Shown here: positions 1 to 64,000 of the stretch, piece after piece
How the letters are laid out: each line of letters opens with the position of its first letter
How positions within the stretch are numbered: position 1 is the stretch's first letter
Assembly: GCA_964567895.1 (NCBI GenBank)
Contig: CAZMOX010000003.1
Location: 651 to 64,650 of the forward strand
Length of the DNA stretch: 64,000 bases
Source of the DNA: an uncultured Spirochaetales bacterium
Lineage (GTDB): Bacteria; Spirochaetota; Spirochaetia; JABMQR01
Reading direction: 5' to 3'
Notes under the pieces: generated by a model
Databases searched by the model: none
What the model saw: the letters and a program-made list of their open reading frames with translations, nothing else
What the model was told of the DNA's origin: nothing
Program-made: the position numbers and the translations under genes

Positions 1-94
1 CATTTTCAATATATAAAACAATTTCTTCAAAAGGAATATCACGATTTTCCTTTAACCATCTGTTTTTTTCTTTGTTCCATTCAAAGTTTTTCAT
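1..94 (-). CDS. BrnT-like (DUF497-type) toxin, 5' part; runs off the window
   Basis: Not in the ORF track. The minus strand from ATG at 94 reads MKNFEWNKEKNRWLKENRDIPFEEIVLYIEN, matching the F-x-W-x-x-x-K-N...R-x-I-x-F-E-E start of BrnT-family toxins as I recall it. Confidence 0.6.
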   Translation of the reverse strand, partial: MKNFEWNKEKNRWLKENRDIPFEEIVLYIEN

Positions 95-99
95 GCTTA

Positions 100-128
100 A
101 TCATATCACAATGTGTGCGTTTTGTCAA
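100..128 (-). promoter_or_regulatory. Sigma70-type promoter for the toxin gene; near-leaderless mRNA
   Basis: TTGACA (128-123), 17 bp spacer, TATGAT (105-100). The ATG lies only 5 nt further on, with no SD sequence. Confidence 0.55.
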
Positions 129-199
129 ATTTACTGGGATAGCTTTCATCCGATATGGGATAGGGTGATGTTTATGAAATATGCAAGAAACATGTAAGG

Positions 200-283
200 A
201 TCCCAGTGCCAGGTCGTGCTGTCGCGTCGCTCCTGACGCACAAATCGTACCATACCCTTCAGGTGCGAAAATACAAGTTAAAC
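200..283. other. Possible half of an integron attC-like site
   Basis: The segment ends ...CAGGTGCGAAAATACAA-GTTAAAC, which fits the GTTRRRY core. The complementary arm is absent. Confidence 0.25.
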
Positions 284-285
284 AG

Positions 286-453
286 GGGCTCCCATTCGCT
301 GTAAACGCAAACACCGTTCTCTATAATAAAGCAAAATTCAGGGAACTTGGGTTGTCAGTCCCAACAACATGGAATGAATTTGTTGCCGTAGCTGAAACTT
401 GCATGGCTGATGGACAGACTCCATTTTATTTAACACTGAAAGATGCCTGGACA
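286..453 (+). pseudogene. Internal fragment of a sugar ABC solute-binding protein
   Basis: GLPFAVNANTVLYNKAKFRELGLSVPTTWNEF...KDAWT is the typical family-1 SBP core, with unrelated sequence on both sides. Confidence 0.65.
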
Positions 454-498
454 GGAATGGATTATCAGCGGAGTTATGCAAGGAGGAATTAAACAGTA

Positions 499-1545
499 AT
501 GAAATTTTTATCTACAGTTGTGAGAAAGTCTGTATTGATTGTCTTATTAGGATTCATTCTTGTTCTTTTTTCATGCAAAACACATAAAAAGGATTTCTCT
601 ACACAAAATGACAATATTCTTGCGCCTCTGTACTGGAGTGTATATGAATATTGCTATACTACTGATGGATTTATTCCGGAAGAAGAGTGGGAAGCGAATA
701 TTAATTGGATAGAGGATAATTTTAAGGAATATGGGTACAATACAATTTGTATTGATGGATGGGACAAAAATCTTGGAGTACTGGGGAGAACAGATCGTCC
801 GATAGAACATTATCAAACAGCCTTAAGGTGGATGAGAGAAGCTTGTGATGAGCACGGTGTTTTCTTAAGTCTGGTAATGCCTCACCTTAAAAACCATGGA
901 GAAAATGAACTTGAGTATGCCGGTGGAAGCATGATCAGGATAAATGAAGATACCGGGAATGGCGGATGGCAAAGGTTCAGTGAGATGGATAGGGGAACCC
1001 ATCATGATTGGTGGTCCCAGTATTATAATGCTTTCGATGGTTTCATATACTGGTCTGATATTTCCGGTTCGGGAGATCGGCAGATGATCCTGGACGGGGA
1101 TTTTATACGGCTTAATACCTTTGAAAATGATGACGAGAGAAAAACCGTAGTATCATTAATGCTAATGGCTGGAGGATGTGTAACTATAGCTGATCGGTAT
1201 AGTACAATCGGAGATTCCGCCTGGATTTATCAGAATACAGAATTGCTTGCCTTACAAAGTGACGGTTTTACGGGTAAACCCTTTAGTAATGATCCGTTAA
1301 ATACGGAAAGTCAGAAATGGAAAGGACAGATGTCCAATGGAGATTTCGTAGTAGGGTTATTCAACCGGGAAGATGAAGCAGAAACAAGAAGTATAAATTT
1401 TTCAACAGATTTAGGAATAACAGGAAACTCCGCTGTAAGGGATTTATGGGAGCATGAAGACCTTGGGGTAATGACCTCTTACAGCATAAACCTTGAACCC
1501 CATTCTTGCGTGATACTAAAAATTGTACCCGCGGATGATGTTGAT
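499..1545 (+). pseudogene. GH27 isomalto-dextranase-like lipoprotein; internally deleted and interrupted
   Basis: Lipobox LFSC. Motifs PLYW, IPEEEWEANINW, LSLVMPHL, RINED, MILDGDF, LFNR and VRDLWEH match the Arthrobacter isomalto-dextranase family as recalled. The segment between CIDGW and DKNLG is missing. Confidence 0.7.
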
Positions 1546-1684
1546 TCTCAAACGAGCGAGAGAAGCGGAACCAACAAGTTGGTTCCATTTCCGAGAGAGA
1601 GCCGAGAACGCAAGGAAACATACCCCGCCCCTTGGGGCGGAATAGAACCGCCAAAGCGGTTCTGGGTCCAGGCTTGCCCTGGGG
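1546..1684. mobile_element. ~139-bp hairpin-rich non-autonomous insertion, possibly IS200/IS605-derived
   Basis: Three perfect hairpins (1567-1586, 1625-1640, 1644-1663) plus an outer CATACCCC/GGGGTATG pair. It follows TTGAT, and removing 1546-1684 rejoins the two frames of the host gene. Confidence 0.5.
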
Positions 1685-2401
1685 TATGATACCTTTCATT
1701 ATGCATCCAACGCGCGTCCATCAACAGGAACAGCTAATGTAGGACTGGAAAAAGACTTAAGCTGGACTGCCGGGAACGGGGCAACATCCCATAAAGTCTA
1801 TTTTGGTACAGATATAATATTAGGACCTGAAGATTATAAGGGAGAGCAGACAGAAACAACGTATAATCCCGGTTTGCTGGTATACGGCACAACTTATTAT
1901 TGGAGAATAGACGAAGTACACAGCACCGGAATAGTTATGGGACGTCTTTTCAGATTTACCACAGAATACGATAAAGTTTTCCCCCAGGATATTGTTAATT
2001 CAGATTTCGAGACTGGGAACATAAACAAATGGAAGGCTAAAGGGTCTTTTTATGGTGTGGATTCCTGGGATCCTAATTCCGGTATTTTTAAATGTTATTT
2101 CTGGGGAACAAACCCTTATGAGCAATCTATCTATCAAACAGTAAAGGGTCTTGATAATGGTTCCTATACTGTAAAGGCATGGGTAAAGCAGAACACCGGG
2201 ATACCCAATGCCTGCAGCATGATTGTGAGAGATTTCGGGGGGATTAAACAAATCGTGGATATACCCCATGGAGATGAATATAATGAGTACAGCATAACAG
2301 TGGGAGTAGGAAATAGTCAGCTTGTTGTTGAGTTCTACACCGACTCTCCGGGTGGATCAAATATGCAGATAGACGATGTGGAATTAATAAAGAATTTCTG
2401 A
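1685..2401 (+). pseudogene. Detached C-terminus of the GH27 gene: FN3-like beta-sandwich plus carbohydrate-binding-like module
   Basis: Frame +2 reads YDTFHYASNARPSTGTANVGLEKDLSWTAGNGATSHKVYFGT...TTYYWRIDEV...FRFTTE, then NSDFETG...QIDDVELIK. Confidence 0.6.
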
Positions 2402-2413
2402 ATTCCGGTCAAA

Positions 2414-2553
2414 AGATTGCAACCGATTTGGTTTACAATCCTGGCCGTTCTTCAAGTCATCAAATAAGACTTCAATATCGTTTCTTTCACGTTATGTTTT
2501 ACCAGGTAGTGCAAATTTTCTTCGCTGTAGAAACCTCTATCCATGATATACGA
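2414..2553 (-). mobile_element. IS1634/IS4-superfamily DDE transposase remnant
   Basis: Two non-contiguous motifs joined out of frame: IMDRGFYSEEN and RNDIEVLFDDLKN. Confidence 0.55.
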
Positions 2554-2589
2554 AATATCGTAACACAGCGATGATTTCTGTAGACACGC

Positions 2590-3933
2590 TTAAAGAATGG
2601 CGAAATTTTCGGATACATAGCTCCATTGCCTCTTATAGGAAAGAGAATCCAGCAGTTTTAGATATTCATCCTTAGATAAATTCGGTGTGAAATCCCTAAT
2701 AATATCCTTAGCAGTTTCTGCCTCTCCATAAAGAAGATCAATTATTGTGAGGACATATATTTTTGAGGAAATAATATAGGCCATTTCCGGATCTGCAACC
2801 TTGAAATCTCTCGAATGGGAATGTCCACTGAATGAACCTACATATGGATGTATACCAGGCTTAATCTGTGTCAGGTCTCCCATGTCCGTGGAACTGCCCC
2901 GTGGGCCAACATGCAGCACATTTTCCCCGCCAATAAGTTCTGCAGCATTCTTTGCCCATATGCTTATCAGCTTATTATTATTTTCAACAGGCAGATATCC
3001 CGGGGTATTGATTATCTCCACCTGGGCTCCAACAGCCATTGCTCCCGCCATTAATGCTATATCAACTTTCCTGTTTACCTCTTCTATTATCTCTACAGTC
3101 CGGGCTCTTACATACAGTTCAACTTTTACATCCGAGGGAACATTATTTACACTGTCGCCCCCCTTTGTAATTATAGGATGCACTCGGACAGCATCTTCAT
3201 CTCTGAAAGTTTCTCTCTGTGCATGAATTGCTGACAGAGCAATATTAAAGGCATTCAATGCATTAATACCGTTATACGGTGCACTCCCGGCATGTGCTTC
3301 TTTGCCGATAAAGCGGACACTTTTACCAATAAAACCATTACTTCCGTCTGTTATCAGAACCTTCCGTCCGGGATATTCCGATTGTGCATGCTGCATAATT
3401 ACTATATCGATATCATCAAACTCTCCAAGGTGTATAAGCTCCTGTTTCCCTCCGTAATACTTTATATGTCCCTCTTTTTTAAGAGCCTCTCTGAATTCAA
3501 GATTGATATATTCCTCAGCGGGAACTACAAACAGAACTACTTTTCCTGATAGTTTATCAGCAATTTTCTTTAATCCTATTGCTGCACCTATTAATTGCGC
3601 GACCTGAGCAAAATGGCCACAGGCATGAGCAGCACCGGTTTCTTTATCAGCAAAAGGGTAATCATTGTTAATAATGGCATCAAGTTCGGCAATAATAGCT
3701 ATTACAGGACCTTCCTTTCCTTCTTCCAGTACACCCTTTATACCTGTGACAGCAAGTTCACTTCGATATTTTATTCCAATTTCTTCAAATGCCTCTTTAA
3801 CTTTTTGGGCTGTATTTTTTTCTTTAAAACCCACCTCCGGTTCATGAAGAATTGAGTTGGCAATATCGATAATTTTATCCCGATGTTTATCTATTTCTTT
3901 AAATGCTATTTCTTCCAAAGTTTTTTTATTCAT
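2590..3933 (-). CDS. M20D (Acy1-like/AbgB/PM20D2-type) amidohydrolase
   Basis: Motifs AELDA, HACGH, PAEEY, AHAG and STDMGD; 447 aa. Confidence 0.85.
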   Translation of the reverse strand: MNKKTLEEIAFKEIDKHRDKIIDIANSILHEPEVGFKEKNTAQKVKEAFEEIGIKYRSELAVTGIKGVLEEGKEGPVIAIIAELDAIINNDYPFADKETGAAHACGHFAQVAQLIGAAIGLKKIADKLSGKVVLFVVPAEEYINLEFREALKKEGHIKYYGGKQELIHLGEFDDIDIVIMQHAQSEYPGRKVLITDGSNGFIGKSVRFIGKEAHAGSAPYNGINALNAFNIALSAIHAQRETFRDEDAVRVHPIITKGGDSVNNVPSDVKVELYVRARTVEIIEEVNRKVDIALMAGAMAVGAQVEIINTPGYLPVENNNKLISIWAKNAAELIGGENVLHVGPRGSSTDMGDLTQIKPGIHPYVGSFSGHSHSRDFKVADPEMAYIISSKIYVLTIIDLLYGEAETAKDIIRDFTPNLSKDEYLKLLDSLSYKRQWSYVSENFAIL

Positions 3934-3992
3934 CAGAAAATTATCCTTTTCCCTGGAGATATTTTATATATACAAACTTTTAATGATGCAGC

Positions 3993-5522
3993 CTATTTAT
4001 GAGTTCTGGGTCTTACAGTAACTCCTTCGGATCCAATAAACATATTTGTAAGTGTTCTTTCATCATTTCTCATTCGCCAGGATAGCAATTTTTTTACATA
4101 TTTCAGTATAACTGCCGAATATGAGGGGTCTTCTGCAAGGTTATGCAGTTCATCCGGATCATTTTCTATATCAAACAAAAGATCGGGCATTGCAGCAAAG
4201 TGTATATATTTGTAATGCCTGTCTCTTACCACGTTTAATGAAGATTCTTCAAATCCAATATCCAGTTCTTCATACCTGAAATCTACCTCCCAATATACTT
4301 CATTTCTAAAGTTTTCCGGTTTTTTTCCATACAGGAATGGAACCAGGGAACGGCCGTCGCATTGAACAGGAATTTCTGCACCAAAAATATCTAGAATAGT
4401 TGGAAGAATATCAATGCTTTCGGTAAAAGAGTCTATATGTATTCCCTTCTGCATTTTCCCTTCCATGTCAGGTGTGCGGATAATTAGAGGTACATGAAAA
4501 GTCTGATCAAAATAGGGCGCTTGTCCAATGAAATGGTGGTCCCCAAGTTGTGTTCCATGATCACTTGTAAAAATAATTACTGTATTTTCATATTCACCGG
4601 TTTCTTTAAGAAGTGAAATTATTTTTCCAATATTATCATCTATTTCTGTCATGAGTCCGTAATATGTAGCGCAAAGCTGTTTTAAAGATTTATCATCTCT
4701 TGGGTAAATATCTTTTGAGTAAAATCCTCTGTTTGTTGTATTATCAAGCTTATAAGCAAGAAATGGATGTTGTTTTGCTTCGTTTTCCAGTGTTGCTGCC
4801 CTCTTAAAAGATGTTATATCATCCGGATTGTAAAGTTTGTTGTATGGTTCCGGTGCAAGATATGGTCTGTGTGGTTTGAGATAGCTTAAATGAAGGAACC
4901 ATGGTTTATCAACTGGTCTGCGAAGAAATTTTTCAGCATTATATGTTACAAATGCAGTTTCACTCTCCTCTTTTGAATATGGGGGAGGGGAATAGGTTTT
5001 CCCTTTCCCCTCTGCTCCGGGATATCCTTCAACAGCTTTGTAATAAAGATCTGTCGGGTTTTCAGGAACCTGATATCCTTTCTCTTCCAGCCACTGCGCC
5101 CATTCACCGGGGAATTCTTCACTTGACATCGCAAGGCATTTGAATCCGGGAAGAACACCTTCGTATGTTTTAAGAGCCGGATCATTTGGGGAGAGTAAAC
5201 GGGGATCCGGAGTGGTATCGGTATATCCTACCAGAGCAGGATCATACCCCAGCTTTCGGAATTCCAGAGCAATATTGGTATGCCGTGCATCCAGAGGAGT
5301 CCCGTTTTCTACAGATCTGTGGTTCTGCATGTACATCCCGGTATACAGGGATGCCCGGCTTGGACCACATGGGATACACTGCGCAAAGTGGTTTTCGAAG
5401 AAAACACCATCAGCTGCCAGTGCATCAAGATTTGGAGTTTTAACAACAGGATGCCCCTTCAGGGAGAAACATTCACCCCTCCACTGGTCTGTAGTAATTA
5501 ACAATAAATTTTTCTGTTTCAT
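3993..5522 (-). CDS. Phosphonate monoester hydrolase/phosphodiesterase (FGly-dependent, sulfatase superfamily)
   Basis: TDQWR, CGPSRASLYTG, NHRSVENGTPLDARH, GYTDTTPDPR and SDHG follow the rhizobial PMH sequence closely. Confidence 0.85.
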   Translation of the reverse strand: MKQKNLLLITTDQWRGECFSLKGHPVVKTPNLDALAADGVFFENHFAQCIPCGPSRASLYTGMYMQNHRSVENGTPLDARHTNIALEFRKLGYDPALVGYTDTTPDPRLLSPNDPALKTYEGVLPGFKCLAMSSEEFPGEWAQWLEEKGYQVPENPTDLYYKAVEGYPGAEGKGKTYSPPPYSKEESETAFVTYNAEKFLRRPVDKPWFLHLSYLKPHRPYLAPEPYNKLYNPDDITSFKRAATLENEAKQHPFLAYKLDNTTNRGFYSKDIYPRDDKSLKQLCATYYGLMTEIDDNIGKIISLLKETGEYENTVIIFTSDHGTQLGDHHFIGQAPYFDQTFHVPLIIRTPDMEGKMQKGIHIDSFTESIDILPTILDIFGAEIPVQCDGRSLVPFLYGKKPENFRNEVYWEVDFRYEELDIGFEESSLNVVRDRHYKYIHFAAMPDLLFDIENDPDELHNLAEDPSYSAVILKYVKKLLSWRMRNDERTLTNMFIGSEGVTVRPRTHK

Positions 5523-6613
5523 AATTTTGCCAGAATTTTTGTCCGTTTTGTCTGTAAGTATTCAACCTGTTTTTTATTAGTGGATTCCCTTTGTTTAATT
5601 TGAAACTGCAGGGCCCCTTTGAGAGACAGGGATTCTGCATAATGGCAGGAGACAAAATGTTCCGGGAACATCTCCTTAAGGGGAGGCATCTCATTTACAC
5701 ATCGGCTGTCATCAGCAAATTTACATCGGGGGTGAAAAGGACAACCCGTCGGAGGATTAACAGGGCTTGGCTGTTCTCCCTGTACAAAAAGTTTCTGCAT
5801 TGTTATTTCAGGATCATCCGGAGGAATTGCAGACATAAGAGCTTCTGTGTATGGATGCTTCGGTTTATAATAAAGTTCTTCAGTAACAGCCATTTCAACT
5901 ATTCGGCCAAGATACATAACTGCTACCCTGTCACAGGCATAAGCTACCGCACTTAAATCGTGTGCAACAAACAGATAGGTAAGATCCAGTTCATGGCGCA
6001 AGTCTTTCAGGAGGTTTAGTATCTGTGCCTGAATAGAAACATCAAGAGCCGAAACTGCTTCATCACATACTATAAATTCAGGATGCATAATAAGAGCCCG
6101 CGCTATAGCGATTCTTTGTCTCTGCCCCCCGCTGAAGGCATGAGGATAACGTCTGAGCTGGGAAGTTTTAAGTCCGCAAAGAACTGCCATATCTTTAATC
6201 TTTTCGTTAAGCTCATCTCCACTGGCCAACTTGTTTGCCACAAGAGGTTCACCAATAATGTCTCTTACTGTCATTCGCTGATTTAGTGAGGCATAGGGAT
6301 CCTGAAAAATCATCTGCATATTACGCCACTGATGCCGCAGTTCGTTACGTCTTAATTTTGCAATATCTATCTTTTCTTTTCCAGTATTAAATAATACCTC
6401 ACCTCCGGTAGGTTCAGTTAAATGGATAAGGGTTCGTCCAAGAGTTGTTTTACCAGATCCGCTCTCTCCTACCAAGCCTAGATTTTCACCCTTTTTTATG
6501 GTAAAAGATACATTATCAACTGCTTTCAGAAGCTTTGTGTGTTTGCCGAATATGCCGGTTTTACCTACCGGAAAATATTTTTTCAGATCTTTAATTTCAA
6601 CTAGTGTACTCAT
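5519..6613 (-). CDS. Oligopeptide/dipeptide ABC ATPase (OppF/DppF type)
   Basis: Walker A GESGSGKTT, signature FSGGQRQR, CDEAVSALDVS and a C-terminal CPFHPRC. Confidence 0.93.
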   Translation of the reverse strand: MSTLVEIKDLKKYFPVGKTGIFGKHTKLLKAVDNVSFTIKKGENLGLVGESGSGKTTLGRTLIHLTEPTGGEVLFNTGKEKIDIAKLRRNELRHQWRNMQMIFQDPYASLNQRMTVRDIIGEPLVANKLASGDELNEKIKDMAVLCGLKTSQLRRYPHAFSGGQRQRIAIARALIMHPEFIVCDEAVSALDVSIQAQILNLLKDLRHELDLTYLFVAHDLSAVAYACDRVAVMYLGRIVEMAVTEELYYKPKHPYTEALMSAIPPDDPEITMQKLFVQGEQPSPVNPPTGCPFHPRCKFADDSRCVNEMPPLKEMFPEHFVSCHYAESLSLKGALQFQIKQRESTNKKQVEYLQTKRTKILAKL

Positions 6614-7629
6614 TAATATTTCTCCCCTTTTTTATACAGATGACATGCAACCTGCTGATCTTCTGAAATTTCTATAAGATCAGGAAAAGAGTCATTACAA
6701 ATGCCTTCCATAAAATAATCACATCTGTCATGAAATGCACATCCTTTAGGTCTGCTGAACAGAGTCGGAACACTTCCACGTATAGGTTCCAGTCTTTTAC
6801 GATCTTCAAGATCACCAAGACGTGGAATTGCATCCAGTAATTTCATTGTGTAGGGATGTTTCGGATGGTTGAAAATTTCTTTAACAGGTCCTTTTTCAAC
6901 AATGCTGCCCATGTACATGATAGCAACATTATCCGCAACCTGTCCGACTACACCAAGATCATGGGAAATAAAGATAATTGAAGTTCCAAACTCCTCTTTT
7001 ACATTATTCATAAGGTCAAGGATCTGAGCCTGTATTGTTACATCCAGAGCTGTAGTAGGTTCGTCCGCGATTAGAAGACGCGGATTACACGAAAGAGCTT
7101 TGGCTATCATAGCTCTCTGCCGCATCCCCCCCGAAAACTCGCCAGGAAAACGGTCAACAGCTTTTTCCGGGTCTGCAAGTCCCACCTTTCGCAGAAGATC
7201 AATAGTAGTAGTTCTGGCCTCTTCTTTTGTATTTTTTTTATGCTGCTGTATTACCTCAATAATCTGATGTCCTATAGTATAAAGAGGTGAAAAAGAGCTC
7301 ATAGGTTCCTGGAATATCATCGAGGCCATTCCACCCCGAATTTCCTGGATTTCCTTTCCTCTTGGATTAAGTTTGGTAATATCAACAGGTTCATCCCCAT
7401 TGGTTCCATAAAAGAGGATTTCTCCCTCAACAATTTTCAGTTCTTTAGCAAGCAGCCGGAGTAAAGACAGAGATGTAACACTCTTACCACATCCGCTTTC
7501 TCCCACAAGGGCCAGCACTTTTCCAGCTTCAAGGTTAAAATCCAGACCACAGACAATAGGAATCAATGCCTTGTCAAGGTGCCATGAAATTTGCAGTTTT
7601 TTTACCTGCATTAAATATTTATTCTCCAT
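6613..7629 (-). CDS. Oligopeptide/dipeptide ABC ATPase (OppD/DppD type); start refined to MENKY at 7629
   Basis: GESGCGKS, FSGGMRQR and ADEPTTALDVT. Confidence 0.92.
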   Translation of the reverse strand: MENKYLMQVKKLQISWHLDKALIPIVCGLDFNLEAGKVLALVGESGCGKSVTSLSLLRLLAKELKIVEGEILFYGTNGDEPVDITKLNPRGKEIQEIRGGMASMIFQEPMSSFSPLYTIGHQIIEVIQQHKKNTKEEARTTTIDLLRKVGLADPEKAVDRFPGEFSGGMRQRAMIAKALSCNPRLLIADEPTTALDVTIQAQILDLMNNVKEEFGTSIIFISHDLGVVGQVADNVAIMYMGSIVEKGPVKEIFNHPKHPYTMKLLDAIPRLGDLEDRKRLEPIRGSVPTLFSRPKGCAFHDRCDYFMEGICNDSFPDLIEISEDQQVACHLYKKGEKY

Positions 7630-7642
7630 TCTAAGTAGTCTC

Positions 7643-8767
7643 CTATTTTGAAAAGGGATCTGCTGCGTCCCGTAAGCCATCACCCAGAAAATTAAAGGCA
7701 AGTACTGATATAACAACAAACAGGGCAGTTATAAGCAGCCATGGTATTTGCGACAGAGTATGAATATTCTGTGCCGAGTAAAGAAGAACCCCCCAACTGA
7801 CAATAGGCTCCCGAAGACCCAAACCAAGGAAACTTAAAGCAGTTTCGGCCAGTATTATATATGGGAACGAGATTGTCAGATCCACTATGATATAACTCAT
7901 AAAAGAGGGAAGCATATGATTAACTATAATTCTTCTATCTGTACATCCTGCCAGTTTTGCGGAAAGAATAAAGTCTTCTTCCCTCATAGAGAGAAGTTTA
8001 CTTCGAACACGTCGACCAAGGTTGGTCCATCCTACTGACGCAAGAATTATTGTTACAGCAACATAGACCTTTAAAGCAGACCATTCCCTAGGTAGAGCTG
8101 CTGCAAGAGCCAGCCATAGTGGAAGAGTTGGAATAGACCGGAGGAATTCCATCATACGCATAATAATTTCGTCGACTATACCGCCGAAATACCCGGCAAT
8201 ACCTCCTATAATCAGTCCAATTAAAAATACAAAAGATACCCCGATAGCTCCAACAGAAAGAGAGATTCTTGTGGCAAACATCAGTCTTGAAAAAATATCT
8301 CTTCCAAGCTGATCTGTTCCGAAAATATTTATCATCCCCTCTTTGACCCCGAACAGATGCAGATCCATTTCGAACAACCCTAAAACCTTATAGGGTTCTC
8401 CCTTTATAAAAATAGAGATTGGAATAATTCTTGATGTATCCGGTATAGCGCGCAATTTTAAAGTTTCAGGATCACGTTTATTATCCCACCCATAAATAAA
8501 AGCCTGGAAGTGAAATTTTCCTTCTGAATCGATGTGACGGATTTTCATAGGAGGTGACTGCAGGTAACTTGTATTACGATTGCCAGATGAGTAGGGAGCT
8601 ATAAATTCAGCAAAAATCCCTATAAATATAAAAAGAAGAAGTATAATACCGGCCACGATGGCCATTTTGTTTTTTTTAAACTGCCACCACATCAACTGCC
8701 AGTGAGTAGCAAGATCTCTTCTATTTACTACTGTATTGGTAACATCAGTATTATTTTTATCTTTCAT
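7643..8767 (-). CDS. Peptide ABC permease (OppC type)
   Basis: FGTDQLGRD, EAA-like loop REEDFILSAKLAG and LGDGLRDAADP. Confidence 0.92.
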   Translation of the reverse strand: MKDKNNTDVTNTVVNRRDLATHWQLMWWQFKKNKMAIVAGIILLLFIFIGIFAEFIAPYSSGNRNTSYLQSPPMKIRHIDSEGKFHFQAFIYGWDNKRDPETLKLRAIPDTSRIIPISIFIKGEPYKVLGLFEMDLHLFGVKEGMINIFGTDQLGRDIFSRLMFATRISLSVGAIGVSFVFLIGLIIGGIAGYFGGIVDEIIMRMMEFLRSIPTLPLWLALAAALPREWSALKVYVAVTIILASVGWTNLGRRVRSKLLSMREEDFILSAKLAGCTDRRIIVNHMLPSFMSYIIVDLTISFPYIILAETALSFLGLGLREPIVSWGVLLYSAQNIHTLSQIPWLLITALFVVISVLAFNFLGDGLRDAADPFSK

Positions 8768-9762
8768 TTTACACCCGCCTTTCCCATCCGTAGGCGCGGA
8801 TCAAGGATCATAAGAAGGATATCCGATATAAAAGTCCCTATTATAACAAGACTGCACATGATAAGTATCAAAGCGGCTGACAGATACACGTCCTGATTTA
8901 ACAGTGCGTTTATATACAAGGGACCAAAAGTCGGCAGGGATAAAACCATACCAATTATTGGAGCTCCGGAAACTATTTTGCTTAGTTCCCAACCCAGAGT
9001 TGAAGCTATGGGATTGAGTGCCATACGAACCGGGTACCTCATAAGCAGTTTGAATTCAGGAATACCCCCTGACCGTGCAGATGTAACGTACATTTTATTC
9101 AGTTCATCAAGAAGGGTGGCACGCATGGTACGAAGCTGAAATGCAGTACCTGCCATCCCAAGGACAACAACCGGTACCCAGAGATGGGAAAACAGATCCA
9201 TTAATTTTGCAAAACTCCAGGGAGCATTCTGAAACTCCAGGGAAAATAATCCCCCGACACTCACTCCAAACCATTTTTGTCCCAGAAACATAAGAATCAA
9301 TGCAAGTAGAAACCCCGGGATTGCAAGACCCAGATATCCAATAACAGTTGCCACATTATCTCCTATAGAATACTGCCGGACAGCAGAGTAGATACCAATA
9401 ATAATCGCTATAACATATGTAAAAATAAGGGTTGAAAAAGCGAGAACAAGAGTCATTGGTAAGCTCTCCCCAAGTACATCTTTTACCGGCCTGTGGTATT
9501 CCCAGGAAAACCCCATATCACCCTTAAAAAGATCACCTATCCATATTGCGTATTGCTGGTAGACTGGCCTGTCAAGACCAAGTCTGCTGCGCATTGCATC
9601 CAGTTCATCCTGGGTAACAACAACTCCTCCCTGAGTCTTTTTCCCTGCATAGGAATCAACAAAGTCTCCAGGAGGAAGCTGGATGAGTATAAAGGCGACA
9701 ATAGATAATAAAAACATGGTAACTAATGTTGTACCAAGACGGCGTGCAAATAACTCAAGCAT
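8764..9762 (-). CDS. Peptide ABC permease (OppB type)
   Basis: LPPGD, LGLDRP, GDMGFSW and a C-terminal LDPR. Confidence 0.92.
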   Translation of the reverse strand: MLELFARRLGTTLVTMFLLSIVAFILIQLPPGDFVDSYAGKKTQGGVVVTQDELDAMRSRLGLDRPVYQQYAIWIGDLFKGDMGFSWEYHRPVKDVLGESLPMTLVLAFSTLIFTYVIAIIIGIYSAVRQYSIGDNVATVIGYLGLAIPGFLLALILMFLGQKWFGVSVGGLFSLEFQNAPWSFAKLMDLFSHLWVPVVVLGMAGTAFQLRTMRATLLDELNKMYVTSARSGGIPEFKLLMRYPVRMALNPIASTLGWELSKIVSGAPIIGMVLSLPTFGPLYINALLNQDVYLSAALILIMCSLVIIGTFISDILLMILDPRLRMGKAGVK

Positions 9763-9807
9763 TATTACTACCCCTTTTTAATAAAATATTAACTGATTTG
9801 AAAAAAC

Positions 9808-9835
9808 GAACCCGGACAAGCTTTTGTCCGGGTTC
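9808..9835 (-). terminator. Intrinsic terminator or stabilising hairpin after the SBP gene
   Basis: 12-bp stem GAACCCGGACAA/TTGTCCGGGTTC, followed by a T-run on the minus strand. Confidence 0.75.
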
Positions 9836-9862
9836 AGAATTACTTAAGAAAAACCGGTTTAT

Positions 9863-11884
9863 CTATTTAATAAACCACTGATCAGCCCGGTAGGGATAAG
9901 AATAAGCAAAGAAAGTACTGTTAATTGTCCATTCCGGTGCATTCCCAAGTCTGTCATGTACTACAGTTATCAATGGTATTTCACCAAGAGTACCAATAAC
10001 AGACAGATTATCCTTATTGATCTTTATAATTTCTTTTCCAAGCTCCATATATCTTGCTGTTCCTGGAACAAGGGTAACCCATTCGTCTCCTATTTCCCAA
10101 AGATGTAATACCCATGCTGGCGGTTTTTCACCTGATGCGCCATTACTGGTTTTCCAGTCCATCCAGGGCAGACCCATTATAGGCCATGCTGCAGCGTATG
10201 GAGGCATAAACAAAGAAGGACTTGAAATCATATTTGGTTCAAAAGGTGCAAACCATTCGCTTGTAATATCCAGGGTATTGGATTTTTGTTTATCTCTGGT
10301 AAGCTGAGTATTTACCTCTTTCAGCAGTACTTTTACACCAACATTTCCCCAGTATTCAGAGATAAGAGCCGGAAAATCCGGTGTTCCCACATACTGAATA
10401 GTATATTCCCACAGAACTGTAAGCTCTTTTCCATCAGAACGCAGTCTGACTCCATTAGAACCCATTTTCAGTCCCATTTCATCCAGCAGTTTATTTGCCT
10501 CTGCAGGATCATAATCAGCCATAAATTCTCTGTCCTTATCTGTAACATAGGGTACATTCAAAGGCATTGCCTGCTGGGGAGTTCCAAGACCCAGAAATAG
10601 TGCCTCGTTAAGTTCATCACGGTTTATTGCCAGGGACATAGCATATCTAAAGCGAACATCACTATAGATTTCTCTTAAAGCAGGATCTTCAGCTGTCTGG
10701 TTAAATATCATAGGAGGACCAACCTGTCCTGCAGGAAGCTGAAGCTTATAGTTCCCTTTTTTCTCATTTTCTTTTAATATTGTAAAATCGGTTAAGGCCA
10801 TGCTCTGAGACTTTTGATCAACCTTACCATTCATAATCTCAAGAGGCCATAATTGCTTTTCAAGAAATCTTTCATAATGATAATCAACATAAGGAAGCTG
10901 GTTACCTGCTGTATCTACCTTAAAGTAATATGGGTTAGCAATAAAAAGACGTTGTTGTATTGTAGGTACTTCACTAAGATAATGACTCTCAAGGGTTGGG
11001 ACCTTAACTCCCTCAGGGCCTGCAACTACAGCATCTTTCCATTTATTCCAGTAAGTGCCAAACTGCCGTACCCAATTATCATATCCGGCTGCAATGGCTT
11101 CTTTATCGGCATTTGGATTATATTTAATATGATACTGTTTTAGAAAATGTTTTGGGGCAAATGCATCAAAAGTAGATCCGTTTCCTCCCAGATAATAGAG
11201 CAAACCAGGGAACGCATTTTCAAATTTAATTTTTACAGTTACATCATTAATTTTTTCTATACTTGGAACTGCTGCACTCCATGGAGATGGAATAACTTTA
11301 TGGATCTCTTTATTAAGGAGGATATCATTTACATAAAAAACCATATCATCAGCATTAAAGGGTTCTCCATCGGACCACTTGTGTCCTTTCCTCAATACAA
11401 ATGTTATTTCAGTAAAGTCATCATTCCATTCCCATGATTTTGCAACATTCGGTACAATGGTACTTAGATCATCACTGAATCTAACCAGGTTAGCCTGGCG
11501 CCACGCCATTACTTCGGTAGTACCTGACTCATAAGAGATACACATACCTCTAAGCTGTCCACCGTATTGCCCAATTTCTTTATAGGGCAGAACAACAAGT
11601 GGTTCTTCCGGCAGACGCTTGTCTACAGACTGAAGTGCACCACTACTCTCTTTAGCAGCAAATAATGGATTGCCGGTAAAAGTAAGTTCCTTGCCTGTCT
11701 GCTTTTCATAATCGGCCAATTCAAGCTGCTGAGGGAATTCAGTTGTTATCCCCATAGCATCTGCTACAGTTGCTGCAACAACAGATCCACCTGAACTTGT
11801 TTCGGCGGCGTCTTGCTGTCCGCCTGAAAACACACTGAATGCAATAAACAGCAATAGCAGGGCGACAATTAGTTTCTTTTTCAT
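9863..11884 (-). CDS. Family-5 ABC solute-binding protein
   Basis: Signal peptide ending VFSGGQQD. Motifs [45 protein letters not shown] and [12 protein letters not shown]. Confidence 0.92.
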
Positions 11885-11951
11885 CTTTCTCTCCTTTAAT
11901 TATTTCACATATTTTTCACAAAAAGTATTGGTAAGAAGTTTAATATGTTAA

Positions 11952-11983
11952 ACTTAGTTTATCATACTATACATAACTGTCAA
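11952..11983 (-). promoter_or_regulatory. Putative promoter of the ABC-hydrolase operon
   Basis: TTGACA-N16-TAAACT(AAGT). Confidence 0.45.
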
Positions 11984-12226
11984 GCTTTTTCATAAAGGAA
12001 GCGAAGGAAGTTTTTTGCGGTGTGCCCATCATATCCGGGTTCTTAAAGCATGGAATGTGGGGAATTAAAGAATTTACGGGAGTCTAAGGCGTATCATCTT
12101 GGGGATAACATTTACCGATTCTACCAAACGAGCAAGTACTTGATAGAAAATACATAACGAAAAAAGAAATAATGGGAATTTTGGGTGTAAAACTCAGGAT
12201 GACTAATATTAACATTGTGTTAAAAG

Positions 12227-12258
12227 TTGATAATTGTGTATTATATAGTAAACTAAGT
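12227..12258 (+). promoter_or_regulatory. Putative promoter of the aminomutase operon
   Basis: TTGATA-N16-TAAACT(AAGT), the same 10-mer as the divergent promoter. Confidence 0.45.
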
Positions 12259-12332
12259 ACAGTATATTGAACTAACTATAAATATTTGCTATAGATTAAA
12301 TAGGCGGAGATTACATTACGGAGGGAATAAAA

Positions 12333-13913
12333 ATGAGTAATACTAAAATGGAGCATAGAGAGCTTGATTCTTTTACCAAGGAACTTTTTGACGAACTGTT
12401 TGCATCGGTTACTGCAGGTCCCGGAGTTTTCCGAGGAAAAATCGATGAAATGCAAAACAATCTGAACGAGATGAAGCATACTAGGCTTACTCAGCCTATC
12501 CTTGATTTCTTTATACAACTCCTTGAGTTACGCCGGGAACAGGACATCCTTCCCACTGACCTGGGGTTGAACTATGAAGATCTCCTTGTCCTGGCTAAAC
12601 GTCATGAGGAGATCGATGAACATGGAGTTACCTTGGGCGGCCGGATAAACCGCGCACTTCCTATTGTTCAGGCGGCCAACAAACGCGTGGAAGACTACCT
12701 CCATGAAAAAGATGCCGAAGCACCAAGTGGTATTGAGCTATGGGAGAGGATTCAGGAAAACAAGAAGCGGATCATGAAAGAGCTTAAAATGAGCGAAGAA
12801 GAATGGAATTCCTATAAAGGACAGCTCAAATACGCCATCAATTCTGTTGACACTCTTTCAAGAGTTCTGGACCTTCCTCCTTCTGTAATTAAGGATGTTC
12901 TGAGAGTTACCGAATCCTACCGCATGCGCCTGACTCCTTATTATGCAAGTCTAATCCAGCCGGGTAAAATCAATGATCCTGTTCTTATACAGAGTGTGCC
13001 TACAGGTGAAATGGTTGACAATGTAGGTGAAGAGATTCCTCCTGTAGCAGCAGACCATTCACCGGCGAGGCTGATTGATCAGTTTTATCCCAGGGTTGTA
13101 TCGGTTAAGTCTACAAACATGTGTGCCATGTACTGTACCCATTGTCTCAGAATTGCCCATATTGGGGGAAAGGACAGGATTTATCATAAAGAGGCATACC
13201 GGGAGGCTCTTGACTATATAAGAAAGAACCCTTTAATTCGTGATGTTCTGGTAACCGGGGGAGACGCCTTTGTTCTGCCCAACGATATGCTCAGGTTTCT
13301 TCTCGATGAGCTTGACTCAATAGATCATATTACTGTAAAACGCCTTGGTACCCGTATCCCTGTCACAGCACCCATGAGGATAGATGATGAACTTCTCGAT
13401 ATACTTAGTAAGAGCAATGATAAAAAACCGATTCGTGTAGTCACACAGATAAATACAGCACAGGAAATTACTCCTGTCAGCAGAGAGGCTTTTAGGAAAC
13501 TTTCATCAGTATCAATGACAGTCATGAATCAGGCTGTACTCCTGAAAGGGATCAATGATACCCGTGTAAAGATGTGGAAGCTATGCGAGACCATTCATGA
13601 GGCTTACGTCCGTCCATATTATGTTTTCAACTGTTCCTACAGAAATGCTCAATTTTCACATCTGCGTGTTCCCGTTGAGATCGGCAGAGATATTATAGAA
13701 AGCATGTACGGGAACATATCCGGTGATGCAATACCACGTTTTATCTGTACGGCAGGGGGCAAAGTACCTATGTACAGGGACAATGTTATCGGTAAAAAAG
13801 AAAATGCAGTGGTTTTGAGAAAACCATGGTCCGGGGAGGAGGTTGATTATCCTGACGCAGATCCTGAAATATACAGTAAAACAGATTTTGCTTTTGCAAA
13901 GTATAAGGACTGA
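12333..13913 (+). CDS. KamA-family radical-SAM/PLP amino-acid 2,3-aminomutase of unknown substrate
   Basis: CAMYCTHC cluster motif followed by LR, RDVLVTGGD, RLGTR, NQAVLLKGIND, RPYYVF and GGKVP (PLP lysine). It has an N-terminal extension of about 100 aa. Confidence 0.88.
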   Translation: MSNTKMEHRELDSFTKELFDELFASVTAGPGVFRGKIDEMQNNLNEMKHTRLTQPILDFFIQLLELRREQDILPTDLGLNYEDLLVLAKRHEEIDEHGVTLGGRINRALPIVQAANKRVEDYLHEKDAEAPSGIELWERIQENKKRIMKELKMSEEEWNSYKGQLKYAINSVDTLSRVLDLPPSVIKDVLRVTESYRMRLTPYYASLIQPGKINDPVLIQSVPTGEMVDNVGEEIPPVAADHSPARLIDQFYPRVVSVKSTNMCAMYCTHCLRIAHIGGKDRIYHKEAYREALDYIRKNPLIRDVLVTGGDAFVLPNDMLRFLLDELDSIDHITVKRLGTRIPVTAPMRIDDELLDILSKSNDKKPIRVVTQINTAQEITPVSREAFRKLSSVSMTVMNQAVLLKGINDTRVKMWKLCETIHEAYVRPYYVFNCSYRNAQFSHLRVPVEIGRDIIESMYGNISGDAIPRFICTAGGKVPMYRDNVIGKKENAVVLRKPWSGEEVDYPDADPEIYSKTDFAFAKYKD

Positions 13914-13915
13914 AT

Positions 13916-15097
13916 ATGGAAACCACTCCCGTAAAATATCTTGAGGAACGGCATGATGAGATGCTTAAACTCCTGAAGGATCTTGTTTTAATTCAAAGCG
14001 GTACTCACAATAAACCCGGTGTTAACCGGGTTTGTAATGCTGTAGTAAAAGCAGTTGAGGACCTTCCTGTCAGGATAACACGCCTCGAACATGAGCATTG
14101 GGGAGATACTCTGATCCTGTCAGGCAGTTCGGCAGGTGATTCCGGTAACATTCTGCTGGTTGGCCATATGGATACAGTATTCCCTGAGGATACGGATTTT
14201 AACTGGTATCGTGAAGATGAAAAAAATGCCTACGGGCCGGGTGTTATAGATATGAAGGGTGGTATTGTTTCGATCATTTACGCCCTTAAAGCGCTTGATT
14301 CCTGTAATATGCTTTCCAAAATACCGATAAGAGTAATCTTCAATTCAGATGAAGAAATCGGTTCTCCGGTATCCCGGGAGATTATTGCCTCAGAGGCAAA
14401 GAAAAGTGCTATGTCTCTGGTTACTGAGTGCTGTGGTATGAACGGGGAAGTGGTCACGGGTCGAAAGGGGCGTCTGGGTCTGGAGATGCAGGTTCGGGGG
14501 AAGGCCGGCCACGCAGCTAACTTAACAGAAGAAAAATCCAGCGCTGTATTGGCTCTTGCTTATAAAATTATTAAGATAGAATCTTTAAACAACACTTTCC
14601 CTGAACTGACTGTCAATGTCGGCCTCATAGAGGGTGGTACCGGTCCAAACAGCATTGCTGAAACTGCCATGGCTGCTATCGACATTCGCTTTAGTAGTGA
14701 AAAGACGCTTAGTAACTTCATGATCAGCCTTGAAAAGATCAATAATCGCATTGATGTGGCCGGTACAACGAGTCGTATTGTTAAGGTAGCTGATCGTCCT
14801 GCAATGGTGACAACAGAACAAAACAGAGAACTGTTTTCCATTGCCGCCGAAGCGGGGGAAAGGCTTGGAATCCCTGTAGTTGAGGAATTTCGTTCAGGAG
14901 GTTCTGACGCAAATATTATAGCTGCGGCTGGTACTCCTGTAATTGATGGACTGGGTCCTATAGGCAGATATGATCACAGCGACCGGGAATATATGATTAA
15001 GGAAAGCCTTCTTGACCGGACAAAACTTCTCGTTCTGTTGATAGAATTAGGTCATCAGCGTCTATTATCAGGAAAACTTTTTAAGCAGGTTATTTAA
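13916..15097 (+). CDS. M20 metallopeptidase, carboxypeptidase-G2-like
   Basis: GHMDTVF, GPGVIDMKGG, DEEIGS, GRKG, GGSDAN and DGLGP...HS.REY. Confidence 0.88.
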   Translation: METTPVKYLEERHDEMLKLLKDLVLIQSGTHNKPGVNRVCNAVVKAVEDLPVRITRLEHEHWGDTLILSGSSAGDSGNILLVGHMDTVFPEDTDFNWYREDEKNAYGPGVIDMKGGIVSIIYALKALDSCNMLSKIPIRVIFNSDEEIGSPVSREIIASEAKKSAMSLVTECCGMNGEVVTGRKGRLGLEMQVRGKAGHAANLTEEKSSAVLALAYKIIKIESLNNTFPELTVNVGLIEGGTGPNSIAETAMAAIDIRFSSEKTLSNFMISLEKINNRIDVAGTTSRIVKVADRPAMVTTEQNRELFSIAAEAGERLGIPVVEEFRSGGSDANIIAAAGTPVIDGLGPIGRYDHSDREYMIKESLLDRTKLLVLLIELGHQRLLSGKLFKQVI

Positions 15098-15119
15098 ATA
15101 GTTATCAGGAGAGGTTCTT

Positions 15120-16721
15120 ATGGATATTTCAGCTATTGAAAGCAAATTCCGCTCTACACCGGATATGAAAAGTTCATCTGCAGAAGAGGGTATGGTTGCA
15201 ACGGCATTTCCTCATGCGACCAGGGCCGGGGTGGAAATCCTGCGAAGGGGCGGAAATGCTGTTGATGCAGCCTGTGCTTCGGCATTTGCAATCGGTGTTT
15301 GTGAACCCCAGGCAAGCGGCATAGGCGGCGAATCCAACGCTATCCTAAATATGGACGGCATGACCATAGCTCTCGACGGATCAAGCCGCGCTCCTGGGCT
15401 TGTTGATATCAACACGGTAGATGAGGAATCCCTAAGTACTGGTTACAAGGGGACTACAGTTCCCAGTACTGTTGCCGTCTTAGGACATCTCCATAGACGT
15501 TTTGGCCGGCTGAAATGGAATGAAATTCTGGAACCGGCGATTAATATTGCCAGAGAGGGATTTGAAATTACTCAATTTCAGCATGATCTTCAGATACAGG
15601 AACTATCCCTGTTTAAGAAGGTACCTTCGTTATCCGGTGCAGGTTATTACCTGAAAGATGGTTTAAAACCCTTTGAAACAGGGGAGTTATTTACTCAACC
15701 GGATCTTGTATTAATTCTGCAGGATATTGCAGACTTTGGTCCGGAGTACTTCTATACAGGAAAACCCGCAAGTATCATTGACGAAGATATGCGTGCAAAT
15801 GGTGGATTTCTACGATCTGATGATTTGGGTCGAATCCCCTGGCCTGTTGAGCGCACTCCCATTACGACTAAGTACCGAGGACTAAAAATTGCAACTCTGC
15901 CCCCATCTTCTGGTGGAAGAATGCTGCTCCATACACTGGGAGCCCTTGATCGTTGTCCACCTTCTTTTATTGCCGGACAGACTCCGGAATCATATTCACT
16001 ACTGGCCGGAATATTCAAATCGGCATTACATCTAAACGAAGAGAATATTCCCCACCCCGATTATTACTCCCCTGAAAATGATTTCATGCTGTCTGGAGAA
16101 CCTTCAGATATAAATATTAAAAGTATGATGGAAAATTTTTTTCCTGATGCCAGTGGAGAAACCACGCATCTGTCAGTAATGGACTCTCAGGGTAATTCTG
16201 TGGGTATTACACAGTCAATAAATCATCTTTATGGATGCAAAGCAGCAGCTGAAGGTCTCGGGTTTCTTTATAATAGTTATCTTTCTGATATGAACCGGGA
16301 CGATCCGGAACATCCCCACTACTTCAGACCCAATGGTCTTTCCTATTCTTCAGTTGCGCCTGCAATCATTTTTTACAAAGATTCTCCATGGATGGTTCTT
16401 GGAAGCCCCGGGAGTCAACGGATTTTTACTGCCCTCAGCCAGTTTCTTATCAATGTAGTAGATCGGAATATGACCATATCTGAAGCAATGGAAGAGCCGA
16501 GGATGCATTACTCCATAAACAACCTTATAAGTATTGAAGCAGACCGTTTCCATCCATCTGTTCTATCCCGTTTAAAAGAAGAAGGGTATGAGATCGATAG
16601 ACGGGGATCCTTAAGTTTCTATTTTGGTTCGATTCAGACTGTTCTCAAAAAGAAATCAGGAGGCGGAGGGTTTCAGGGAATCGCCGATGTCAGGAGGGAC
16701 GGAACGGCTGGAGGAATATAG
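15120..16721 (+). CDS. ggt: Gamma-glutamyltransferase family Ntn hydrolase (no signal peptide)
   Basis: GGNAVDAA, EPQASGIGG, autocatalytic ETTHLSVMD, SS motif, LGSPG and DVRRDG. Confidence 0.9.
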   Translation: MDISAIESKFRSTPDMKSSSAEEGMVATAFPHATRAGVEILRRGGNAVDAACASAFAIGVCEPQASGIGGESNAILNMDGMTIALDGSSRAPGLVDINTVDEESLSTGYKGTTVPSTVAVLGHLHRRFGRLKWNEILEPAINIAREGFEITQFQHDLQIQELSLFKKVPSLSGAGYYLKDGLKPFETGELFTQPDLVLILQDIADFGPEYFYTGKPASIIDEDMRANGGFLRSDDLGRIPWPVERTPITTKYRGLKIATLPPSSGGRMLLHTLGALDRCPPSFIAGQTPESYSLLAGIFKSALHLNEENIPHPDYYSPENDFMLSGEPSDINIKSMMENFFPDASGETTHLSVMDSQGNSVGITQSINHLYGCKAAAEGLGFLYNSYLSDMNRDDPEHPHYFRPNGLSYSSVAPAIIFYKDSPWMVLGSPGSQRIFTALSQFLINVVDRNMTISEAMEEPRMHYSINNLISIEADRFHPSVLSRLKEEGYEIDRRGSLSFYFGSIQTVLKKKSGGGGFQGIADVRRDGTAGGI

Positions 16722-16742
16722 AAAGAATGAACTAATATTTCT

Positions 16743-16855
16743 TCATCTTTTTTTTGTACTGAGCAACCATATGCACTACAGCGTTATTTTCTCCGGTATT
16801 CTCAATAGAGTGTTCAATATCGCTGTGGTAGCTTAGAAAATCACCTTTATTCATT
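16743..16855 (-). repeat. Duplicate of the 3' end of the XRE-cupin gene
   Basis: 110/113 identical to 19263-19375 (offset 2520 bp). Confidence 0.9.
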
Positions 16856-16895
16856 AACAGTTAAATATGAAAGGTGAGCACTGTATTCTGCGAAC

Positions 16896-17381
16896 TTATC
16901 TGAGCGGAGTTGTTTGAGATCTGCATATTTTGAAATACTTGGTATTTGAAGACAGAATGATAAATGTTTCAGTGTATGATATACCGCCAATTTTCTCTAA
17001 TTCATTCTTAAAAAGAGCATCATTCAATGATTCGAGTGAATCCACCATTAATTCAAAGAAAAGATCAAAACGGCCGCTTGCATTCCAGACACTTGTTACC
17101 CAAGAAATTTTCTCAATTTTTTTAATTATTTCTTCATGATTCCGCTCTATTAAATTTACACCCACAATTGCTGAGATTCTTCTTGGCAGGGCAAATGGAT
17201 TAACTCTGGCTTCTAGTTTTAATATGTCCTGTTTAATCAATCGTTCAACCCTGTTTTTAATTGTACCTTCAGAAACTTCCAGTTTTCCCGCAATAATTTT
17301 AAACTGTCTTCTGGCATCTTCCTGCAGTTCGAGTATTATTTTTCTGTCAAGATTGTCTATTTCATATTTTTCATTGGTCAT
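16896..17381 (-). CDS. Lrp/AsnC-family regulator
   Basis: IDNLDRKIILELQEDAR...VSEGTIKNRVERL HTH plus a C-terminal RAM domain (SGRFDL). Confidence 0.9.
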   Translation of the reverse strand: MTNEKYEIDNLDRKIILELQEDARRQFKIIAGKLEVSEGTIKNRVERLIKQDILKLEARVNPFALPRRISAIVGVNLIERNHEEIIKKIEKISWVTSVWNASGRFDLFFELMVDSLESLNDALFKNELEKIGGISYTETFIILSSNTKYFKICRSQTTPLR

Positions 17382-17609
17382 TTGATTTTTTAAAGCTCCA
17401 ATAATGTATTTATACAATTACACTTCCTGTCTGTCAATGCAGTTGTTAGCAATAGAAAAAATTGAAAAATTATGGTTTAGATACAATAATATCTAAAAAT
17501 ATTCTATCTAAAATATAAAAATATAAAAATATTGATATAGATATAATTCTAGTATATAATCTGAAAAACAATGAGTAAATCTGCATGCAGGAAATTCAGG
17601 AGGAAATAA

Positions 17610-19055
17610 ATGTCAATATCACTGGGAAAACCAATCAGTAATCAAATTCTGTCAAATGAACAGATACAGCAAGTCAATGACTATGCTCTCCGAATGATGG
17701 AAGAGATCGGGTGCAAGGTACAAAGCACAGAAGCCCTGGATATCCTGGACCGTGCAGGGTGTGATGTAACAAACCCTGATAAGATAAAGATATCCAGGAA
17801 ATTGGTTCTGGAGGCTTTGGAAGCAGCTCCGGGTCAAATAGAGGTTTATAATCGTGATGGAGATCTGGCAATGGAATTAAAGGAAGGTTCCTGTAATTAT
17901 GGTACAGGGTCGGATTGTCCTACTACCATTGATCTTGAAACGGGAGAAAGACGCGCCTCTCTAAAAGATGATGTAGCCAGATTGGCCAGATTCAGTGATG
18001 CTTTGCCCAATATTGATTTTGTAATGTCTTTTGGAATTGCCTATGACAGCCCAAAGGGTGGTAATTTTGTTCATCAGTACGATGCTATGCTGAAAAATAC
18101 AAAAAAACCAATAATTGTCACTGGTCATGGAAGAAATGATATGAACACAATGATTCAGATGGCTGCAGCATCTGTGGGGGGGATAGACAAGCTCAAAATC
18201 AAGCCTCCCCTTGTTCTGTATACAGAACCTTTGTCACCCCTTATTCATACAGAGATGGGGATGGATAAAGGGCTGGTCTGCTGTGATTATGAGGTCCCCT
18301 TTGTCTATATCGGCAGTCCCATGCTGGGGGCATCGGGGCCTGTTACTATTGAGGGCATTCTTGTACAAACCGTAGCGGAGTCCCTGGCCGGGCTTGTTGT
18401 TTTCCAGAAAAAGAAAGAGGGTGCAAAGTTTATTTTTGGCGGTGATGCTACTGCCATGGATATGAAGACCAATATTTTCAGATACGGAGCTCCGGAATTG
18501 AATGTTATTAATCATGGGTTAGCAGATATGGCTCATTATTATAAGCTTCCGTTTTTCTGTATTGCCGGAGCAACGGATTCAAAAGTACTGGATGCCCAGG
18601 CTGGATTTGAATATGCAATGTCCATTTACATGGCAACATTGAACGGTTGCAATATTATTCATGATTGTGGTTATCTTGAGTCAGGTCTTACATCCTCTTT
18701 TGAATCGGTACTTTTTGCAGATGAAATTATAAATTCTGTGAAGTATTTGCTTCGTCCATTGGATTTCACTGAATATACAGTTGCCCTTGATGTGGTGGAG
18801 AGGGTTATGGATGGAAGTAACTTTCTCATAGAAGATCATACAGTGGAACATTTCAGAAAGTCTTTATGGTTTCCGCGTTTTCTGAGCAGAGACCGTTATC
18901 AGACATGGGAAAAGGAGGGAAAGAAGGATCTTGCAATGAAATTGAATGAAGAGGCAAAGAAGATATTTTATAACTATCATCCAGCGGATTTAAAGAAAAA
19001 TACAATTGAGGAAATTGACAGGATAGTTGCCGGCCATCGACCTGATGTTGAATAG
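17610..19055 (+). CDS. Trimethylamine-methyltransferase (MttB) superfamily protein, non-pyrrolysine
   Basis: SPLIH, GASGPVTIEG, AESLAG, FGG..TAMDMKT, YGAPE, DSKVLDAQAGFE and HDCGYLESG. No in-frame amber codon. Confidence 0.88.
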   Translation: MSISLGKPISNQILSNEQIQQVNDYALRMMEEIGCKVQSTEALDILDRAGCDVTNPDKIKISRKLVLEALEAAPGQIEVYNRDGDLAMELKEGSCNYGTGSDCPTTIDLETGERRASLKDDVARLARFSDALPNIDFVMSFGIAYDSPKGGNFVHQYDAMLKNTKKPIIVTGHGRNDMNTMIQMAAASVGGIDKLKIKPPLVLYTEPLSPLIHTEMGMDKGLVCCDYEVPFVYIGSPMLGASGPVTIEGILVQTVAESLAGLVVFQKKKEGAKFIFGGDATAMDMKTNIFRYGAPELNVINHGLADMAHYYKLPFFCIAGATDSKVLDAQAGFEYAMSIYMATLNGCNIIHDCGYLESGLTSSFESVLFADEIINSVKYLLRPLDFTEYTVALDVVERVMDGSNFLIEDHTVEHFRKSLWFPRFLSRDRYQTWEKEGKKDLAMKLNEEAKKIFYNYHPADLKKNTIEEIDRIVAGHRPDVE

Positions 19056-19136
19056 TAGGGTTTACTTTGGCAGATTCAATCTGGGAGAGCATTGCCTTGG
19101 ATACTTCACTTTTCTCAGATAAAATCTTCAGAGTCA
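19047..19136 (-). pseudogene. Degenerate copy of the HTH part of the XRE-cupin gene
   Basis: Reads TLKILSEKSEVSKAMLSQIESAKVNP, about 80% identical in DNA to 19685-19775. Confidence 0.8.
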
Positions 19137-19251
19137 AAAGAATAAAGGTCAACAAATTTCTAATTACAGATAGCTATCTAAAAGAGAGTAGGGATGAATA
19201 TGGTATTCCTCTTGATGGGAAACTCACAGAACCTGGACTTGAGTGGGCGGT

Positions 19252-19839
19252 TTAATGCCTTATCATCTTTTTTTTGTACTGGACAACCATATGCACTACA
19301 GCGTTATTTTCTCCGGTATTCTCAATAGAGTGTTCAATATCGCTGTGGTAGCTTAGAAAGTCACCTTTATTCATTTGTATGACATTCTTCCCGGCTGTAA
19401 CTGTTATCGTTCCGTCAAGAAGTGTAAGGAACTCCTCAGTCCCTGTAAAATGAGGTACAGAAAAGAGTTTCTTTCCTTTTTTAAATGTCATTAGAAAAAT
19501 TTCAATGTCTTCAACCATATCCATAGAAGTAAGATCTTTTACCTGGATTCCTTCCTCCCCCTCCAGGGGGTCGGCAATTATAATTTCATCACTTTTTGTA
19601 AGGGTGAAATTTCTGTTTTTGACAGAAACAACTCTTGTAAGTTCATTGATATCAACCCCAAGGCCGGTTGCAATTTTCCAGACGGTTGAAATAGTCGGGT
19701 TTACCTTGTCGGATTCAATCTGGGAAAGCATTGCTTTTGAGACTCCGCTTTTTTCAGAAAGTATCTTCAGAGTCATCTGATTATCTTTTCTAATTTCCTT
19801 TACAATATCCCCGATAGGAAGTAATATTTTTTCAGTCAT
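19252..19839 (-). CDS. XRE-family HTH plus cupin regulator (PuuR/SutR-like architecture)
   Basis: SGVSKAMLSQIESDKVNPTI HTH and cupin motif H.GTEE...GD...Y.SD..H. Start refined to MTEK with an upstream SD. Confidence 0.9.
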   Translation of the reverse strand: MTEKILLPIGDIVKEIRKDNQMTLKILSEKSGVSKAMLSQIESDKVNPTISTVWKIATGLGVDINELTRVVSVKNRNFTLTKSDEIIIADPLEGEEGIQVKDLTSMDMVEDIEIFLMTFKKGKKLFSVPHFTGTEEFLTLLDGTITVTAGKNVIQMNKGDFLSYHSDIEHSIENTGENNAVVHMVVQYKKKMIRH

Positions 19840-19874
19840 TTTGTTCCTTCTGATGAAAGTTTTTAGCAAAGGGT

Positions 19875-19940
19875 TTGACATACTAAACTTATAGTTATTA
19901 TACTGAATTTAAGTAGTGTCTCAAACTTAAATTCAGTATA
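19875..19940 (+). promoter_or_regulatory. kbl promoter overlapped by a perfect 16-bp inverted repeat (candidate operator)
   Basis: TTGACA-N18-TATACT. TATACTGAATTTAAGT (19899-19914), N10, ACTTAAATTCAGTATA (19925-19940). Confidence 0.7.
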
Positions 19941-20056
19941 CTGTATTGGAGATAGCATATCAAGTTTTTATTAAAAGTGAATAAGCTGCTATGGTTGAAG
20001 AGTTGGAGATATGCTAAAAGTACGAAGTATAAATTCATTTTAGGGGAGAGGAAGTT

Positions 20057-21232
20057 ATGAACAGTGATTTCAGGGATCATCTTTCAGGAAAACTTAATGA
20101 AATAAAGGAGATGAAACTCTATAAAAATGAACGGGTTTTAACTACACCTCAGGGTGGCCATATTAAAACAGAAGACGGGAAAAAGGTACTTAACTTCTGT
20201 TCGAATAACTACATAGGTTTTGCCAATAATGAAGAGATAAAAAAAGCGGCTGCCAGGGGCATTGAGAACTGGGGATTCGGTCTCTCTTCTGTCAGATTTA
20301 TTTGCGGGACCCAGTCTATTCATAAACAGCTCGAAAAGGAGATAGCCTCTTTTACAGGATGTGAAGATGCAATCCTCTATGCAGCCTGTTTTGATGCTAA
20401 TGGTGGAGTATTTGAACCCCTTTTCGATGAAAATGATGCAATTATTTCAGATGAGCTTAATCATGCATCGATAATAGATGGAATCAGGCTGTCAAAAGCA
20501 AAACGGATACGCTATAAACATATGGATATGGAAGATCTGGAAAAAGGACTTATAGAAGCCAAAAATTCCAGATTCAGGATAATTTGCACAGATGGCGTAT
20601 TTTCAATGGATGGTGATATAGCACCGGTTGATAAAATCTGCGCCTTGGCAGAAAAATATAATGCCCTTGTAATGGTAGATGACTCACATGCTACAGGATA
20701 TATTGGAAAGACAGGAAGGGGATCATCCGAGTACTGCGGTGTGCTGGGAAAGGTTGATATTATAACAACAACTTTTGGTAAAGCCCTTGGGGGTGCGTCC
20801 GGTGGGTGTATCTGTGCAAGAAAGGAGATAGTTGAAATGCTTAGACAGAAGTCCCGGCCCTATCTTTTTTCGAATACACTTTCTCCTGCAGTAGCTGCAG
20901 CATCTGTAGAAGCTATCGCTCTTTTGAAAAAGAGCAACGGTAAATATTCATCCGATCTAAAAATGAAATCGGATTATTTTAGGGGAAAGATGAAGGACCT
21001 GGGTTTTGATGTTCCCTATGGAGATACTGCAATTATTCCTGTGATGCTCTATGATGAGCATCTTGCAGTGAGAATAGCAGAAAATCTTTATGAAAACGGA
21101 ATCTATGTAATTCCATTCTCATTTCCTGTTGTTCCGAAAGGTAAAGCAAGAATTAGAGTACAGATTTCTACTGAACATTCATTCGAGGATATTGACAAGC
21201 TTCTTGAGGCGTTTAAAAAGGCTTCTGAATAA
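20057..21232 (+). CDS. kbl: Glycine C-acetyltransferase (2-amino-3-ketobutyrate CoA ligase)
   Basis: LNFCSNNYIG, SSVRFICGTQ, CFDANGG, SDELNHASIIDG, TFGKALGG, SRPYLFSN and ARIRVQIS. Confidence 0.93.
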   Translation: MNSDFRDHLSGKLNEIKEMKLYKNERVLTTPQGGHIKTEDGKKVLNFCSNNYIGFANNEEIKKAAARGIENWGFGLSSVRFICGTQSIHKQLEKEIASFTGCEDAILYAACFDANGGVFEPLFDENDAIISDELNHASIIDGIRLSKAKRIRYKHMDMEDLEKGLIEAKNSRFRIICTDGVFSMDGDIAPVDKICALAEKYNALVMVDDSHATGYIGKTGRGSSEYCGVLGKVDIITTTFGKALGGASGGCICARKEIVEMLRQKSRPYLFSNTLSPAVAAASVEAIALLKKSNGKYSSDLKMKSDYFRGKMKDLGFDVPYGDTAIIPVMLYDEHLAVRIAENLYENGIYVIPFSFPVVPKGKARIRVQISTEHSFEDIDKLLEAFKKASE

Positions 21233-21252
21233 CTCTATTTTCAGGAGTAGAA

Positions 21253-22146
21253 ATGAATTCACTTGTTGCAGTTCTTGTTCTCCTTTCAGCTCTTCTACAT
21301 GTAAGCTGGAATACTCTTGGAAAGAAGGGAACTCCATCAGCTGCGTTTTTTCTAACTGCTTCATTTTCTTCTGTACTTGTTCTTTTCCCGGTGTTATTAG
21401 TTCTGGGTTTTGATTTTTCGATCTATAGGAAAGTCTGGATCTATCTTGTAGTTTCCGGTTTTTTTCAGGCTGTTTATTACACCGGTCTGGCTGGAGCCTA
21501 CAGAACAGGAGAGATGTCTGTTTCATACCCACTTACAAGAGCGCTTCCTGTTATTTTTGTTCCATTTGTCAGTTTTCTTACAGGAAGTATAGAAGGACTT
21601 ACGATCTATTCACTTTCGGGTATGTTCATAGTATTCATTGGTTGTTTTATTCTCCCTCAGGTAACTTTAAGGCGTCTGTTATTCAAAGAATACTTCAAAG
21701 TGCATACACTTTTTGCAGTTCTGGCTGCTGTTGGGACAACGGGTTATACCCTTCTTGACAGCAGTGCTATGACGATAATTAAAAATACAGCAAGTGATTT
21801 GATCCTTAGTGCTGTTTTCTATTTTATATTTCAGATGATTTTTGTATCCATCTTTCTTGGTCTGTATATTCTAATAAATAAAGTTGAACAGAAAAAACTG
21901 CTTGAAATTATAAAAAAAGAGAAACTCCCAACTGTCTTCGCAGGTCTTATGGTTGCTGCTGCCTATATTCTAATTTTAATCTGTTATCCAATGGTTACTC
22001 ATGTCAGCTATGTTACGGCTTTTCGTCAGATTAGTATCCCATTAGGGGCTTTTACAGGGATGTTTTTTCTTAAGGAAAAATGGAGTGTCCCGAAAATACT
22101 GGGAGTTACCATTATTTTTGCGGGACTGCTGATTGTATATCTTTAA
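21253..22146 (+). CDS. EamA/DMT-family transporter
   Basis: About 10 TM helices; SYPLTRA motif and a terminal FRQISI...LKEK. Confidence 0.85.
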   Translation: MNSLVAVLVLLSALLHVSWNTLGKKGTPSAAFFLTASFSSVLVLFPVLLVLGFDFSIYRKVWIYLVVSGFFQAVYYTGLAGAYRTGEMSVSYPLTRALPVIFVPFVSFLTGSIEGLTIYSLSGMFIVFIGCFILPQVTLRRLLFKEYFKVHTLFAVLAAVGTTGYTLLDSSAMTIIKNTASDLILSAVFYFIFQMIFVSIFLGLYILINKVEQKKLLEIIKKEKLPTVFAGLMVAAAYILILICYPMVTHVSYVTAFRQISIPLGAFTGMFFLKEKWSVPKILGVTIIFAGLLIVYL

Positions 22147-22222
22147 CTTCAATAAAAAAGGATCCGAAAACAGAGTAATTCTGCTTCGGACCCCTCATTT
22201 AGTAACAGCCTAACTTATTATT

Positions 22223-22984
22223 TCAGGAAAAAACGGTTATTAATTGCTCTAAGCTCAGTACACCATTATATTCGATGCCCTGTCCTCCCTGTTTAAGCTC
22301 TCCCTTTTCGCCATCTGAATCGCCGAGACAGGTGACAATAATATCCCCTGCGCTTAAGTCTTCTTTTTCTGTGTATACGTTGGTGGTAACTACAATATTC
22401 ATGCCTGCAGCTTTGGCAGCAGTAACACCGTTTTTAGAATCCTCAAAGACTATACACTCCTCAGGCTTTAAATTCCCGGTCTTCAATCCCAGAAGATAGA
22501 TCGCAGGATCAGGTTTCTTCTTTTTTACAACATCTCCGGCTAATACAAATTCGAATTTGATTTCCTTCAGAATTCCATAAGCTACTGCCTCGGCAGCTTT
22601 TTCGTTGGATGTGGTACAAACACCAACCCTGAGTCCTTTTGCAATAGCCTCTTTCATAATCCGTTTTACACCGGGTCGCAATGGGAGGGAACCCTCTTTT
22701 ATCAGTTCTATAAAGATCTCGGTTTTTCTTTTATGCAGTTTCTTAATCAGTTCATCTTCTTCGTCCGGTTTAATCTCTTTTCCAAAGCCTTTGGAATGCA
22801 GGTGGTGACGCATTCTCTCTTTTCCACCAGCAATCTGAAGAAGGTCATGGTAATAATCTACATCCCATTCAAAATTGAAACCAAACTCCTTGAATGTTTT
22901 ATTGAAAGCTACACGGTGGCCGTCCCTTTCAGTGTCTATAATTACACCATCCTGATCAAAAATCAGTGCCTTTATTTCCGCCAT
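22223..22984 (-). CDS. HAD-superfamily IA hydrolase (CbbY-like sugar-phosphate phosphatase)
   Basis: IFDQDGVIIDTERDGHRVAFN, KKPDPAIY and FEDS.NG. Confidence 0.88.
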   Translation of the reverse strand: MAEIKALIFDQDGVIIDTERDGHRVAFNKTFKEFGFNFEWDVDYYHDLLQIAGGKERMRHHLHSKGFGKEIKPDEEDELIKKLHKRKTEIFIELIKEGSLPLRPGVKRIMKEAIAKGLRVGVCTTSNEKAAEAVAYGILKEIKFEFVLAGDVVKKKKPDPAIYLLGLKTGNLKPEECIVFEDSKNGVTAAKAAGMNIVVTTNVYTEKEDLSAGDIIVTCLGDSDGEKGELKQGGQGIEYNGVLSLEQLITVFS

Positions 22985-22995
22985 TTATTTCTCCC

Positions 22996-24096
22996 TTATT
23001 TAGCGCAGTATTCCTTAATAGACTCAACCGCCATTCTGTTCTCTTCTGCAGTACCGACAGTAATTCTGAAGAAACCATCACTATCGTACATTGGATTCTG
23101 TGGTCTTAAGATAATACCCTTTTCCTGAACATAAGCTACTATATCATCACCCTTCTTGCCGGTGCCTTTTGCATCAAAGAGTATATAATTGCCGCGGGTA
23201 TGGAACACAGTCATCCCGGGAATAGCACTCAGTTCTTTCTCAATATAGGCAACCTGATTATTGTTGAATTTTATTCTCATAGCCAGGCCTTCGGTATCCT
23301 CTAAAGCAGCCAGGGCTGCCCACATCGGAATAGTACCCACATTCCAGGGAATAAGTGTTGCTGAAATTTGAGCTACAACCTCTTTGTTACCCAGCATATA
23401 GCCGAATCTCAAGCCTGCCAGACCATATGCCTTGGAAAGGGTTCTGGTAACCAGCACATTCTTATAATCCTTGATTAATTTTACCATTGAATCTTCCAGC
23501 CCGCTATATTCCTTATAGGCTTCATCCACAACAAAAGGTATCCCCAGATCAGCAATTCTGCGAAAATCTTTTTCAGCCATAAAATTGCCGGTAGGATTAT
23601 TGGGATTGGCAATAACAATTAACTTGGTTTTTGGAGTTACCGCTTTAATAATCGCGTCAGGGTCAAAAAGAAGCTGGCCCTCTTCATAGATCATGGGCAC
23701 AGATACCAGTTTTCCGCCTAAAATGTTACAGCGCAGTTTATAGATGCCGAAACAGGGTGTATGCTGAATTAGTTCATCCCCGGGTGCAAGGAAACTCCGC
23801 CACATCATATCATAGACTTCACTGGTTCCATTACCGAGCATTACATTCTCAGGACCGGCAAAACCATTGAGTTCAGCGATCTTTGTACGTACAACACTTC
23901 CAGCGTCAGAATAGCGGTTGGCCATTTTACCGTATTTATTAATTGCTGCCAGTACTTTTTCCGATGGTTGGTGAGGGTTCTCATTGGACATCATGCGGTG
24001 TAAGTTCTTATCTTCCCAGGCCATTTCAATGTGGGGGGAAATATACATTTCTATCCCCTTTATCCAGGGTACAAAATAATCTTCAATCTTTTTCAT
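22996..24096 (-). CDS. HisC-like fold-type I PLP aminotransferase
   Basis: NENP, GNG, NPNNPTG, DEAY, RTLSKAYGLAGLR and RITVG. Confidence 0.85.
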   Translation of the reverse strand: MKKIEDYFVPWIKGIEMYISPHIEMAWEDKNLHRMMSNENPHQPSEKVLAAINKYGKMANRYSDAGSVVRTKIAELNGFAGPENVMLGNGTSEVYDMMWRSFLAPGDELIQHTPCFGIYKLRCNILGGKLVSVPMIYEEGQLLFDPDAIIKAVTPKTKLIVIANPNNPTGNFMAEKDFRRIADLGIPFVVDEAYKEYSGLEDSMVKLIKDYKNVLVTRTLSKAYGLAGLRFGYMLGNKEVVAQISATLIPWNVGTIPMWAALAALEDTEGLAMRIKFNNNQVAYIEKELSAIPGMTVFHTRGNYILFDAKGTGKKGDDIVAYVQEKGIILRPQNPMYDSDGFFRITVGTAEENRMAVESIKEYCAK

Positions 24097-24162
24097 TAAA
24101 AAACAACTCCTAAAGTATATTTGTTTGTAAGGTCTCGAACCTTATCTACTAAAGCTTGTCGG

Positions 24163-25038
24163 TCAAGCTTTACCTGCACAGCCAAAAAGATCAATCCAGT
24201 AGTTGATGCGTTCCTTAACTGCTTTTCTTACAGCCTCATCAATTTTGCCCGGATTGTATTGGTCCCTGTTTGCTGAAATATGGTCAAAAGTAGAATCGAT
24301 CAGGGCGTGTTTCAAATCGGTAGAGACATTGAATTTAGATCCGCCAAGGGAAACCAGCTTTTTGACTACATCCGGCTTAAGGCCGGTTCCACCGTGAATA
24401 ACCAGCGGCGTAGTTAAAGTCTTTCCATTGATGAGCCCGGCTATTGTCTCGAGTCTCTTCATGTCGAGCTTCGGATTCTCGGTCTTGTAGATTCCATGGG
24501 CCGTGCCAATAGCAGGCGCAAAGATATCCACCCCAGTCTCTTTCACAAAGCTCACAGCAGCGTCCGGGTCACAAAGAGCTGCTTCATCACCGGCCACTAT
24601 TACCTGGTCTTCCACACCGGAGACGGTTCCCAGTTCTCCCTCAACGGATATATTACCCAAATTGTGACAGTAATTGCTTACCTCTTTTGTCTGTCTGACA
24701 TTCTCCTCATAAACCTGTTTGGAAGCATCTATCATGATGTTTGTATATCCTGCATCGGCACATCTACGGCAGAAGTCAACATCTGTACAGTGATCCAGAT
24801 GCAGACAGATTGGAATAGGCGCTGATTCAGCTAACGTCCGAAAAACTGCTGCTAATACCTCAGGACCGATTGCCTTGGCTGGTGTTACAGAAGTCTGGAT
24901 AATTAATGGAGCTTTCCTCTCTATTGCTGCTTCTACTACCGCTTTCATCTGAATGATATTGGTAATATTAAAAGCGCCAACTGAATATTTCCCCTCAGTT
25001 GCTTTTAAAAGCATCTCTTTGGCATCTACTATAGCCAT
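24163..25038 (-). CDS. Class II ketose-bisphosphate aldolase
   Basis: GAFN, HLDH, MIDAS, EGELG, GTAHG, HGGTG and KFNV.T. Confidence 0.9.
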   Translation of the reverse strand: MAIVDAKEMLLKATEGKYSVGAFNITNIIQMKAVVEAAIERKAPLIIQTSVTPAKAIGPEVLAAVFRTLAESAPIPICLHLDHCTDVDFCRRCADAGYTNIMIDASKQVYEENVRQTKEVSNYCHNLGNISVEGELGTVSGVEDQVIVAGDEAALCDPDAAVSFVKETGVDIFAPAIGTAHGIYKTENPKLDMKRLETIAGLINGKTLTTPLVIHGGTGLKPDVVKKLVSLGGSKFNVSTDLKHALIDSTFDHISANRDQYNPGKIDEAVRKAVKERINYWIDLFGCAGKA

Positions 25039-25141
25039 TTTTCTCCTCCTTAAAATTATGTAAAATAACTGTCCAACAATCTGTTCCGGTTATTGAACAG
25101 CCCCAATAAATTTAACCCGGAATAATCCGGTGTTTTTCTAA

Positions 25142-25915
25142 TTACTGCCCCTCATTGTAACTTATATGTCGAATATACTTGCCTGTTTCCACCTTGAACA
25201 TATAGCGATCGCCCCGGTAGAAAGACTGCAGTATCTCGATACAAACATTTTGCGAATTATAGGCCAGACTCTCCAGAACAATGCAGGGCGTATCGCTGCT
25301 GATATCCATAAGCCGGGCAATCTCTTTTTCAGCTCTTACCGCCCGGATTGTCTGTACGGAATGATCCAGATCAGCCTTAAAATGGTCTATTAGCAGTTGG
25401 TACATTGACCCCTTTATTTCCATTTCCAGCAACTCGCTGAAATTCTTAAAAGCGTAGTACTGTTTTTCAAGTATCAGCGGGGTTTTATCTGCTATTCGAA
25501 GACGCCCTATTACCACTACATAATCATCAGCATTAATCATAAGCTTTTCAGCCAGTTCTTTCCCGGCTCTGATTTTCTCTTTCTGAATTAGTTTTTCTTC
25601 CAGATTGATGCTTTCCAGATTAAAGTCATCCATAAAGCTCATCATTGAACCCAGCATATGAACAGGCGATAACGCAGCCTTTTTTATTACAAAAACACCC
25701 ACACCCCGTTGTTTTTTTACCAGGCCTTTCTGTACAAGTAGAGACATAGCCTGCCTGATGGTGTTGCGGTTTAGCTGGAAAATCATGGCCAATTCCCCTT
25801 CGGAAGGAAGTTTGGATCCGACTTTGTATTTTTCTGTTTTAATCTCTTTCTCCAGATATTCTGATACCTGAACATAAAGAGGAATTGGACTGGTTTTATT
25901 AATAATGTTCTGCAT
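25142..25915 (-). CDS. GntR (HutC/UTRA) regulator
   Basis: PLYVQ, LPSE.EL...RNTIRQA HTH and UTRA end YRGDRY. Confidence 0.9.
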   Translation of the reverse strand: MQNIINKTSPIPLYVQVSEYLEKEIKTEKYKVGSKLPSEGELAMIFQLNRNTIRQAMSLLVQKGLVKKQRGVGVFVIKKAALSPVHMLGSMMSFMDDFNLESINLEEKLIQKEKIRAGKELAEKLMINADDYVVVIGRLRIADKTPLILEKQYYAFKNFSELLEMEIKGSMYQLLIDHFKADLDHSVQTIRAVRAEKEIARLMDISSDTPCIVLESLAYNSQNVCIEILQSFYRGDRYMFKVETGKYIRHISYNEGQ

Positions 25916-25934
25916 AATTATCTACCTATCTACT

Positions 25935-25952
25935 TGTCTACCTATGTAGATA
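25935..25952. promoter_or_regulatory. Candidate GntR operator
   Basis: Imperfect palindrome TGTCTAC-CTAT-GTAGATA with adjacent TCTAC repeats just upstream of gntR. Confidence 0.3.
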
Positions 25953-26083
25953 CTATATTCCCCCAAAACTGTCAAGTAAAAAATAAATATTATCTCATTA
26001 TTATCTCATAACTACAGAATTATTTAAAAATGTGCATCAATTTTAGTATTCATAATATATACTGTAATGTATGGAGGCTACTG

Positions 26084-27109
26084 ATGAAAGCTCTTGCAAA
26101 AACAAAAAAAGAACCGGGAATCTGGATGATAGATGCACCAGAACCTGAATGTGGTCCCAATGATCTGCTTATAAAGATAAAGATTACAGCTATCTGTGGT
26201 ACGGATGTCCATATCTACAACTGGGATGCCTGGTCACAAAAAACTATTCCGGTTCCCATGATTACCGGTCATGAATTTGTCGGTACAGTTGTTGGAATAG
26301 GAGATGAAGTAGATGGTTTTTCAATAGGAGACAGGGTTTCCGGTGAAGGGCATCTAACATGCGGTCATTGCAGGAACTGCAGGGCAGGGAAACGCCATCT
26401 CTGTAGAAACACAAAAGGTATCGGTGTCAATGTTCAGGGTTGTTTTGCTGAGCTTCTGGTTATTCCGGCGGGAAATGCCTTTAAGCTGGATGATTTTATA
26501 AGTGACGAAGTAGCGGCAATTTTCGATCCATTTGGTAATGCTGTTCATACAGCTCTCTCTTTCAATGCTGTCGGAGAAGATGTCCTTATAACCGGTGCAG
26601 GTCCTATTGGGATAATGGCAGCTGCAGTAGCAAAACATGCAGGAGCGAGGTATGTAATAATTACAGATGTAAATGATTATCGCCTAAATCTTGCAAAGCA
26701 GATGGGGGCGACCAAGGCAATCAATATAAAGAATGACAGTCTGGAAATAATAATGAGCGAGCTTCATATGCTCGAGGGATTTGATATTGGTATGGAAATG
26801 TCAGGTAGTCCTGCCGCTCAAAACCAGCTTTTTCATTATATGAATTATGGTGGTCGAGTCGCAATGCTTGGTATTCCTTCAGAGGAAAGTCAGGTAAACT
26901 GGAACGATATCATCTTCAAGGGTCTGCTCCTTAAAGGAATTTATGGACGTGAGATGTTTGAGACATGGTATAAGATGGCATCCATGATACGATCGGGTCT
27001 GGATATAACAAGGATAATTACCCATCGGCTGCCGATTGATGAATTTGAAAAGGGTTTCGAAATAATGGCTTCCGGTCAGTCCGGAAAAGTCCTTCTTTAC
27101 TGGGAGTAA
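26084..27109 (+). CDS. tdh: L-threonine 3-dehydrogenase
   Basis: MKALAK after [63 protein letters not shown] and SGKV. Confidence 0.93.
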
Positions 27110-27116
27110 AATTATT

Positions 27117-27492
27117 CTCCGAAAACGGAAAGTGATGACGATCGGGCAGCTATACCAGTTATAATTGCAACGGTCGCTACTATACCCTTTCGGGGGTACC
27201 GCAGTTTGATGAGCATGGGTTGTGGGAGTACCGGGGGATTCGGTTTTCCCGATTTGGTACTCTCAAGCAGACAACCATCCATTTGATCAGCTTGAATCCC
27301 CGATCCTTTATGGTACATTTCAAAGAACTGCCGCAAATACACCGGGAAAAGGTGCAGGGTCGCTATGTCTACTCCAGTGCTGATCCAGCAGTTGGTGAGC
27401 GACAGCGATCAGGGCGGGAAGCTGCAGTGAAGAAGCAATCACTACTGAGACTCTCAGATCATGATGCTATGCCTTTTCAACCAGCATACTGA
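27117..27492 (+). pseudogene. Remnant of a mobile-element-associated hypothetical ORF
   Basis: LRKRKVMTIGQL is joined out of frame to YTSYNCNGRYYTL..PQFDEHGLW..RGIRFSRFGTL. I recall this pattern from ORFs in large transposon modules. Confidence 0.35.
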
Positions 27493-27590
27493 ATTTACTT
27501 CTTGCGCAGACTAGTCTGACTAGATAGTACTATTTTTCAATCTGAAAGATGTACGAATTTTATCATATCCTACTGCAGCTAGAAAGTTTT

Positions 27591-28031
27591 TTAAAGACTC
27601 TTTTCCAATGGATAATAGCTTTTTATAGGGGGAAATCGCTTAAAATCATAATCTGCAGTATGTACTATTGCTTTATGAGAAAGTGCCAAAGCTGCTATTT
27701 GTGCATCAGTTACTAAATTTCCACCCGCTGAACCAGCCTGGATAAGCAGATCCTGTACATCAGAATAATAACTGCTGCCGGGTTCGAGCACTTGCGTAAC
27801 AGATCGTGAAATCCAGCTATTGATGTGAGAAAATACTTCGGGAATCGACATTGGTTTTGAGAATACTCTATAACTGGTAGCTATCCTCGTAAAAGCAAAT
27901 ATCACTGGATTTACTAAACCAACCGGCTCGTTACCGGATAAACAGGTTTCCCACCACTTTTTTGCCTGGTTATGATACTTAGATGAACTGTTATAGGCAT
28001 AAAGGAGCAAGTTAGCATCCGGAATAATCAT
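27591..28031 (-). CDS. vapC: VapC PIN-domain toxin
   Basis: IIPDANLLLYA, E/W helix, NLVTDAQIAALA and TADYDF.RF. Confidence 0.88.
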   Translation of the reverse strand: MIIPDANLLLYAYNSSSKYHNQAKKWWETCLSGNEPVGLVNPVIFAFTRIATSYRVFSKPMSIPEVFSHINSWISRSVTQVLEPGSSYYSDVQDLLIQAGSAGGNLVTDAQIAALALSHKAIVHTADYDFKRFPPIKSYYPLEKSL

Positions 28032-28300
28032 GAGAAGTCCTTTTTATGCTCTGCTGCTTCCAGATAAGCATCAATTTCCATATCATCAGCAAGCTTATTG
28101 TAACTTCCTGCATCGATTCCTACCCGTAGATCCAAATTGCGTGCTTCTACTTTGAAGGATGGTTCCTGCTTTGCATATCCAGTGGAAAGTGCTTTTCTCA
28201 GGGATTGATTGATAATTTCCTTAAAACTTTTACGACTTTTCTGCATGGTATCCAGAATTAGCTGTTCAACATCAGGGTCAATAGTAATTGTTGTTCTCAT
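28028..28300 (-). CDS. vapB: VapB-type ribbon-helix-helix antitoxin
   Basis: MRTTITIDPDV...SFKEIINQSLR; 4-bp overlap with vapC. Confidence 0.82.
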   Translation of the reverse strand: MRTTITIDPDVEQLILDTMQKSRKSFKEIINQSLRKALSTGYAKQEPSFKVEARNLDLRVGIDAGSYNKLADDMEIDAYLEAAEHKKDFS

Positions 28301-28335
28301 GTAAGCATCATCGCATCATAATATTGTGCTGTCAA
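28301..28335 (-). promoter_or_regulatory. vapBC promoter/operator, probably leaderless
   Basis: TTGACA at 28335-28330 and tandem GCATCAT repeats (28305-28311, 28313-28319) immediately before the ATG; no SD. Confidence 0.45.
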
Positions 28336-28353
28336 GATGATTTCTTCTGAAAA

Positions 28354-28430
28354 GATTCCGAGAAAAAGAAGATTATATTAGAAAATGCAAAGAAATGGTT
28401 TAGAACAACGATTTCAACAAATCATATAAA
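28354..28430 (+). pseudogene. Probable 5' remnant of a type II restriction endonuclease
   Basis: DSEKKKIILENAKKWFRTTISTNHIK resembles the N-termini of REases paired with this MTase type (from memory). Confidence 0.35.
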
Positions 28431-29294
28431 AATATTGATTTTTCTAAATATAGTGGAAAGGTTGATGTTGTTACGGGTGGGTTCCCATGCCAAGCATTCA
28501 GTTATGCTGGCAAAAAGCTCGGCTTTAAAGATGCAAGAGGTACACTTTTTTTTGAGTATGCTCGAGCAATAAAAGAGATAATGCCAAAAATTTGTATTGC
28601 TGAAAATGTAAGAGGATTATTAAATCATGAGGAAGGTAAAACTCTCACCGGAATGATTGATATCTTAGGGGAGCTGGGCTATAGGGTTCTTCCTCCAAGA
28701 ATTCTGAAGGCTATTCATTATAGAGTTCCTCAAAAGCGAGAGAGATTAATACTAGTAGCAATTAGAGATGATATAGATATTGATTTTCATTCTCCAGAAC
28801 CATATAAAAAAATATATACACTTAAAGATGCATTAAAAAAAGGTGAATTATTCAATTCGCCAGTTTCAGAATCACCCGGACAAAAATATCCTGCAAGGAA
28901 AAAAGAGATATTATCAATGATTCCACCTGGAGGATATTGGAGAGATTTACCGCTAGATATTCAGAAAGAATATATGCTGAAAAGTTTCTACCTTGGAGGT
29001 GGGAAAACTGGTATGGCAAGGCGTATATTTTGGGATGAACCCTGTTTAACATTAACTTGTGCTTCAGCACAAAAACAGACAGAAAGATGTCATCCTGACG
29101 AAACTCGTCCATTTACTATACGAGAATATGCTCGAATACAAACCTTTCCTGACGATTGGATATTTGAAGGTTCAATTTCTCAGCAATATAAGCAAATAGG
29201 AAATGCAGTTCCGGTAAACTTGGCAACAGAAGTAGGTTATTCAATAGTCTCATTTCTTAATAACTATTTGCATAGTCGTAAAAAAATATCTTAG
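28425..29294 (+). pseudogene. 5'-truncated C5 DNA cytosine methyltransferase
   Basis: Motifs IV (GGFPCQAFS), VI (ENVRG), VIII (QKRER), IX-X (REYARIQTFPD, QIGNAVP) are present. The SAM-binding motif I (FxGxG) and the start codon are absent. Confidence 0.85.
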
Positions 29295-29350
29295 GATAGG
29301 GGGTTAAGCGGTATTTGTTGACATTCCCATCATAGATAACCGATAATTTT

Positions 29351-29401
29351 GATAATGAAGGAAGGCCGCTCTCTTTTGCAGATGGACAGATTGCATCGAT
29401 A
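29351..29401 (+). pseudogene. Short VapC/PIN C-terminal remnant
   Basis: Reads EGRPLSFADGQIASI. Confidence 0.4.
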
Positions 29402-29420
29402 ACTCTGGCACCGCAATATT

Positions 29421-31670
29421 CTATAGATTGCCCATTCCATAGATCTTCAACGTTTCAATAAAAATATTCTCATTCCCGAGAAGCGAGAGATTCATTGAAC
29501 TAGATAAAGTGGGGTATATACGACTTGTCAGCATAAAAGAATCATCACCAAAAATTTCAACTTGCGAACGATCCAGCAGAAGTCGTAAAGACATAAACTT
29601 TCCTTCAGAATGAAATATTCCCCCTGTTTTGTGTTGCCCCTGCCTGGTTTTGGCGGATTTACTTGTATCGATATATATTTCACTGGCATCCACATCTACA
29701 AAAAGCAGTGTCTCTTCATCGTGTGAAGGAGACTGTCTAAATGCAATTCCAAATTTTCCTGTTGTAGGATTCTTAACAGTAAGTTGAATCTCCAACATGT
29801 CCCCAGCGATATCTGCTATTGAGCCATTGACTTCACCAAAAGTAACGGATTTTAAATCAAGCAAAACTTTTTCTCGTAAAGATTCAATTTCTTCAATTGG
29901 AGCAAAACGTAAAGCGTCACCATCTGGAGAAAGGTAGAGAGACAGGGGCACTCCTCCGCCATGTGCCCATCCAGCTGCAAACTCGTCAGCTGGAGAGCGT
30001 TGTCCTTGAGTAATGGAAAATAAAATTGCTCTACCCGTTTTGGGATCAATAAAACCCGATGGACCGGTAAATACTCCTTCTCCAAAATCTATAAGTCGTG
30101 GTTCCTGATGCTCTGGTACAAACCGTGCTGAATCGAGATCAAATTGACCAATAAAATAGTAAATATCTATCTTTGCTCCTTCTCCGTGTGGAAGAAAGAG
30201 GAAAATATCTTTTTCGATTCCTGAATCATTTTTTATTTTAAGCAGTACGGGAAGTTCCCAGTGGAGTCCAAGATATGGATATTGTTCATAAGAAGTATCC
30301 ATTAAAGCCCCACGGTAACTCCAGGTAGATTCAAGGTTTTTAGCGGAGTAGATCAAGGCCATTCCTCCCCTGTTTTCAAATCCCGATTCCATTAAAATAT
30401 AATACATACCCTCTCGTTTAAAGATGAAGGGATCGCGAAACTCTCCGGCAATACCTTGTCCTGGAAGTTGTTCAAATAAGATGTTGTCTCCCATTTTCCA
30501 ATCAATTAGTTCTGAATCATTACTATCAGCAGGATATGCAATCGCAGGAGCCTGATTGATTGGTTTAGAAAAATTCCCTGCAGTAAAAACCAATATTGGT
30601 GTATTATCTTCTTTAATTATTGCACTTCCTGACCATACACCATCCGGAGCAACAGAATCTTTTCCAGGCCACAAGGCTTCTTTTACGCAACGCCAGTGAA
30701 TCATATCCAGACTTATAAAATGCCCCCATTGTATGTTTTGCCAGTAAGGCCCAGTGAGATTTTGCTGAAAAAACAGATGGTAATTCCCCTTGTAATAGAG
30801 CGGAGCATGCGGTTCATTCATCCAGTGTCCGGGTGGCGTTATATGGTATTGAGGTTTATGAATATCTTCTGTGTAGAGTTCTGGGGTAAGTCCAATTTCT
30901 TTGTAAGGAATTTGGGGCAGCTCCCCTCCATATGGATCAGTTAAATTATTATAAATTGCTAATACTTCAGTAGTTGAAAGAGCTTTATTATAAATTGATA
31001 ACTCATCCAGATAGCCGTTAAGCATATTCAAATTGAAATTATTTACATTCTGAGAGTCGTTATTCCGCCCGATAAGTAAAGGATTATCATAGGAGTGAGC
31101 CATAGTACTATTTTTTGGAACACGAGCTGCTTTGACAGGGTATCCATTTTTATAGAGTAACATAGATCCATTTACTCCATCAAACACTGCTGTAATGTGA
31201 CTCCACGTGTATTTATCAAGTAAGGCTTTTTCTTCCATACAATTAAGCCATTCTCGACCTGTTCCTACTTGAAATCCAAATCTTCCATGGCGATACATGC
31301 CTACCACAAAACCTTTCTTCTCACTTCCACTTTTCCAGCTAATTACTGCAGAGAGCTCCCCATTTTCTCCAAGCTCAAACGCTCTCGGCGCTGTACAATA
31401 ACTGATCGAAAATGTTTTCTTTGATAAATGTAAAAAAGGAGGAGTGGGATATTCAATATAATTTGAATATCCATCAAATAAAAGGCATCCTCCCACAATT
31501 CCCTGATCGACTTTCCAAAGAGGATCTCTCTTTTGTTGAAAGGTTCCTTTATCCAATGCATAGTGAACAATCTCTTTACTACCAGAAAGTGTTTCTGTAA
31601 TTAGGGATCCATTATTCTCATCAAATCCCCAATGGGCAATACAATCATTTTTTTTCATTAGATTCTCCAA
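29421..31670 (-). CDS. LamG/ConA domain plus GH32 glycoside hydrolase
   Basis: N-terminal HWGFDE...LDELSIYNKAL, then WMNEPH, WGH, WSGSA, FRDP and WELP, with a C-terminal beta-sandwich (LDRSQVE.F...TSRIYP). Confidence 0.88.
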   Translation of the reverse strand: MENLMKKNDCIAHWGFDENNGSLITETLSGSKEIVHYALDKGTFQQKRDPLWKVDQGIVGGCLLFDGYSNYIEYPTPPFLHLSKKTFSISYCTAPRAFELGENGELSAVISWKSGSEKKGFVVGMYRHGRFGFQVGTGREWLNCMEEKALLDKYTWSHITAVFDGVNGSMLLYKNGYPVKAARVPKNSTMAHSYDNPLLIGRNNDSQNVNNFNLNMLNGYLDELSIYNKALSTTEVLAIYNNLTDPYGGELPQIPYKEIGLTPELYTEDIHKPQYHITPPGHWMNEPHAPLYYKGNYHLFFQQNLTGPYWQNIQWGHFISLDMIHWRCVKEALWPGKDSVAPDGVWSGSAIIKEDNTPILVFTAGNFSKPINQAPAIAYPADSNDSELIDWKMGDNILFEQLPGQGIAGEFRDPFIFKREGMYYILMESGFENRGGMALIYSAKNLESTWSYRGALMDTSYEQYPYLGLHWELPVLLKIKNDSGIEKDIFLFLPHGEGAKIDIYYFIGQFDLDSARFVPEHQEPRLIDFGEGVFTGPSGFIDPKTGRAILFSITQGQRSPADEFAAGWAHGGGVPLSLYLSPDGDALRFAPIEEIESLREKVLLDLKSVTFGEVNGSIADIAGDMLEIQLTVKNPTTGKFGIAFRQSPSHDEETLLFVDVDASEIYIDTSKSAKTRQGQHKTGGIFHSEGKFMSLRLLLDRSQVEIFGDDSFMLTSRIYPTLSSSMNLSLLGNENIFIETLKIYGMGNL

Positions 31671-31863
31671 TTTGGTGATTTAAACAAAATAGTATTCAGA
31701 AAAACATTGAATTCGCTTTCTAAAAAAAACTACCTTATACAGAGGGTTAAGTTGTTTTTCTTTTAAATACAATATTTTGTCAAGAGGTTAGTTAAAAGAA
31801 AACTAAAGAAACAACTGTTTCGAAGTGAAAAGTTAGTTAATACAAAAAAATAGTATTTTTTTC

Positions 31864-31920
31864 TTGACGTGAGGCATATTAGCCAGTATACTCAGATGGT
31901 AAACGATTACGTAAACGATT
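31864..31920 (+). promoter_or_regulatory. lacI-family promoter with tandem LacI-type operators
   Basis: TTGACG-N17-TATACT, then GTAAACGATTAC and GTAAACGATT. Confidence 0.7.
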
Positions 31921-31930
31921 TTATCAAGGG

Positions 31931-32944
31931 TTGGACATGAAGCGAGCAAATATTAAAGATGTAGCCAAATTAGCTGGTGTATCGACTGCAACAGTATCAC
32001 ATGTAATAAACGGTACGAGGTTCGTTGAAGAGGCTACAGAGAAACGAGTTCGGCAAGTAATGACCACTCTGCAATATATACCTAGCCACGCAGGAAGACT
32101 ATTAAGATCTCAGAAGTCAAAAACTATTGCTTTACTAGTTCCTATAATGGAAAGAGATACCTCTTCATCATTTTTTATGTCTATCGCCCAGGTGATCGAA
32201 AAAGTGCTGATCAACCAGGGATACCATCTAATTCTTGCCAATTCTTACGAAGATATAAAACAGGAAAAAGCACAACTTTTGAGTCTTTGCTCAAAAATGA
32301 TTGATGGACTGATTTTTGCCCCGACCGGAAATGACTACAGTTATTTGAAAGAAATATTTCCAGAGAATTTTCCAATTGTTTTTATTGACAGAAAGCCGGC
32401 TACATATAGTGATGACACAACGATAATTACCGTTGATGATTCCCAAGCCATCTATAAGGTCCTGTCTCTTTTTAAGGAAAAAGGGAGAAAGCGGATCTCC
32501 TATATTTCTGGTATTGATGATGTTTTTACCAGTAGACATAGATTGTATGAATATAAAAAATCAATTGATCAACTAGGATATAAAAAAGATGATTCGCTGA
32601 TCCTAATTGAAAAACCGTCGTTTGAAGCAGGAGCTAATCTTGCTGAAAAACTTTTAAGCAGAGGGGTAGATGCAATTTTAGTTGGTAATAATGTAATGGC
32701 TCTGGGTGCTGTGTCGATCCTAAACAAGAGTAGAGTTAAAATCCCAGAGGATATATCATTTGTCTGTTTTGATGACTATTATTGGACACTAGCAGTTAAC
32801 CCTCCTTTAACAGTAATAAAACAACCTGTTCATAAGATTGGTTCTGCTGCTGCTGAAACAATACTAAAACAGATAAGAGAGAACACCAGAAGTATCAATA
32901 GAATAGAATTAGAGGCAGAATTGCTGATCAGAGAATCAATATAA
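31931..32944 (+). CDS. LacI-family repressor
   Basis: IKDVAKLAGVSTATVSHVIN HTH plus a sugar-binding domain. Confidence 0.93.
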   Translation: MDMKRANIKDVAKLAGVSTATVSHVINGTRFVEEATEKRVRQVMTTLQYIPSHAGRLLRSQKSKTIALLVPIMERDTSSSFFMSIAQVIEKVLINQGYHLILANSYEDIKQEKAQLLSLCSKMIDGLIFAPTGNDYSYLKEIFPENFPIVFIDRKPATYSDDTTIITVDDSQAIYKVLSLFKEKGRKRISYISGIDDVFTSRHRLYEYKKSIDQLGYKKDDSLILIEKPSFEAGANLAEKLLSRGVDAILVGNNVMALGAVSILNKSRVKIPEDISFVCFDDYYWTLAVNPPLTVIKQPVHKIGSAAAETILKQIRENTRSINRIELEAELLIRESI

Positions 32945-32961
32945 TTTTTTTATTGGTGACG

Positions 32962-32971
32962 TAAACGTTTA
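32962..32971. promoter_or_regulatory. LacI-type operator upstream of the ABC permease
   Basis: Perfect palindrome TAAACGTTTA, sharing the TAAACG half-site with the sites upstream of lacI. Confidence 0.6.
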
Positions 32972-32981
32972 TATCGCATAT

Positions 32982-33905
32982 ATGACAGAGGATTTGTTAA
33001 TGAATATAAGAAAATCCAACAATAAAAAGATATGGCAACTATATCTTTTTTTAATCCCCACATTACTTTATATACTTATTTTTAAGTACATTCCTATGTA
33101 CGGAATAGTTATTGCTTTTAAAGACTATAGTCCTGCCCTTGGTTTTTTGAAAAGTTCCTTTGTAGGCTTTAAACATTTCGAACGGTTTTTTACTTCTTAT
33201 AAATTTTCCCGATTAATTGTGAATACCATTGGGTTAAGTGTTTTCCAAATGCTTATTTGTTTTCCAGCTCCAATTATCTTAGCACTACTTATTAATCAGA
33301 TACGTAGAACAAAATTTAAACGAGCAGTACAAACCATTCTCTATGCGCCTCATTTTATATCAGTAGTCGTTCTCGTTGGAATGATGCATGTTTTCTTATC
33401 TCCGAGTACTGGAATAGTAAATCATTTTATTGAATTGTTCGGGGGGAAATCGATCTTCTTTTTTGGTGAACCAGGCTGGTTCAAACCACTTTATGTAATC
33501 TCCAGCCTTTGGCAAAGTACCGGATGGTTATCCATTATCTATTTAGCGGCACTATCAGGAATAGATCCTTGTCTATATGAAGCTGCAACTATTGATGGGG
33601 CATCAAAATGGCAGAAGCTGAAGCATATTGATATTCCCGGGATTTCATCAATCATCGTTATTCTTCTTATTTTAGAGGTTGGAAAAGTTATGAGTGTGGG
33701 ATTTGAAAAAGCTTTTCTTATGCAAACAGCTTTAAACAAATCAGCAGGGGACATTATTCCTACATATGTTTATGAAAAACGTATTCTGGATGCAAAATAC
33801 AGCTTTTCAACAGCAGTAGGTTTATTTAATACCATAGTGAATGTTCTACTTCTTGCAGGTGCTAACTACTTTTCAAAACGTCGATCAGACACGAGTCTTT
33901 GGTAG
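32982..33905 (+). CDS. Carbohydrate ABC permease (LplB type)
   Basis: YIPMYGIVIAFKDY, APHFIS and LYEAATIDGASKWQ. Confidence 0.9.
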   Translation: MTEDLLMNIRKSNNKKIWQLYLFLIPTLLYILIFKYIPMYGIVIAFKDYSPALGFLKSSFVGFKHFERFFTSYKFSRLIVNTIGLSVFQMLICFPAPIILALLINQIRRTKFKRAVQTILYAPHFISVVVLVGMMHVFLSPSTGIVNHFIELFGGKSIFFFGEPGWFKPLYVISSLWQSTGWLSIIYLAALSGIDPCLYEAATIDGASKWQKLKHIDIPGISSIIVILLILEVGKVMSVGFEKAFLMQTALNKSAGDIIPTYVYEKRILDAKYSFSTAVGLFNTIVNVLLLAGANYFSKRRSDTSLW

Positions 33906-33914
33906 GGTGGGCAA

Positions 33915-34892
33915 ATGAAGAGGAAACTGAAACATAGTAATAACGAAATTTTATTTACCACAATTACTTATGGAATAACGGCTGTTTCAATTTTACTGGT
34001 GATATATCCTCTATGGTTTATTCTTATTGCCTCAATTAGTGATTACAACGCTATTTATGCCGGAAAAGTTTGGCTGCTGCCAAAAGATGTTACATTTGAA
34101 GGATACAAACGAATTTTTAATGATGCCTCAATTTGGAGAAGCTATGTAAATACGATACTCTACACATCATTAGGAACCATGATTTCTCTCACCCTGACTT
34201 TAACTGCCGGATATGCCCTTTCACGATATGAACTAAAATTCAGCAAAGGATTTATGCTTTTCTTTATCATTACTATGTATTTTTCCGGGGGGTTAATCCC
34301 CACCTACCTGCTTGTGGATTCACTTGGGATGATAGATACAATTTGGGCAATGGTAATCCCTGGGTGTGTCGGTGTCTGGAATTTAATTACTGCCCGATGG
34401 GTCGATAATCTTTTTGAACCATATACTGCTGCCCAACTTCGATGGGGACCTATTGGCGAGATTTACGAAAAAACTGCTGAAGGAAAACTTGTTAACCTCC
34501 CACTACCTGAAGGAGTAACAATGGGTGAACTCAGACAGAAAGTAGCTCCTGGTGGAGGAAGCCCCTCTATCGTATTGGCTGAGGATTTTGGAACAATAGT
34601 TGATATGGAACCAAGAGCAGTTGAACGACTTGAAAATATTGTCGATGTCTACTCTCCATTTTTAGTAAGCGAGAATTATCCTCAGGTAACATTCACGGTT
34701 GAGGAACTGCAGGTAATCGATGAATTACTTGGGGATGTTATGGAATTAACAAACGAGAAAAGAGCTAACTGGTTAATGAACGGCTTTTCTGATAAAGATT
34801 GGGAAAAATATTTAAAAGTACTTAACAGCATAGGTATCAATGAGCTAATTTCTGTTTACCAAAGTGCTTTGGACAGGTACAATAATTATTAG
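33915..34892 (+). pseudogene. In-frame chimera: N-half of an ABC permease fused to the C-terminus of an SBP
   Basis: Permease sequence runs to ...VGVWNLITAR (~34397), then soluble LplA-like SBP tail WVDNLFEP...WEKYLKVLNSIGINELISVYQSALDRY. Confidence 0.85.
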
Positions 34893-34952
34893 AAAGATGT
34901 GGTTCTTATAATAATTTCATTCAAAAGAATATCAGTAATTACTTAATATTTC

Positions 34953-34983
34953 AGAAACCGGTGTTCTGACAGCACCGGTTTCT
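34953..34983 (+). terminator. Hairpin after the SBP 3' end
   Basis: 11-bp stem AGAAACCGGTG/CACCGGTTTCT. Confidence 0.6.
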
Positions 34984-35000
34984 CCATAAACAGGATCATC

Positions 35001-36440
35001 ATGAATCAGCAGAAACTAATAAAATCAAACTACCATTTAACTACAAAAAATAATTGGATGAACGATCCTAATGGATTTATCGAAATCGATGGAGTTTATC
35101 ATCTCTATTTTCAGTACAATCCCAACAATCGCACATGGGGAGACATTCACTGGGGTCATGCTACCAGCACCGATCTGATCCATTGGAAAAGTGAGCCAAT
35201 AGCATTGTTTCCACAGCTCGAAAATCAAGAAAAACATTGTTTCTCGGGAAGTGCTGCACAGACCCCCGAAGGACATGTTGTTTTTTTCTATACTAGTATT
35301 GGAGATGGAATTGGCATTCATCAGAGTAGTTCGCCTCAGCAATGGATGGCGCTGGCAATAAAAGATTCTATGAATGTCCTTCAACAAGAGATGTACAATC
35401 CGGTAATGACCCAAGAAATCCATGGGGATTTGAAAGTTGGTGAATGGCGGGATCCCTTCCTTTTCAATCGTGAGGGTATATGGTATGCGTTAATTGGCGG
35501 GATTATTGAAGGAAGAGGTTCGGCTCTTCTATACTCATCTGACAATTTAATAGATTGGACTTTTCTTTCGGTTATTGCTCAAGATGAAGAGATTACCAAC
35601 CATACTTGGGAGTGTCCCAATTTATTTCCTTTGGAGGGGGGTAAATGGCTTTTATTTTACTCTCCGGAAGATATGGTACAATTTCGTATTGGTACTATCA
35701 CTCATGATAAATTCCATACAGAACAGAAAGGAATCCTTGACTATTCTGGCTGGGCTGGTTTTTATGCACCTCAGGGAACTATTGACAGCAGAGGTCGACT
35801 TCTGCTCTTTGGCTGGATGCCTGAAACGGGAAGACCAGATTATAAACATTTCAAAACTAATCTTTGTCAAATGTCTCTTCCTCGTGAGTTAATGATAGGC
35901 AAGAATGGTTCGTTACAAATACACCCCTCTGAGGAAGTCAGATTACTGCTTGAAAACAAAAAAGTAGTAAGAAATTTTCTGGTAAACGAGAATACTCAGC
36001 CGCTATTACATGCAAAATCATTCTACGTAAAATTACAGAACAGGATTCTTCCCGAATCTTCTATTAGCATTCAGTTTCTTAATTCCAAAGATAATTCGGT
36101 GGTCACTACTTTAATAATCAATCCGACAACTCAAATAATCACTTTGGACAGGAGCTTATCTACTCTCAACACTTCTGTAATCCGAAAACCTCAATCAGCT
36201 CCTATAGGATATACAACTGGGGAGCCATTTATCCTTGAGCTGTTTGTCGATCATACCTCTATTGAAGTATTTTCTTGCAGTACTACAGCCCTCTCTTCCA
36301 GGGTTTACCCGATTACTAATGATCAAAATTCTCTCATAATAAAATCAAAGAGTGCTCTTTGTATTGATGTTCTGGAATATCAGGAGATCGAAGTTGAAGT
36401 TGAACCTTATGAAGATACAAATTATAGATCTGAACCTTAA
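35001..36440 (+). CDS. GH32 beta-fructofuranosidase/sucrose-6-phosphate hydrolase
   Basis: Canonical WMNDPNG, WGH, FSGSA, WRDP and WECP. Confidence 0.92.
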   Translation: MNQQKLIKSNYHLTTKNNWMNDPNGFIEIDGVYHLYFQYNPNNRTWGDIHWGHATSTDLIHWKSEPIALFPQLENQEKHCFSGSAAQTPEGHVVFFYTSIGDGIGIHQSSSPQQWMALAIKDSMNVLQQEMYNPVMTQEIHGDLKVGEWRDPFLFNREGIWYALIGGIIEGRGSALLYSSDNLIDWTFLSVIAQDEEITNHTWECPNLFPLEGGKWLLFYSPEDMVQFRIGTITHDKFHTEQKGILDYSGWAGFYAPQGTIDSRGRLLLFGWMPETGRPDYKHFKTNLCQMSLPRELMIGKNGSLQIHPSEEVRLLLENKKVVRNFLVNENTQPLLHAKSFYVKLQNRILPESSISIQFLNSKDNSVVTTLIINPTTQIITLDRSLSTLNTSVIRKPQSAPIGYTTGEPFILELFVDHTSIEVFSCSTTALSSRVYPITNDQNSLIIKSKSALCIDVLEYQEIEVEVEPYEDTNYRSEP

Positions 36441-36621
36441 GTAACTGTGTACAGAGCCAGTATCCCGGTGCCAGAACCGATTTTCAAGTTTGTACAAGTT
36501 TTGGGGTAGGTACATACATTTGATAAAACAAAAATCTACACAGTAAATTTCGAGAATGTAAGCATTCACAATTGTACTTATACAGCAGTAGAAACGCTGC
36601 TTACACCGCTCCCTCTCTCTC

Positions 36622-37554
36622 TCACAACACTCTCTTAATCCGCTTGTCAACAATCCTCTGAAATCCATCCCGTAAATTTTCTGGTAGAAAACTCCAACTT
36701 ATCAATTCCCTCCATGCAGACTGGACTCTCAGTAAATCATCCCGAACAGAATCTATTACCCGATCGGGTAATCCCAGCCGTTCTATTCCCAGATAGACAA
36801 AAAAATCATCTTTTTTAAAGCGCCGCTTTTTCCCACGCAGGGGTAGGGCGGATTCTTCAGCAACACCGTCCCCCAAAGCCAGAGTTGTGTTGACAATATC
36901 ATAGCAAGGCGAGAGTTCATGTTTACCGTTTCTGGAGATTACTGAGAAGTTTTTTAAGTGAGCATCCTCGTTTCCCAAGAGGAAATTGACAAGAACCAAC
37001 CGGAAAATTTTTGCTTTCTCAATTTGAGGGAAAGTCATATACCTGTCCAGTAATTCGACAACCTTCTCAATCGAGTAGTTATATTTAGTTTCACGTGACA
37101 TTCCGGCCAACTGGGAGAAATCCTCAACCGCTAGCTTCTTACTAAGCGGTGCCCGATCAAAACGCCGGATAAAGTATATGAATCGCGAATCACTTCCCCT
37201 GATTAATCCATGAAGCGGAGTTTTACAACCAGCCAAGGCTGCCAGTTTCATTGAGAGATCTTCGTTTTCAGGCAGATACGGATAAAGCTGGTTCTGAGAT
37301 TTTAAAATATATCGTCCATTTCGATTTATGGGAATAAAATCACCCAATGCACCGTTAAAACGCGCACTGATTTTGGGCTGAACTCCCTGAATAGACATTT
37401 TTGCCGCCATATCCCTGGCAAGAGACAACTGTTCCTCAACGGTAAAGGGGAATGGATTGATAGTTTGTGCCTGACGGGATAATAACCGAACTCCTTTTTC
37501 AGAAAATTCCCTGTCAATGGAAATGGGTTTATAGGTAATGGGACAACGCTTCAT
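36622..37554 (-). CDS. hipT: HipT-type Ser/Thr kinase toxin
   Basis: MSIQGVQPK Gly-rich loop, ILK, IRRFDR, GNEDAHLKNFS and LSPCYD; lacks the HipA N-terminal subdomain. Confidence 0.85.
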   Translation of the reverse strand: MKRCPITYKPISIDREFSEKGVRLLSRQAQTINPFPFTVEEQLSLARDMAAKMSIQGVQPKISARFNGALGDFIPINRNGRYILKSQNQLYPYLPENEDLSMKLAALAGCKTPLHGLIRGSDSRFIYFIRRFDRAPLSKKLAVEDFSQLAGMSRETKYNYSIEKVVELLDRYMTFPQIEKAKIFRLVLVNFLLGNEDAHLKNFSVISRNGKHELSPCYDIVNTTLALGDGVAEESALPLRGKKRRFKKDDFFVYLGIERLGLPDRVIDSVRDDLLRVQSAWRELISWSFLPENLRDGFQRIVDKRIKRVL

Positions 37555-37871
37555 AACTCCGGTTCCTCGACTGTTACCGTAACGGCTCCTACCATATCAG
37601 CACCAACAGTAGCCAGCTGGGAGAAGAGGTCGTCTCTGTCAATTTTTCGGGAACGCAGCAGAGCCTCAAGCTGGATTCCTTCCGGGAGAAGTCCTTCGAA
37701 AAATGGTGGGAATTGTGCAAAATTATAGGGTTTCTCAGATATAGGCATAGTTAGCGATACTGGTGATCCTGTATATTCAGGAGTGTAGGTAAATTGATAT
37801 GCCTTCCCTCTCTCTAGTTCATAGAGAAAACCTGCCAGAGTATCACTAACCCAAACAAAAGCCTGCCGCAT
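37551..37871 (-). CDS. hipS: HipS (HipA N-terminal subdomain) antitoxin
   Basis: Y.FTY...PVSLTMP...FPPFFEGLLPEG...GADMVGAV; start refined to MRQAF. Confidence 0.82.
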   Translation of the reverse strand: MRQAFVWVSDTLAGFLYELERGKAYQFTYTPEYTGSPVSLTMPISEKPYNFAQFPPFFEGLLPEGIQLEALLRSRKIDRDDLFSQLATVGADMVGAVTVTVEEPEL

Positions 37872-37917
37872 AGATTCTCTCTCCAGAACACCTTCAAAAG
37901 TTGAAGGCTGATGATTG

Positions 37918-38154
37918 TTATTTATTGATCGAGGTATCAATTTCCTCAGTATATCCAAAGGGGCTTGTCGCAGATAATTTAATGTTCAAAACAGCGAACA
38001 GCCGCATAATATTCTCAAAACGTACTGTTTGTTTGTTATTCTCAACATCAAAAACCGTAGTCTTCCCAACTCCTGCTAAATCAGCAAGTTCCTTCTGGGT
38101 GATGCTTGCCTTTTTTCTGTGCGTCTTGATTAAATCACCAATATTTACTGCCAT
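37918..38154 (-). CDS. hipB: HipB-type XRE HTH
   Basis: RKKASITQKELADLAGVGKTTVFDVENNK. Confidence 0.82.
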   Translation of the reverse strand: MAVNIGDLIKTHRKKASITQKELADLAGVGKTTVFDVENNKQTVRFENIMRLFAVLNIKLSATSPFGYTEEIDTSINK

Positions 38155-38333
38155 AACAGTATTATATATCGATTTTACCGATCAGTCTATAGTAAAAAGA
38201 TATATTTTCTTATAATTACCGTTATGGCGGTACGAACACACATGAGTGCATGATCTCGGTGCCGGGGAACGATTTTTTGAAGCACTGGCGATGAGAAATC
38301 ATCGTTACCTCTTTAGGGTGTACTATTTTGTAC

Positions 38334-38366
38334 TTGACAAGTATATACTAATATAAATAGTATATA
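38334..38366 (+). promoter_or_regulatory. vapBC promoter with inverted-repeat operator
   Basis: TTGACA at 38334; IR TATATACTA-N7-TAGTATATA. Confidence 0.65.
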
Positions 38367-38382
38367 TAAAGAGGTTATATAT

Positions 38383-38640
38383 ATGGCTATATACATAAAA
38401 AACACAAAAGCTGAATCTCTGGCTCGTGAGGTTGCTGACCGCTATGGGGTATCTCTTACTGAGGCGGTGATATCGGCATTGGAAAGTAAACTCCAGGAAC
38501 CTTATTTCGAGGTTAAGACGAGTAATCGGCTTGCAGATGAGCTGCTGGATATCGGGCAGCGTTGTTCCCGGCTTCCCGATTTGGATATGCATAGTGCTAA
38601 TACAATTCTTGGGTATGATGATATGGGAGTCCCGACATGA
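38383..38640 (+). CDS. vapB: VapB-family antitoxin
   Basis: MAIYIKN..AE.LAREVA...G.SLTEAVI.AL, ending LGYDD.G.P. Confidence 0.85.
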   Translation: MAIYIKNTKAESLAREVADRYGVSLTEAVISALESKLQEPYFEVKTSNRLADELLDIGQRCSRLPDLDMHSANTILGYDDMGVPT

Positions 38641-39035
38641 TTGTGGATACCTCAGCAGTCCTGGCTATTCTTTTTCAGGAACCGGAAGCAGCATGGTTTG
38701 CAGAGCAACTTGGAAAATCCGGGAGAAAATTCATGAGTCCGGTAAATACTTTGGAAGCAGATATTGTTCTCCTTGCCCGCAAAGGGGCAGCCGGTCAACG
38801 TGAGTGGGAATTGCTCAGGATGAAAGCCGGGATTGAGATAATTCCCTTTACTGATGCAATGGAGAAAGAGGCGGTGAGGGTCTGGATCAGGTATGGAAAG
38901 GGACGACATAAGGCTGGATTGAATATGGGTGATTGTTGTGCCTATGCACTCGCCGTAGCATCTGGTATGCCTCTACTTTGCAAAGGAAACGATTTTATTC
39001 ATACCGATCTGGAGATACTCAAGGATGAAGGATAA
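38637..39035 (+). CDS. vapC: VapC PIN toxin
   Basis: MIVDTSAVLAIL..EPE, LNMGDCCAYALA and LLCKGNDF..TD. Confidence 0.9.
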   Translation: MIVDTSAVLAILFQEPEAAWFAEQLGKSGRKFMSPVNTLEADIVLLARKGAAGQREWELLRMKAGIEIIPFTDAMEKEAVRVWIRYGKGRHKAGLNMGDCCAYALAVASGMPLLCKGNDFIHTDLEILKDEG

Positions 39036-39218
39036 TATCCTGCTACCCAGATACTGGAATCCCTTAACATCTATACATTCTGAAAGAACATAGTCTTTAT
39101 GTATCTTAACAGCATCAATTTACAGAGAACGAACTATCAAAAATCAGTATAGAAACCCTTTACTGAGCAACTAAAACATCGGATCTCATCTTTCTTAAAA
39201 AACTTGTAAAGAATTACC

Positions 39219-39254
39219 TTGACAGGTAGAGTAATCTTGGTTAGTATTACTCTA
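39219..39254 (+). promoter_or_regulatory. padR promoter/operator
   Basis: TTGACA-N17-TAGTAT overlapped by IR TAGAGTAAT-N10-ATTACTCTA. Confidence 0.65.
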
Positions 39255-39297
39255 TCAGATAGAATAATACTAGAATTGTTTGGAGGGGAGGTATTAC

Positions 39298-39627
39298 ATG
39301 ATAAGTAGTGATGTTATTCGCGGTCACCTTGATGCAATTATACTAAGATTAATTATCGAGAAAGATAGATATGGATATGAACTATCCAAAGAAATCAGTA
39401 AGCGGACGAATAATAATTTTGAGATTAAAGAAGCTACATTATATGCTGTTTTTCAACGATTGGAAAAAAATGCGTTTATCGTATCTTACAGCGGAGAAAT
39501 TACCCATGGGCGAAAGCGAAAATACTACAAAGTAACGGCCTTGGGTAAAGAGTATTACAAGACTAAAGTAGAGGATTGGAAAGAAATTAAAGAAATTATA
39601 GATATATTTATGGAGGATATCGGATGA
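39298..39627 (+). CDS. PadR-family regulator
   Basis: IRGHLDAIIL, DRYGYE, EATLY..F.RLE and RKYY.VT..G; ATG follows GGAGG. Confidence 0.9.
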   Translation: MISSDVIRGHLDAIILRLIIEKDRYGYELSKEISKRTNNNFEIKEATLYAVFQRLEKNAFIVSYSGEITHGRKRKYYKVTALGKEYYKTKVEDWKEIKEIIDIFMEDIG

Positions 39628-40061
39628 TTACAATAAAAAAATATGTTGAAGGATTATTCATGGAAGTTCCTGACAGTCAGGAAAAAGAGAGTATCATTCA
39701 AGAGATAGTTCTAAATCTGGAAGAAAAAGTTCAGGATTTAGTGGAGCAGGGAAAAACTGAAGAGGATGCAATCAATAAAAGTATTGTTGACTTTGGGGAT
39801 GCCGGCGAAATTAAAAGTGATTTGATGCCGACTATAAATGGATATCAAGTTAAGAAAAACAAAAAAATTAATTATACAAATAGTCTTTGGTTCTCCATTT
39901 GGGGGAGTGCCTTAATTATCAGCCTATTACTATTTATTAATTTTTATTACTCACCGAAGGTTATATGGTTTGTGTATCCTGTTTTTGCCTTGCTGTGGTG
40001 GCCGTTAGCTCTGTTTTTTAGACGGTTGAACAACAAAAAGAAGAATTATTATGAGAAATAA
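39624..40061 (+). CDS. Membrane protein with N-terminal 'permease-prefix'/HAAS-like domain
   Basis: Helical N-terminus (LEEKVQDL...EEDAINK.I.DFGD) plus 2 TM helices with WFVYPVFALLWWPL. Confidence 0.7.
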   Translation: MITIKKYVEGLFMEVPDSQEKESIIQEIVLNLEEKVQDLVEQGKTEEDAINKSIVDFGDAGEIKSDLMPTINGYQVKKNKKINYTNSLWFSIWGSALIISLLLFINFYYSPKVIWFVYPVFALLWWPLALFFRRLNNKKKNYYEK

Positions 40062-41172
40062 TTCATTTATATTTGGAGCGATTAGCTCTTTGTTAATTAT
40101 CGCATTTTTCTTCATAACAAACTATTTAACTTCCTGGAGTCATCCATGGTTTATCTACCCGACCTTTGCAGTTATCTGGTGGCCGTTAAGTCTATATTTT
40201 GCAGGTAATAAGAACTTCAAGGCGTTTTCTGTTGCGGGAAGCATACTCATATCAGTGTTCTTTATTCTGGTAAATGTAATAACCAGCCCTGGATATTTCT
40301 GGTGCATATACCCGATATTTGCAGTTTTGTGGTGGCCTCTGAGTATGATACTCCGCGGAGCAAAACAGTATAAATTCTATTCAATTATAATGAGTATACT
40401 TACGATTGGTTTCTTCTTAATTGTCAATCTGATATCTTCGTCAAATACTATATGGTTTTTTTATCCATCTTTTACAGTTATTCTTTGGCCGTTATCCATA
40501 TATTTTGCCAGAGAGAAGTATATAAAGCTGTATTCCGTAATTATGAGCCTGATATTTGCGGGATTTCTCATTATGATTAACTATATTTACGCACCAAATG
40601 ATATATGGTGGACATATACCGTATTTTATTTTATCTGGTGGCCAATTGTTATGCTGCTAGGTGATAAAGCGAAAACAACGGCCTTTGCCATGATATCTGC
40701 TTTGGTAATTATCGCTTATTATATTTCACAGTACATTATTCTGACGCCCGGTGAGCATCCCTGGTATCTATACATCATTTTGCCGGTCATGTGGTGGCCT
40801 GTTACCACATATTTTAAGCGTGTGCGGCATACCAGAATGTTTTTATCAGCCAGTATGTTTGTGTGTGTATTGTATTACAGTATATTGAATTACATATTGT
40901 GTCCCGGTTATCTGTGGGTTATATATCTATTCTATGCAGTATCCTGGGTAGTGATGGATATGTATTTTACCAGAAGAGAGAGGTGCTTTGCCTACTCGCT
41001 TTGGGCTTCTGGCGTAACAATTATATTTTTCGCTCTTGTCAATTATTTAAACACACCAAATCATATTTGGGCAGTGTATCCGTCATTTGCCATAGTTTGG
41101 TGGCCGCTGAGCTACTACTTTTTCAAAGTTAAAGGAAAAGAGATAGCAAGGGTCGGAGGAAAAGGGGGTTGA
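40051..41172 (+). CDS. Polytopic membrane protein built of 7 two-helix repeats
   Basis: The motif W-x-x-Y-P-x-F-x-V-x-W-W-P recurs 7 times, at about 52-aa spacing. Confidence 0.75.
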   Translation: MRNNSFIFGAISSLLIIAFFFITNYLTSWSHPWFIYPTFAVIWWPLSLYFAGNKNFKAFSVAGSILISVFFILVNVITSPGYFWCIYPIFAVLWWPLSMILRGAKQYKFYSIIMSILTIGFFLIVNLISSSNTIWFFYPSFTVILWPLSIYFAREKYIKLYSVIMSLIFAGFLIMINYIYAPNDIWWTYTVFYFIWWPIVMLLGDKAKTTAFAMISALVIIAYYISQYIILTPGEHPWYLYIILPVMWWPVTTYFKRVRHTRMFLSASMFVCVLYYSILNYILCPGYLWVIYLFYAVSWVVMDMYFTRRERCFAYSLWASGVTIIFFALVNYLNTPNHIWAVYPSFAIVWWPLSYYFFKVKGKEIARVGGKGG

Positions 41173-41452
41173 CCCCTTTTCTCACAAGAAGCTCTATGCC
41201 AAGAACGATTTTCAGGTTGATGTAAGTTTGTGGGTTTGAGTATTGAATAAGTTTTGTTGAGAAAAGAAATGTATGCTTGATCCTGGACTTTGTTTGAGCC
41301 GGATTAATTATACAAATAACTACATACTTAGTGGAAATCATGGTTTGGGAATAAAGTATCCGAACTTGTAAAGAAAACTGGCTTGCAGTGTACATCCAAT
41401 ACATAATAATCTATAATACTTATAGTTTAGAGTGCAGGTATAGGAGAAGAAC

Positions 41453-42781
41453 ATGAGTACGAAATTGAGAGCCGGGAGTTCATCACAGGATATATCACCA
41501 CAAAAAGGGGTTTCTCTTGCCGGATATCCGCATCACCCCCGTCCAAACAGGGGAGTGCATGATCCGCTTTATGCTTCCTGTTTGTATCTGTCTGACGGAC
41601 AGACCCAGTTGGCCATCGTAACCTTGGATATTATCGGTTTATCAAAAACATATGTACATATAATACGGGAACGAGTCTGCAGGGCTAACGGCATACCGGA
41701 AAAAAATATTATGATCAGCTGTTCTCATTCTCACTCGGCCCCTAGAGGTTCTCACAACATGACAATGGATGTCTTTGAAGCAGGAACTGCCCTGGATGAA
41801 GCATACGTTGCTAAGGTTATCGAAGCAGTTGTGGAGATAGTTGCTGAGGCTGCTGCCGGAGCAGTTCCGGCTGAACTGGGAATTGAAAAAGGCTTCTGCG
41901 GAAGGGAGCAGGGTGTTGGAGGAAACCGACGCGATTCCCTGGGACCTGCAGATCCGGAAGTATGGATGATAGGAGTAAAAGACCTACATAACAATTTGCT
42001 GGCAATGCTGGTAAAGTATACGCTTCATCCAACCTTTCTGCATTCCGATAATTTTCTGGTTTCAGCGGATTATCCAGGATTTATCCGAAAATACATCAAT
42101 GAAAAGTATCCGGAAACTACCTTCCTGTTTGCCCAGGGGACATCCGGAAATCAGAGTCCCAGATATTTCCGATCCGGCAAAACTTTTGCTGAAGCTGAAC
42201 GAGTAGGAACCGCTATTGGTATGGAAGCCGAACAGATCTTGAAACAGATGAGTTTTACCAGCGATATACCCCTGTTGGTTGAATCACAGGAAATCAATTT
42301 AGATCTAAGAAATTTTCCCAAAAAAGAGTTTGCTGAGGCCTGTGTTGAAGAAACCCGCAAAGCATGGCATATATTGCGCGATTCAGGAGCCCCGGAATCT
42401 GATGTATGGAATGCCGAATTACTGTTTCTGGGAGCGGAAGACACCCTGAGCATGCTTATGCTCTATGAAAAAGGGGAGCTTTCTGCATTGAATGAGAACT
42501 CTCCCATGGAAGTCCAGGTACTTTGCATAGGAGATACGAGAATTGTCGGATTACCGGGTGAGATATTTGTAGAGTACGGAATAACTATCCAATATCGGTC
42601 ACCTTTTCCAAAAACCTTTGTAATTGAATTGGCTAATGGATCCCTCCCGGGATATGCTGCTACTGAGCAGGCATATGCTGTAGGGGGATATGAAACCGGA
42701 GCTTCAATGCTTACCGGCAAGAGTGGGCTTCAGCTTGTTGAGACAGCAGTAGATCTGCTCTTTGAAACCAAGCAGGATTAG
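41453..42781 (+). CDS. Neutral/alkaline ceramidase-superfamily hydrolase
   Basis: VHDPLYA, ISCSHSHSAP, LHP, SADYPG, QGTSGNQSP, PGEIF.EYG and GGYE. Confidence 0.75.
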   Translation: MSTKLRAGSSSQDISPQKGVSLAGYPHHPRPNRGVHDPLYASCLYLSDGQTQLAIVTLDIIGLSKTYVHIIRERVCRANGIPEKNIMISCSHSHSAPRGSHNMTMDVFEAGTALDEAYVAKVIEAVVEIVAEAAAGAVPAELGIEKGFCGREQGVGGNRRDSLGPADPEVWMIGVKDLHNNLLAMLVKYTLHPTFLHSDNFLVSADYPGFIRKYINEKYPETTFLFAQGTSGNQSPRYFRSGKTFAEAERVGTAIGMEAEQILKQMSFTSDIPLLVESQEINLDLRNFPKKEFAEACVEETRKAWHILRDSGAPESDVWNAELLFLGAEDTLSMLMLYEKGELSALNENSPMEVQVLCIGDTRIVGLPGEIFVEYGITIQYRSPFPKTFVIELANGSLPGYAATEQAYAVGGYETGASMLTGKSGLQLVETAVDLLFETKQD

Positions 42782-42859
42782 TAGTTCTACATCGGTATCA
42801 ATGGTAATGATAGTTCTTATGAAAGCATCCATACCCGGGGCTTTACAACTGCACTTTGA

Positions 42860-43322
42860 TTTTTCCTACTGACACTATTTTTGATCCGACAGCATCGGCA
42901 GCGGTACTTGAATTTCAGGAGCGTGCAGCCGGAAAAGGGATTTTCCCCAATAATATCTCTTTTTTCAGCATAGTGCAGGACTTTGTCGCTTATCAGATGG
43001 GTGGTGATTCAATTCCTGATAACCCGGTTGTTCAGGAAATGGTTATGCAATTCACAATATTTCACTTTTCCGCTATGAACGTCGCAGAATACAGGCTACA
43101 GGATCAGCTTATGGCCAGCTGGCTACCAATGCCATGCGGTATGTGGCGACTCCGATTCTGGCTAATGCAATGGGGCTGGCTATTGGATTTTCAGCTATGA
43201 ACCTCAGCCCCTTCCGGATTCATGTAACGTTGAGCCTTCTTATGTGGGTTACTATGCTGTTAAGTGCCTTCCGTAGCCTGAGTCTCCTCCCAACATTGCT
43301 TGGGATAAAGAAGGAGCTTTGA
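42860..43322 (+). pseudogene. MMPL/RND-family transporter remnants
   Basis: A loop fragment is joined out of frame near 43050 to IHNISLFRYE...PILANAMGLAIGFSAM..SP...LSLLPTLL, which are terminal MMPL helices. Confidence 0.55.
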
Positions 43323-43340
43323 AAAAGTCATTAAATCAAT

Positions 43341-44330
43341 CTAAAATACAACTCTATATTTTTGTTTACTACTGTTCGGTTTGTCCGGCAGTGTCATCTC
43401 AACTATTCCAAGCTCCAGCGCTGGTAATAAATAGTTATTCCTGAATGTCGGTCTATGTTTCAGTCCGACCCTTGCCATGAGTTCTTTCGTTGTCAATTCT
43501 TCACTGCCCAACACTACCAACAATTTTTCGACTTGTTCGCTTCCTTGTTCGGTACCTTGTTCGGTACCAGCTGTTTCAGTTAATATATCGTACATTGCCT
43601 GCAATATGAACTCAATGAATTTCCCTGAATCAGCAGCTCTGTCACACTCTCCCAGTGCTTTATAGTACTCATCCTGTCGTTCCTGGATTAGTGTTTCTAT
43701 CGGCAACCATCCAAACAAAGGCTTCCATTGATATAAAAGTAATGTCTGCCACATACGCCCCATTCTACCGTTTCCATCTGCAAAGGGGTGAATGAATTCA
43801 AATTCGTAGTGAAATACGCTACTTTTAACTAATGGATGCACCTCTGCTCTCTTTACCCAATCCATTAGTTCTCCCATAAGTATGGGAACACGCTCTGCCG
43901 GCGGCGCCATATGAACCAGTTCTTTACCGGTATAGATTCCTACACCGGCGCTTCTGAATATACCGGCATCTTTGGTTAACTCTTTCATCAGAACCTTATG
44001 TGTCGACAGCATGTCATCCTGTAAAAACGGATTTAACAGGAGTAGTTTTTCATATGCTTCAAAAGCATTTTTCACCTCGCAGATTTCGGCAGGCGCACCC
44101 AGTATCCTTTTTCCATTGATAATGTTGGTAACTTGATTTAACGATAATGAATTGTTTTCAATTGCAAGTGACGCATGAATGGTTTTGACACGGTTATCTC
44201 TTCTGAGTCTGGGGTTAGAATTCATGTTGTCATTTATGGTAATTTCCGTAATTATTTCTGTTATTCCGGAAATCAGATTTACCGTTTTGTCTGAAATTGT
44301 ATAAGGTGGTACATAGCCGTTTCTGCTCAT
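43341..44330 (-). CDS. Fic-domain protein (class II, N-terminal inhibitory motif) with C-terminal HTH
   Basis: HPFADGNGRMGR, inhibitory SLAIEN and terminal PDKPNSSKQKY. Confidence 0.9.
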   Translation of the reverse strand: MSRNGYVPPYTISDKTVNLISGITEIITEITINDNMNSNPRLRRDNRVKTIHASLAIENNSLSLNQVTNIINGKRILGAPAEICEVKNAFEAYEKLLLLNPFLQDDMLSTHKVLMKELTKDAGIFRSAGVGIYTGKELVHMAPPAERVPILMGELMDWVKRAEVHPLVKSSVFHYEFEFIHPFADGNGRMGRMWQTLLLYQWKPLFGWLPIETLIQERQDEYYKALGECDRAADSGKFIEFILQAMYDILTETAGTEQGTEQGSEQVEKLLVVLGSEELTTKELMARVGLKHRPTFRNNYLLPALELGIVEMTLPDKPNSSKQKYRVVF

Positions 44331-44502
44331 ATTACGCCCCGATAAAATAGATAATGTCTTGTACTTTATTATACCGTACAAGTTGAATTGTTTAAAGGAT
44401 CATTCGTAATTCAGTGCTTCAATTTTCGATTTCTTGAAATAATCTCAATAATTTGAATAAAAAGACTCGATTCCCCGGTTATAGAAGTAAGGGGAAGTTG
44501 TT

Positions 44503-45381
44503 GTGAACTATGTTGATATAGACAGTGCTGAATATCCGTACCTGCTGAAACAGATAAAGGATCCGCCGGTTAAGCTCTATTTCAAGGGCAATTGGGATAT
44601 GGATGTTTTTGAGGAAATGTTGAGTGTGGTTGGTTCCCGGAAGATGACAGGATACGGTGAAATGATTACCGAAAGTCTTGTTTCTGAAATAGCGGGGAAT
44701 GGAATTACTATTGTGTCTGGTTTTATGTACGGGATTGATGCGCAGGCTCATAAGGCGGCTCTGATGGTGGGAGGGCGGACTGTTGCCGTTATGCCCTGCG
44801 GTATTGAGAGAATTCATCCTGAATATCAGGCTGAATTATACTGCGGAATAGTGAATAATGGGGGGCTTGCGATTTCGGAGTATCCCGGAGATACTCCGCC
44901 GGTCAAGTGGACGTATCCCCGGCGTAATAGAATTATTGCCGGGTTGTCACCGGTGCTGCTTGTAGTTGAGGCGGGCATGAAGAGTGGGGCCTTGATTACG
45001 GCCGATATTGCAAGGCGTTATAACAAAAAAATATTTGCAGTTCCTGGACCTCTTACAAGCAGTGTATCAAGGGGTACTGCCTTGTTGATTAAGCAGGGAG
45101 CTTCCCTGGTAACAGGACCACAGGATCTACTTCTTGAATACGGCCGAACGAAAACAGGGAGATTTTTTCCAGGAAAAGATCTGCAGGAATTACACGCAGG
45201 ACAAAAGAAAATAATTGATTTACTCTCTCTTGGACCCCTGGAAATTGATGAGATAGCCAGATTATCGGGAAAACCTGTCCCGGAGATTGGGGCGGATATC
45301 ACGGCTCTTTCTTTAAAAAGATATCTTGTGCCTAAGGACGGTAAATACTATCTGTCACAAGGAGGATGTAATGTTGATTAA
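44503..45381 (+). CDS. dprA: DNA-processing protein DprA
   Basis: VVGSR, IVSGFMYGIDA.AH, YPRRNRIIAGLS, VVEAG.KSGALITA and FAVPG. Confidence 0.92.
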   Translation: MNYVDIDSAEYPYLLKQIKDPPVKLYFKGNWDMDVFEEMLSVVGSRKMTGYGEMITESLVSEIAGNGITIVSGFMYGIDAQAHKAALMVGGRTVAVMPCGIERIHPEYQAELYCGIVNNGGLAISEYPGDTPPVKWTYPRRNRIIAGLSPVLLVVEAGMKSGALITADIARRYNKKIFAVPGPLTSSVSRGTALLIKQGASLVTGPQDLLLEYGRTKTGRFFPGKDLQELHAGQKKIIDLLSLGPLEIDEIARLSGKPVPEIGADITALSLKRYLVPKDGKYYLSQGGCNVD

Positions 45382-46921
45382 GGTTACATCGGTATCATTC
45401 TCTGGATTGGCTTCAATCAGAATAGATGTGGAAGTGAACATTGCGAACAGGGGACTGCCGACATTTGAAATAGTAGGGTTGCCGAATAAAGCCGTCGCTG
45501 AAAGCAAGGAGAGGGTTCGCACGGCAATAATAAATTCGGGAATTTCTTTTCCTCTTCGAAGGATCACCGTAAATCTTGCTCCTGGTGACGTTCCTAAACA
45601 GGGGGCTTTTTACGATCTTCCTATTGCCGTGGGAATTCTGGCGGGAATAAAAGGGTTCCATATACCTGAAGATGCGGTGTTTTTTGGAGAGCTTTCTCTT
45701 GACGGGTCTCTTCGTCATACCAAAGGGGCTTTGTTGGCAGCTCTGTTTACGAAGGATAATAGACTGAAGAGCATTTTTGTGCCTGCCCAATCGGCAAATG
45801 AGGCTTCGGTGGTAAAGGCTATAGCGGTGTATCCTGTCGTGGATCTGAATCAGATAATGGGATATATGAATTCCGAGATTAAAATTGAGCCAAGGGTGTA
45901 CAAACCAGAGGCGTTGGAACAGAAGGAGCAGGAGGTCGCTGAATTTGATATGTCAGAAATCTTTGGGCAGGAACAGGCAAAAAGGGTCTTGGAAATTGCT
46001 GCCGCAGGTGGACACAATGTGCTGATGACCGGGTCTCCCGGTTCCGGGAAAACCATGCTCGCTAAGGCGCTTCCCGGAATTATGCCCCAGTTGAACGAAG
46101 AGGAGTCGCTGGAAGTTACAAAGATTTATTCAAGCGCCGGGAACATACCTCCCGGCGGGTCGCTCATAGTGACAAGACCCTTCAGATCACCTCACCATAT
46201 TATTTCCCGGGCAGGCCTTGTCGGAGGGGGAGTCCATCCGCAGCCCGGCGAAATAAGTTTTGCCCACAGAGGAGTCCTTTTTCTTGATGAATTTAATGAA
46301 TTTTCCTGTGCTGTTATAGAGGCATTGAGGCAGCCGCTTGAAGACGGAAAGCTGACAATTGCCAGAAGTCTGGAGCGGGTCACCTATCCTTCCCGGTTTA
46401 TACTTATAGCGGCGACCAATCCATGTCCCTGCGGATACCTGAATGATGATACCAAGGAGTGTACCTGCACAAAAAGGGAAATTATTCGGTACAGAAAGAA
46501 ATTGTCGGGACCGATTCTTGATCGGATAGACCTTTCCGTTGAGGTTCCCGTTGTTGATATTAAAAAGCTTGCCGGAGGAATGCATTATACTGATAAAAAG
46601 GGGACTTCTAAAAATGAAATTTCCCTGGAAATACGGAAGAGGGTTTCAGTTGCCAGAAATATTCAACAGAGGCGCTTTATAAGAGAGTCAATTTATACTA
46701 ACTCCGAAATGAAAAACAGACTGATAAAAAAGTATGTAATTCTGGATCAGGATTCACACTCCCTGCTGTTAGAAGCTGCCGAAGTTTTCCGACTCTCCGC
46801 CCGGTCATATCTGAAGATAATGAAACTGTCCAGAACCATAGCGGATCTGGAACAGTCAGATGAGGTGCAGGAAAAGCATATTGCCGAGGCTCTGCAGTAC
46901 AGGCCAGGGTGGGGTCGATGA
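45371..46921 (+). CDS. YifB/ComM Mg-chelatase-like AAA+ ATPase
   Basis: ITVNLAP, YDLPIA, GELSLDG, GSPGSGKT, RPFRSPHH, AHRGVLFLDE, NPCPCG and LDRID. Confidence 0.92.
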   Translation: MLIKVTSVSFSGLASIRIDVEVNIANRGLPTFEIVGLPNKAVAESKERVRTAIINSGISFPLRRITVNLAPGDVPKQGAFYDLPIAVGILAGIKGFHIPEDAVFFGELSLDGSLRHTKGALLAALFTKDNRLKSIFVPAQSANEASVVKAIAVYPVVDLNQIMGYMNSEIKIEPRVYKPEALEQKEQEVAEFDMSEIFGQEQAKRVLEIAAAGGHNVLMTGSPGSGKTMLAKALPGIMPQLNEEESLEVTKIYSSAGNIPPGGSLIVTRPFRSPHHIISRAGLVGGGVHPQPGEISFAHRGVLFLDEFNEFSCAVIEALRQPLEDGKLTIARSLERVTYPSRFILIAATNPCPCGYLNDDTKECTCTKREIIRYRKKLSGPILDRIDLSVEVPVVDIKKLAGGMHYTDKKGTSKNEISLEIRKRVSVARNIQQRRFIRESIYTNSEMKNRLIKKYVILDQDSHSLLLEAAEVFRLSARSYLKIMKLSRTIADLEQSDEVQEKHIAEALQYRPGWGR

Positions 46922-47307
46922 ATGGGCAGGAACAGGCGGATTTCTTTACGAAGAGAGTTGAGTTAGGGAGGAAAGGTGAAGAAATTGCCGCGGCCTTTTT
47001 AGAGGATGCAGGTTATAACATACTGAAACGGAATTACAGAATCGGTCATTCCGATATTGATGTGTTAGCACAAAACAGAGAAACGCTCGTTTTTGTTGAG
47101 GTTCGAACAAAATCCAAAGGAGATAATGGGATGCCGGAAGATTCCCTGACGGCAAAGAAACTGAAACGAATGAGACATACTGCGGAACTCTATATAGCCT
47201 TTCATAACTATAAAGGGCCTGCAAGGCTGGATGCAGTCTGCATTATTCTGAATGATTCGGATCGGGTGACACACCTTGAGCACTACACTGGGGTTCTTTC
47301 AAAATGA
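46918..47307 (+). CDS. yraN: YraN-family (UPF0102) endonuclease-like protein
   Basis: G..GE..A..FL, RNYR, DID, LVFVEVRT and RLD; ATGA overlap with yifB. Confidence 0.88.
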   Translation: MNGQEQADFFTKRVELGRKGEEIAAAFLEDAGYNILKRNYRIGHSDIDVLAQNRETLVFVEVRTKSKGDNGMPEDSLTAKKLKRMRHTAELYIAFHNYKGPARLDAVCIILNDSDRVTHLEHYTGVLSK

Positions 47308-47412
47308 GTTCGGTACCAGGACCGATTTAGATTATTTTTCCAAAAGTCTCCATTCCCGGTAATTGATGCTTTTAGTGTAAAGGTGTAAGCTTTGGGTTTG
47401 GAGGAAACCAAC

Positions 47413-47526
47413 ATGTCAAAATCACAAGATGCCAAAAAAACTAACAAAAAAACACCCCTTAAAACACCAAAAGAGAAGAAGCAAGAGAAGCAGGAAAAAA
47501 AGAAAAACAGAAAAATGGAAAAATAG
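47413..47526 (+). CDS. 37-aa lysine-rich small protein
   Basis: GGAGG SD, then MSKSQDAKKTNKKTPLKTPKEKKQEKQEKKKNRKMEK; below the ORF-track cutoff. Confidence 0.6.
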   Translation: MSKSQDAKKTNKKTPLKTPKEKKQEKQEKKKNRKMEK

Positions 47527-47665
47527 AAAATAAACTTGCCTTTAGAGAGCTTTTTTGTTGATAAATCCCGGTACATTCTGTGCCGGGGACGAAGTCATTG
47601 TTCTTTGTGGAATGCATAGTCTGGAAAATTGCCAATGATTGGTGATTTGCAGTAAAAGTGTTTTA

Positions 47666-47680
47666 GGGGGTCTGACCCCC
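47666..47680. repeat. REP-like palindrome
   Basis: GGGGGTCTGACCCCC; an inverted near-copy lies at 57161-57172. Confidence 0.5.
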
Positions 47681-47777
47681 AATCTTTCTCTTTCCTTTCT
47701 CCCCATCCAACTGCTACAATGGTTTTAAATAGAGAGTTGCAGACTAGGTAGTGCCTTTGCAGGAGTAAAAACGCGGT

Positions 47778-49571
47778 ATGGGGAAAAACACCAGACAGAA
47801 AAAACGCACATCAATATCTATGAGACGACGCTTGTTTCTCATCATGCTGGCTCTCTCCATCATCCCAACACTCATAATCACCACAATAGCCACCTTAAAC
47901 ACCTATAACCGCATATATGACGATACCATACAGTTCAACTCACAGGGGGTGAACTGGTCTCGTGAACAGCTTCGGCAATTCACCGATGAGATGAAAAACC
48001 TCTTCTATTCAATGGAGTTTGATCCGGATTATAAGCAGGCAATCATCAGGGTGTATAACGATAGCGAAGCTCCAGATGACAGAACTGTTATACGAAATAT
48101 GCTTGTGACGCATTTGAACCGGCAAAGTTTTCTCAGTTCTCTGGATCTCCATATCCAGGGGGCAGGATTAGCAGTGAAGGCCGAAAGGGCAGGAGTGCGG
48201 ATTAAACCGGCGAGCGGCCAAAATACGCTTCCTTTCCCGCGGGACCAGATTTTACAGACAAATATATTTTTCAAGATCAATATAGACGGACTTTCAGCAA
48301 TCCATAATATCTATCGGTTTGAGGATAGGGCGCTGCTGGCACAGCAGAGTGCAGGAATCAAAACGTATACCCTGAACAACATCGTCCAAAAACTGCAGAT
48401 TTTCACCGATGAAGAAATCTATATTCTGAATGATGAATCCGAAATTCTTTTTTCTCTGCAGGAGAGGGACGGAGGCGTAGATAATCTCACCGGAGATTTA
48501 CAACTGCTGTCAGCTGAGGTTAGTGCGGCTCAGGTCGATAAAGTGAAATATGCCGATCTGGATGGCAGGATATTTTTTTCAACCTATGACCCCCAGGAAA
48601 AGCTGAGCATCGTTAAAATAGTCAATCGTCAGGAAATTGTCCGCTCCGTACTACCCACAATCTATTCGGGAATCATCATCGGAATCCTGAGTATTCTGGG
48701 AGCCATAGCATTATCGGCAATATTGTCACGGGTTATAAGCCGCCCGGTAGAGCGCCTGGCAAACCGGGTAAAAAATATCAAGATGCAGACGCTGGTTTTA
48801 GAAGAGGATGATGAGACAGCCGATGAAGTGAGTGTTCTTGAGCACCATATTTCCCGATTTGTGGAACGTATCCGTGAACTGATCAGAGACGAGTATGATA
48901 TCAAGCTTCAGGCAAGAACAGCTCAGGTACATGCCCTGCAGGCACAGATAAATCCGCATTTTCTCCATAATACCCTTCAGTTGATCGGCAGTATCTCTCT
49001 GGCGGAGAATGTTCCCGAGGTCTACACCGTATCTTCGGCCCTCAGCAGCCTGATGCGCTACTCAATGGATTTCGAGTACGCATTTGTGACATTGGAAGAG
49101 GAACTGAATCATCTGGATAACTTTTTTCTCATCCAAAAGCAGCGTTTTATGGATCGATTCTCTGTTGCCATGCACATTGATAAAGATGTTAAAACCTGTC
49201 TTATTCCGAAACTGCTCGTTCAGCCGATAGTGGAGAACGCATTCACTCACGGATTTTCTAAAAAAAGCGGCTTGTGGAAATTGGCAATTACTGCATTCGA
49301 GGATGAGGATTACAGGGTTTGGGTCATTATCAGGGATAACGGGGTAGGGATGGAACCTGAAAAAGTTGAGATGCTGAACAAACTTATGGCCGACCGATAT
49401 GCCGAGGGTATGGCGGCTGAGGAAGAGCAGAGTGCAGAACATATTGGATTGATCAATGTAAATGACCGTATAAAATTATCATACTCCACAGATGACGGGG
49501 TCTCCCTGCGCAGTGAACTGGGAGAATGGACAGAGGTGACTCTGGTATTCGATACCCGGAGGGAACCGTGA
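47778..49571 (+). CDS. YesM/LytS-type sensor histidine kinase
   Basis: 2 TM helices, HAMP, LQAQINPHFLHNTL, QPIVENA..HG, DNGVG and HIGL.NV. Confidence 0.92.
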   Translation: MGKNTRQKKRTSISMRRRLFLIMLALSIIPTLIITTIATLNTYNRIYDDTIQFNSQGVNWSREQLRQFTDEMKNLFYSMEFDPDYKQAIIRVYNDSEAPDDRTVIRNMLVTHLNRQSFLSSLDLHIQGAGLAVKAERAGVRIKPASGQNTLPFPRDQILQTNIFFKINIDGLSAIHNIYRFEDRALLAQQSAGIKTYTLNNIVQKLQIFTDEEIYILNDESEILFSLQERDGGVDNLTGDLQLLSAEVSAAQVDKVKYADLDGRIFFSTYDPQEKLSIVKIVNRQEIVRSVLPTIYSGIIIGILSILGAIALSAILSRVISRPVERLANRVKNIKMQTLVLEEDDETADEVSVLEHHISRFVERIRELIRDEYDIKLQARTAQVHALQAQINPHFLHNTLQLIGSISLAENVPEVYTVSSALSSLMRYSMDFEYAFVTLEEELNHLDNFFLIQKQRFMDRFSVAMHIDKDVKTCLIPKLLVQPIVENAFTHGFSKKSGLWKLAITAFEDEDYRVWVIIRDNGVGMEPEKVEMLNKLMADRYAEGMAAEEEQSAEHIGLINVNDRIKLSYSTDDGVSLRSELGEWTEVTLVFDTRREP

Positions 49572-50677
49572 AAGAGATACGGGTAGTAATAATTGATGAT
49601 GAAGCCTGGACCCGGGATACCATTAAACGTATCGGAAAATGGCGTGAACTGGGTTGCCGGATTGTTGGTGAGGCTTCAGATGGATTGTCGGGATTGGAGT
49701 GTATCCGTCAGTTGGATCCGCACCTGATCATTACTGATATGAAGATGCCGGGGCTTGATGGAGTCCAGATGCTTCGTGAACTGGATGAGCTTCAAAATCC
49801 TGCCAAAGTAGTCGTCGTAAGCGGATACTCGGATTTCAAATATACGCGGCAGGCTCTGGCCAGCCATGCGGTGGATTATCTGTTGAAACCCATTCAACCG
49901 GAAGAGTTTAATAAACTGCTGCAGGGCTGTGTCGAAACTATCCGCCGGGAAGATCGGACGCAAACTATCCGCTCTGCCCCCTCTATATCACAAGGAGTGG
50001 ATGGAGCATGGTTGAAGCAATATCAGGAAGCGCGGGATGCCGCCAGAAAAAGCCTTGATATTCTCACAGAATCCGGCGTGGAGCATGCCTTCCAAATGAT
50101 GCGGGAACTGTTCTTTGCCTGCGATAAAGAGCTGCATCTCCATCTGCTCATCAAAATGAATCATGATATCCATGCAATGGTAGAGGAAAAGACCATCGCC
50201 TGGGATGAAGAGACTGATCCGCGGTTTTCCCCCTTTCAGATCTCTTTTGCTGTTGGGGATCAGAAGACGATCGATGATATGCTGGAACACTATCGGGGTA
50301 TCATCGAAGAGCTCGTATCTCTGCGGGTTTCAGAACATCAGCGTAAGAGCAGGGTTGATATACGCCCTGTCAGGAACTATATAGATGACCATTATCAGGA
50401 TTCCATCACCCTTGAAGAACTTGCAGGGACCTTTTCCATAAGTAAGGAGTATTTGAGTTCGCTGTTCAAGCGGGACAACGGCTGTACGTTCACCGAGTAT
50501 GTGACCCGGATCAGGATGGAGAAGGCCAAAGAACTTATCCTGGAGTATCAGATTCCTCTCAAGAAAGTACCTGAAATGGTGGGGTATATGGATGTTCCCC
50601 ACTTCTACAAAAATTTCAAACGTTATTTCGGTATTACGCCCGGAGCAATGAAGAGATTAACAGAAGACAACGAATGA
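49568..50677 (+). CDS. YesN-type response regulator (REC plus AraC HTH)
   Basis: VIIDDE, ITDMKMP, YLLKP, YLSSLFK and VGY...HF...FK...G.TP; GTG start overlaps the HK stop. Confidence 0.92.
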   Translation: MKEIRVVIIDDEAWTRDTIKRIGKWRELGCRIVGEASDGLSGLECIRQLDPHLIITDMKMPGLDGVQMLRELDELQNPAKVVVVSGYSDFKYTRQALASHAVDYLLKPIQPEEFNKLLQGCVETIRREDRTQTIRSAPSISQGVDGAWLKQYQEARDAARKSLDILTESGVEHAFQMMRELFFACDKELHLHLLIKMNHDIHAMVEEKTIAWDEETDPRFSPFQISFAVGDQKTIDDMLEHYRGIIEELVSLRVSEHQRKSRVDIRPVRNYIDDHYQDSITLEELAGTFSISKEYLSSLFKRDNGCTFTEYVTRIRMEKAKELILEYQIPLKKVPEMVGYMDVPHFYKNFKRYFGITPGAMKRLTEDNE

Positions 50678-50750
50678 GATTAACAGCAACGAATGCTTTC
50701 TCTGTAACTTGATTTACCATTAGGCATACAAATTATGTAAGGAGAAAAGA

Positions 50751-52025
50751 ATGAAAAAAATTGTAAGCCTGTGTATGGTACTTGTTCTCTGTACCGTGAT
50801 GGTTTTTGCTCAGAGTGCAGACGAGTCCTCAGAGACAGCACCACGGAAAGTGACAATTGATGTGATGATGAGTTTCCCCCGATTTACCGATCAGATGGAA
50901 GCCTATATGGATCAGTTTAAAGTGAAGATGCTGGAAGAGAAAGGAATCGATGTGACCATCAACCTTGAAATGCCCAGTTCTGATCAGTACAACAATATAC
51001 TGCAGACACGCCTCTCATCTAACGATGCCCCTGATCTGTTCACTCTGCATGCATCAGCAGATCTTCCCACCTATCAGCAGGCCGGCTATTTGGCGGATTT
51101 AACAAATGAAACCCTTGCTGACAAACTCTATGCCGATGTACGTTCCACGGTTTCAATTGATGATAAAGTATATGCCGTACCATTTGAGAGCACGGTTTGG
51201 GGATATCTCTACAATAAGGATATCTTTGAAGCCAGCGGAGTTACTGCACCTGATACGCTTGATGAGATGAAAGCGGTTGTAAGTACCCTGATAGCCAAAG
51301 GCTACACCCCTTTTGAACTTGCTTATCAGGAACAGTGGGTACCTCAGTTGATGACAGCACTTGCCCTGGGCGGGAAAGTAAGCGGTCAGGTTCCTGACTG
51401 GGTAGAGAGAATGTACAACGATGAAGGCTCCTATGCTGAAGTTGTCGAAGTTCTTGATGTTATCGAACTAATCATGGCAAACGGTACACCGAGAGCTATG
51501 GAGACCGGTTCTCAGCAGGGAGCTGCAGATTTTGCCAATGGTAAAGCAGCAATCTATGTCCAAGGGACCTGGAGTGCAGAATCTATCCTCTCTGTTAATC
51601 CTGACATCCGCATTGGTGTTGGAGCCCTTCCGGTTAATAACGATATCAACTGTACCAGAGTAAATTTGGCAACCACCACTTCATTGGCTGTGTATTCAGA
51701 TACACCTGAGATGGAAACAGCGCTGGCTCTGGCAAACTATATTCTTGATGATCAGGACTCTTCTGATCTCTACAAATCACTGAAATTCAACCCAGTTGCA
51801 AATGTGCATAACTTTGAACAGTTCTCATGGGCAAAAGAAGCATCTGCTTATGTAGCTGCAGGACGAGCATATAAAGATCTTGTATTACCAAATGCAGTAA
51901 CTGACGAGCAGGGAAAACTGCTTCAGTCATTGTATGTTGGACAGACGACCAGAGATGAGTTTGTATCTGTTCTGGATAAAACTTTTCAGGGCGCCAATAA
52001 AGCAAGGATCCAGGCTGCAGAATAG
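50751..52025 (+). CDS. Carbohydrate ABC solute-binding protein
   Basis: Signal peptide; NDAPDLF, VYAVP, YNKDIFE...G...P.T and FANGKAAIY.QG.W. Confidence 0.9.
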   Translation: MKKIVSLCMVLVLCTVMVFAQSADESSETAPRKVTIDVMMSFPRFTDQMEAYMDQFKVKMLEEKGIDVTINLEMPSSDQYNNILQTRLSSNDAPDLFTLHASADLPTYQQAGYLADLTNETLADKLYADVRSTVSIDDKVYAVPFESTVWGYLYNKDIFEASGVTAPDTLDEMKAVVSTLIAKGYTPFELAYQEQWVPQLMTALALGGKVSGQVPDWVERMYNDEGSYAEVVEVLDVIELIMANGTPRAMETGSQQGAADFANGKAAIYVQGTWSAESILSVNPDIRIGVGALPVNNDINCTRVNLATTTSLAVYSDTPEMETALALANYILDDQDSSDLYKSLKFNPVANVHNFEQFSWAKEASAYVAAGRAYKDLVLPNAVTDEQGKLLQSLYVGQTTRDEFVSVLDKTFQGANKARIQAAE

Positions 52026-52427
52026 TAGTAGGGACGGAGGCGGTAGGGTCGGAGGTTCGGGATATCGAAAATGACTGAGATATCTGAAATTCGGAACAGT
52101 TTACATTAATAAAATCCGGGAATAAGGGGTGACACCTTTGTTTCCGGATCATTTTATCCGGATCATTATTTCCGGTTTAGTACCCAGTAACACTTAAAAT
52201 TACTGGTTCTCCTGCAGTACCCGGTAGGTATTTGCAAGGAAGAATTCGAAACCTCAGCCAGCTAAGGTGATGCAGTATAACAACGAACTATGTGAGTTTT
52301 TATACTGCTAAAAGTAAAAAATTAAGATTTTTTACTTCGTATTCTGACGCAGCAAAGGCTTGTCGCGTACAAGGGAGAATCCTAAGCTTTAAGCGTTACA
52401 GGGTACTAGTATCCAAGGACAATTACC

Positions 52428-53315
52428 ATGTTATATCGCATGAAACGGGGAAGGAACAGATGGCTGCTGATTTGTACAGCACCGGCACTGGTTTTTTTTC
52501 TGTCAATAAAGCTCATTCCCTCCATCATGGGGCTGTGGTACAGCCTTACCAACTGGAACGGCATCAATCCATCCAAACGTTTTATTGGATTTGAGAATTT
52601 CCGGGAGATATTCACTTCGGATGCCTATTTCTGGGACTCCATGGGATTTACCCTCAAATATGTGATTTGGATAGTGATAGCCATGAATCTGGCAGCACTC
52701 TTTCTGGCCGTAGCTATTGAAAGTCTGGGCCGAGGGAAAGGGGTGTTCAGAACTCTATTCTACCTGCCCAATATGATAAGTATGATCATCGGCGGGTTTA
52801 TGTGGAATTTCATATTCACCAAAGTGCTCTACCACTTTTCAGATAACTGGGGGTGGATGTTCTTTGATAAATCCTGGATAGGGAATCCGCAATACTCATT
52901 CTATGCAATCATTGTTGTTGCACTGTGGGGTGGAACGGGGTATCTCATGGTCATCTATATTGCCGCTATCCAGGGAGTCCCGAAGATGCTGCATGAGGCT
53001 GCTGTTGTGGATGGAGCCGGGAAGATTCGCCGTTTTTTTGTCATCACGCTGCCTATGATCAGACAGGCCTTCACCATTTGCCTGTTCATAAGTCTGAATA
53101 ATGCATTTCAGGTATTTGATGTTGTCTATGCGCTTACCGGCGGCGGGCCGGGCAGGAGTACGCAGGTCGTTGCCCTGAACATCTATCAGGAAGCGTTCGG
53201 CAGGAGTAACCGTTTTGGCTATGCCACGGCAAAATCAACGATCCTGTTTGCAGTGATTCTACTAATTACGCTGATTCAGTTGCGGGTTATGAAGCGGAAG
53301 GAGCAGGAGTTATGA
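52428..53315 (+). CDS. Carbohydrate ABC permease
   Basis: YSLTNWNG, F.G.ENF, YLPNMIS and EAAVVDGAG...FF.ITLP. Confidence 0.92.
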   Translation: MLYRMKRGRNRWLLICTAPALVFFLSIKLIPSIMGLWYSLTNWNGINPSKRFIGFENFREIFTSDAYFWDSMGFTLKYVIWIVIAMNLAALFLAVAIESLGRGKGVFRTLFYLPNMISMIIGGFMWNFIFTKVLYHFSDNWGWMFFDKSWIGNPQYSFYAIIVVALWGGTGYLMVIYIAAIQGVPKMLHEAAVVDGAGKIRRFFVITLPMIRQAFTICLFISLNNAFQVFDVVYALTGGGPGRSTQVVALNIYQEAFGRSNRFGYATAKSTILFAVILLITLIQLRVMKRKEQEL

Positions 53316-54145
53316 GAGTTCTCCGATTCCGGTCTAACAGATTACTAGTAATTATGGTTCTTGTTTTTTTTGGATTTATCTGTATTTTTCCACTTGGGAT
53401 GGCTTTTATAAACTCTTTTAAAACCAAGGCCCAGATGTTCACCAATATCCTTGCTCTGCCAACCACCTGGAATCTTGATAACTATGCACGAAGTTTTAGC
53501 AAAATGCATTATTTCAGGAGTTTTATCAACACTGTCGTGATTACCGCAGTTGGCATCACCGGAATTGTGAGTTTTGGATCGCTTGCAGGATGGGCATTGA
53601 GCAGGATAAAGACCCGGCTCAGCGGGCTGATTTTTGCTTTATTCGTATTTTCCATGCTGATTCCTTTCAGCGCCATCATGATACCGATCTATCGGGTCGC
53701 TCAGGTGCTGCATATCAGTAATTCACTGTTGGGAATGGGGGTAATCTATACCGGTCTCGGGGTGGGAATGGCTATATTCATGTATCACGGGTTTGTTAAA
53801 TCTATACCTTTTGATCTGGAAGATGCCGCCTATATTGATGGATGCGGGGTGTTCGGTACATTCAGGTTTGTCGTCTTTCCGCTATTGATGCCGATAACGG
53901 TTACCATCTGTATTATGAATATCCTCTGGATGTGGAACGATTTCCTTCTGCCGCTGATTATGCTGCAGAGTTCAAAGAATTATACCCTGTTACTCTCGAC
54001 CAACATGCTTTTTGGGCAGTATTCGAGCGACTGGCCGGCAATCCTCAGTGCACTGATACTTACGGTTGTGCCGGTAATTGTGCTCTACAGCCTTTTGCAG
54101 AAGAATATACTGTCCGGAATTGTTGAAGGGGCACTGAAAGGATGA
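53312..54145 (+). CDS. Carbohydrate ABC permease
   Basis: NSFKT, LEDAAYIDGC, WNDFLLP and GALKG. Confidence 0.92.
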   Translation: MRVLRFRSNRLLVIMVLVFFGFICIFPLGMAFINSFKTKAQMFTNILALPTTWNLDNYARSFSKMHYFRSFINTVVITAVGITGIVSFGSLAGWALSRIKTRLSGLIFALFVFSMLIPFSAIMIPIYRVAQVLHISNSLLGMGVIYTGLGVGMAIFMYHGFVKSIPFDLEDAAYIDGCGVFGTFRFVVFPLLMPITVTICIMNILWMWNDFLLPLIMLQSSKNYTLLLSTNMLFGQYSSDWPAILSALILTVVPVIVLYSLLQKNILSGIVEGALKG

Positions 54146-54148
54146 TCT

Positions 54149-55795
54149 ATGAATAGTTTGGCAGTGCTGCCCTGGGTTTTCACCAGAGGGACGGAGGTTG
54201 TAAAACCCATACTCCTTCGGGGTTTCGGTCTGGGTGGATGGCTGCTTCCCGAAGGTTATATGTGGAAATTCCATGAGGCCTGTGATCGGCCGCGCCGCAT
54301 GGAGAAACTTATCCTGGACTTGTGCGGGAAAGAGTATTCAAGCAGCTTCTGGAAGCAGTATTTTGATACCTATATCACAGAAAAAGATATCGAATTGATA
54401 GCCAGAGAAGGGTTCAACTCGATTCGGCTGCCTTTCAATTCCAGGACCCTTATTATGATCGGCTCGAATGGGTCTGTAAAGTTCGTTCCTGAGATGATTA
54501 GCTTGATCGATAGGTGTATTGCTTGGTGCCGGAAGCATGGGTTGTATGTGATTCTTGATATGCATGGGACTCCCGGCGGGCAGACTGGTACAAATATTGA
54601 TGATTGTGAGAACGATCTGCCTGAACTTTTTACCAATCCCGTATACCAGGATCAATGCGTGACACTGTGGCGAATGCTGGCAGAACGTTATGCCGAAGAG
54701 AGTACGATTGCCGGATATGATCTTATGAATGAACCGCTCCCTGATTGGTTCAGCAAATACAATGATCGTATCATGCCTTTGTATCGGAGAATACGGGATG
54801 TTATTCGTGAGGTCGATTCCAGACACATGATTATCTTGGAAGGTGCCCATTGGGCCACGGATTGGACAATTTTTGATGAGCTGGAAGCTGATCCCATTGA
54901 TGACAATTGTCTGCTTCAGTTTCACAAATACTGGAGTAATCCCGATAAACCGAGTATAGAGAAATATCTTGCCTATCGGGAACGGCTTCAGATGCCGATT
55001 TTTATGGGAGAGGGGGGCGAGAACAATCTCCTGTGGTATACGGGAATCTTCCCGTTGTACGAACAGCTTGGAATTTCCTGGAACTTCTGGTCTTATAAAA
55101 AGATGGATTGTTCAAATTCTCCTGTTTCATTTCCGGTGCCGAAGGCATGGCCGGATGTGCTGAATTATATAAAAGAAGGTGTGAAATTGAGCCGTGAAAA
55201 GGCGATATCGGCTTTCGATCAGTTCCTGGAAACTGTTTCTACTGGTGCCCAGGTGAATGACGCCGTGTTCCGTGTGCTCAAACGGGAGATTCCTCTGGCC
55301 ATTCCTGCTGAACAATTTTCTTCTTCCCGCATCCTAACTGAACGGATAGCAGGGATTGGGGCAACTATTCGGATGGATGAGAAAGCTGAGATACTGTTTT
55401 GTGACGGACATAATGGAGATGTAGATTTTTGCAGATATGGTGGTGAGGATCAACCTGAAGATCAGCTGCTTTGTGTTCGGCTGCAGATGGGTGAATGGCT
55501 TTCCTACAGGATTTTCACAGAGAAGGATATACAATCTCTTTTCCGCATGATAGCGTTTACTAATGAGCAAACCACTCTTTTTATTCAGATTGACGGGGAG
55601 GAGGTTTGCATGATGGAATTACCGGAGAGTGAGAGTGAGTGTGGTGATGGTGAGGGGGATGGAAAGGCGATCTTTTCTGATACTGATACCTGTAGATTTC
55701 CGCTTGCTTCCGGCACACATGAGCTTACCGTTGGAGTAGTATCAGGTGCAGTAAAAATACATATGCTGAAATTGGACAGGGAGTTTATAAAATGA
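54149..55795 (+). CDS. GH5 glycoside hydrolase
   Basis: LGGWLLPEGYMW, GFNSIRLP, LDMHG.PG, YDLMNEP (acid/base), FH.Y and MGEGGEN (nucleophile). Confidence 0.88.
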   Translation: MNSLAVLPWVFTRGTEVVKPILLRGFGLGGWLLPEGYMWKFHEACDRPRRMEKLILDLCGKEYSSSFWKQYFDTYITEKDIELIAREGFNSIRLPFNSRTLIMIGSNGSVKFVPEMISLIDRCIAWCRKHGLYVILDMHGTPGGQTGTNIDDCENDLPELFTNPVYQDQCVTLWRMLAERYAEESTIAGYDLMNEPLPDWFSKYNDRIMPLYRRIRDVIREVDSRHMIILEGAHWATDWTIFDELEADPIDDNCLLQFHKYWSNPDKPSIEKYLAYRERLQMPIFMGEGGENNLLWYTGIFPLYEQLGISWNFWSYKKMDCSNSPVSFPVPKAWPDVLNYIKEGVKLSREKAISAFDQFLETVSTGAQVNDAVFRVLKREIPLAIPAEQFSSSRILTERIAGIGATIRMDEKAEILFCDGHNGDVDFCRYGGEDQPEDQLLCVRLQMGEWLSYRIFTEKDIQSLFRMIAFTNEQTTLFIQIDGEEVCMMELPESESECGDGEGDGKAIFSDTDTCRFPLASGTHELTVGVVSGAVKIHMLKLDREFIK

Positions 55796-57153
55796 GAAAG
55801 AATGTTTCTTCTGTGACTACATTGTTTGGTGATGGACAATTCCGGCAGGTTCGTCAGGAAACCTCTTTTCATGAGAATGATGACTCTATAGAGGGGAAGG
55901 TTGTCTCTGTGTTTCCTGAAATTACCTATCAGGATTTTCATGGATTTGGCGGGGCAATAACCGAAGCTGTAGGCAGTGTGCTCAATCAGCTTGTCCCGGA
56001 AGATGCCGATGATATTATCTCCAGTTACTTTGGTCCCGATGGACTGGGATATACCTGGGTTCGCACCCATATTGACAGCTGTGATTTCAGTTTGGGTACA
56101 TACAGCTCACTCTCCCTGGATGAAGGCCGGGTTTCGATAGATTCTTCTGTTTTTGATCAGCATGATGGCCGGTACATACTTCCCTATTTGAAAAAAGCGA
56201 GACAACTTCTGCAGGAGCAGGGGAAAGGGCCTGTTCGACTCTATCTGACTCCATGGTCCCCGCCTGCTTTCATGAAGAGTAACGGCAAGAGGGACGGAGG
56301 CGGGCAACTACTGTCTGAGTACAGTGACGCCTGGGCACAATATCTTTGCCAATATGTGGAAAAATATGAGGATATGGGTTTCCCTGTAGCTGTTTTGGGT
56401 GTACAGAATGAATCTAATGCAGTGCAGACCTGGGATTCCTGCTGTTATACTCCTGCAGAAGAGCATGATTTTATACGGGATAAACTCTATCCCCGGACTA
56501 TAGATCATAATCTGGAATACGTTAAGATTGCAGTCTGGGATCACAACCGGGATGAACTTTTTGCCAGAGTTCAGGAGGTCTATAGTGATGATGTCAGGGA
56601 TATGATAGGGGCTGCAGCATTTCACTGGTATGGCGGCGATCATTTTGAAGGCCTCAGGATGACGCATGAGCAGTATCCCGAATTATTGCTGGTCTTTTCA
56701 GAGGGATGCATTGAGTATTCGCGGCTGGATCACGGCTCGCAGCTGGAACATGCCCAGCGCTATGCCCATAATATTATCGGTGATCTGAACAACGGTATGC
56801 ATGCCTGGATTGACTGGAATATAGTTCTAAATTATCAGGGCGGTCCGAATCATGTGCAGAATCTCTGCGATGCTCCCATTATGGGAGATCCTGCTACTGG
56901 TGCATACAGGAAGAATCTTTCCTATCACTATATTGGACACTTTAGTAGATATATCAAACCCGGTGCTGTGCGTATTGGGCTGTCACGGTTTACCAATGAT
57001 CTTGAAATTACGACTTGGAAGAACACTGATGGGACCTGTGTGATGGTAGTTCTGAATATGCAGGATGCTGATATTTCTTTCCATTTGAAGCAGGGCGGGG
57101 CTGTTGTTGGTCTTACTGCAGCGGCTCAGAGTATTATGACTGTTGAGTTTTAG
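55792..57153 (+). CDS. GH30 glycoside hydrolase (glucosylceramidase/beta-1,6-glucanase-like)
   Basis: GFGGAITE, SCDFS, PWSPPAFMK, QNES, WDHN, FHWY, SEGC and WIDWN. Confidence 0.9.
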   Translation: MRKNVSSVTTLFGDGQFRQVRQETSFHENDDSIEGKVVSVFPEITYQDFHGFGGAITEAVGSVLNQLVPEDADDIISSYFGPDGLGYTWVRTHIDSCDFSLGTYSSLSLDEGRVSIDSSVFDQHDGRYILPYLKKARQLLQEQGKGPVRLYLTPWSPPAFMKSNGKRDGGGQLLSEYSDAWAQYLCQYVEKYEDMGFPVAVLGVQNESNAVQTWDSCCYTPAEEHDFIRDKLYPRTIDHNLEYVKIAVWDHNRDELFARVQEVYSDDVRDMIGAAAFHWYGGDHFEGLRMTHEQYPELLLVFSEGCIEYSRLDHGSQLEHAQRYAHNIIGDLNNGMHAWIDWNIVLNYQGGPNHVQNLCDAPIMGDPATGAYRKNLSYHYIGHFSRYIKPGAVRIGLSRFTNDLEITTWKNTDGTCVMVVLNMQDADISFHLKQGGAVVGLTAAAQSIMTVEF

Positions 57154-57160
57154 TTTGGGT

Positions 57161-57172
57161 GGGGTCAGACCC
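57161..57172. repeat. REP-like palindrome (inverted relative to 47666)
   Basis: GGGGTCAGACCC, 7 bp after the GH30 stop. Confidence 0.45.
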
Positions 57173-57201
57173 TTTTCCCGCATTTATGGAGGATTTTTCA
57201 A

Positions 57202-57986
57202 ATATATAACGTAGACAGATTGAATAAAGTGAAGAATGTCATGCTTTGTATGCAGAGGCTTTCATGGGAACAAGGTATTGCTGCGCAGGCCTTACTTGAA
57301 CTTGGAGAAAGTGATTTAGTGGTACTGATGGCTACAGCCGCAATGTTGAGATAGGGCGAAGATGGAAGACTTGCCTTGATGGAACCGAATGAAGCCATTA
57401 CAGATCCTACTTCTAATGCGGAAAGTATGTTATATGCTGCCAATATTACTGGGGATAATCGTTTTACCCAGGCATTAGAAAGAAACATTGACTTTCTACT
57501 GTTTAATGCGCCTAAAAATTCTGATGGGATAATTTATCACTGGCCGGGTAAAAAAATCGTTATGGTCGATTCTTACTATATGGCCCCACCAGCTCTTGCT
57601 TTGACAGGGCATTTTGAGGAGGCCGTCAAGCAGGTAGAAGGATTTCGAAAACTTCTATGGAGTGATGAGGATAAACTTTTTTCTCATATGTGGAATGATG
57701 AAAAGATGGATTATTTCATTTTATTCTTGATGATCCTGATACTTTTATTGATACTAATCCTGCTCAGGCGATTGCTTATGCTATTTTTAGGGGAGTGAAA
57801 GCTGGCTGGCTGGATAATTCATATCTTGAATCAGCCAATAAGATGCGGTGTGCAGTGCATAAAAAAGTTGATGCTTTAGGAGTTGTTCAGGATGTTAGTG
57901 GAGCACCAACTTTCAACTATCAAGGAATTGCTCCGGAAGCACAAGCATTCTTTCTCCTCATGGAAGCTGCGGCCGAGGATTTATAA
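57202..57986 (+). pseudogene. GH88/GH105-like glycoside hydrolase pseudogene
   Basis: MQRLSWEQG..AQA start, in-frame TAG at 57352, VMVDSYYMAPP, an out-of-frame deletion near 57705, then DGLFHFILDDP...APTF..QG..PEAQAFFLLM. The likely start codon is ATA after GGAGG. Confidence 0.75.
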
Positions 57987-58043
57987 GGCCGGTAATAAAA
58001 ACAGATTAAGCGTGGTGTTTTAGTATAACTTTCTGTATGCAGA

Positions 58044-59207
58044 TTATAATGCCAGCTTAAGGATGTTTAATACATCCGATTCTCCTAGTTTGACAAAATT
58101 CCCGATTTCTCCAAACTCGACAGCTTTTTCTGCCATTTTTTCTAAATTTTTGTTAGGAACATTCATTTCTCCTAATCTGACAGGGAGTTCACAATCTTTG
58201 AAAAATTTTTCCATTCTTCGAATTCCCTCTAATGCAATCGCATCCAGAGAACCAAAGGACAAATCAACATTCCATACACGAATAGCAAATTGGACAAATC
58301 TATTGATGTCGTGTTTGTAGACATATTTCATCCATGCGGGGAATACGACTGTTAATCCAGCACCATGGGCAACATCATAAATTGCACTGACTTCATGTTC
58401 AATCATGTGTGATCCCCAATCACCGATTCGTCCTGTCGTAAGTAGTTCATTGTGTGCAACTGTATTGGCCCACATGATTTCAGCACGGGCATCGTAATTA
58501 TTTGGTTCTCTAAGGACAATTGGAAGGTTTACAATAATTGTTTTCATTACAGCTTCACACAATCTATCGGTAAAATCAACATTTTGTACTTGTGTAAAGT
58601 ATCGTTCAAATACATGGGACATAATATCAGCAGCCCCGCATGCTGTGAGATATTTGGGAACAGTAACGGTAAATTCCGGATTCATAATTGCGAATTTAGG
58701 AATATTGAAAAATGAGTTAGCTGAGCGTTTATAATGTATCTCTTCATTGGTAATAACAGAACCGTCGCTGGCTTCACTTCCTGCGCCGGGAATAGTTAGT
58801 ACAACACCGATTCCAATCGCCTCTTTAGCTGTGGCTTTATCCGTATAAAAATCCCACACATCTCCTTTGTAAGGAACCCCTATTGAAATAGATTTTGCCG
58901 AATCTATGACGCTCCCTCCACCGATGACCAAAATAAATTTGATGTTTTGTTCACGGCATATTTGGATACCTTCTCGAACAAGGCTTAATCGGGGATTGGG
59001 GACAACGCCGCCCAATTCAACAAAATCAATTCCAGCTTCATGTAAGGATTTAACAACTTTGTCGTAAATTCCAAATTTCTTAATACTTGATCCGCCATAA
59101 TGGAGTAATACTTTATCACTATACTGTTTTGTTAACTCACCGGTTTTTTTCTCTGTTCCTTTTCCAAAAACAATCTTTGTTGGGCATAAAAATTCAAAAT
59201 TTACCAT
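58044..59207 (-). CDS. Iron-containing alcohol dehydrogenase (butanol dehydrogenase-like)
   Basis: PTKIVFG, PNP, GGGSVID.AK, GAGSEAS, D.MSH.FE and H.IEHE.SA.YD.AHG. Confidence 0.9.
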   Translation of the reverse strand: MVNFEFLCPTKIVFGKGTEKKTGELTKQYSDKVLLHYGGSSIKKFGIYDKVVKSLHEAGIDFVELGGVVPNPRLSLVREGIQICREQNIKFILVIGGGSVIDSAKSISIGVPYKGDVWDFYTDKATAKEAIGIGVVLTIPGAGSEASDGSVITNEEIHYKRSANSFFNIPKFAIMNPEFTVTVPKYLTACGAADIMSHVFERYFTQVQNVDFTDRLCEAVMKTIIVNLPIVLREPNNYDARAEIMWANTVAHNELLTTGRIGDWGSHMIEHEVSAIYDVAHGAGLTVVFPAWMKYVYKHDINRFVQFAIRVWNVDLSFGSLDAIALEGIRRMEKFFKDCELPVRLGEMNVPNKNLEKMAEKAVEFGEIGNFVKLGESDVLNILKLAL

Positions 59208-59259
59208 AATGGATCTCCTTTCGAGTATTTATATATTCTTTAATCTTCCTGTATACAAG

Positions 59260-60759
59260 TTATTTTTCTGCCCAGTTTAAACTTCTTTGTACTGCTTTTT
59301 GCCAGCCTCTATACAAACTTTCTCTCTGATCCTTAGATATTGAGGGTTCAAAAGCTCTGTCTAATTTCCAATGGGTTCCAAGCTCTTCTTTACTTTTCCA
59401 GAAACCAGTTCCTAAACCAGCCAAGTATGCTGCTCCCCGGGCTGCCATCTCTGTAACCTTGGGTCTTTCCACAACAATTCCTAAAATATCTGCCTGAAAC
59501 TGCATAAGGAAATCACTTTTAGCGGCTCCACCGTCAACCCGAAGCGAACTGCAGGCCTGCCCGAAGTCCTTTACCATGGCATCTAGTACATCCCTTGTCT
59601 GATATGCCATAGATTCAAGAGCGGCGCGTGCAATGTGTTCCAGTGATGTGCCTCCAGTCATTCCGATCATTAATCCTCTGGCATACATATCCCAGTAAGG
59701 TGCACATAACCCAGTAAAAGCTGGAACAAAATAGACTCCTCCGGTATTATCAACCTTCTCTGCAAGCAGATCCACTTCGGCTGATTTTTTAATAACTCTC
59801 AAACCGTCCCGTAGCCACTGGATGGCTGCGCCGCCAATGAAAACTACTCCTTCAAGTGCATACTCGGATCTATTGTCTATATGCCAACCGAGATTTGTAG
59901 TTAATCCGTGTTTGGAAACTATCGGTTCCTCCCCGGTATTCATAAAGAGAGCCAGAGCAGTACCATAGGTGTTTTTGACCATTCCTGGTTGAAAACAGCC
60001 CTGGCCAAAGGTGGCTGCATGCTGATCTCCGGCAACTCCGGCAATGGGGATAGCATACTTGAAGAAATGATTTTCTTCGGTAACAGCAAGCACTCCTGAA
60101 GAAGGTTTTACTGCGGGCAAAATATTTCTGGGAATACCTGTTATTTGTAGAAGTTCATCATCCCATTCTTTTGAATAAATATTGAAGAGCATTGTACGTG
60201 AGGCATTAGAAAAATCGGTTACGTGGTATTTTCTTCCGGATAAATTCCAGATAAGCCATGAGTCAATGTTTCCCATCAGGATTTCGCCGCTTTCCATTCT
60301 TTCCTTCAAACCAGGAATATTTTCCATTAACCACATTATCTTGGTACTGGAAAAATAGGCATCAATCACCAGACCGGTTTTCTTTTTTATCAGCGGTTCA
60401 TATCCAAAATCTTTAAGCTGATCGCATATTTTAGCGGATCGGCGGCACTGCCAGACAATTGCATTGTATATTGGTTTTCCAGTTTTTTTATCCCAAAGGA
60501 TTGTAGTTTCTCTTTGGTTTGTAATTCCAATGGATGCAATCTCTCCGGAACTTATCCTTTCTTCCTTTAATAACTGTTCGGAGCAGATTCGGACCGTCGA
60601 CAAATATTCCATAGGGTCATGTTCAACCCAGCCTGGATGTGGATAAATCTGTTTTATCTCCAGGTACCTGCTGGCTTTAATTGATCCATCTCTGTTAAAT
60701 AGGATTACTCTGGTACCGGTGGTGCCCTGATCTATAGCCATTACATAATTTTTTTCCAT
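59260..60759 (-). CDS. FGGY kinase, GlpK-like paralogue
   Basis: DQGTTG, GITNQRET, NAIVWQCRR, YFS.TK, GDQ, YALEG, VPAFTGL.APYW and LRVDGG. Deviates at KNTYGTALA. Confidence 0.88.
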   Translation of the reverse strand: MEKNYVMAIDQGTTGTRVILFNRDGSIKASRYLEIKQIYPHPGWVEHDPMEYLSTVRICSEQLLKEERISSGEIASIGITNQRETTILWDKKTGKPIYNAIVWQCRRSAKICDQLKDFGYEPLIKKKTGLVIDAYFSSTKIMWLMENIPGLKERMESGEILMGNIDSWLIWNLSGRKYHVTDFSNASRTMLFNIYSKEWDDELLQITGIPRNILPAVKPSSGVLAVTEENHFFKYAIPIAGVAGDQHAATFGQGCFQPGMVKNTYGTALALFMNTGEEPIVSKHGLTTNLGWHIDNRSEYALEGVVFIGGAAIQWLRDGLRVIKKSAEVDLLAEKVDNTGGVYFVPAFTGLCAPYWDMYARGLMIGMTGGTSLEHIARAALESMAYQTRDVLDAMVKDFGQACSSLRVDGGAAKSDFLMQFQADILGIVVERPKVTEMAARGAAYLAGLGTGFWKSKEELGTHWKLDRAFEPSISKDQRESLYRGWQKAVQRSLNWAEK

Positions 60760-60768
60760 TTTTCCTGC

Positions 60769-61830
60769 CTATGGTTTAATAATTATTTTAAGGAGCGGTT
60801 TCTGCTGAAGGGATACAAATGCCTCTTCTATTTTTTCCAGAGGGTAGATTTTACTGATATATTTTTCCATGTTTAACTGTTTTTGTTCAACTAATTTTAG
60901 AATTTGGCGATTCTGCTTTACCGTTGAGGCATGCACTCCGAAAACACCCAGTTCTTTATAATGAATCAAATTACTGTTTAAAAACCCTGTGGCTGGTTCC
61001 GGGAGTCCTCCAAATAGGCTGATTCGCCCCCGGGGTGCTGCCGCCTCTATAGCCTGTGTATGGGTTTGTCCCACGGAGCAGGCCGTGATAAGCACTTCCG
61101 GTCCTATGGCGTTTGTTTCTCTTTTTATGGCGGCGACAACATCCTCTTTATCCGGATGAATTAAAACTATTCCGGGAATCATTTCCAAAGCCTGTCTGGC
61201 CCGAAATCCGGAGAACTCAACCATGATGATTTTTTTCACCCCATTAAGTCTTGCAAGTTCTGCATGCATGCAACCGATAAATCCAGCTCCAAAGATTGCA
61301 ACTGTATCTTCTGCCTGAATATTGAGAAGCTCTTGTGCGTTTAAAGTACAGGCTACAGGCTCACAAAGAACAACCTCTTCAGCCCGGAGTTTTCCAGATA
61401 CAGGAATCACATTACCCATTTTAAATGCGGCTATTGGAATTTCCATGAATTCAGCGAATCCGCCGTCATATTGGAATCCTATAGTTGTAAGTGATTTACA
61501 TAGGTTTGTAAGTCCCCGTCTGCAGGAATAACAATGTCCACATCCGATAGCCGGGGCAGTAATAATCTTTTGCCCTATATTAAATTGAGCTGCTGCGGGA
61601 TCAGCGGTATCTCCTATGTGAACTAATTCGGCAAATATTTCATGTCCAATAATTCGTGGAGTATCAATTTTGCTGCTTCCCTTGGTATACGTCCTCATAT
61701 CAGTCCCGCAGATGGAACAGGCTTCTATTTTACAGATGACATTATCAGAATTAGCCTGAGGCGTCGGAACAGATTTAAGCGCAAACTCTTTTTTACTGGT
61801 ATGTACGAAGGCAAGCATACTTTTTTTCAA
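60769..61830 (-). CDS. Zn-dependent (MDR) polyol/sugar dehydrogenase
   Basis: CSICGTD, GHE, CGHCYSCRRG..NLC, EP.AC and GAGFIG. Confidence 0.88.
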   Translation of the reverse strand: MKKSMLAFVHTSKKEFALKSVPTPQANSDNVICKIEACSICGTDMRTYTKGSSKIDTPRIIGHEIFAELVHIGDTADPAAAQFNIGQKIITAPAIGCGHCYSCRRGLTNLCKSLTTIGFQYDGGFAEFMEIPIAAFKMGNVIPVSGKLRAEEVVLCEPVACTLNAQELLNIQAEDTVAIFGAGFIGCMHAELARLNGVKKIIMVEFSGFRARQALEMIPGIVLIHPDKEDVVAAIKRETNAIGPEVLITACSVGQTHTQAIEAAAPRGRISLFGGLPEPATGFLNSNLIHYKELGVFGVHASTVKQNRQILKLVEQKQLNMEKYISKIYPLEKIEEAFVSLQQKPLLKIIIKP

Positions 61831-61833
61831 CGG

Positions 61834-63237
61834 TTATACCTCTGCTCTCTCAATATCCAGTAGATCGGCCCATAAAGACCATCGTCGACTATGAGCTCCC
61901 AGTGTAAGTGCTTCATGGTGAGTTCCTCCAAGCAGAAGCCAGTTGTCCATTGCATTTCTGATTCCGGAATCCGGTCTAAAATGGAAATACGGCATTGGTA
62001 CGGCTTGCAGCTCTTCAGTATCTAAAATTGTTCCCGGGCAGATAACTAACTGGTATCCATATTCTGCAATAGAAACAAGCGAAACCATGCTGGCTGGTCC
62101 TGGCTGCGCCGAAAAAACTAATGTAGGAGGATTTTCCAGACCGCCAATTTCTAGAGGTCTGTCAATAAGTTTTATGGGGCGGTCTTTTCTGGCGATTCTC
62201 CAATTACCTTCTCCCATATGACTCATTAATGCTGAGTCCCGTGCAAAATCCAAACTATACATTTCGGTAAAATGACCTTCTCCTGCTAATAGGTGTCCTG
62301 CTGCTACTAGAGCGCACGAATGGATATCACCCTCATTAGCATAACCATAGCCTTTTGCCATCATGTTGGAGGCTGCAAGCATCTGGATTTGTTTAAATCG
62401 CCCATCCTCTTTGAATGAATCAAAATTCACACTGAAACCGTTGTATCCGGCATTTTGTAAGAATTTTTCAAAAGCAATCTGCAGTCTGGCTGCATAAGCA
62501 TGGTTTTCAACCGGAAGGGTGGGAGAAATCTGAAAATTTTTCCTGTCTTCAGCTATCTGGATATCGATCTCTTTTTGAGAAACTTCTTCAAAACATCTGT
62601 AAACCTGTCCGATTCCTTCATGATTTACTTCCGGACCTATCACTCTCTGGAAATTTCCCTCATCACTAACTATATCTCCCATACCTTTCATTCGGCCAAA
62701 AACAGCTATCCGCATTTTTTTAAGTTCTGCAGCGGTTAAGGCAGCTAAAGACCAATCTTTTACATAAGAGACAAATGAATCACTCTGCCAATCTTCGGTA
62801 ATTACACTCGTATTGGTGCCGGCCTGGAGGAGCATGTTTGCTGTATCCTGAGCACCATGGATTCCCTGATTAGTTGTCAGTCTGCTCCAGTCCCAGTCAG
62901 AGGTTACTGTGCGGAGAGGCTGTATATTAGCCATTAAGACAGGCAGGTTGTTCTCTTCCAACGCTCTTACCAGTCTGAATCCTGGACTGTAGAGAAGCAT
63001 AACAATTATTATTCCATCGTACTGTTTATAATTAAATTCCCGAATGATGGCTTCAATCTGCTCCCGGCTTTTGGCAGCGCCTGGGAAATCAATATCAATT
63101 TCAGGTTTTAATTTATTAACAATATCGCTGGCAAATTTTTCTTGTGCGTGTGTAATTTCCGGCTGACTTTCATCATATAGTCCATGCATGATACCTAATA
63201 ATCCGATTTTTGGTTTTCTTTTGTTTGTCATATTCAT
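61834..63237 (-). CDS. L-arabinose-isomerase-fold (AraA/FucI family) isomerase, divergent
   Basis: Metal/catalytic pattern GYGYANEGD, FTEMY, SHMGE and GGTHH matches AraA, but the N-terminus is non-canonical. Confidence 0.78.
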   Translation of the reverse strand: MNMTNKRKPKIGLLGIMHGLYDESQPEITHAQEKFASDIVNKLKPEIDIDFPGAAKSREQIEAIIREFNYKQYDGIIIVMLLYSPGFRLVRALEENNLPVLMANIQPLRTVTSDWDWSRLTTNQGIHGAQDTANMLLQAGTNTSVITEDWQSDSFVSYVKDWSLAALTAAELKKMRIAVFGRMKGMGDIVSDEGNFQRVIGPEVNHEGIGQVYRCFEEVSQKEIDIQIAEDRKNFQISPTLPVENHAYAARLQIAFEKFLQNAGYNGFSVNFDSFKEDGRFKQIQMLAASNMMAKGYGYANEGDIHSCALVAAGHLLAGEGHFTEMYSLDFARDSALMSHMGEGNWRIARKDRPIKLIDRPLEIGGLENPPTLVFSAQPGPASMVSLVSIAEYGYQLVICPGTILDTEELQAVPMPYFHFRPDSGIRNAMDNWLLLGGTHHEALTLGAHSRRWSLWADLLDIERAEV

Positions 63238-63240
63238 CTC

Positions 63241-63996
63241 CTAATCCATGTAATAACCGCCATTAATATTGACGGTTTCTCCATTTATAAATCCAGCCTG
63301 ATCTGAAGCTAAAAAACACATAAGCCATGACATATCCTGTTCTGTCCCCAGACGGCGAACTGGAATTTTCTCTGCCATTGCCATTTTTTTATCTTCAGGC
63401 CAGTACTGCATCATTGCAGTCATGACAGCATGAGGTGCGATCGCATTACAGGTAACACCAAACGAACCCAGCTGACGTGCAACGGAACGGGTGAGACTGA
63501 TTACTGCCCCTTTTGAAGCTCCATATACAAAAACAGTTGAATTATCACCATTTTTTCCTGTAATTGATGCCACATTAATGATTCTGCCATATTCTTGTTC
63601 TTTCATTATAGGAGAGACTGCCCTGATAGCATATAAAATACCTTTAATGTTGATATCAATAGTATCATTGATTATTTTATCCGTTGTCTCTTCGATAGTG
63701 CCGGAAAGCAGCAGTCCGGCATTATTGATCAGAATATCAATGCGGCCATATTTTTCTTTGACCGTTGCGATGAGTGAATCAACCTGTTCACGTTTTGAAA
63801 CATCACAGAGAATACCTTCTGATTTCCCTTTTTGGACAATAATTTCGTTTACTGTTCCATACATTCCAACTTGATCAATATCTGTTACAATTACAACGGC
63901 TCCTTCGGCTGCCAGATCAAGGGCTGTTTGCTTGCCCATTCCTTTGCCCGAGCCTGTAATTATAGCAATTTTCCCCTTAAATCTATCCTCTTTCAA
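63241..63996 (-). CDS. Short-chain dehydrogenase/reductase (may start beyond the window edge)
   Basis: TGSGKGMG, NNAG, YGASK, NAIAP and NGETVNINGG. Confidence 0.9.
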   Translation of the reverse strand: MKEDRFKGKIAIITGSGKGMGKQTALDLAAEGAVVIVTDIDQVGMYGTVNEIIVQKGKSEGILCDVSKREQVDSLIATVKEKYGRIDILINNAGLLLSGTIEETTDKIINDTIDINIKGILYAIRAVSPIMKEQEYGRIINVASITGKNGDNSTVFVYGASKGAVISLTRSVARQLGSFGVTCNAIAPHAVMTAMMQYWPEDKKMAMAEKIPVRRLGTEQDMSWLMCFLASDQAGFINGETVNINGGYYMD

Positions 63997-64000
63997 GAAA

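Follow-up and report, generated by a model that had tools for sequence, protein, structure and literature searches.

What does a KamA-like aminomutase act on when it carries the specificity residues of neither the lysine nor the glutamate enzyme, and why is it encoded next to an M20-family and a GGT-family protein? The locus that raises this question lies within the 64,000-nucleotide stretch of DNA analysed here (the window) and, as the earlier note had described, consists of three tightly linked, co-directional and intact ORFs, which are listed below with the features that surround them, L001 and L002 being two of the related loci compared further on.

12333-13913, + strand: KamA-like aminomutase ORF, 526 aa
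13916-15097, + strand: CPG2-like M20 ORF, 393 aa, starting 2 bp after the aminomutase ORF
15120-16721, + strand: GGT-like ORF, 533 aa, starting 22 bp after the M20 ORF
12320..12325, + strand: Shine-Dalgarno sequence GGAGGG of the aminomutase gene, 7 nt ahead of the ATG at 12333 (sequence reading)
12220..12300, + strand: promoter-like site and conserved upstream block (consensus scan; block comparison with L001 and L002)
16896..17417, - strand: AsnC/Lrp-type regulator, convergent with the operon (Pfam and NCBIfam)
2590..11884, - strand: divergent ABC importer operon (gene content from the window annotation)

No terminator was found between the three operon genes, and no Rfam riboswitch upstream of them. 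A consensus scan returned a promoter-like site (TTGATA, a 16-nt spacer and TAAACT) at 12227-12254, and the upstream regions of the window, L001 and L002 have in common the block ...TAAT.GTG.AT.A.ATA.TAAACT...AGTATATTGAACT...ATATTTGCTATAGAT, which L002 retains despite its different upstream genes and which is possibly the operator of the aminomutase operon. The AsnC/Lrp-type gene also adjoins the operon in L002 (91% identity) and on the other contigs with this same gene; its product is a candidate regulator only. The divergent importer operon encodes a 673-aa family-5 binding protein, two permeases, two ATPases, a sulfatase and a second M20 protein; the best solved relatives of the binding protein are 5IPW (an uncharacterised putative oligopeptide-binding protein, 4e-80) and SPH1118 (7VER, 4.5e-67), presumably a pectin-oligosaccharide binder, followed by the alpha-galactoside binder 6EPY (7e-23). 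The L002 locus, which is 88% identical, lacks this operon on its upstream side, and the operon probably stands outside the aminomutase system; no peptide-type importer adjoins the aminomutase operon in this window. Annotation covered about 2.3-64 kb, the first 2.3 kb holding two further ORFs (396 and 175 aa); among the annotated genes are also some for sugar utilisation, TA modules, an MttB-family gene and kbl.

To which enzyme does the aminomutase belong? The only model it passed is the generic KamA model TIGR00238 (245.6 vs a cut-off of 199.2), and it scored below the equivalog cut-offs for the glutamate (350/650), lysine (298/525) and arginine (233/600) enzymes and for EpmB (175/369), the best of these being TIGR04368, the glutamate 2,3-aminomutase (Eam). 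Its sole significant solved relative is the lysine 2,3-aminomutase (LAM) structure 2A5H (fold match E 7e-26; AF2 model pLDDT 85). Alignments placed the following features:

12333..12674, + strand: N-terminal domain, helical throughout, aa 1 to about 114 (alignment with Eam; AF2 secondary structure H13-H129)
13077..13097, + strand: DQFYPRV (aa 249-255), replacing the near-universal xxRYPDR (family alignments)
13122..13151, + strand: CxxxCxxC motif (Cys264, 268, 271; aa 264-271), then Leu-Arg273 (2A5H alignment)
13614..13646, + strand: specificity loop PYYVFNCS435-Y-R437-N (aa 428-438) (family alignments)
13740..13769, + strand: FICT473A-GGK477VP (FICTA = aa 470-474) (family alignments)

The cysteine motif, the carboxylate-binding Arg273 and the PLP lysine Lys477 are intact, as had been reported, the phmmer alignment to 2A5H setting the latter two on Arg134 and Lys337. 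All three are invariant among the relatives of the enzyme, as are Arg337 (LAM Arg198), Tyr429/430 (Tyr287/288), Gln400, Glu378 and the TGGD motif; because of these invariant residues and the fold match to 2A5H, the 1,2-amino shift is most likely still performed. In the same alignment Ser435 faces Asp293 and Thr473 faces Asp330, columns that read Asp and Asp in two AblA-type lysine enzymes and Lys and Asn in P0127, a glutamate 2,3-aminomutase by equivalog (693 bits vs a cut-off of 650), so that the enzyme has, as claimed, the specificity residues of neither. The Lys/Asn pair of Eam binds the free gamma-carboxylate. Some homologues are named 'lysine 2,3-aminomutase' by JGI and UniRef, but it is highly improbable that the enzyme is a standard lysine 2,3-aminomutase or modifies EF-P in the manner of EpmB: both Asp293 and Asp330 are absent from all members, the AblA and EpmB scores fall short, the partner genes differ, and kamD/E were not found nearby, nor, as already pointed out in the earlier note, were efp, epmA, ablB or lysine-fermentation genes found in the annotated part of the window.

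Outside these columns the pocket appears to have been rebuilt. The altered TH/RRYPDR motif noticed earlier turns LAM Arg112 into Phe251, Asp115 into Arg254 and Arg116 into Val255, a bigger change than the specificity swap, and the loss of the near-universal Arg112 and Arg116 might affect cofactor binding; the Arg-Arg that comes next after the carboxylate-binding Arg in LAM and Eam is Ile-Ala. A one-residue insertion in the specificity loop introduces Arg437 two residues past Ser435, and a 3-residue deletion precedes Lys477. The N-terminal extension, put at ~100 aa in the earlier note, comprises residues 1 to about 114, a family-specific domain with no counterpart in Eam or LAM and no separate fold match; its proposed resemblance to the glutamate enzyme thus extends only to residues 115-152, which find a counterpart solely in the N-terminus of Eam (from position 13 of the TIGR04368 profile). 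Judged from the sequence, the deletion before the PLP lysine, the Arg437 insertion, the loss of RYPDR and the 114-aa helical domain suggest a pocket remodelled toward a larger ligand. The earlier step from Ser and Thr to a neutral side chain is not justified, since an invariant arginine on the specificity loop and Arg254 in place of Asp115 make a carboxylate-bearing substrate possible.

The lineage, which we call KamAL, has a fixed signature. The Ser/Thr pair occurs in 70/71 family sequences and is unique to this clade among 130 KamA-family representatives, and hence is not there by chance. The clade spans Desulfobacterota, Deferribacterota, Aquificota and Spirochaetota at 62-90% identity and, by sequence relationships, arose within the KamA family on the side of the glutamate 2,3-aminomutases. 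An outlier at 55% identity (P0121) shares the gene arrangement of the clade, including an upstream ATP-grasp gene and a downstream M20 gene, whereas P0122 (48% identity) has the Ser/Thr signature but stands alone without partner genes. Arg437 is invariant even when these two are included, and Arg254 is invariant or nearly so. We found no literature on this aminomutase clade, a 2,3-aminomutase branch that is widespread yet unstudied.

Gene context was assessed over some 80 genome loci, with 74, 69 or 39 as the denominator depending on the feature. The main, family-wide partner of KamAL is an ATP-grasp ligase, which the earlier note had missed and of which this window has no copy: in 65 of the 74 assessable loci its gene immediately precedes KamAL in the same orientation. 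The ligase gives generic matches to PurK, biotin carboxylase, PurT and RizA (TM 0.55-0.6) and weak ones to BesA and LdmS. The M20 gene is the conserved downstream partner, directly following KamAL in 51/69 loci across phyla and not found in the fetched flank in 15/69. Its product (PF01546 and PF07687) is a predicted cytoplasmic dinuclear metallohydrolase, whose best solved relative is carboxypeptidase G2 (CPG2; E 3e-34) and in which His84, Asp112, Glu146/147, Glu171 and His354 align with the CPG2 ligands, all five metal-ligand positions being kept. A TAXI binding protein is encoded within 6 kb in 19/39 loci and a GntR/FCD gene is present in 13/39, and a GS-family ligase gene directly follows KamAL in L054, L058 and L078 and precedes it by two genes in L073. 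VcGluP is a glutamate-specific TAXI binding protein in which Tyr45 and Gln93 decide binding (PMC11574862); the neighbouring TAXI proteins are 43-67% identical to it, except for one further paralogue (23%), and 21 of 22 keep these two residues plus Ser75, His123 and Glu125. The TAXI and GS-like neighbours fit the glutamate-derived substrate suggested earlier.

Of the two neighbours in the window operon, then, M20 is conserved across phyla, whereas the KamA-M20-GGT form belongs to a minority of loci, where GGT takes the place of the ligase. Every locus without ATP-grasp has GGT (the window, L001-L004, L028, L089/L090 and L098), usually alongside a small-peptide ABC importer, and L036 carries a rearranged version in which a 56-aa C-terminal ATP-grasp remnant lies beside an inserted block of GGT and ABC importer genes; the three-gene linkage is therefore not unique to this genome. 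The best match of the importer binding protein of L003, L004 and L036 is an uncharacterised binding protein, and its solved relatives include the opine binder AgaA as well as YliB and HbpA, which we take to be glutathione binders. Loci with the swap fall in at least two parts of the KamAL tree, so GGT replaced the ligase at least twice. KamAL proteins from ATP-grasp and GGT contexts differ consistently at two conservative positions only, and therefore the reaction should be the same in both. Adjacency by chance or synteny, with no joint function, would agree with the breadth of the GGT-like subfamily, which is mostly unlinked to KamAL, but has very little to recommend it given the terminator-free 2- and 22-bp gaps, the frequency of KamAL-M20 adjacency across phyla and the recurrence of KamAL-M20-GGT in Spirochaetota and Desulfobacterota with its two or more origins. 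We consider it very probable that KamAL is a new aminomutase clade acting within an amide ligase/hydrolase module.

Because KamAL travels with amide-bond ligases, hydrolases and often a glutamate importer, the module probably makes or recycles a beta-glutamyl compound. A substrate with a glutamate skeleton is the assumption we favour; more tentatively, the aminomutase may act on a glutamyl head group with an amidated gamma-carboxyl and shift its amino group, reversibly converting gamma-Glu-X into beta-Glu-X (X standing for NH2, an amine or an amino acid). The 5'-deoxyadenosyl radical would take the C3 hydrogen from the PLP-aldimine-bound alpha-amino acid, the nitrogen would move via an azacyclopropylcarbinyl radical, and the hydrogen would be given back. 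In type A genomes, which are the majority, glutamate would be imported by the neighbouring TAXI-TRAP importer, the amide made by the ATP-grasp ligase encoded immediately upstream, the head group isomerised by the aminomutase and the conjugate cleaved or recycled by the CPG2-like hydrolase, an order and a direction of flux that we infer.

Since a free carboxylate would be well accommodated by Arg437, Ser435 and Thr473, free L-glutamate is a possible substrate as well. A structurally divergent glutamate 2,3-aminomutase might hold the gamma-carboxylate with these residues in place of the Eam Lys/Asn and form beta-glutamate, which type A loci would ligate to a partner through the ATP-grasp enzyme, yielding, by analogy with AblA/AblB, a solute-like product turned over by M20, and which type B loci (the window among them), with GGT and M20, would reach by hydrolysing imported or endogenous conjugates, the reversible mutase linking beta-Glu and Glu; type A carriers would be producers and type B carriers consumers. 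Eam being the closest model, the glutamate-deciding residues of the TAXI proteins and the invariance of Arg437 all suit this alternative, as do the many carriers from marine, saline or thermophilic lineages, beta-glutamate and beta-glutamine being established compatible solutes (PMC1224877). The loci without M20 and the stand-alone P0122 suggest a mutase working on a free amino acid, and P0122 fits such a substrate better than gamma-Glu-X. Nevertheless we hold it to be rather unlikely: with the substrate unchanged it is hard to see why Lys/Asn, RYPDR and the RRR cluster were lost and a new N-terminal domain was gained, the Eam score is about half the cut-off, and a reversal of direction between types A and B leaves the constant M20 unexplained.

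Turnover of some other free amino acid, small or neutral (L-alanine to beta-alanine, for example, or Gln, Ser or Met), is more doubtful still. The replacement of charged residues by Ser/Thr would suit it, M20 enzymes include beta-Ala dipeptidases (the window M20 is a weak match to 3DLJ), and ATP-grasp and M20 would pair up as dipeptide synthetase and dipeptidase, like carnosine synthase/carnosinase or the hmrA/ldmS operon, a precedent for a LAL-type ATP-grasp with M20 (PMC9486568). The TAXI importers and the recurring GS-like and GGT-like proteins all point to glutamate instead, Arg437 and Arg254 would be odd for a purely apolar substrate, and the enzyme is closest to Eam rather than to the LAM variants engineered for small substrates.

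Under the gamma-Glu-X to beta-Glu-X reading, in loci such as this window (type B) a cytoplasmic GGT-family enzyme would form or hydrolyse the same gamma-amide without ATP, accompanied in related loci by an ABC importer of the small-peptide, opine or glutathione type. With a GGT-family enzyme in place of the ligase, the window operon would be a ligase-free version acting on pre-formed gamma- or beta-glutamyl compounds in salvage or catabolism. Elsewhere, genes of the same GGT-like subfamily share operons with one for an ATP-grasp::M20 fusion and one of the N-formylglutamate-amidohydrolase family. To speak of two glutamyl-conjugate hydrolases, as was done before, goes beyond the evidence, the M20 protein scoring under every named equivalog cut-off and the GGT-like protein under that of TIGR00066 (295.6 vs 357.85). 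The latter matches Pfam G_glu_transpept (PF01019) at 7e-99, has no N-terminal hydrophobic signal and keeps the nucleophile Thr348 (nt 16161-16163) and the equivalents of Thr391/Thr392, Asn411, Asp433 and Ser462/463, with the substitutions Arg114 to Ser, Gln430 to Tyr, Thr409 to Ser and Gly484 to Ser. These features predict a cytoplasmic, non-canonical GGT-family Ntn hydrolase of assumed gamma-glutamyl specificity: canonical GGT binds the alpha-carboxylate through Arg114, whereas the window protein has neither this residue nor Gln430.

The aminomutase gene of the window, a member of a distinct clade of KamA-family radical-SAM/PLP 2,3-aminomutases that we term KamAL, opens a compact three-gene unit whose products are assigned by Pfam and NCBIfam as follows:

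12333-13913, + strand: KamA-family radical-SAM aminomutase (KamAL), 526 aa
13916-15097, + strand: M20 metallohydrolase with dimerisation domain, 393 aa
15120-16721, + strand: G_glu_transpept protein (GGT-like), 533 aa

The positions and strand of these ORFs, and the gaps of 2 bp (KamAL/M20) and 22 bp (M20/GGT-like) that separate them, agree with those read by an earlier note, and all the motifs quoted there were located in the aminomutase. A GGAGGG ribosome-binding site lies 5' of the first ATG, no convincing terminator was found inside the three-gene unit, and a riboswitch search of the upstream region, in the window as well as eight related loci, was negative. Three spirochaete loci (window:12220-12300, L001:3870-3950 and L002:7890-7970) share a conserved block of about 80 bp ahead of the aminomutase gene, even where the upstream gene is different. 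The block, a possible operator for the adjoining AsnC-type regulator, holds a promoter-like TTGATA-16-TAAACT along with AT-rich repeats (AGTATATTGAACT / ATATTTGCTATAGAT).

KamAL is a KamA-family member that fails the defining tests of the lysine, glutamate, arginine and EpmB subfamilies: the window protein passes the generic model TIGR00238 (245.6 bits, cut-off 199.2) and fails TIGR04368 for the glutamate enzyme (350.5 bits, cut-off 650; still the best-scoring equivalog), TIGR03820 for the KamA/AblA lysine enzyme (298.1 bits, cut-off 525.4), the arginine 2,3-aminomutase model (233.5 bits, cut-off 600) and the EpmB model (174.7 bits, cut-off 369.3). The CxxxCxxC [4Fe-4S]/SAM motif (Cys264, Cys268 and Cys271) is invariant across the clade, and phmmer alignment to lysine 2,3-aminomutase (LAM; PDB 2A5H) pairs Arg273 with the alpha-carboxylate arginine Arg134, Lys477 with the PLP lysine Lys337, Ser435 with Asp293 and Thr473 with Asp330. 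An AF2 model (pLDDT 85) matched only 2A5H in a fold search (Foldseek E 7e-26, TM 0.74 on target). Because the other SAM-, PLP- and cluster-associated residues of LAM are likewise invariant, we infer that KamAL still performs aminomutase chemistry.

It is at the specificity columns that the clade departs from its relatives. Two AblA-type lysine enzymes have Asp and Asp at these columns, and P0127, a homologue from the representative search that passes the glutamate equivalog (693 bits versus 650) and was taken as a check on the residues expected for the glutamate 2,3-aminomutase (Eam), has Lys and Asn; against these, the window protein has Ser and Thr, bearing out the earlier claim that neither lysine- nor glutamate-type specificity residues are present. 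Of 71 family sequences, 70 have the Ser/Thr pair, which among 130 KamA-family representatives occurs only in the KamAL clade (Asp/Asp in 91, Lys/Asn in 7). The RYPDR motif (LAM Arg112-Arg116), kept in nearly all other KamA-family representatives displayed, is replaced by FYPRV in the window protein and by [FI]YP[RQ]V in the clade. Further hallmarks of the clade are Ile/Leu-Ala at the Arg-Arg site that follows the carboxylate arginine, the loss of three residues ahead of the PLP lysine, and a one-residue insertion after Ser435 that gives an invariant S-[YF]-R-[ND], whose Arg437 is kept even in outliers of 48-55% identity. An all-helical domain of about 114 residues stands ahead of the Eam-like N-terminus, and the fold search returned no separate match for it.

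From Ser and Thr at these positions a neutral side chain had been deduced, which does not follow: the guanidinium of Arg437, two residues along in the same loop and with the Ser and Thr hydroxyls beside it, is plausibly part of a carboxylate site, so that the Ser/Thr pair alone does not imply a neutral side chain. A different neutral amino acid strikes us as a quite improbable substrate. A lysine 2,3-aminomutase or EF-P function is effectively ruled out by the missed cut-offs, the absence of Asp293 and Asp330 and the lack of efp or epmA in the annotated parts of the window.

When 1.84 billion representatives clustered at 50% identity were searched, the scores broke sharply between three full-length relatives (655, 496 and 390 bits) and the true Eam at 255 bits. 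Close homologues (62-90% identity) are abundant in Desulfobacterota, Deferribacterota, Aquificota, SAR324 and Spirochaetota, and their database names are all either generic ('KamA family radical SAM protein') or wrong ('lysine 2,3-aminomutase'); the clade is present in at least 80 genomes among the 185,579 species-level genomes scanned. Carriers in culture include Deferribacter thermophilus and D. abyssi, Desulfopila aestuarii DSM 18488, Desulfoprunum benzoelyticum DSM 28570 and, with the GGT-like variant of the locus, Dethiosulfatarculus sandiegensis. P0125, a 512-aa relative at 42% identity from the representative library, has the N-terminal domain of the clade, with ARSRPVYC instead of CxxxCxxC and QGAVP instead of the PLP lysine motif; it would be a sequencing artefact or else a degenerate paralogue without catalytic function.

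Genome context was surveyed in 80 fetched loci, whose ORFs were called and clustered and the outcome checked by tblastn. Directly upstream of KamAL, on the same strand and frequently with start/stop overlap, 65 of the 74 loci with enough flank encode an ATP-grasp ligase (470 aa, PF02655), and an M20 gene directly follows KamAL in 51 of 69. The window itself has no upstream ATP-grasp gene, the strongest family-wide partner; we refer to loci with the ligase as type A and to those with a GGT-like gene instead, the window included, as type B. Among the 39 loci flanked on each side by 6 kb or more, 13 carry a GntR/FCD regulator ahead of the ligase and 19 a TAXI-type TRAP binding protein within 6 kb, sometimes inside the same operon (for example, L057), and the outlier P0121 (55% identical) shows the same arrangement of TAXI/TRAP, GntR, ATP-grasp and KamAL. 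Apart from one further paralogue (23%), the TAXI proteins share 43-67% identity with VcGluP of Vibrio cholerae, whose structure and biochemistry have established it as specific for glutamate; mutation of its Tyr45 and Gln93 lowers affinity 213- and 990-fold (PMC11574862). Tyr45, Gln93, Ser75, His123 and Glu125 are kept in 21 of 22 TAXI proteins, and glutamate, or one of its close isomers or amides, is a possible ligand. Asp157 is changed to Gln and Met201 to Thr in 20/22 each (e.g. L038:12629-13624 and L057:10781-11785); in VcGluP, positions 157 and 201 lie near the alpha-carboxyl/alpha-amino end of the ligand.

The ATP-grasp family comprises about 775 homologues, none of them named. A fold search with its model (pLDDT 88) retrieved PurK, biotin carboxylase, PurT and RizA, generic matches that give no clue to the substrate, and the NCBIfam matches are weak (LdmS, 2e-3; BesA, the enzyme of gamma-glutamyl ligation in the Bes pathway, 3e-8). 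Inserted after KamAL in L054, L058 and L078 are a ligase of the GS family (436 aa, 363/429 bits against the GlnA model) and a short second KamA paralogue, and the same pair stands immediately upstream of the ATP-grasp gene in L073:

L054:1965-3998: GS-family ligase and KamA paralogue
L058:4176-6629: GS-family ligase and KamA paralogue
L078:9721-12122: GS-family ligase and KamA paralogue
L073:3676-6244: GS-family ligase and KamA paralogue

In this second paralogue (357 aa) an RxYxDR-type motif is preserved, Glu and Ala stand in for Asp293 and Asp330, respectively, and the highest-scoring model is that of arginine 2,3-aminomutase (364/600); the protein may embody a second uncharacterised aminomutase specificity.

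All loci without the ATP-grasp gene have a GGT-family gene (window, L001-L004, L028, L089/L090 and L098), in most of them in the order KamAL-M20-GGT and in several with a second, divergent GGT paralogue and a sigma-54 activator; a single-sequence locus scan with GGT gave three loci only, each already known. An Opp/Dpp-type ABC importer forms part of the unit in L003, L004, L036 and L098, and the solved relatives of its 513-aa binding protein include the opine binder AgaA as well as YliB and HbpA, which bind glutathione, the best match being an uncharacterised binding protein. In L036, from a Desulfosarcina MAG, a 56-aa C-terminal ATP-grasp remnant (L036:7813-7980, 64% identical to residues 415-470) lies directly before KamAL, while a GGT gene and a five-gene ABC importer block occupy the place of the remaining ligase gene upstream. 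The locus looks like a frozen intermediate of ligase-to-GGT replacement, and the persisting remnant gives physical evidence for an origin of the GGT form in the ligase form. A neighbour-joining KamAL tree places L036 within the ligase-type loci and well apart from the main GGT-type clade, so the ligase was replaced by GGT on at least two occasions. KamAL proteins from the two types of locus differ consistently at only two conservative positions, which argues that the KamAL reaction is the same in both contexts.

The window M20 protein has the catalytic and dimerisation domains (PF01546 and PF07687) and keeps all five metal ligands together with the general-base Glu, His84, Asp112, Glu146/147, Glu171 and His354 aligning to the ligands of carboxypeptidase G2 (CPG2). 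It has no signal peptide and passes no named equivalog (PRK07338, 254.9/357; PRK06133, 216.3/349). The GGT-like protein, which fails TIGR00066 (295.6 bits, cut-off 357.85) and has no visible N-terminal signal sequence, keeps the nucleophile Thr348 (E. coli Thr391) in GE/TTH and the equivalents of Asn411, Asp433 and Ser462/463. It carries the substitutions Arg114 to Ser, Gln430 to Tyr, Thr409 to Ser and Gly484 to Ser, a set common to all nine type B GGTs and to 115-118 of 118 close homologues; the first two occur in all type B GGTs and 117-118 of the 118 subfamily members. This subfamily (window:15120-16721 and 118 homologues, P0391-P0510) is very large, taxonomically broad and signal-less, and probably acts on something other than a canonical gamma-glutamyl compound. 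Most of its members have Glu for Asn411 and lack Asp433, with the Thr nucleophile kept.

The same enzyme types also occur apart from the aminomutase. A conserved three-gene operon with overlapping starts and stops, present in two unrelated lineages of which one is represented by a Burkholderiales MAG, consists of a Ddl-like ATP-grasp::M20 fusion gene (product about 730 aa), a GGT-like gene and a gene of the N-formylglutamate-amidohydrolase family:

L095:4818-9387: ATP-grasp::M20 fusion operon
L096:3803-8415: ATP-grasp::M20 fusion operon

In its M20 half, the fusion protein is a homologue of the window M20 (25% identity, E 2e-29). Since these operons have no aminomutase, ATP-grasp, M20 and GGT-like enzymes make up a recurring functional set that is independent of it. 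No characterisation of this operon was found in the literature.

Taken with Eam as the closest characterised relative, the TAXI, ATP-grasp, GS-family, GGT-family and CPG2-like partners point to a glutamate skeleton and to carboxyl amide-bond chemistry; chance adjacency of the three genes is effectively ruled out. We tentatively prefer a reading in which the ATP-grasp ligase would make a gamma-amide of glutamate, KamAL would shift the amine of the head group from C2 to C3, and M20 would then process the conjugate. Where the ligase has been lost, a GGT-type enzyme would supply or cleave the same kind of amide from imported material. Such a gamma-amide substrate would account for the loss of the Eam Lys/Asn pair, the enlarged and rebuilt KamAL pocket, the tight coupling of ligase and mutase, and the substitution of GGT for the ligase with an unchanged mutase. 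The main rival, favoured by the stand-alone homologue P0122 and by loci without M20, is that KamAL converts free L-Glu to beta-Glu with Arg437 as carboxylate ligand, a beta-glutamyl product then being made by the ligase loci and consumed by the GGT loci; we regard it as unlikely. The gamma-amide reading can be widened to make KamAL the first 2,3-aminomutase acting on a conjugated amino acid (glutamine, or a gamma-glutamyl amide or peptide head), which would yield undescribed beta-glutamyl metabolites in sulfate reducers, Deferribacteres and spirochaetes and be served by two interchangeable feeds, one through an ATP-grasp ligase and the other through a GGT-type transferase aided by a peptide importer, and by a dedicated M20; in this full form the proposal is rather doubtful.

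The remainder of the window holds the following features:

2590-11884, - strand: ABC importer operon with family-5 binding protein, sulfatase and second M20 (447 aa)
17610-19055: MttB-superfamily methyltransferase, 481 aa
36622-37871, 38383-39035, 27591-28300 and 43341-44381: toxin-antitoxin-type modules, including HipA/HipB-like and PIN/PSK-type pairs, and a Fic gene

The divergent ABC importer was rejected as the peptide importer of the system: the closest solved relatives of its 673-aa binding protein, 5IPW (an uncharacterised putative oligopeptide binder), SPH1118 (a binder of pectin oligosaccharides) and 6EPY, are not established peptide binders and point to oligosaccharides. Given these relatives, the company of a sulfatase and its absence from the 88%-identical L002 locus, the operon is probably unrelated to the aminomutase system altogether, and it may take up sulfated or acidic oligosaccharides. 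The MttB-family reading frame is uninterrupted by any amber codon, and its product (TIGR02369, 381 bits against a cut-off of 525) is probably a quaternary-amine methyltransferase of the non-pyrrolysine kind. Its gene adjoins the operon in L002 too (89% identity), where the coding sequence matches Rfam PYLIS_3 (39.3 bits), most likely through mttB sequence homology; in the window it is followed by an HTH-cupin regulator, kbl and an EamA transporter. The toxin-antitoxin modules are scattered among sugar-utilisation operons (GH32, GH30 and cellulase-family), in what looks like a variable part of the contig.

The KamAL system is real, coherent and widespread, and no paper on the clade, or on an aminomutase with this ligase/M20/GGT gene set, was found in full-text searches of the literature. 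To our knowledge, the only established radical-SAM/PLP 2,3-aminomutases are those for lysine, glutamate and arginine. A fourth specificity, if true, would extend the known chemistry of the family, the more so if the substrate is a conjugate, and KamAL chemistry is likely such an extension rather than the start of a new category. It would also give a function to three co-inherited families with generic labels (the 470-aa ATP-grasp, the CPG2-like M20 and the cytoplasmic 'GGT family protein') and could bring to light, in marine anaerobes, a beta-amino-acid metabolite not seen before or a pathway by which a compatible solute is synthesised or salvaged. How beta-glutamate and beta-glutamine are made outside Firmicutes remains poorly understood (PMC1224877).

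Among known systems, Eam (TIGR04368) is a KamA-family radical-SAM/PLP enzyme that shares with KamAL an N-terminal segment (residues 115-152 of the window protein) and the absence of Cys268 of the LAM zinc site, P0127 being 36-37% identical to the window KamAL. The reference Eam is reportedly the Clostridioides difficile enzyme of Ruzicka and Frey 2007. Eam differs in having Lys/Asn for Ser/Thr, RRYPDR for DQFYPRV and CQRRR for CLRIA, and its partner genes are unlike those of KamAL, which alone has the Arg437 insertion, the 3-residue deletion before the PLP lysine and the extra helical domain of about 114 aa. With LAM KamA (2A5H) and AblA, KamAL has in common the fold, the cluster Cys triad and the equivalents of Arg134, Lys337, Arg198 and Tyr287/288, but it lacks Asp293 and Asp330, is altered at Arg112, Asp115 and Arg116, and stands outside any lysine-fermentation or ablB context. 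The AblA/AblB pair that makes N-epsilon-acetyl-beta-lysine in methanogens couples an aminomutase to a derivatising enzyme, as does the ATP-grasp and KamAL core of type A loci, and beta-amino acids are inert solutes (PMC1224877). In the AblA/AblB pair, however, the second enzyme is a GNAT and not an ATP-grasp ligase, whereas KamAL loci act on a substrate other than lysine and usually include a hydrolase, and the solute role of their product is putative. The hmrA/ldmS operon of Staphylococcus aureus likewise unites an L-amino-acid ligase with an M20 (PMC9486568), but neither it nor BesA comes with an aminomutase, and their similarity to the KamAL-linked ATP-grasp is confined to the ATP-binding core, so that it allows no inference about substrate. 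The fusion operons of L095 and L096/L097 combine the same trio of enzyme types as the KamAL loci, with a GGT-like protein of the same subfamily (Ser for Arg114, Tyr for Gln430) and a CPG2-like M20 half, and differ in having no aminomutase, an ATP-grasp of another subfamily and the additional N-formylglutamate-amidohydrolase-family gene.

Follow-up and report, generated by a model that had tools for sequence, protein, structure and literature searches.

The locus and its regulatory region

The window analysed here is a stretch of 64,000 nucleotides from an uncultured Spirochaetales bacterium. Between kbl-EamA on one side and tdh on the other, it carries a minus-strand block of four co-directional open reading frames (22223-25915). 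A GntR/UTRA regulator comes first, and a class II aldolase, an aminotransferase of the HisC family and a HAD phosphatase follow. The features of this region are as follows.

20057-21232: kbl, flanking the block on the EamA side
21253..22146, plus strand: EamA/DMT transporter (PF00892), convergent with the HAD gene and co-directional with kbl
22223..22984, minus strand: CbbY-type HAD-IA phosphatase, closest solved structure 4UAV
22996..24096, minus strand: HisC-family PLP aminotransferase, best model hisC (TIGR01141, 261.9)
24163..25038, minus strand: class II ketose-bisphosphate aldolase paralogue (PF01116, 290.8 bits; TIGR00167, 251)
25142..25915, minus strand: GntR/HutC-type regulator, first gene of the block (PF00392, 63.7 bits; PF07702, 112 bits)
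25920..25985, minus strand: candidate gntR promoter TTTACT-17-TATAGT, palindrome TCTAC-ATAG-GTAGA and repeated GTAGA words (promoter scan and reading of the sequence)
26030-27109: tdh, flanking the block on the gntR side and divergent from gntR

The initial annotation had described a gntR-fba-aminotransferase-HAD cluster converging on an EamA transporter, with no his genes nearby, and this layout is confirmed: the four frames are all on the minus strand, the EamA gene is on the plus strand, and no his gene was found in the window. Among 85 related loci, which were retrieved via the aminotransferase, EamA lies beside the cluster only in a near-identical relative (L010); it is a neighbour, not a conserved partner.

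The regulator consists of a winged helix (PF00392, residues 13-76) and a C-terminal UTRA domain (PF07702, residues 106-238), which places it in the HutC subfamily. A GntR homologue lies upstream of the aldolase in 27 related loci, whereas 14 others have a DeoR regulator there instead. The intergenic region upstream of gntR is common to the divergent tdh; the candidate promoter in it is a consensus match in this sequence alone. The palindrome and the GTAGA repeats stand just ahead of the gntR start, as a candidate GntR site (TCTACATAGGTAGA), and possibly form an autoregulatory operator. The 5-4-5 palindrome was found by eye, an inverted-repeat search of the regulatory regions having given no match.

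A third HisC paralogue with an altered pocket

The initial annotation had tentatively assigned the aminotransferase to a serinol or amino-polyol pathway rather than to histidine synthesis. It is not the genome's only HisC. Against TIGR01141 (hisC) it scores 261.9 bits, under the equivalog cut-off of 276.55, and two other genes of the genome pass this model with 333.6 and 286.7 bits, so that the cluster enzyme is the third HisC paralogue. The top-scoring gene (C45:13739-14770, on contig C45) directly adjoins hisD (C45:14838-16016). The true hisC is thus the one beside hisD, the cluster enzyme is not the histidine-pathway enzyme of this genome, and the dedicated role is borne out to that extent. 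The enzyme belongs to a distinct, highly conserved clade, with orthologues of about 70% identity widespread in metagenome-assembled genomes of Anaerolineales, Spirochaetes and Atribacterota.

In an alignment of the orthologues with HisC, the PLP lysine (Lys222) and the substrate-phosphate site (Arg331, Arg344 and Asn167) are invariant in the clade, and the Asp, Tyr and Asn cofactor ligands of HisC are also kept. In HisC itself, two arginines and an asparagine hold the substrate phosphate (PMC4703992). Because this site is retained, the earlier argument that the enzyme acts on an amino group next to a phosphoester stands. The side-chain pocket, on the other hand, is formed by Ser92, Phe116, Ile118 and Trp251. 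The polar imidazole pocket of HisC (Asn103, Tyr127 and Tyr261* in M. tuberculosis; Asp85 and Tyr110 in E. coli; PMC4703992) is absent, with Ser92, Phe116 and Trp251, all invariant or nearly so in 26 orthologues, at the aligned positions. The change from Asp85 to Ser92 alone is not diagnostic, since Ser, Thr, Asn and Asp all occur at this position in the subfamily (PMC4703992). The residues of the pocket do not tell phosphoethanolamine from serinol phosphate, nor from a sulfate or phosphonate analogue, and this counts against our main reading.

We propose that the enzyme is a phosphoethanolamine:2-oxoglutarate aminotransferase. The N-C-C-O-P spacing of histidinol phosphate recurs in phosphoethanolamine; a search of the literature found no report of a phosphoethanolamine transaminase. 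HisC-type enzymes normally yield a ketone, not an aldehyde, and it counts against our main reading that a HisC-type aminotransferase would here have to form an aldehyde.

The enzyme also scores 152 bits against the model for CobD, the threonine-phosphate decarboxylase, and the block lies between kbl and tdh, sharing the gntR promoter region with tdh. The flanking genes suggest a threonine-linked route, in which 1-aminopropan-2-ol O-phosphate, derived from aminoacetone or from threonine phosphate, would be transaminated to 2-phospholactaldehyde and this then condensed with DHAP. The kbl/tdh surroundings are, however, confined to this lineage (L010), the other 80-odd loci having quite different neighbours, and the condensation would yield a 6-deoxyhexulose bisphosphate, which is not a standard compound. 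We therefore regard a link to threonine as extremely improbable.

The aldolase and a phosphatase related to CbbY

The aldolase matches the family model PF01116 and scores 251 against TIGR00167 (cbbA, ketose-bisphosphate aldolase), above the cut-off of 215.6, while staying below the cut-off of every equivalog model for FBA and tagatose-bisphosphate aldolase. Two further class II aldolases are present in the genome, of which the C8 copy scores higher. We propose that the cluster enzyme joins DHAP and glycolaldehyde phosphate to give xylulose-1,5-bisphosphate (XuBP). Condensation of DHAP with a C2 phospho-aldehyde is more likely than a role of the aldolase in supplying DHAP, and XuBP has been prepared enzymatically in this way, with DHAP and glycolaldehyde phosphate as the two partners of the aldol reaction (PMC10212915, methods). 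The aldolase gene, moreover, is a close neighbour of the CbbY-type gene.

The best solved relative of the HAD protein is Arabidopsis CbbYA (4UAV; 228 bits, E 1e-66), with about 48% identity over 227 residues as counted from the alignment midline. Rhodobacter CbbY (4UAR) follows with 143 bits, and the best match outside CbbY has 84 bits. The motifs DxD (D10/D12), HR..FN (H23-R24, N28) and GGKER (G53-G54-K55-E56-R57) are near-invariant in the family, one homologue of which carries the NCBI name CbbY. The protein thus looks like a CbbY-type sugar-bisphosphate 1-phosphatase and not an obvious amino-alcohol phosphatase, and its predicted reaction is XuBP to xylulose-5-phosphate. CbbYA removes only the 1-phosphate of XuBP, with a preference of about 5000-fold over RuBP (PMC10212915). 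According to a review, organisms that do not photosynthesise are believed to have no CbbY orthologues (PMC9833046). The gene here is associated with neither RuBisCO nor a cbb operon, its neighbours being the aminotransferase and the regulator. No RuBisCO large subunit was found in the genome, which is 94% complete, and XuBP would therefore need another source in this organism.

The initial annotation had placed these enzymes on a possible route between DHAP and serinol. In its catabolic form, serinol phosphate would be transaminated to DHAP, the aldolase would make fructose-1,6-bisphosphate, and the HAD protein would act as FBPase at a gluconeogenic exit; run in reverse, the scheme would be one of serinol synthesis. 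The N-C-C-O-P geometry of HisC-type substrates and the kept arginine pair suit serinol phosphate, Ser92 could hydrogen-bond its hydroxymethyl group, and CbbY has some activity on FBP, although far lower than on XuBP (PMC9833046). This weak FBPase activity also counts against our main reading. The close relationship of the HAD protein to an XuBP-specific enzyme, on the other hand, speaks against serinol, as do the gene combinations found in related loci.

Conservation, uptake systems and module swaps

The survey of cluster conservation that the initial annotation had called for found the aldolase, aminotransferase and CbbY genes adjacent in 49 of the 85 related loci, which include Spirochaetota, Chloroflexota and many metagenomic sequences. 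The number of genes per locus is a minimum, as the simple ORF caller produced antisense artefacts in high-GC loci. Because this adjacency recurs so often, the grouping of aldolase, aminotransferase and HAD is not due to chance. In one locus (L060), the aldolase is present and CbbY was not found in the stretch retrieved, which counts against our main reading. A gene of the choline/ethanolamine-kinase family is present in 27 of the 49 loci with aldolase and HAD, and the uptake systems in such loci are PotD-like (amine-type), Opp-type or TRAP. Since uptake systems and a kinase are its usual companions, the cluster family is taken to be catabolic, which argues against serinol biosynthesis.

An Opp-type transporter follows the HAD gene in 11 loci. 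Our window holds such a run some distance from the block.

3993..11884, minus strand: Opp/Dpp-type ABC transporter and sulfatase, whole run
9863-11884, minus strand: Opp-type binding protein (Pfam)
8764-9762 and 7643-8767, minus strand: Opp-type permeases (Pfam)
6613-7719 and 5519-6613, minus strand: Opp-type ATPases (Pfam)
3993-5522, minus strand: Cys-type sulfatase-family enzyme, signal-less (cytoplasmic; CGPSR motif)

The transporter and sulfatase proteins are 68-76% identical, in the same order, to those encoded directly downstream of the HAD gene in another locus (L059), and the run is likely to be an uptake or feeder system that belongs with the operon, linked to it here by synteny elsewhere only. 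Searches of this genome with a protein query, PF01633 and PF01636 gave no gene of the choline-kinase family, another point against our main reading; its only APH-family protein is aminoglycoside-kinase-like and unrelated to the cluster kinase.

The sulfatase that closes this operon, here and in L059, bears on the idea of a substrate of the same shape but with no phosphate, for example 2-aminoethylphosphonate or ethanolamine-O-sulfate, which the same aldolase and phosphatase steps would carry to a 5-phosphono or 5-sulfo pentulose. Consistent with such a substrate, the phosphate site of M. tuberculosis HisC also binds the sulfonate of MES (PMC4703992). Furthermore, the GntR and EamA proteins show sub-threshold matches to phosphonate-utilisation models (for EamA, 151 bits against TIGR03340, a phosphonate-utilisation-associated membrane protein, with a cut-off of 288), and a class V aminotransferase and a HAD protein, possibly PhnW/PhnX-like, face the cluster in a 97%-identical relative (L009). 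However, only two loci show the linked sulfatase, the kinase that adjoins the cluster in most loci points to a substrate in need of phosphorylation, and the products would be dead-end analogues requiring further enzymes. An analogue as the substrate thus seems improbable.

The partner enzymes differ between loci. In some, aminotransferases 78-83% identical to the cluster enzyme are followed instead by a split transketolase, an RpiB-family isomerase and a transaldolase-family gene. In others, a transaldolase and a phosphoglycolate-phosphatase-type HAD replace the aldolase/CbbY pair. All of these modules can be understood if they serve a C2 phospho-aldehyde as acceptor, or xylulose-5-phosphate. 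The RpiB assignment had been foretold and was borne out on checking; isomerase activity of the RpiB type on erythrulose-4-phosphate has been noted (PMC10733421).

The swaps first bear on serinol. As a compound of central metabolism, DHAP requires no aldolase, transketolase, RpiB or transaldolase of its own. The exchange of these enzymes beside near-identical aminotransferases would be pointless if the aminotransferase produced DHAP. Together with the CbbY-type phosphatase, the uptake systems and the kinase, this leaves the serinol/DHAP scheme unsupported, and we consider it unlikely. We are not aware of data showing that serinol commonly serves as a substrate in sediments. Second, they bear on a longer 2-amino-polyol, phosphorylated at C1, transaminated to a ketose-1-phosphate and cleaved by the aldolase to DHAP and an aldehyde. 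Such a route is chemically coherent with a kinase, a HisC-like aminotransferase and a class II aldolase, and cleavage of a long 2-amino-polyol-1-phosphate was the reading first favoured; it was dropped in view of the CbbY-like HAD protein and the transaldolase and transketolase variants. It leaves no role for a CbbY-type bisphosphate phosphatase, ketose-1-phosphates are not substrates of transaldolase or transketolase, and the hydrophobic pocket (Trp251, Phe116) looks ill-suited to a polyol tail. An amino-polyol substrate is very unlikely.

A proposed route from phosphoethanolamine to xylulose-5-phosphate

Starting from the gene content, the paralogue status of the aminotransferase, the relatedness of the phosphatase to CbbY, the conservation and the module swaps as observed, we infer every substrate and every activity in the following scheme, which we hold to be somewhat more probable than otherwise: the operon would turn phosphoethanolamine into xylulose-5-phosphate via glycolaldehyde phosphate and XuBP. 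The block would thus be the core of a catabolic shunt through which an amino alcohol of two carbons enters the pentose phosphate pathway. First, in most relatives, a choline/ethanolamine-kinase-like enzyme would make phosphoethanolamine, a kinase of which no counterpart was found in this genome. Second, the HisC-like aminotransferase would convert phosphoethanolamine to glycolaldehyde phosphate, with a 2-oxo acid as acceptor of the nitrogen. Third, the class II aldolase would add DHAP to give D-xylulose-1,5-bisphosphate. Finally, the CbbY-type HAD protein would take off the 1-phosphate irreversibly and release xylulose-5-phosphate for transketolase, which is present in the genome; this irreversible step would pull the unfavourable transamination from amine to aldehyde forward. 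Repression by the GntR/UTRA protein is presumably lifted once an intermediate builds up. Our literature search found neither a link between phosphoethanolamine and glycolaldehyde phosphate nor a kinase-aminotransferase-aldolase route for ethanolamine.

Ethanolamine from phosphatidylethanolamine is a major source of carbon and nitrogen in guts and sediments, and the textbook routes for its use either require B12 (EutBC) or release acetaldehyde. No EutB was found in this genome. If our proposal is correct, a transaminase/aldolase shunt would retain all the carbon in sugar phosphate, with the nitrogen ending up in glutamate. It would also account for CbbY-like genes in organisms without RuBisCO, call for correction of thousands of 'histidinol-phosphate aminotransferase' annotations, and offer a ready-made C2+C3-to-C5 module for metabolic engineering. 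The prediction is directly testable with four purified enzymes. The broader case is evenly balanced in our judgement: that anaerobic sediment bacteria (Anaerolineales, Spirochaetota, Atribacterota) share a widespread, B12-independent assimilation of (phospho)ethanolamine, with a new phosphoethanolamine transaminase, a CbbY that is catabolic outside photosynthesis, formation of xylulose-5-phosphate from C2 and C3 units without carbon loss, and interchangeable aldolase/CbbY, transaldolase and transketolase versions.

Comparison with known systems

We focus here on what the proposed system shares with characterised ones and where it departs from them. First of all, the aminotransferase resembles HisC (E. 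coli 1FG3, M. tuberculosis 4R8D) in its subfamily I-beta fold, PLP lysine, Asp/Tyr/Asn cofactor ligands and two phosphate arginines. It differs in scoring below the model cut-off, in lying outside a his operon and in its Ser/Phe/Ile/Trp pocket, and its proposed substrate has no side chain and would thus yield an aldehyde instead of a ketone. Second, the HAD protein shares the HAD-IA fold, the catalytic DxD and the cap motifs with the XuBP phosphatases (Rhodobacter sphaeroides CbbY and Arabidopsis CbbYA, At3g48420; PDB 4UAS and 4UAV), and its proposed reaction, XuBP to xylulose-5-phosphate, is identical to theirs. The known enzymes, however, repair a misfire product of RuBisCO and sit in cbb operons or chloroplasts, whereas here, with no RuBisCO found, the gene lies in a catabolic operon with XuBP as a would-be pathway intermediate. 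Third, the RtxA-type DHAP aminotransferase, which makes serinol phosphate in rhizobitoxine producers, likewise transaminates next to a phosphoester; that system is biosynthetic, in contrast to the catabolic architecture and CbbY-type phosphatase of the present one, and the context argues against an RtxA-type pathway here. Fourth, EutBC ammonia-lyase, which needs B12, and the PLP-dependent phosphoethanolamine phospho-lyase (ETNPPL type) yield acetaldehyde and free ammonia. Both begin from the same compound, the phospho-lyase likewise from phosphoethanolamine and with PLP, but the proposed route would keep the C2 unit phosphorylated, pass the nitrogen to a keto acid and build a C5 sugar phosphate. 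Finally, sulfoglycolysis exists in aldolase, transaldolase and transketolase versions (sulfo-EMP, sulfo-TAL and sulfo-TK), and the cluster family shares its evolutionary logic, in that a single entry reaction is joined to aldolase, transaldolase or transketolase modules in different cases; the substrates and enzymes are different, and the resemblance is thus one of architecture only.

Organization of the gene block

In the window, an EamA gene and four co-directional minus-strand genes (22223-25915) lie between kbl and tdh, thus splitting a pair that is usually adjacent. ORF calls and profile matches confirm the initial annotation, in which the four genes converge on EamA; a role for EamA as a functional partner is unsupported.

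20057-21232: kbl (597 bits)
21253-22146: EamA gene, 3' of kbl, convergent with the block
22223-22984, minus strand: HAD-IA hydrolase (profile matches)
22996-24096, minus strand: class I/II aminotransferase, hisC being the best model (profile matches)
24163-25038, minus strand: class II aldolase (profile matches)
25142-25915, minus strand: GntR/UTRA regulator (profile matches)
26030-27109: tdh, divergent from the block (582 bits)

Intergenic distances inside the block are 103, 66 and 11 bases. The hairpin between gntR and the aldolase gene is weak and has no good T-run; a single four-gene transcript is therefore possible. A promoter-like TTTACT-17-TATAGT 5' of gntR is followed by the palindrome TCTAC-ATAG-GTAGA and more GTAGA words, a plausible candidate autoregulatory operator. 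The divergent promoter region (114-170 bases) is common to gntR and tdh, so tdh might be co-regulated. Adjoining tdh, at 27591-29294, are a PIN-domain gene with a small ORF 5' of it (toxin-antitoxin-like) and an N-terminally truncated C5 cytosine methylase ORF covering profile positions 103-323 alone, which look like mobile or defence remnants; a separate fructan-utilisation locus (29421-36440) holds two GH32 fructan hydrolases, a LacI regulator and ABC permeases. The window lies on contig C3 of the host assembly (2.99 Mb, 271 contigs), which is 94% complete; judged by the aminotransferase, the closest public relatives are MAGs of Spirochaetales, with 97% and 92% identity.

An aminotransferase outside histidine biosynthesis

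On TIGR01141 the window aminotransferase reaches 261.9 bits and misses the cut-off of 276.55, which two other genes pass in a profile search of the same genome; the top scorer (C45:13739-14770) directly adjoins hisD (C45:14838-16016). With two better HisC candidates elsewhere, the window enzyme is thus not the genome's only HisC, and the self-contained non-histidine pathway proposed initially is borne out. Proteins of about 70% identity number thousands in metagenomes and MAGs (Anaerolineales, Spirochaetes, Atribacterota), most of them annotated as histidinol-phosphate aminotransferase; across 26 aligned orthologues, mean column identity is 78%. We mapped the pocket by alignment to solved HisC-family structures and residue roles in M. 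tuberculosis (PMC4703992). The PLP lysine (Lys222), Asn167 and the substrate-phosphate arginines Arg331 and Arg344 are conserved, and the suggested HisC-type chemistry next to a phosphoester therefore holds. The side-chain pocket, on the other hand, is altered to Ser92/Phe116/Ile118/Trp251, compared with Asn103/Tyr127/Met129/Tyr261* in M. tuberculosis HisC and Val86/Phe110/Leu112/Phe246* in its aromatic enzyme (PMC4703992). These residues point to a phospho-amine substrate without imidazole, and do not settle which one.

A CbbY-type phosphatase and the proposed shunt

Among all PDB sequences, the top match of the HAD protein is Arabidopsis CbbYA (4UAV; 228 bits, E 1e-66; about 48% identity counted from the alignment midline), followed by Rhodobacter CbbY (143 bits), versus 84 bits for the top non-CbbY protein. 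The catalytic DxD and the cap motifs HR..FN and GGKER, common to both crystallised CbbYs, are nearly invariant in its family, and one homologue already bears the NCBI name CbbY. Judged by sequence, the window phosphatase is a CbbY, predicted to act on xylulose-1,5-bisphosphate (XuBP), and the amino-alcohol phosphatase of the initial annotation is unsupported. CbbYA hydrolyses solely the XuBP 1-phosphate to give xylulose-5-phosphate, preferring XuBP over ribulose-1,5-bisphosphate about 5000-fold (PMC10212915); CbbY activity on fructose-1,6-bisphosphate is much lower (PMC9833046). A search of the genome found no RuBisCO large subunit, so XuBP, if it is the substrate, needs another origin. In documented enzymatic work it is obtained by adding DHAP to glycolaldehyde phosphate in an aldol reaction (PMC10212915, methods); the aldolase gene is two genes away. 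The genome encodes three class II aldolase paralogues including this one; the C8 copy scores higher.

We lean towards a shunt from phosphoethanolamine to xylulose-5-phosphate as the function of the block. Phosphoethanolamine is histidinol phosphate without its side chain and so fits the conserved phosphate site. Transamination would convert it to glycolaldehyde phosphate, to which the aldolase would join DHAP, consuming rather than supplying it, to yield XuBP. CbbY would then release xylulose-5-phosphate and Pi in an irreversible step, drawing the transamination forward, and the product would be handed to transketolase. A transketolase gene is present in the genome, and a search of it found no EutB. 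Separately, a transketolase N-terminal match at G000:C128:3458-3982 is interrupted by one in-frame TAG, which may reflect gene disruption or misassembly.

Related loci and module swaps

We fetched 85 loci via the aminotransferase, called ORFs and clustered neighbours; counts are lower bounds because of many short contigs and antisense ORF-caller artefacts in high-GC loci. Aldolase, aminotransferase and HAD occur together in at least 49, and 27 of these encode a choline/ethanolamine-kinase-family protein (about 316 aa), usually directly 3' of the HAD or 5' of the aldolase gene. Regulators among the fetched loci are GntR (27) and DeoR (14), and uptake systems are PotD/PotF-like ABC, Opp-type ABC (binding protein about 680 aa) or TRAP. 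High-GC operons (L013, L080, L086, L096, L103, L108, L117, L121, L122) add CBS-domain proteins and an 812-aa DAO+FAO_M+GcvT N-demethylase-like enzyme resembling dimethylglycine/sarcosine dehydrogenase, a hint that N-methylated ethanolamines lose methyl groups before entering the pathway. The operon architecture is catabolic, for an imported small amine, and not biosynthetic. Facing the CbbY gene of the 97%-identical relative, where the window has EamA-kbl, are genes for a HAD hydrolase and for a class V aminotransferase (L009:2584-4747, minus strand); they could be a putative PhnX/PhnW-like 2-aminoethylphosphonate pair.

Module swaps are the most informative result. The aminotransferases of loci L050 and L067 share 78-83% identity with that of the window; in the stretches fetched, neither locus has the aldolase/CbbY pair, and a split transketolase comes after the aminotransferase. 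The L050 stretch ends there; L067 continues with a 149-aa gene and a divergent transaldolase/FSA-family gene. L060, a third locus, shares these transketolase, 149-aa and transaldolase genes and retains the aldolase, the HAD alone being missing. Since a C2 phospho-aldehyde and transketolase would give erythrulose-4-phosphate, we predicted beforehand that the 149-aa gene encodes an RpiB-type isomerase, and it does (PF02502, 176 bits); a passage of PMC10733421, citing Barbier 2014, describes RpiB-type isomerization of erythrulose-4-phosphate to erythrose-4-phosphate. In two further loci (L073, L094), a transaldolase-family gene and a phosphoglycolate-phosphatase-type HAD-IIA phosphatase follow the aminotransferase. 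In a FastTree phylogeny of 72 aminotransferases, transketolase-linked branches nest within a well-supported aldolase/CbbY-linked clade, and partners have therefore been swapped around one enzyme. Every partner either accepts an aldehyde phosphate or consumes xylulose-5-phosphate. DHAP as the aminotransferase product would leave all of them unneeded. Serinol as substrate or product, and the aldolase as DHAP supplier, are unsupported.

Substrate supply

Searches of the window's genome found no choline-kinase-family gene; its sole APH-family protein resembles aminoglycoside kinases and has no relation to the cluster kinase. The kinase is missing from 13 of 33 larger aldolase+HAD loci (at least 7 called genes), so kinase-less versions are common; these may import or generate phosphoethanolamine directly. 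In L059 and ten other loci an Opp-type transporter lies 3' of the HAD gene, and the window has such an operon about 10 kb from the block.

2590-3933: M20 peptidase, after the sulfatase gene
3993-5522, minus strand: sulfatase-family enzyme ending the Opp operon, CGPSR formylglycine motif intact, no signal peptide
3993-11884, minus strand: Opp-type transporter operon

This operon matches that of L059 gene for gene at 68-76% identity, final sulfatase-family gene included, and in L059 the same Opp-to-sulfatase order follows the CbbY gene. The features of the sulfatase-family enzyme suggest that it acts in the cytoplasm, desulfating an imported ester or cleaving it as a phosphodiester; speculatively, it may free the pathway substrate from that ester. 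The same gene, ending a linked Opp-type operon, keeps alive the improbable alternative that the true aminotransferase substrate is a sulfate or phosphonate analogue. A stand-alone non-pyrrolysine MttB-family methyltransferase gene (17610-19055, plus strand; 283 bits) is flanked by AsnC and HTH-cupin regulators. The stretch from the ABC operon to this gene holds genes (12333-16721, plus strand) for a radical-SAM lysine-2,3-aminomutase-like protein, an M20 peptidase and a gamma-glutamyltranspeptidase, possibly processing gamma-glutamyl or beta-amino compounds.

Relation to known systems

Our literature search found no paper describing a route from phosphoethanolamine to xylulose-5-phosphate such as this one; purely predicted so far, the pathway would be new, built from known enzyme families. 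CbbY orthologues are 'believed' to be absent outside photosynthetic organisms (PMC9833046). On guanitoxin models, the cluster kinase (L086:3819-4745, L011:2604-3557) scores at most 240 bits for the kinase GntI and the aminotransferase 137 bits for the PLP enzyme GntC, both below cut-off; the guanitoxin pair may derive from this primary-metabolic kinase/aminotransferase pair.

Follow-up and report, generated by a model that had tools for sequence, protein, structure and literature searches.

Glycerol kinase (GlpK) has five signature residues, Arg83, Glu84, Tyr135, Asp245, and Phe270. The first four hydrogen-bond the hydroxyls of glycerol, and Phe270, which is extremely well conserved, packs against its carbon backbone (PMC3245297). 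The nearest described system to the locus reported here is the D-apiose transketolase route, which uses ApsI, AplK, and AptA/AptB (Carter et al. 2018, MetaCyc PWY-8089), together with the E. coli ST131/SE15 cluster (PMC13001218). The E. coli cluster supports growth on apiose, and in ST131 its two oxidoreductases were hypothesised to substitute for an isomerase (PMC13001218). The SPU microcompartment has DERA as its signature enzyme, and its published model begins with DNA-derived deoxyribose phosphate as the presumed initial substrate (Dwyer, Sutter and Kerfeld 2024, PMC11585597).

Herein, we describe an operon in a 64,000-nucleotide stretch of DNA (the window) from an uncultured Spirochaetales bacterium of a salt lake. 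We consider it rather probable that a DeoR regulator controls the operon and that its genes serve the catabolism of a small rare sugar or sugar alcohol, which would resemble L-arabinose at C2-C3, carry a glycerol-like triol end, and be degraded by a larger system of which the operon forms one half.

Operon layout and linked genes

Five intact ORFs lie close together on the minus strand, separated by spacers of 3, 3, 9, and 52 bp (Table 1). The initial annotation had described co-directional SDR, isomerase, Zn dehydrogenase, kinase, and Fe-ADH genes, and this arrangement was recovered in full. The same gene set was found together across many genomes of two phyla, so the grouping is not due to chance. 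Motif inspection revealed undamaged catalytic motifs in the three oxidoreductases. The SDR reads TGSGKGMG, NNAG, and YGASK at its TGxxxGxG, NNAG, and YxxxK motifs. The Zn-MDR has Cys38/Cys41, His63-Glu64, the structural Cys97/100/103/111, and a GAGFIG Rossmann motif (GxGxxG), and the Fe-ADH carries GGGS and the metal ligands Asp194/His198/His267/His281.

Table 1. Genes of the operon, its regulator, and the linked contig
Feature	Length	Position	Strand	Domains and remarks
SDR oxidoreductase	251 aa	63241..63996	-	operon's first gene; PF13561 (adh_short_C2), 1.5e-58
AraA-fold aldose-ketose isomerase (ISO)	467 aa	61834..63237	-	PF11762/PF24856/PF02610 (AraA N, central, C domains)
Zn-dependent medium-chain (polyol-type) dehydrogenase (Zn-MDR)	353 aa	60769..61830	-	ADH_N PF08240 + ADH_zinc_N PF00107
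GlpK-derived FGGY kinase (KIN)	499 aa	59260..60759	-	FGGY domains, 2.8e-79 and 1.1e-43
Iron-type alcohol dehydrogenase (Fe-ADH), YqhD-like	387 aa	58044..59207	-	operon's last gene; Fe-ADH 7.7e-43 + ADH_Fe_C
DeoR regulator (HTH + DeoRC sensor)		L001 8864-9649, outside window	co-directional with operon	PF08220 + PF00455
C85 gene set		contig C85		CUT2 ABC importer, DUF4432 mutarotase-like, PMI-like cupin, split transketolase, RpiB-like isomerase, GFO/IDH/MocA oxidoreductase

The oxidoreductases could be assigned to broad families. The SDR reached no NCBIfam equivalog cut-off, the nearest models being FabG, glucose 1-dehydrogenase, and meso-butanediol dehydrogenase; it is 69% identical to its orthologue in a Treponema cluster. 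Its VTDID motif suggests that it is probably NAD-preferring, and it would interconvert an aldose or ketose and the alditol. The best NCBIfam matches of the Zn-MDR (threonine, inosose, and YdjJ-type dehydrogenases) were all well under cut-off. This enzyme is probably NAD+-dependent. When gene neighbourhoods were sampled starting from the kinase subfamily, it was present in each of the five non-orphan contexts. The Fe-ADH fell below the NCBIfam cut-off of its best match, the YqhD-type PRK15138 (267 bits vs 645). Fe-ADH genes also turn up near related clusters (L011, L052, L058, and L132), and the probable role of the enzyme is to reduce an aldehyde that arises as a by-product or intermediate.

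The initial annotation had called for the upstream genes past 64 kb. Directly beyond the window end, upstream of the operon, lies a DeoR-family regulator gene, which was absent from that annotation; the importer was found on contig C85. The 216-bp spacer preceding the SDR gene holds a candidate promoter-like site. The regulator is 44% identical to a paralogous DeoR at the DERA microcompartment locus of the same genome (contig C62).

Orthologues of the C85 genes (53-84% identical) directly adjoin ISO-KIN in L004/L054, L007, L008, L011, and L042. From these neighbours in relatives, the C85 genes appear to be the other half of the operon's system, encoded here, in a fragmented assembly, on a separate contig (C85 vs C3), with no physical link between the two contigs recovered. 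This transporter and transketolase half was not in the initial annotation. The transketolase is atypical. Its C-subunit and that of L004 read GAYGG...G(K/R)AGATH, and the equivalents of His461 and Asp469 are gone, whereas 28 of the 29 other spirochaete split transketolases retain both. E. coli AptB likewise has no equivalents of these two residues; the C85 subunit is only 34% identical to it, and the replacing residues differ. The C85 subunits share only 34-42% identity with AptB/AptA. Within this genome, E. coli AplK matched KIN best, and AptA and AptB matched the two subunits of the C85 transketolase best.

Two neofunctionalised enzyme lineages

Alignment with E. coli and S. aureus GlpK showed that KIN keeps NQRET (Arg83/Glu84), VWQ (Trp103), DAYF (Tyr135), and GDQ (Asp245/Gln246), and reads KNTYGTALA where GlpK has KNTYGTGCF. 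Of the five GlpK signature residues, only Phe270 is lost, replaced by Ala; the other four (Arg83, Glu84, Tyr135, and Asp245) are present. The initial annotation had noted the retained glycerol-binding residues and the changed motif, and had described Phe270 as a wall of the glycerol site. The alignment bears out the former, and the GlpK literature agrees with the latter (PMC3245297). It had also proposed an enlarged pocket; the pocket is indeed altered, but it is not merely enlarged, since Gly268Ala, Cys269Leu, and Phe270Ala reshape it.

Among the 120 public proteins nearest to KIN, 119 have Ala270. About half of this subfamily carry source names, every one "glycerol kinase". In the tree, the Ala270 kinases form a single clade with 99% support, apart from both GlpK and AplK. 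The Phe270-to-Ala change is fixed in all isomerase-linked KIN orthologues (17/17, Spirochaetota and Bacillota), and GCF is found in the canonical GlpK paralogues that these genomes also encode. In this genome the canonical GlpK gene is found on contig C14, adjoining a cardiolipin synthase gene. The initial annotation had weighed a glycerol-specific kinase. KIN instead falls in a subfamily with Ala in place of Phe270, separate from that GlpK, and its predicted substrate is not glycerol but a larger ketose or polyol, which it would phosphorylate at a glycerol-like end. KIN also scored above the NCBIfam GlpK cut-offs (751 bits vs 498 for NF000756 and 691 vs 590 for TIGR01311), and these models do not tell the Ala270 subfamily apart from GlpK.

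ISO retains the Glu302, Glu325, His340, and His441 metal set, aligned with the canonical AraA ligands as first proposed. It scored under the AraA equivalog cut-off (193 bits vs 622), and its identity was only 27% to the genome's own canonical AraA and 53-58% to araBD-linked short-form isomerases. Basal members of its family adjoin true AraB (672 bits, cut-off 428) and AraD (352 bits, cut-off 257). These genuine araBD-linked L-arabinose isomerases within the ISO family were missed by the initial annotation. In the tree, ISO falls in a derived clade (100% support) inside the short-form L-arabinose isomerase family. This clade has lost its araB/araD neighbours and gained Zn-MDR and kinase neighbours, and five fixed changes, Glu19Gly, Met117Trp, Tyr122Thr, Ala328Ser, and Met329Leu, flank its active-site motifs. 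Neither araB nor araD was found within the operon or adjoining ISO, as previously stated, and the canonical araB-araD-araA operon of this genome is on a separate contig, C13. The initial annotation had also weighed a normal L-arabinose isomerase with araBD adjacent; ISO instead belongs to a diverged clade without araBD. Because canonical araBDA and GlpK are encoded elsewhere (C13 and C14), the operon is not needed for glycerol or L-arabinose. Despite their altered substrate pockets, KIN and ISO carry plain glycerol kinase and arabinose isomerase names in public databases.

Candidate substrates and pathway

A pathway for a small sugar or polyol other than glycerol and arabinose, with redox steps, an isomerisation, and a phosphorylation, had already been proposed for this locus, and the kinase subfamily and the ISO clade support it. 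From the pocket changes and the neighbouring genes, we infer D-apiose as the best single substrate guess, at somewhat less than an even chance, degraded via apulose and apulose 4-phosphate to DHAP and Xu5P. The order of steps and the individual oxidoreductase roles are likewise read from sequence. The imported aldose would be converted to the ketose both directly, by the AraA-derived ISO, and by SDR reduction to the alditol and re-oxidation by the Zn dehydrogenase. KIN would grip the glycerol-like end by the retained Arg83, Glu84, Trp103, Tyr135, and Asp245, and the Phe270Ala, Cys269Leu, and Gly268Ala changes would create space for the remainder of the molecule while the terminal CH2OH is phosphorylated. 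The specialised transketolase, with no His461/Asp469 equivalents, would then split the ketose phosphate into a triose phosphate and xylulose 5-phosphate, and Fe-ADH would reduce an aldehyde side product.

Several observations weigh against apiose. ISO plus the two-enzyme redox bypass looks redundant, and for a salt-lake habitat polyol osmolytes are no less plausible than apiose. GlpK gives a product with the L configuration at the carbon next to CH2OP. If KIN keeps this stereochemistry (sn-glycerol-3-phosphate, L-type), L-ribulose, L-xylulose, L-arabitol, erythritol, and L-threitol would fit equally. A standard DERA with all motifs intact (281-288 bits, cut-off 117) lies inside about a third of the related clusters, and many clusters have DERA and no transketolase. 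DERA in these clusters is not accounted for by the apiose scheme.

An L-pentulose or pentitol route is possible but doubtful. Here, L-arabitol, ribitol, or xylitol and an L-arabinose-like aldose would be converted to L-ribulose or L-xylulose by the Zn dehydrogenase, SDR, and isomerase. KIN would phosphorylate C5, and AraD, UlaE, and UlaF, which are encoded elsewhere in this genome, would finish the conversion to D-xylulose 5-phosphate. The descent of ISO from real L-arabinose isomerases and the GH51 arabinofuranosidase genes adjoining many derived-clade clusters are consistent with it, and GlpK-type stereochemistry would suit L-ribulose and L-xylulose 5-phosphates. SDR, Zn-MDR, and FGGY kinase also make up the classic module that takes L-xylulose via xylitol to D-xylulose, and polyol-type dehydrogenases are the constant partners of the kinase, the isomerase being optional. 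However, araBDA is already in the genome, the ISO clade has fixed changes beside its active-site motifs, and loss of the His461/Asp469 equivalents in the transketolase would be needless for an ordinary pentose-phosphate route. R. hungatei, moreover, holds a separate AraR-linked isomerase-kinase-AraD operon.

It is unlikely that the substrate is a tetritol, with KIN phosphorylating erythritol or L-threitol (glycerol plus one carbon) or, after oxidation, L-erythrulose. RpiB-like and PMI-like isomerases would then yield erythrose 4-phosphate for the transketolase. All glycerol-binding residues are retained and only the Phe270 wall is gone, consistent with a substrate longer by one carbon, and L-erythritol 4-phosphate would have GlpK-type stereochemistry. 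In known erythritol pathways, erythrulose 4-phosphate is reportedly isomerised by RpiB-family enzymes. The salt-lake habitat and the presence of a KIN cluster in a Halanaerobiales MAG also point this way. Growth on erythritol in the absence of known ery genes is documented for Halanaerobium polyolivorans (PMC10536098), a lead only, as nothing links this phenotype to the KIN cluster. The tetritol route offers no evident role for an AraA-type isomerase of free sugars, homologues of known erythritol enzymes were not found, and DERA is not explained by it either.

Other observations connect the kinase to microcompartments. In L134, a KIN-DERA-ZnDH-ZnDH gene order continues straight into a BMC shell/AldDH/PTAC operon of an SPU-like microcompartment. 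We regard it as improbable, and about as much so as a tetritol substrate, that the Ala270 kinase and Zn dehydrogenases form an undescribed non-apiose pathway by which an imported polyol or deoxy sugar becomes a DERA substrate that feeds some SPU microcompartments. If true, the Ala270 kinase pathway would supply the missing upstream input to at least some of these compartments. Very unlikely is a deoxy-sugar route in which the kinase and dehydrogenases convert an imported deoxy sugar or polyol to 2-deoxyribose 5-phosphate, which DERA would cleave to glyceraldehyde 3-phosphate and acetaldehyde, the latter being reduced by Fe-ADH or handled in the microcompartment. It draws on the bona fide DERA of related clusters and the L134 arrangement, on the Fe-ADH genes recurring close to such clusters, on the DeoR- or SorC-type regulators, which deoxyribose regulons also have, and on the similarity of the operon's DeoR to that of the DERA microcompartment locus. 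Against it, the genome's only DERA lies outside the operon, in the nucleoside-linked SPU locus on C62, DERA-free core clusters exist, and no chemically plausible natural substrate was found. A 2-deoxy aldose would not be expected to serve an aldose-ketose isomerase, and GlpK-type stereochemistry would be opposite to that of dR5P at C4.

A chance grouping of a second glycerol kinase, a second L-arabinose isomerase, and generic dehydrogenases, as the GlpK equivalog score, the uniform public names, and the real L-arabinose isomerases within the ISO family might suggest, can practically be dismissed, given that a whole clade, inherited across phyla together with Zn dehydrogenase and SDR genes, has Phe270 replaced, that canonical GlpK and araBDA are present elsewhere in the genome, and that the ISO clade is without araBD and bears fixed substitutions.

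Comparison with known systems

KIN shares its fold, full length, and about 55-60% identity with E. coli and S. aureus GlpK (PDB 1GLA, 3G25), in addition to the glycerol-binding residues. Unlike GlpK, its subfamily is monophyletic with the three pocket changes fixed, coexists with canonical GlpK in the same genomes, and is encoded within sugar or polyol operons rather than beside housekeeping or lipid genes. ISO has the three-domain fold and metal site of AraA (canonical form 500 aa, short form 465 aa). The short AraA is araB/araD-linked in Balneolaceae, Bacteroidota, and Thermotogota, whereas the ISO clade is partnered by Zn-MDR and a new kinase. As for the SPU microcompartment, KIN, Zn dehydrogenase, and DERA genes abut the shell operon in L134, and the SPU-type locus on C62 has a regulator paralogous to that of the operon. 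The operon itself has neither DERA nor shell genes, and the published SPU model does not start from a kinase/dehydrogenase module. Oxidoreductive routes (xylose reductase/xylitol dehydrogenase/xylulokinase and L-xylulose reductase/xylitol dehydrogenase) resemble the operon in uniting an SDR or aldo-keto reductase with a Zn-MDR and an FGGY kinase. The operon differs in its GlpK-derived rather than XylB-like kinase, its bacterial, anaerobic setting, and a direct isomerase encoded alongside.

The D-apiose route shares with the operon and C85 a GlpK-related FGGY kinase without Phe270, a CUT2 ABC importer, and a split transketolase missing the His461 and Asp469 equivalents, with different residues in their place. 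The initial annotation had pointed to GlpK-like kinases acting on apulose, and E. coli AplK is such an enzyme. The aldose to ketose to ketose phosphate scheme, ending in transketolase cleavage, and oxidoreductases that may replace the isomerase are also common to both. One related cluster (L133), with SDR, Zn dehydrogenase, kinase, and ABC importer genes and no isomerase, mirrors the E. coli apiose cluster. AplK is 36% identical to GlpK and 38% identical to KIN. KIN retains Tyr135 and Gln246, both changed in AplK, and reads ALA where AplK reads GSS. With this low identity and a clade separate from the GSS-motif AplK group, KIN as an AplK orthologue was ruled out, so an apulose kinase role would require a second, independent origin. 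In further contrast to the D-apiose route, the isomerase here is AraA-derived, extra Zn-MDR, Fe-ADH, GFO, RpiB-like, PMI-like, and DUF4432 genes are present, and many relatives have DERA in place of transketolase.

Operon layout and the altered GlpK pocket

The five ORFs of the operon span window positions 58044-63996, separated by 3, 3, 9 and 52 bp, and every catalytic and cofactor motif is intact in their products. The contig (C3) extends 1,455 bp beyond the end of the window (G000:C3:651-64650). Directly past that end lies a DeoR-family regulator gene, co-directional with the operon, and a promoter-like site is present within the 216-bp spacer ahead of the SDR gene. At the contig end, a strong, near-consensus promoter (TTGACA-17-GATAAT) with a hairpin and an AGGAGG site is oriented away from the DeoR gene and toward the contig gap, where a divergent operon therefore begins. 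The nearest relatives are spirochaetes, and the DNA is present in many salt-lake metagenomes.

Operon genes and other loci considered in the analysis
Feature	Location	Strand	Length (aa)	Order or content
SDR		minus	251	gene 1 in operon order
ISO, AraA-fold isomerase		minus	467	gene 2 in operon order
Zn medium-chain dehydrogenase (ZnDH)		minus	353	gene 3 in operon order
KIN, GlpK-family FGGY kinase		minus	499	gene 4 in operon order
Iron-type alcohol dehydrogenase		minus	387	gene 5 in operon order
Promoter, hairpin and AGGAGG site	L001, 10015-10106			end of contig C3, past window
Kinase-side sample	L130			ZnDH-KIN-RpiB-like-SDR-ISO
Kinase-side sample	L131			orphan KIN
Kinase-side sample	L132 (Halanaerobiales)			SorC-DERA-ZnDH-ZnDH-cupin-KIN-SDR-ABC
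Kinase-side sample	L133			DeoR-SDR-ZnDH-KIN + ABC importer, isomerase absent
Kinase-side sample	L134, ENA ERZ16299676 contig, 9001-19500			ABC-SorC-KIN-DERA-ZnDH-ZnDH, into shell/PTAC/AldDH microcompartment operon
Kinase-side sample	JGI sample 3300072015			two ZnDH genes, SDR, DeoR
Ureidoglycolate-lyase/DUF4867 cupin	L132, 4919-5428		169	between Zn dehydrogenase and kinase
Nucleoside-linked microcompartment locus	C62 (L087), 1-14503
AraR-linked operon of R. hungatei	L129, G003:C29, 6885-12029
Short-form isomerases between araB and araD	L014, L023, L047, L057, L060-L062, L068, others; ~10001-11400 each		465

The kinase (KIN) scores above the NCBIfam GlpK cut-offs and shares 55-60% identity with crystallised GlpKs. 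The initial annotation had described a kinase that retains the glycerol-binding residues and reads KNTYGTALA for the KNTYGTGCF of GlpKs. Residue-level alignment to GlpK bore out both points, with Arg83/Glu84, Trp103, Tyr135 and Asp245/Gln246 all kept. The GlpK signature of Arg83, Glu84, Tyr135, Asp245 and Phe270 has been described as "extremely well conserved", and GlpK specificity as having "stayed remarkably unchanged" (Zhang et al. 2011, PMC3245297). The fifth of these residues, Phe270, is broken in KIN, which on this residue appears to fall outside the GlpK isofunctional group.

The replacement is shared by the orthologues. All 17 full-length KIN orthologues adjoining ISO homologues, from Spirochaetota and Bacillota, carry [A/S][L/M]A at the pocket motif, and GCF is read in second kinase copies of those same genomes and in a paralogue on contig C14 of the source genome, a canonical GlpK encoded next to cardiolipin synthase and further housekeeping genes. 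Thermotogota kinases (55-61% identical) were rejected as KIN type, as all 30 homologues examined were canonical GCF GlpKs. In the tree, the Ala270 kinases form one group with 99% SH-aLRT support, set apart from the xxF GlpKs and from a GSS group holding AplK, the E. coli kinase of the D-apiose route, a topology that argues for a single origin. A search restricted to the pocket region of KIN gathered the 120 nearest public proteins; 119 have Ala at position 270, and every source name given among the 120 is "glycerol kinase". The 50%-identity representative library lumps this subfamily with GlpK and gives no size for it. Three further GlpK-family representatives (P0137, P0181 and P0189) have Phe270 replaced otherwise, with the motifs AGV, AAV and ACS, so GlpK would have given rise to several unassigned specificities.

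The isomerase and its family

The isomerase (ISO) carries AraA domains and reaches 193 bits against the NCBIfam AraA equivalog cut-off of 622. It had been annotated as keeping the AraA Glu/Glu/His/His metal ligands with no araB or araD alongside, and this description held. The source genome encodes a canonical AraA, 27% identical to ISO, in an araB-araD-araA operon on contig C13. At least 576 species genomes encode an ISO homologue of about 465 aa. Basal family members have genuine AraB (672 bits versus 428) and/or AraD (352 versus 257) alongside at 25 of the 72 sampled loci, often also with a GH51 arabinofuranosidase, SSF transporter, NrtR/AraR-type regulator and mutarotase nearby. The family therefore includes real L-arabinose isomerases, and the curated AraA model appears to miss those of the short form. 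The isomerases placed between true araB and araD belong to Balneolaceae, Bacteroidota and Thermotogota. Judging by ISO, the one member scored, the short-form family is probably under-annotated.

ISO lies inside a derived clade (100% support, 37 rows). Its members are accompanied by one to three Zn dehydrogenases and an SDR, together with a kinase that is KIN or, alternatively, an unrelated FGGY enzyme of 513 aa; frequent additions are DERA and a small protein of the VOC family. Compared with araBD-linked members, the derived clade shows Glu19Gly, Met117Trp, Tyr122Thr, Ala328Ser, Met329Leu and changes at a few other sites. These adjoin motifs with the canonical Gln16/Leu18/Tyr19, Gln125/His128 and Glu333/Tyr335, which, from the AraA structural literature, we take to be active-site residues. 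The 513-aa kinase that stands in for KIN in some clusters showed no similarity to the R. hungatei AraR-linked kinase, and no informative solved structure was found for it. PDB searches with the binding protein, Zn dehydrogenase and isomerase gave no ligand clue.

By the AraA model, ISO had looked like the sole L-arabinose isomerase of R. hungatei. This was rejected when a separate AraR-linked isomerase-kinase-AraD operon was found, so ISO is not needed there for L-arabinose either. That operon encodes a regulator of the AraR type, a 515-aa isomerase of the AraA/FucI superfamily (its sole model match, a weak one, is sulfoquinovose isomerase), a 535-aa FGGY kinase and AraD. These probably make up a third enzyme set for L-arabinose, so far uncharacterised.

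Associated modules, transketolase and microcompartments

In relatives, ISO and KIN adjoin a CUT2 ABC importer, a DUF4432 protein, a 408-aa protein (similar to PMI-type cupins in language-model features alone), a split transketolase, an RpiB-like protein (PRK09273) and a GFO/IDH/MocA oxidoreductase. Precisely this set, at 53-84% identity, makes up contig C85 of the source genome. A search for sequence overlap between C85 and the end of C3 came up empty; the divergent operon there possibly corresponds to the C85 transporter genes. C85, C39 and C128 hold three paralogous modules within one 3-Mb genome, each with a split transketolase and a 208-aa RpiB-like protein (PRK09273) beside sugar ABC transporter genes. 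Contig C94 (L128) bears a complete L-ascorbate-type cluster (UlaG, UlaD, UlaE, UlaF), in which the regulator is of the DeoR type and a CUT1 ABC importer replaces the PTS.

Where canonical transketolases have (T/S)HxG...GEDGxSHQ, the C85 C-subunit and its orthologue in Treponema have GAYGG...G(K/R)AGATH. At the positions of E. coli TktA His461 and Asp469, these subunits carry Tyr and Ala; from the transketolase literature, we take the two TktA residues to bind phosphate and to read the acceptor C2-OH, respectively. Both are kept in 28 of 29 other spirochaete split transketolases, and C85 alone has lost them among the C85, C39 and C128 enzymes. The nearest spirochaete transketolase with the same loss (G143) had no KIN-type kinase alongside. 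E. coli AptB, the apulose-4-phosphate transketolase subunit of the SE15 apiose cluster (PMC13001218), is also without both residues, with Asn and Leu instead. Searched with E. coli AplK, AptA and AptB, the source genome gives KIN and the two C85 subunits as its best matches, by modest margins.

Six contexts were chosen by way of KIN-type kinases, without regard to ISO. A Zn dehydrogenase is present in all five non-orphan contexts and an SDR in four of them; isomerase, DERA and transketolase are optional modules around a kinase/dehydrogenase core. The Halanaerobiales cluster (L132) is without an AraA-like isomerase, and its cupin may be a non-homologous one.

The only DERA of the source genome sits on contig C62, in a separate nucleoside-linked locus for a sugar-phosphate-utilising (SPU) microcompartment, where the DeoR regulator is 44% identical to that of the operon. 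This locus has a divergent DeoR gene followed by BMC-H/T and EutN shell genes, aldehyde dehydrogenase, RpiB and DERA, along with a pyrimidine nucleoside phosphorylase and a Bmp/PnrA-type nucleoside ABC importer. It looks like a complete deoxynucleoside-to-acetaldehyde organelle locus. At L134, genes for an Ala270 kinase, for DERA and for a pair of Zn dehydrogenases lead straight into a shell/PTAC/EutN/AldDH/RnfC-like operon. This gene order suggests that some SPU-like microcompartments may be fed by the kinase/dehydrogenase module, and not by DNA breakdown alone. The SPU paper makes no mention of such kinase/dehydrogenase genes (PMC11585597).

Candidate substrates and known systems

We are confident that the operon serves neither glycerol nor ordinary L-arabinose catabolism. 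In the proposed pathway, the SDR, Zn dehydrogenase, kinase and importer would carry out an oxidoreductive aldose-to-ketose conversion followed by phosphorylation, and ISO would provide a direct aldose-to-ketose route. Ketose formation, phosphorylation by a retooled GlpK and entry into central metabolism together make a reasonably probable scheme. Since KIN keeps all glycerol-triol hydrogen-bonding residues and lacks just the aromatic wall, it should act on a molecule with a CH2OH-C(OH)-C(OH) end and a carbon substituent. Apulose is a glycerol bearing a glycoloyl group at C2. D-apiose has its C2 configuration in common with L-arabinose and can present its C3-OH as L-arabinose does. Cleavage of apulose 4-phosphate would yield DHAP and, with GAP, Xu5P. 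Only D-apiose among the candidates yields such ordinary products with a transketolase lacking the residues that read the C4-OH and distal phosphate, and it is therefore ranked first, as a tentative choice that could well prove wrong.

Were KIN to retain the stereochemistry of GlpK, L-ribulose, L-xylulose, L-arabitol, erythritol and L-threitol would suit it equally well. A tetritol route is kept alive only as a lead; it draws on the KIN cluster in Halanaerobiales and on the reported fermentation of erythritol by Halanaerobium polyolivorans without known ery genes (PMC10536098). About one-third of related clusters lack a transketolase and encode a DERA whose motifs are all intact, and one such cluster is fused to an SPU-like microcompartment; no plausible route to 2-deoxyribose 5-phosphate could be derived from any candidate substrate. 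A neofunctionalised aldolase was rejected, as the motifs of cluster DERAs did not differ systematically from those of housekeeping or microcompartment DERAs. Nothing specific emerged from the literature on clusters of arabinose isomerase, glycerol kinase and DERA, on the T. maritima kinome (TM0952) or on arabinose genes of Ruminiclostridium.

The Ala270 clade, present in at least two phyla, breaks the Phe270 signature, sits in sugar operons and goes by the name glycerol kinase in every case that has a source name. Reconstructions of anaerobic and halophilic communities therefore probably over-count glycerol use and miss a sugar or polyol pathway. The AraA family offers a parallel, with short forms missed by the model and a derived clade with new neighbours, and the two make a clean pair of test cases for specificity shift. 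If D-apiose is the substrate, the operon would give a plant cell-wall sugar pathway its third enzyme solution; otherwise it would represent an unassigned pathway that feeds a microcompartment in some genomes. Ruminiclostridium cellulolyticum, which is culturable and genetically tractable, has the cluster, making the question directly testable; in strain H10 its gene order is DERA-ZnDH-ZnDH-KIN-SDR-ISO.

The operon is not a member of the araBAD system. The closest known system is the D-apiose transketolase route, which it resembles in outline; however, KIN is not an AplK orthologue and the isomerase differs. The E. coli ST131 apiose cluster, in which a pair of SDRs is hypothesised to stand in for the isomerase and which sustains growth on apiose (PMC13001218), has the same core design as the SDR, Zn dehydrogenase, kinase and importer described here.
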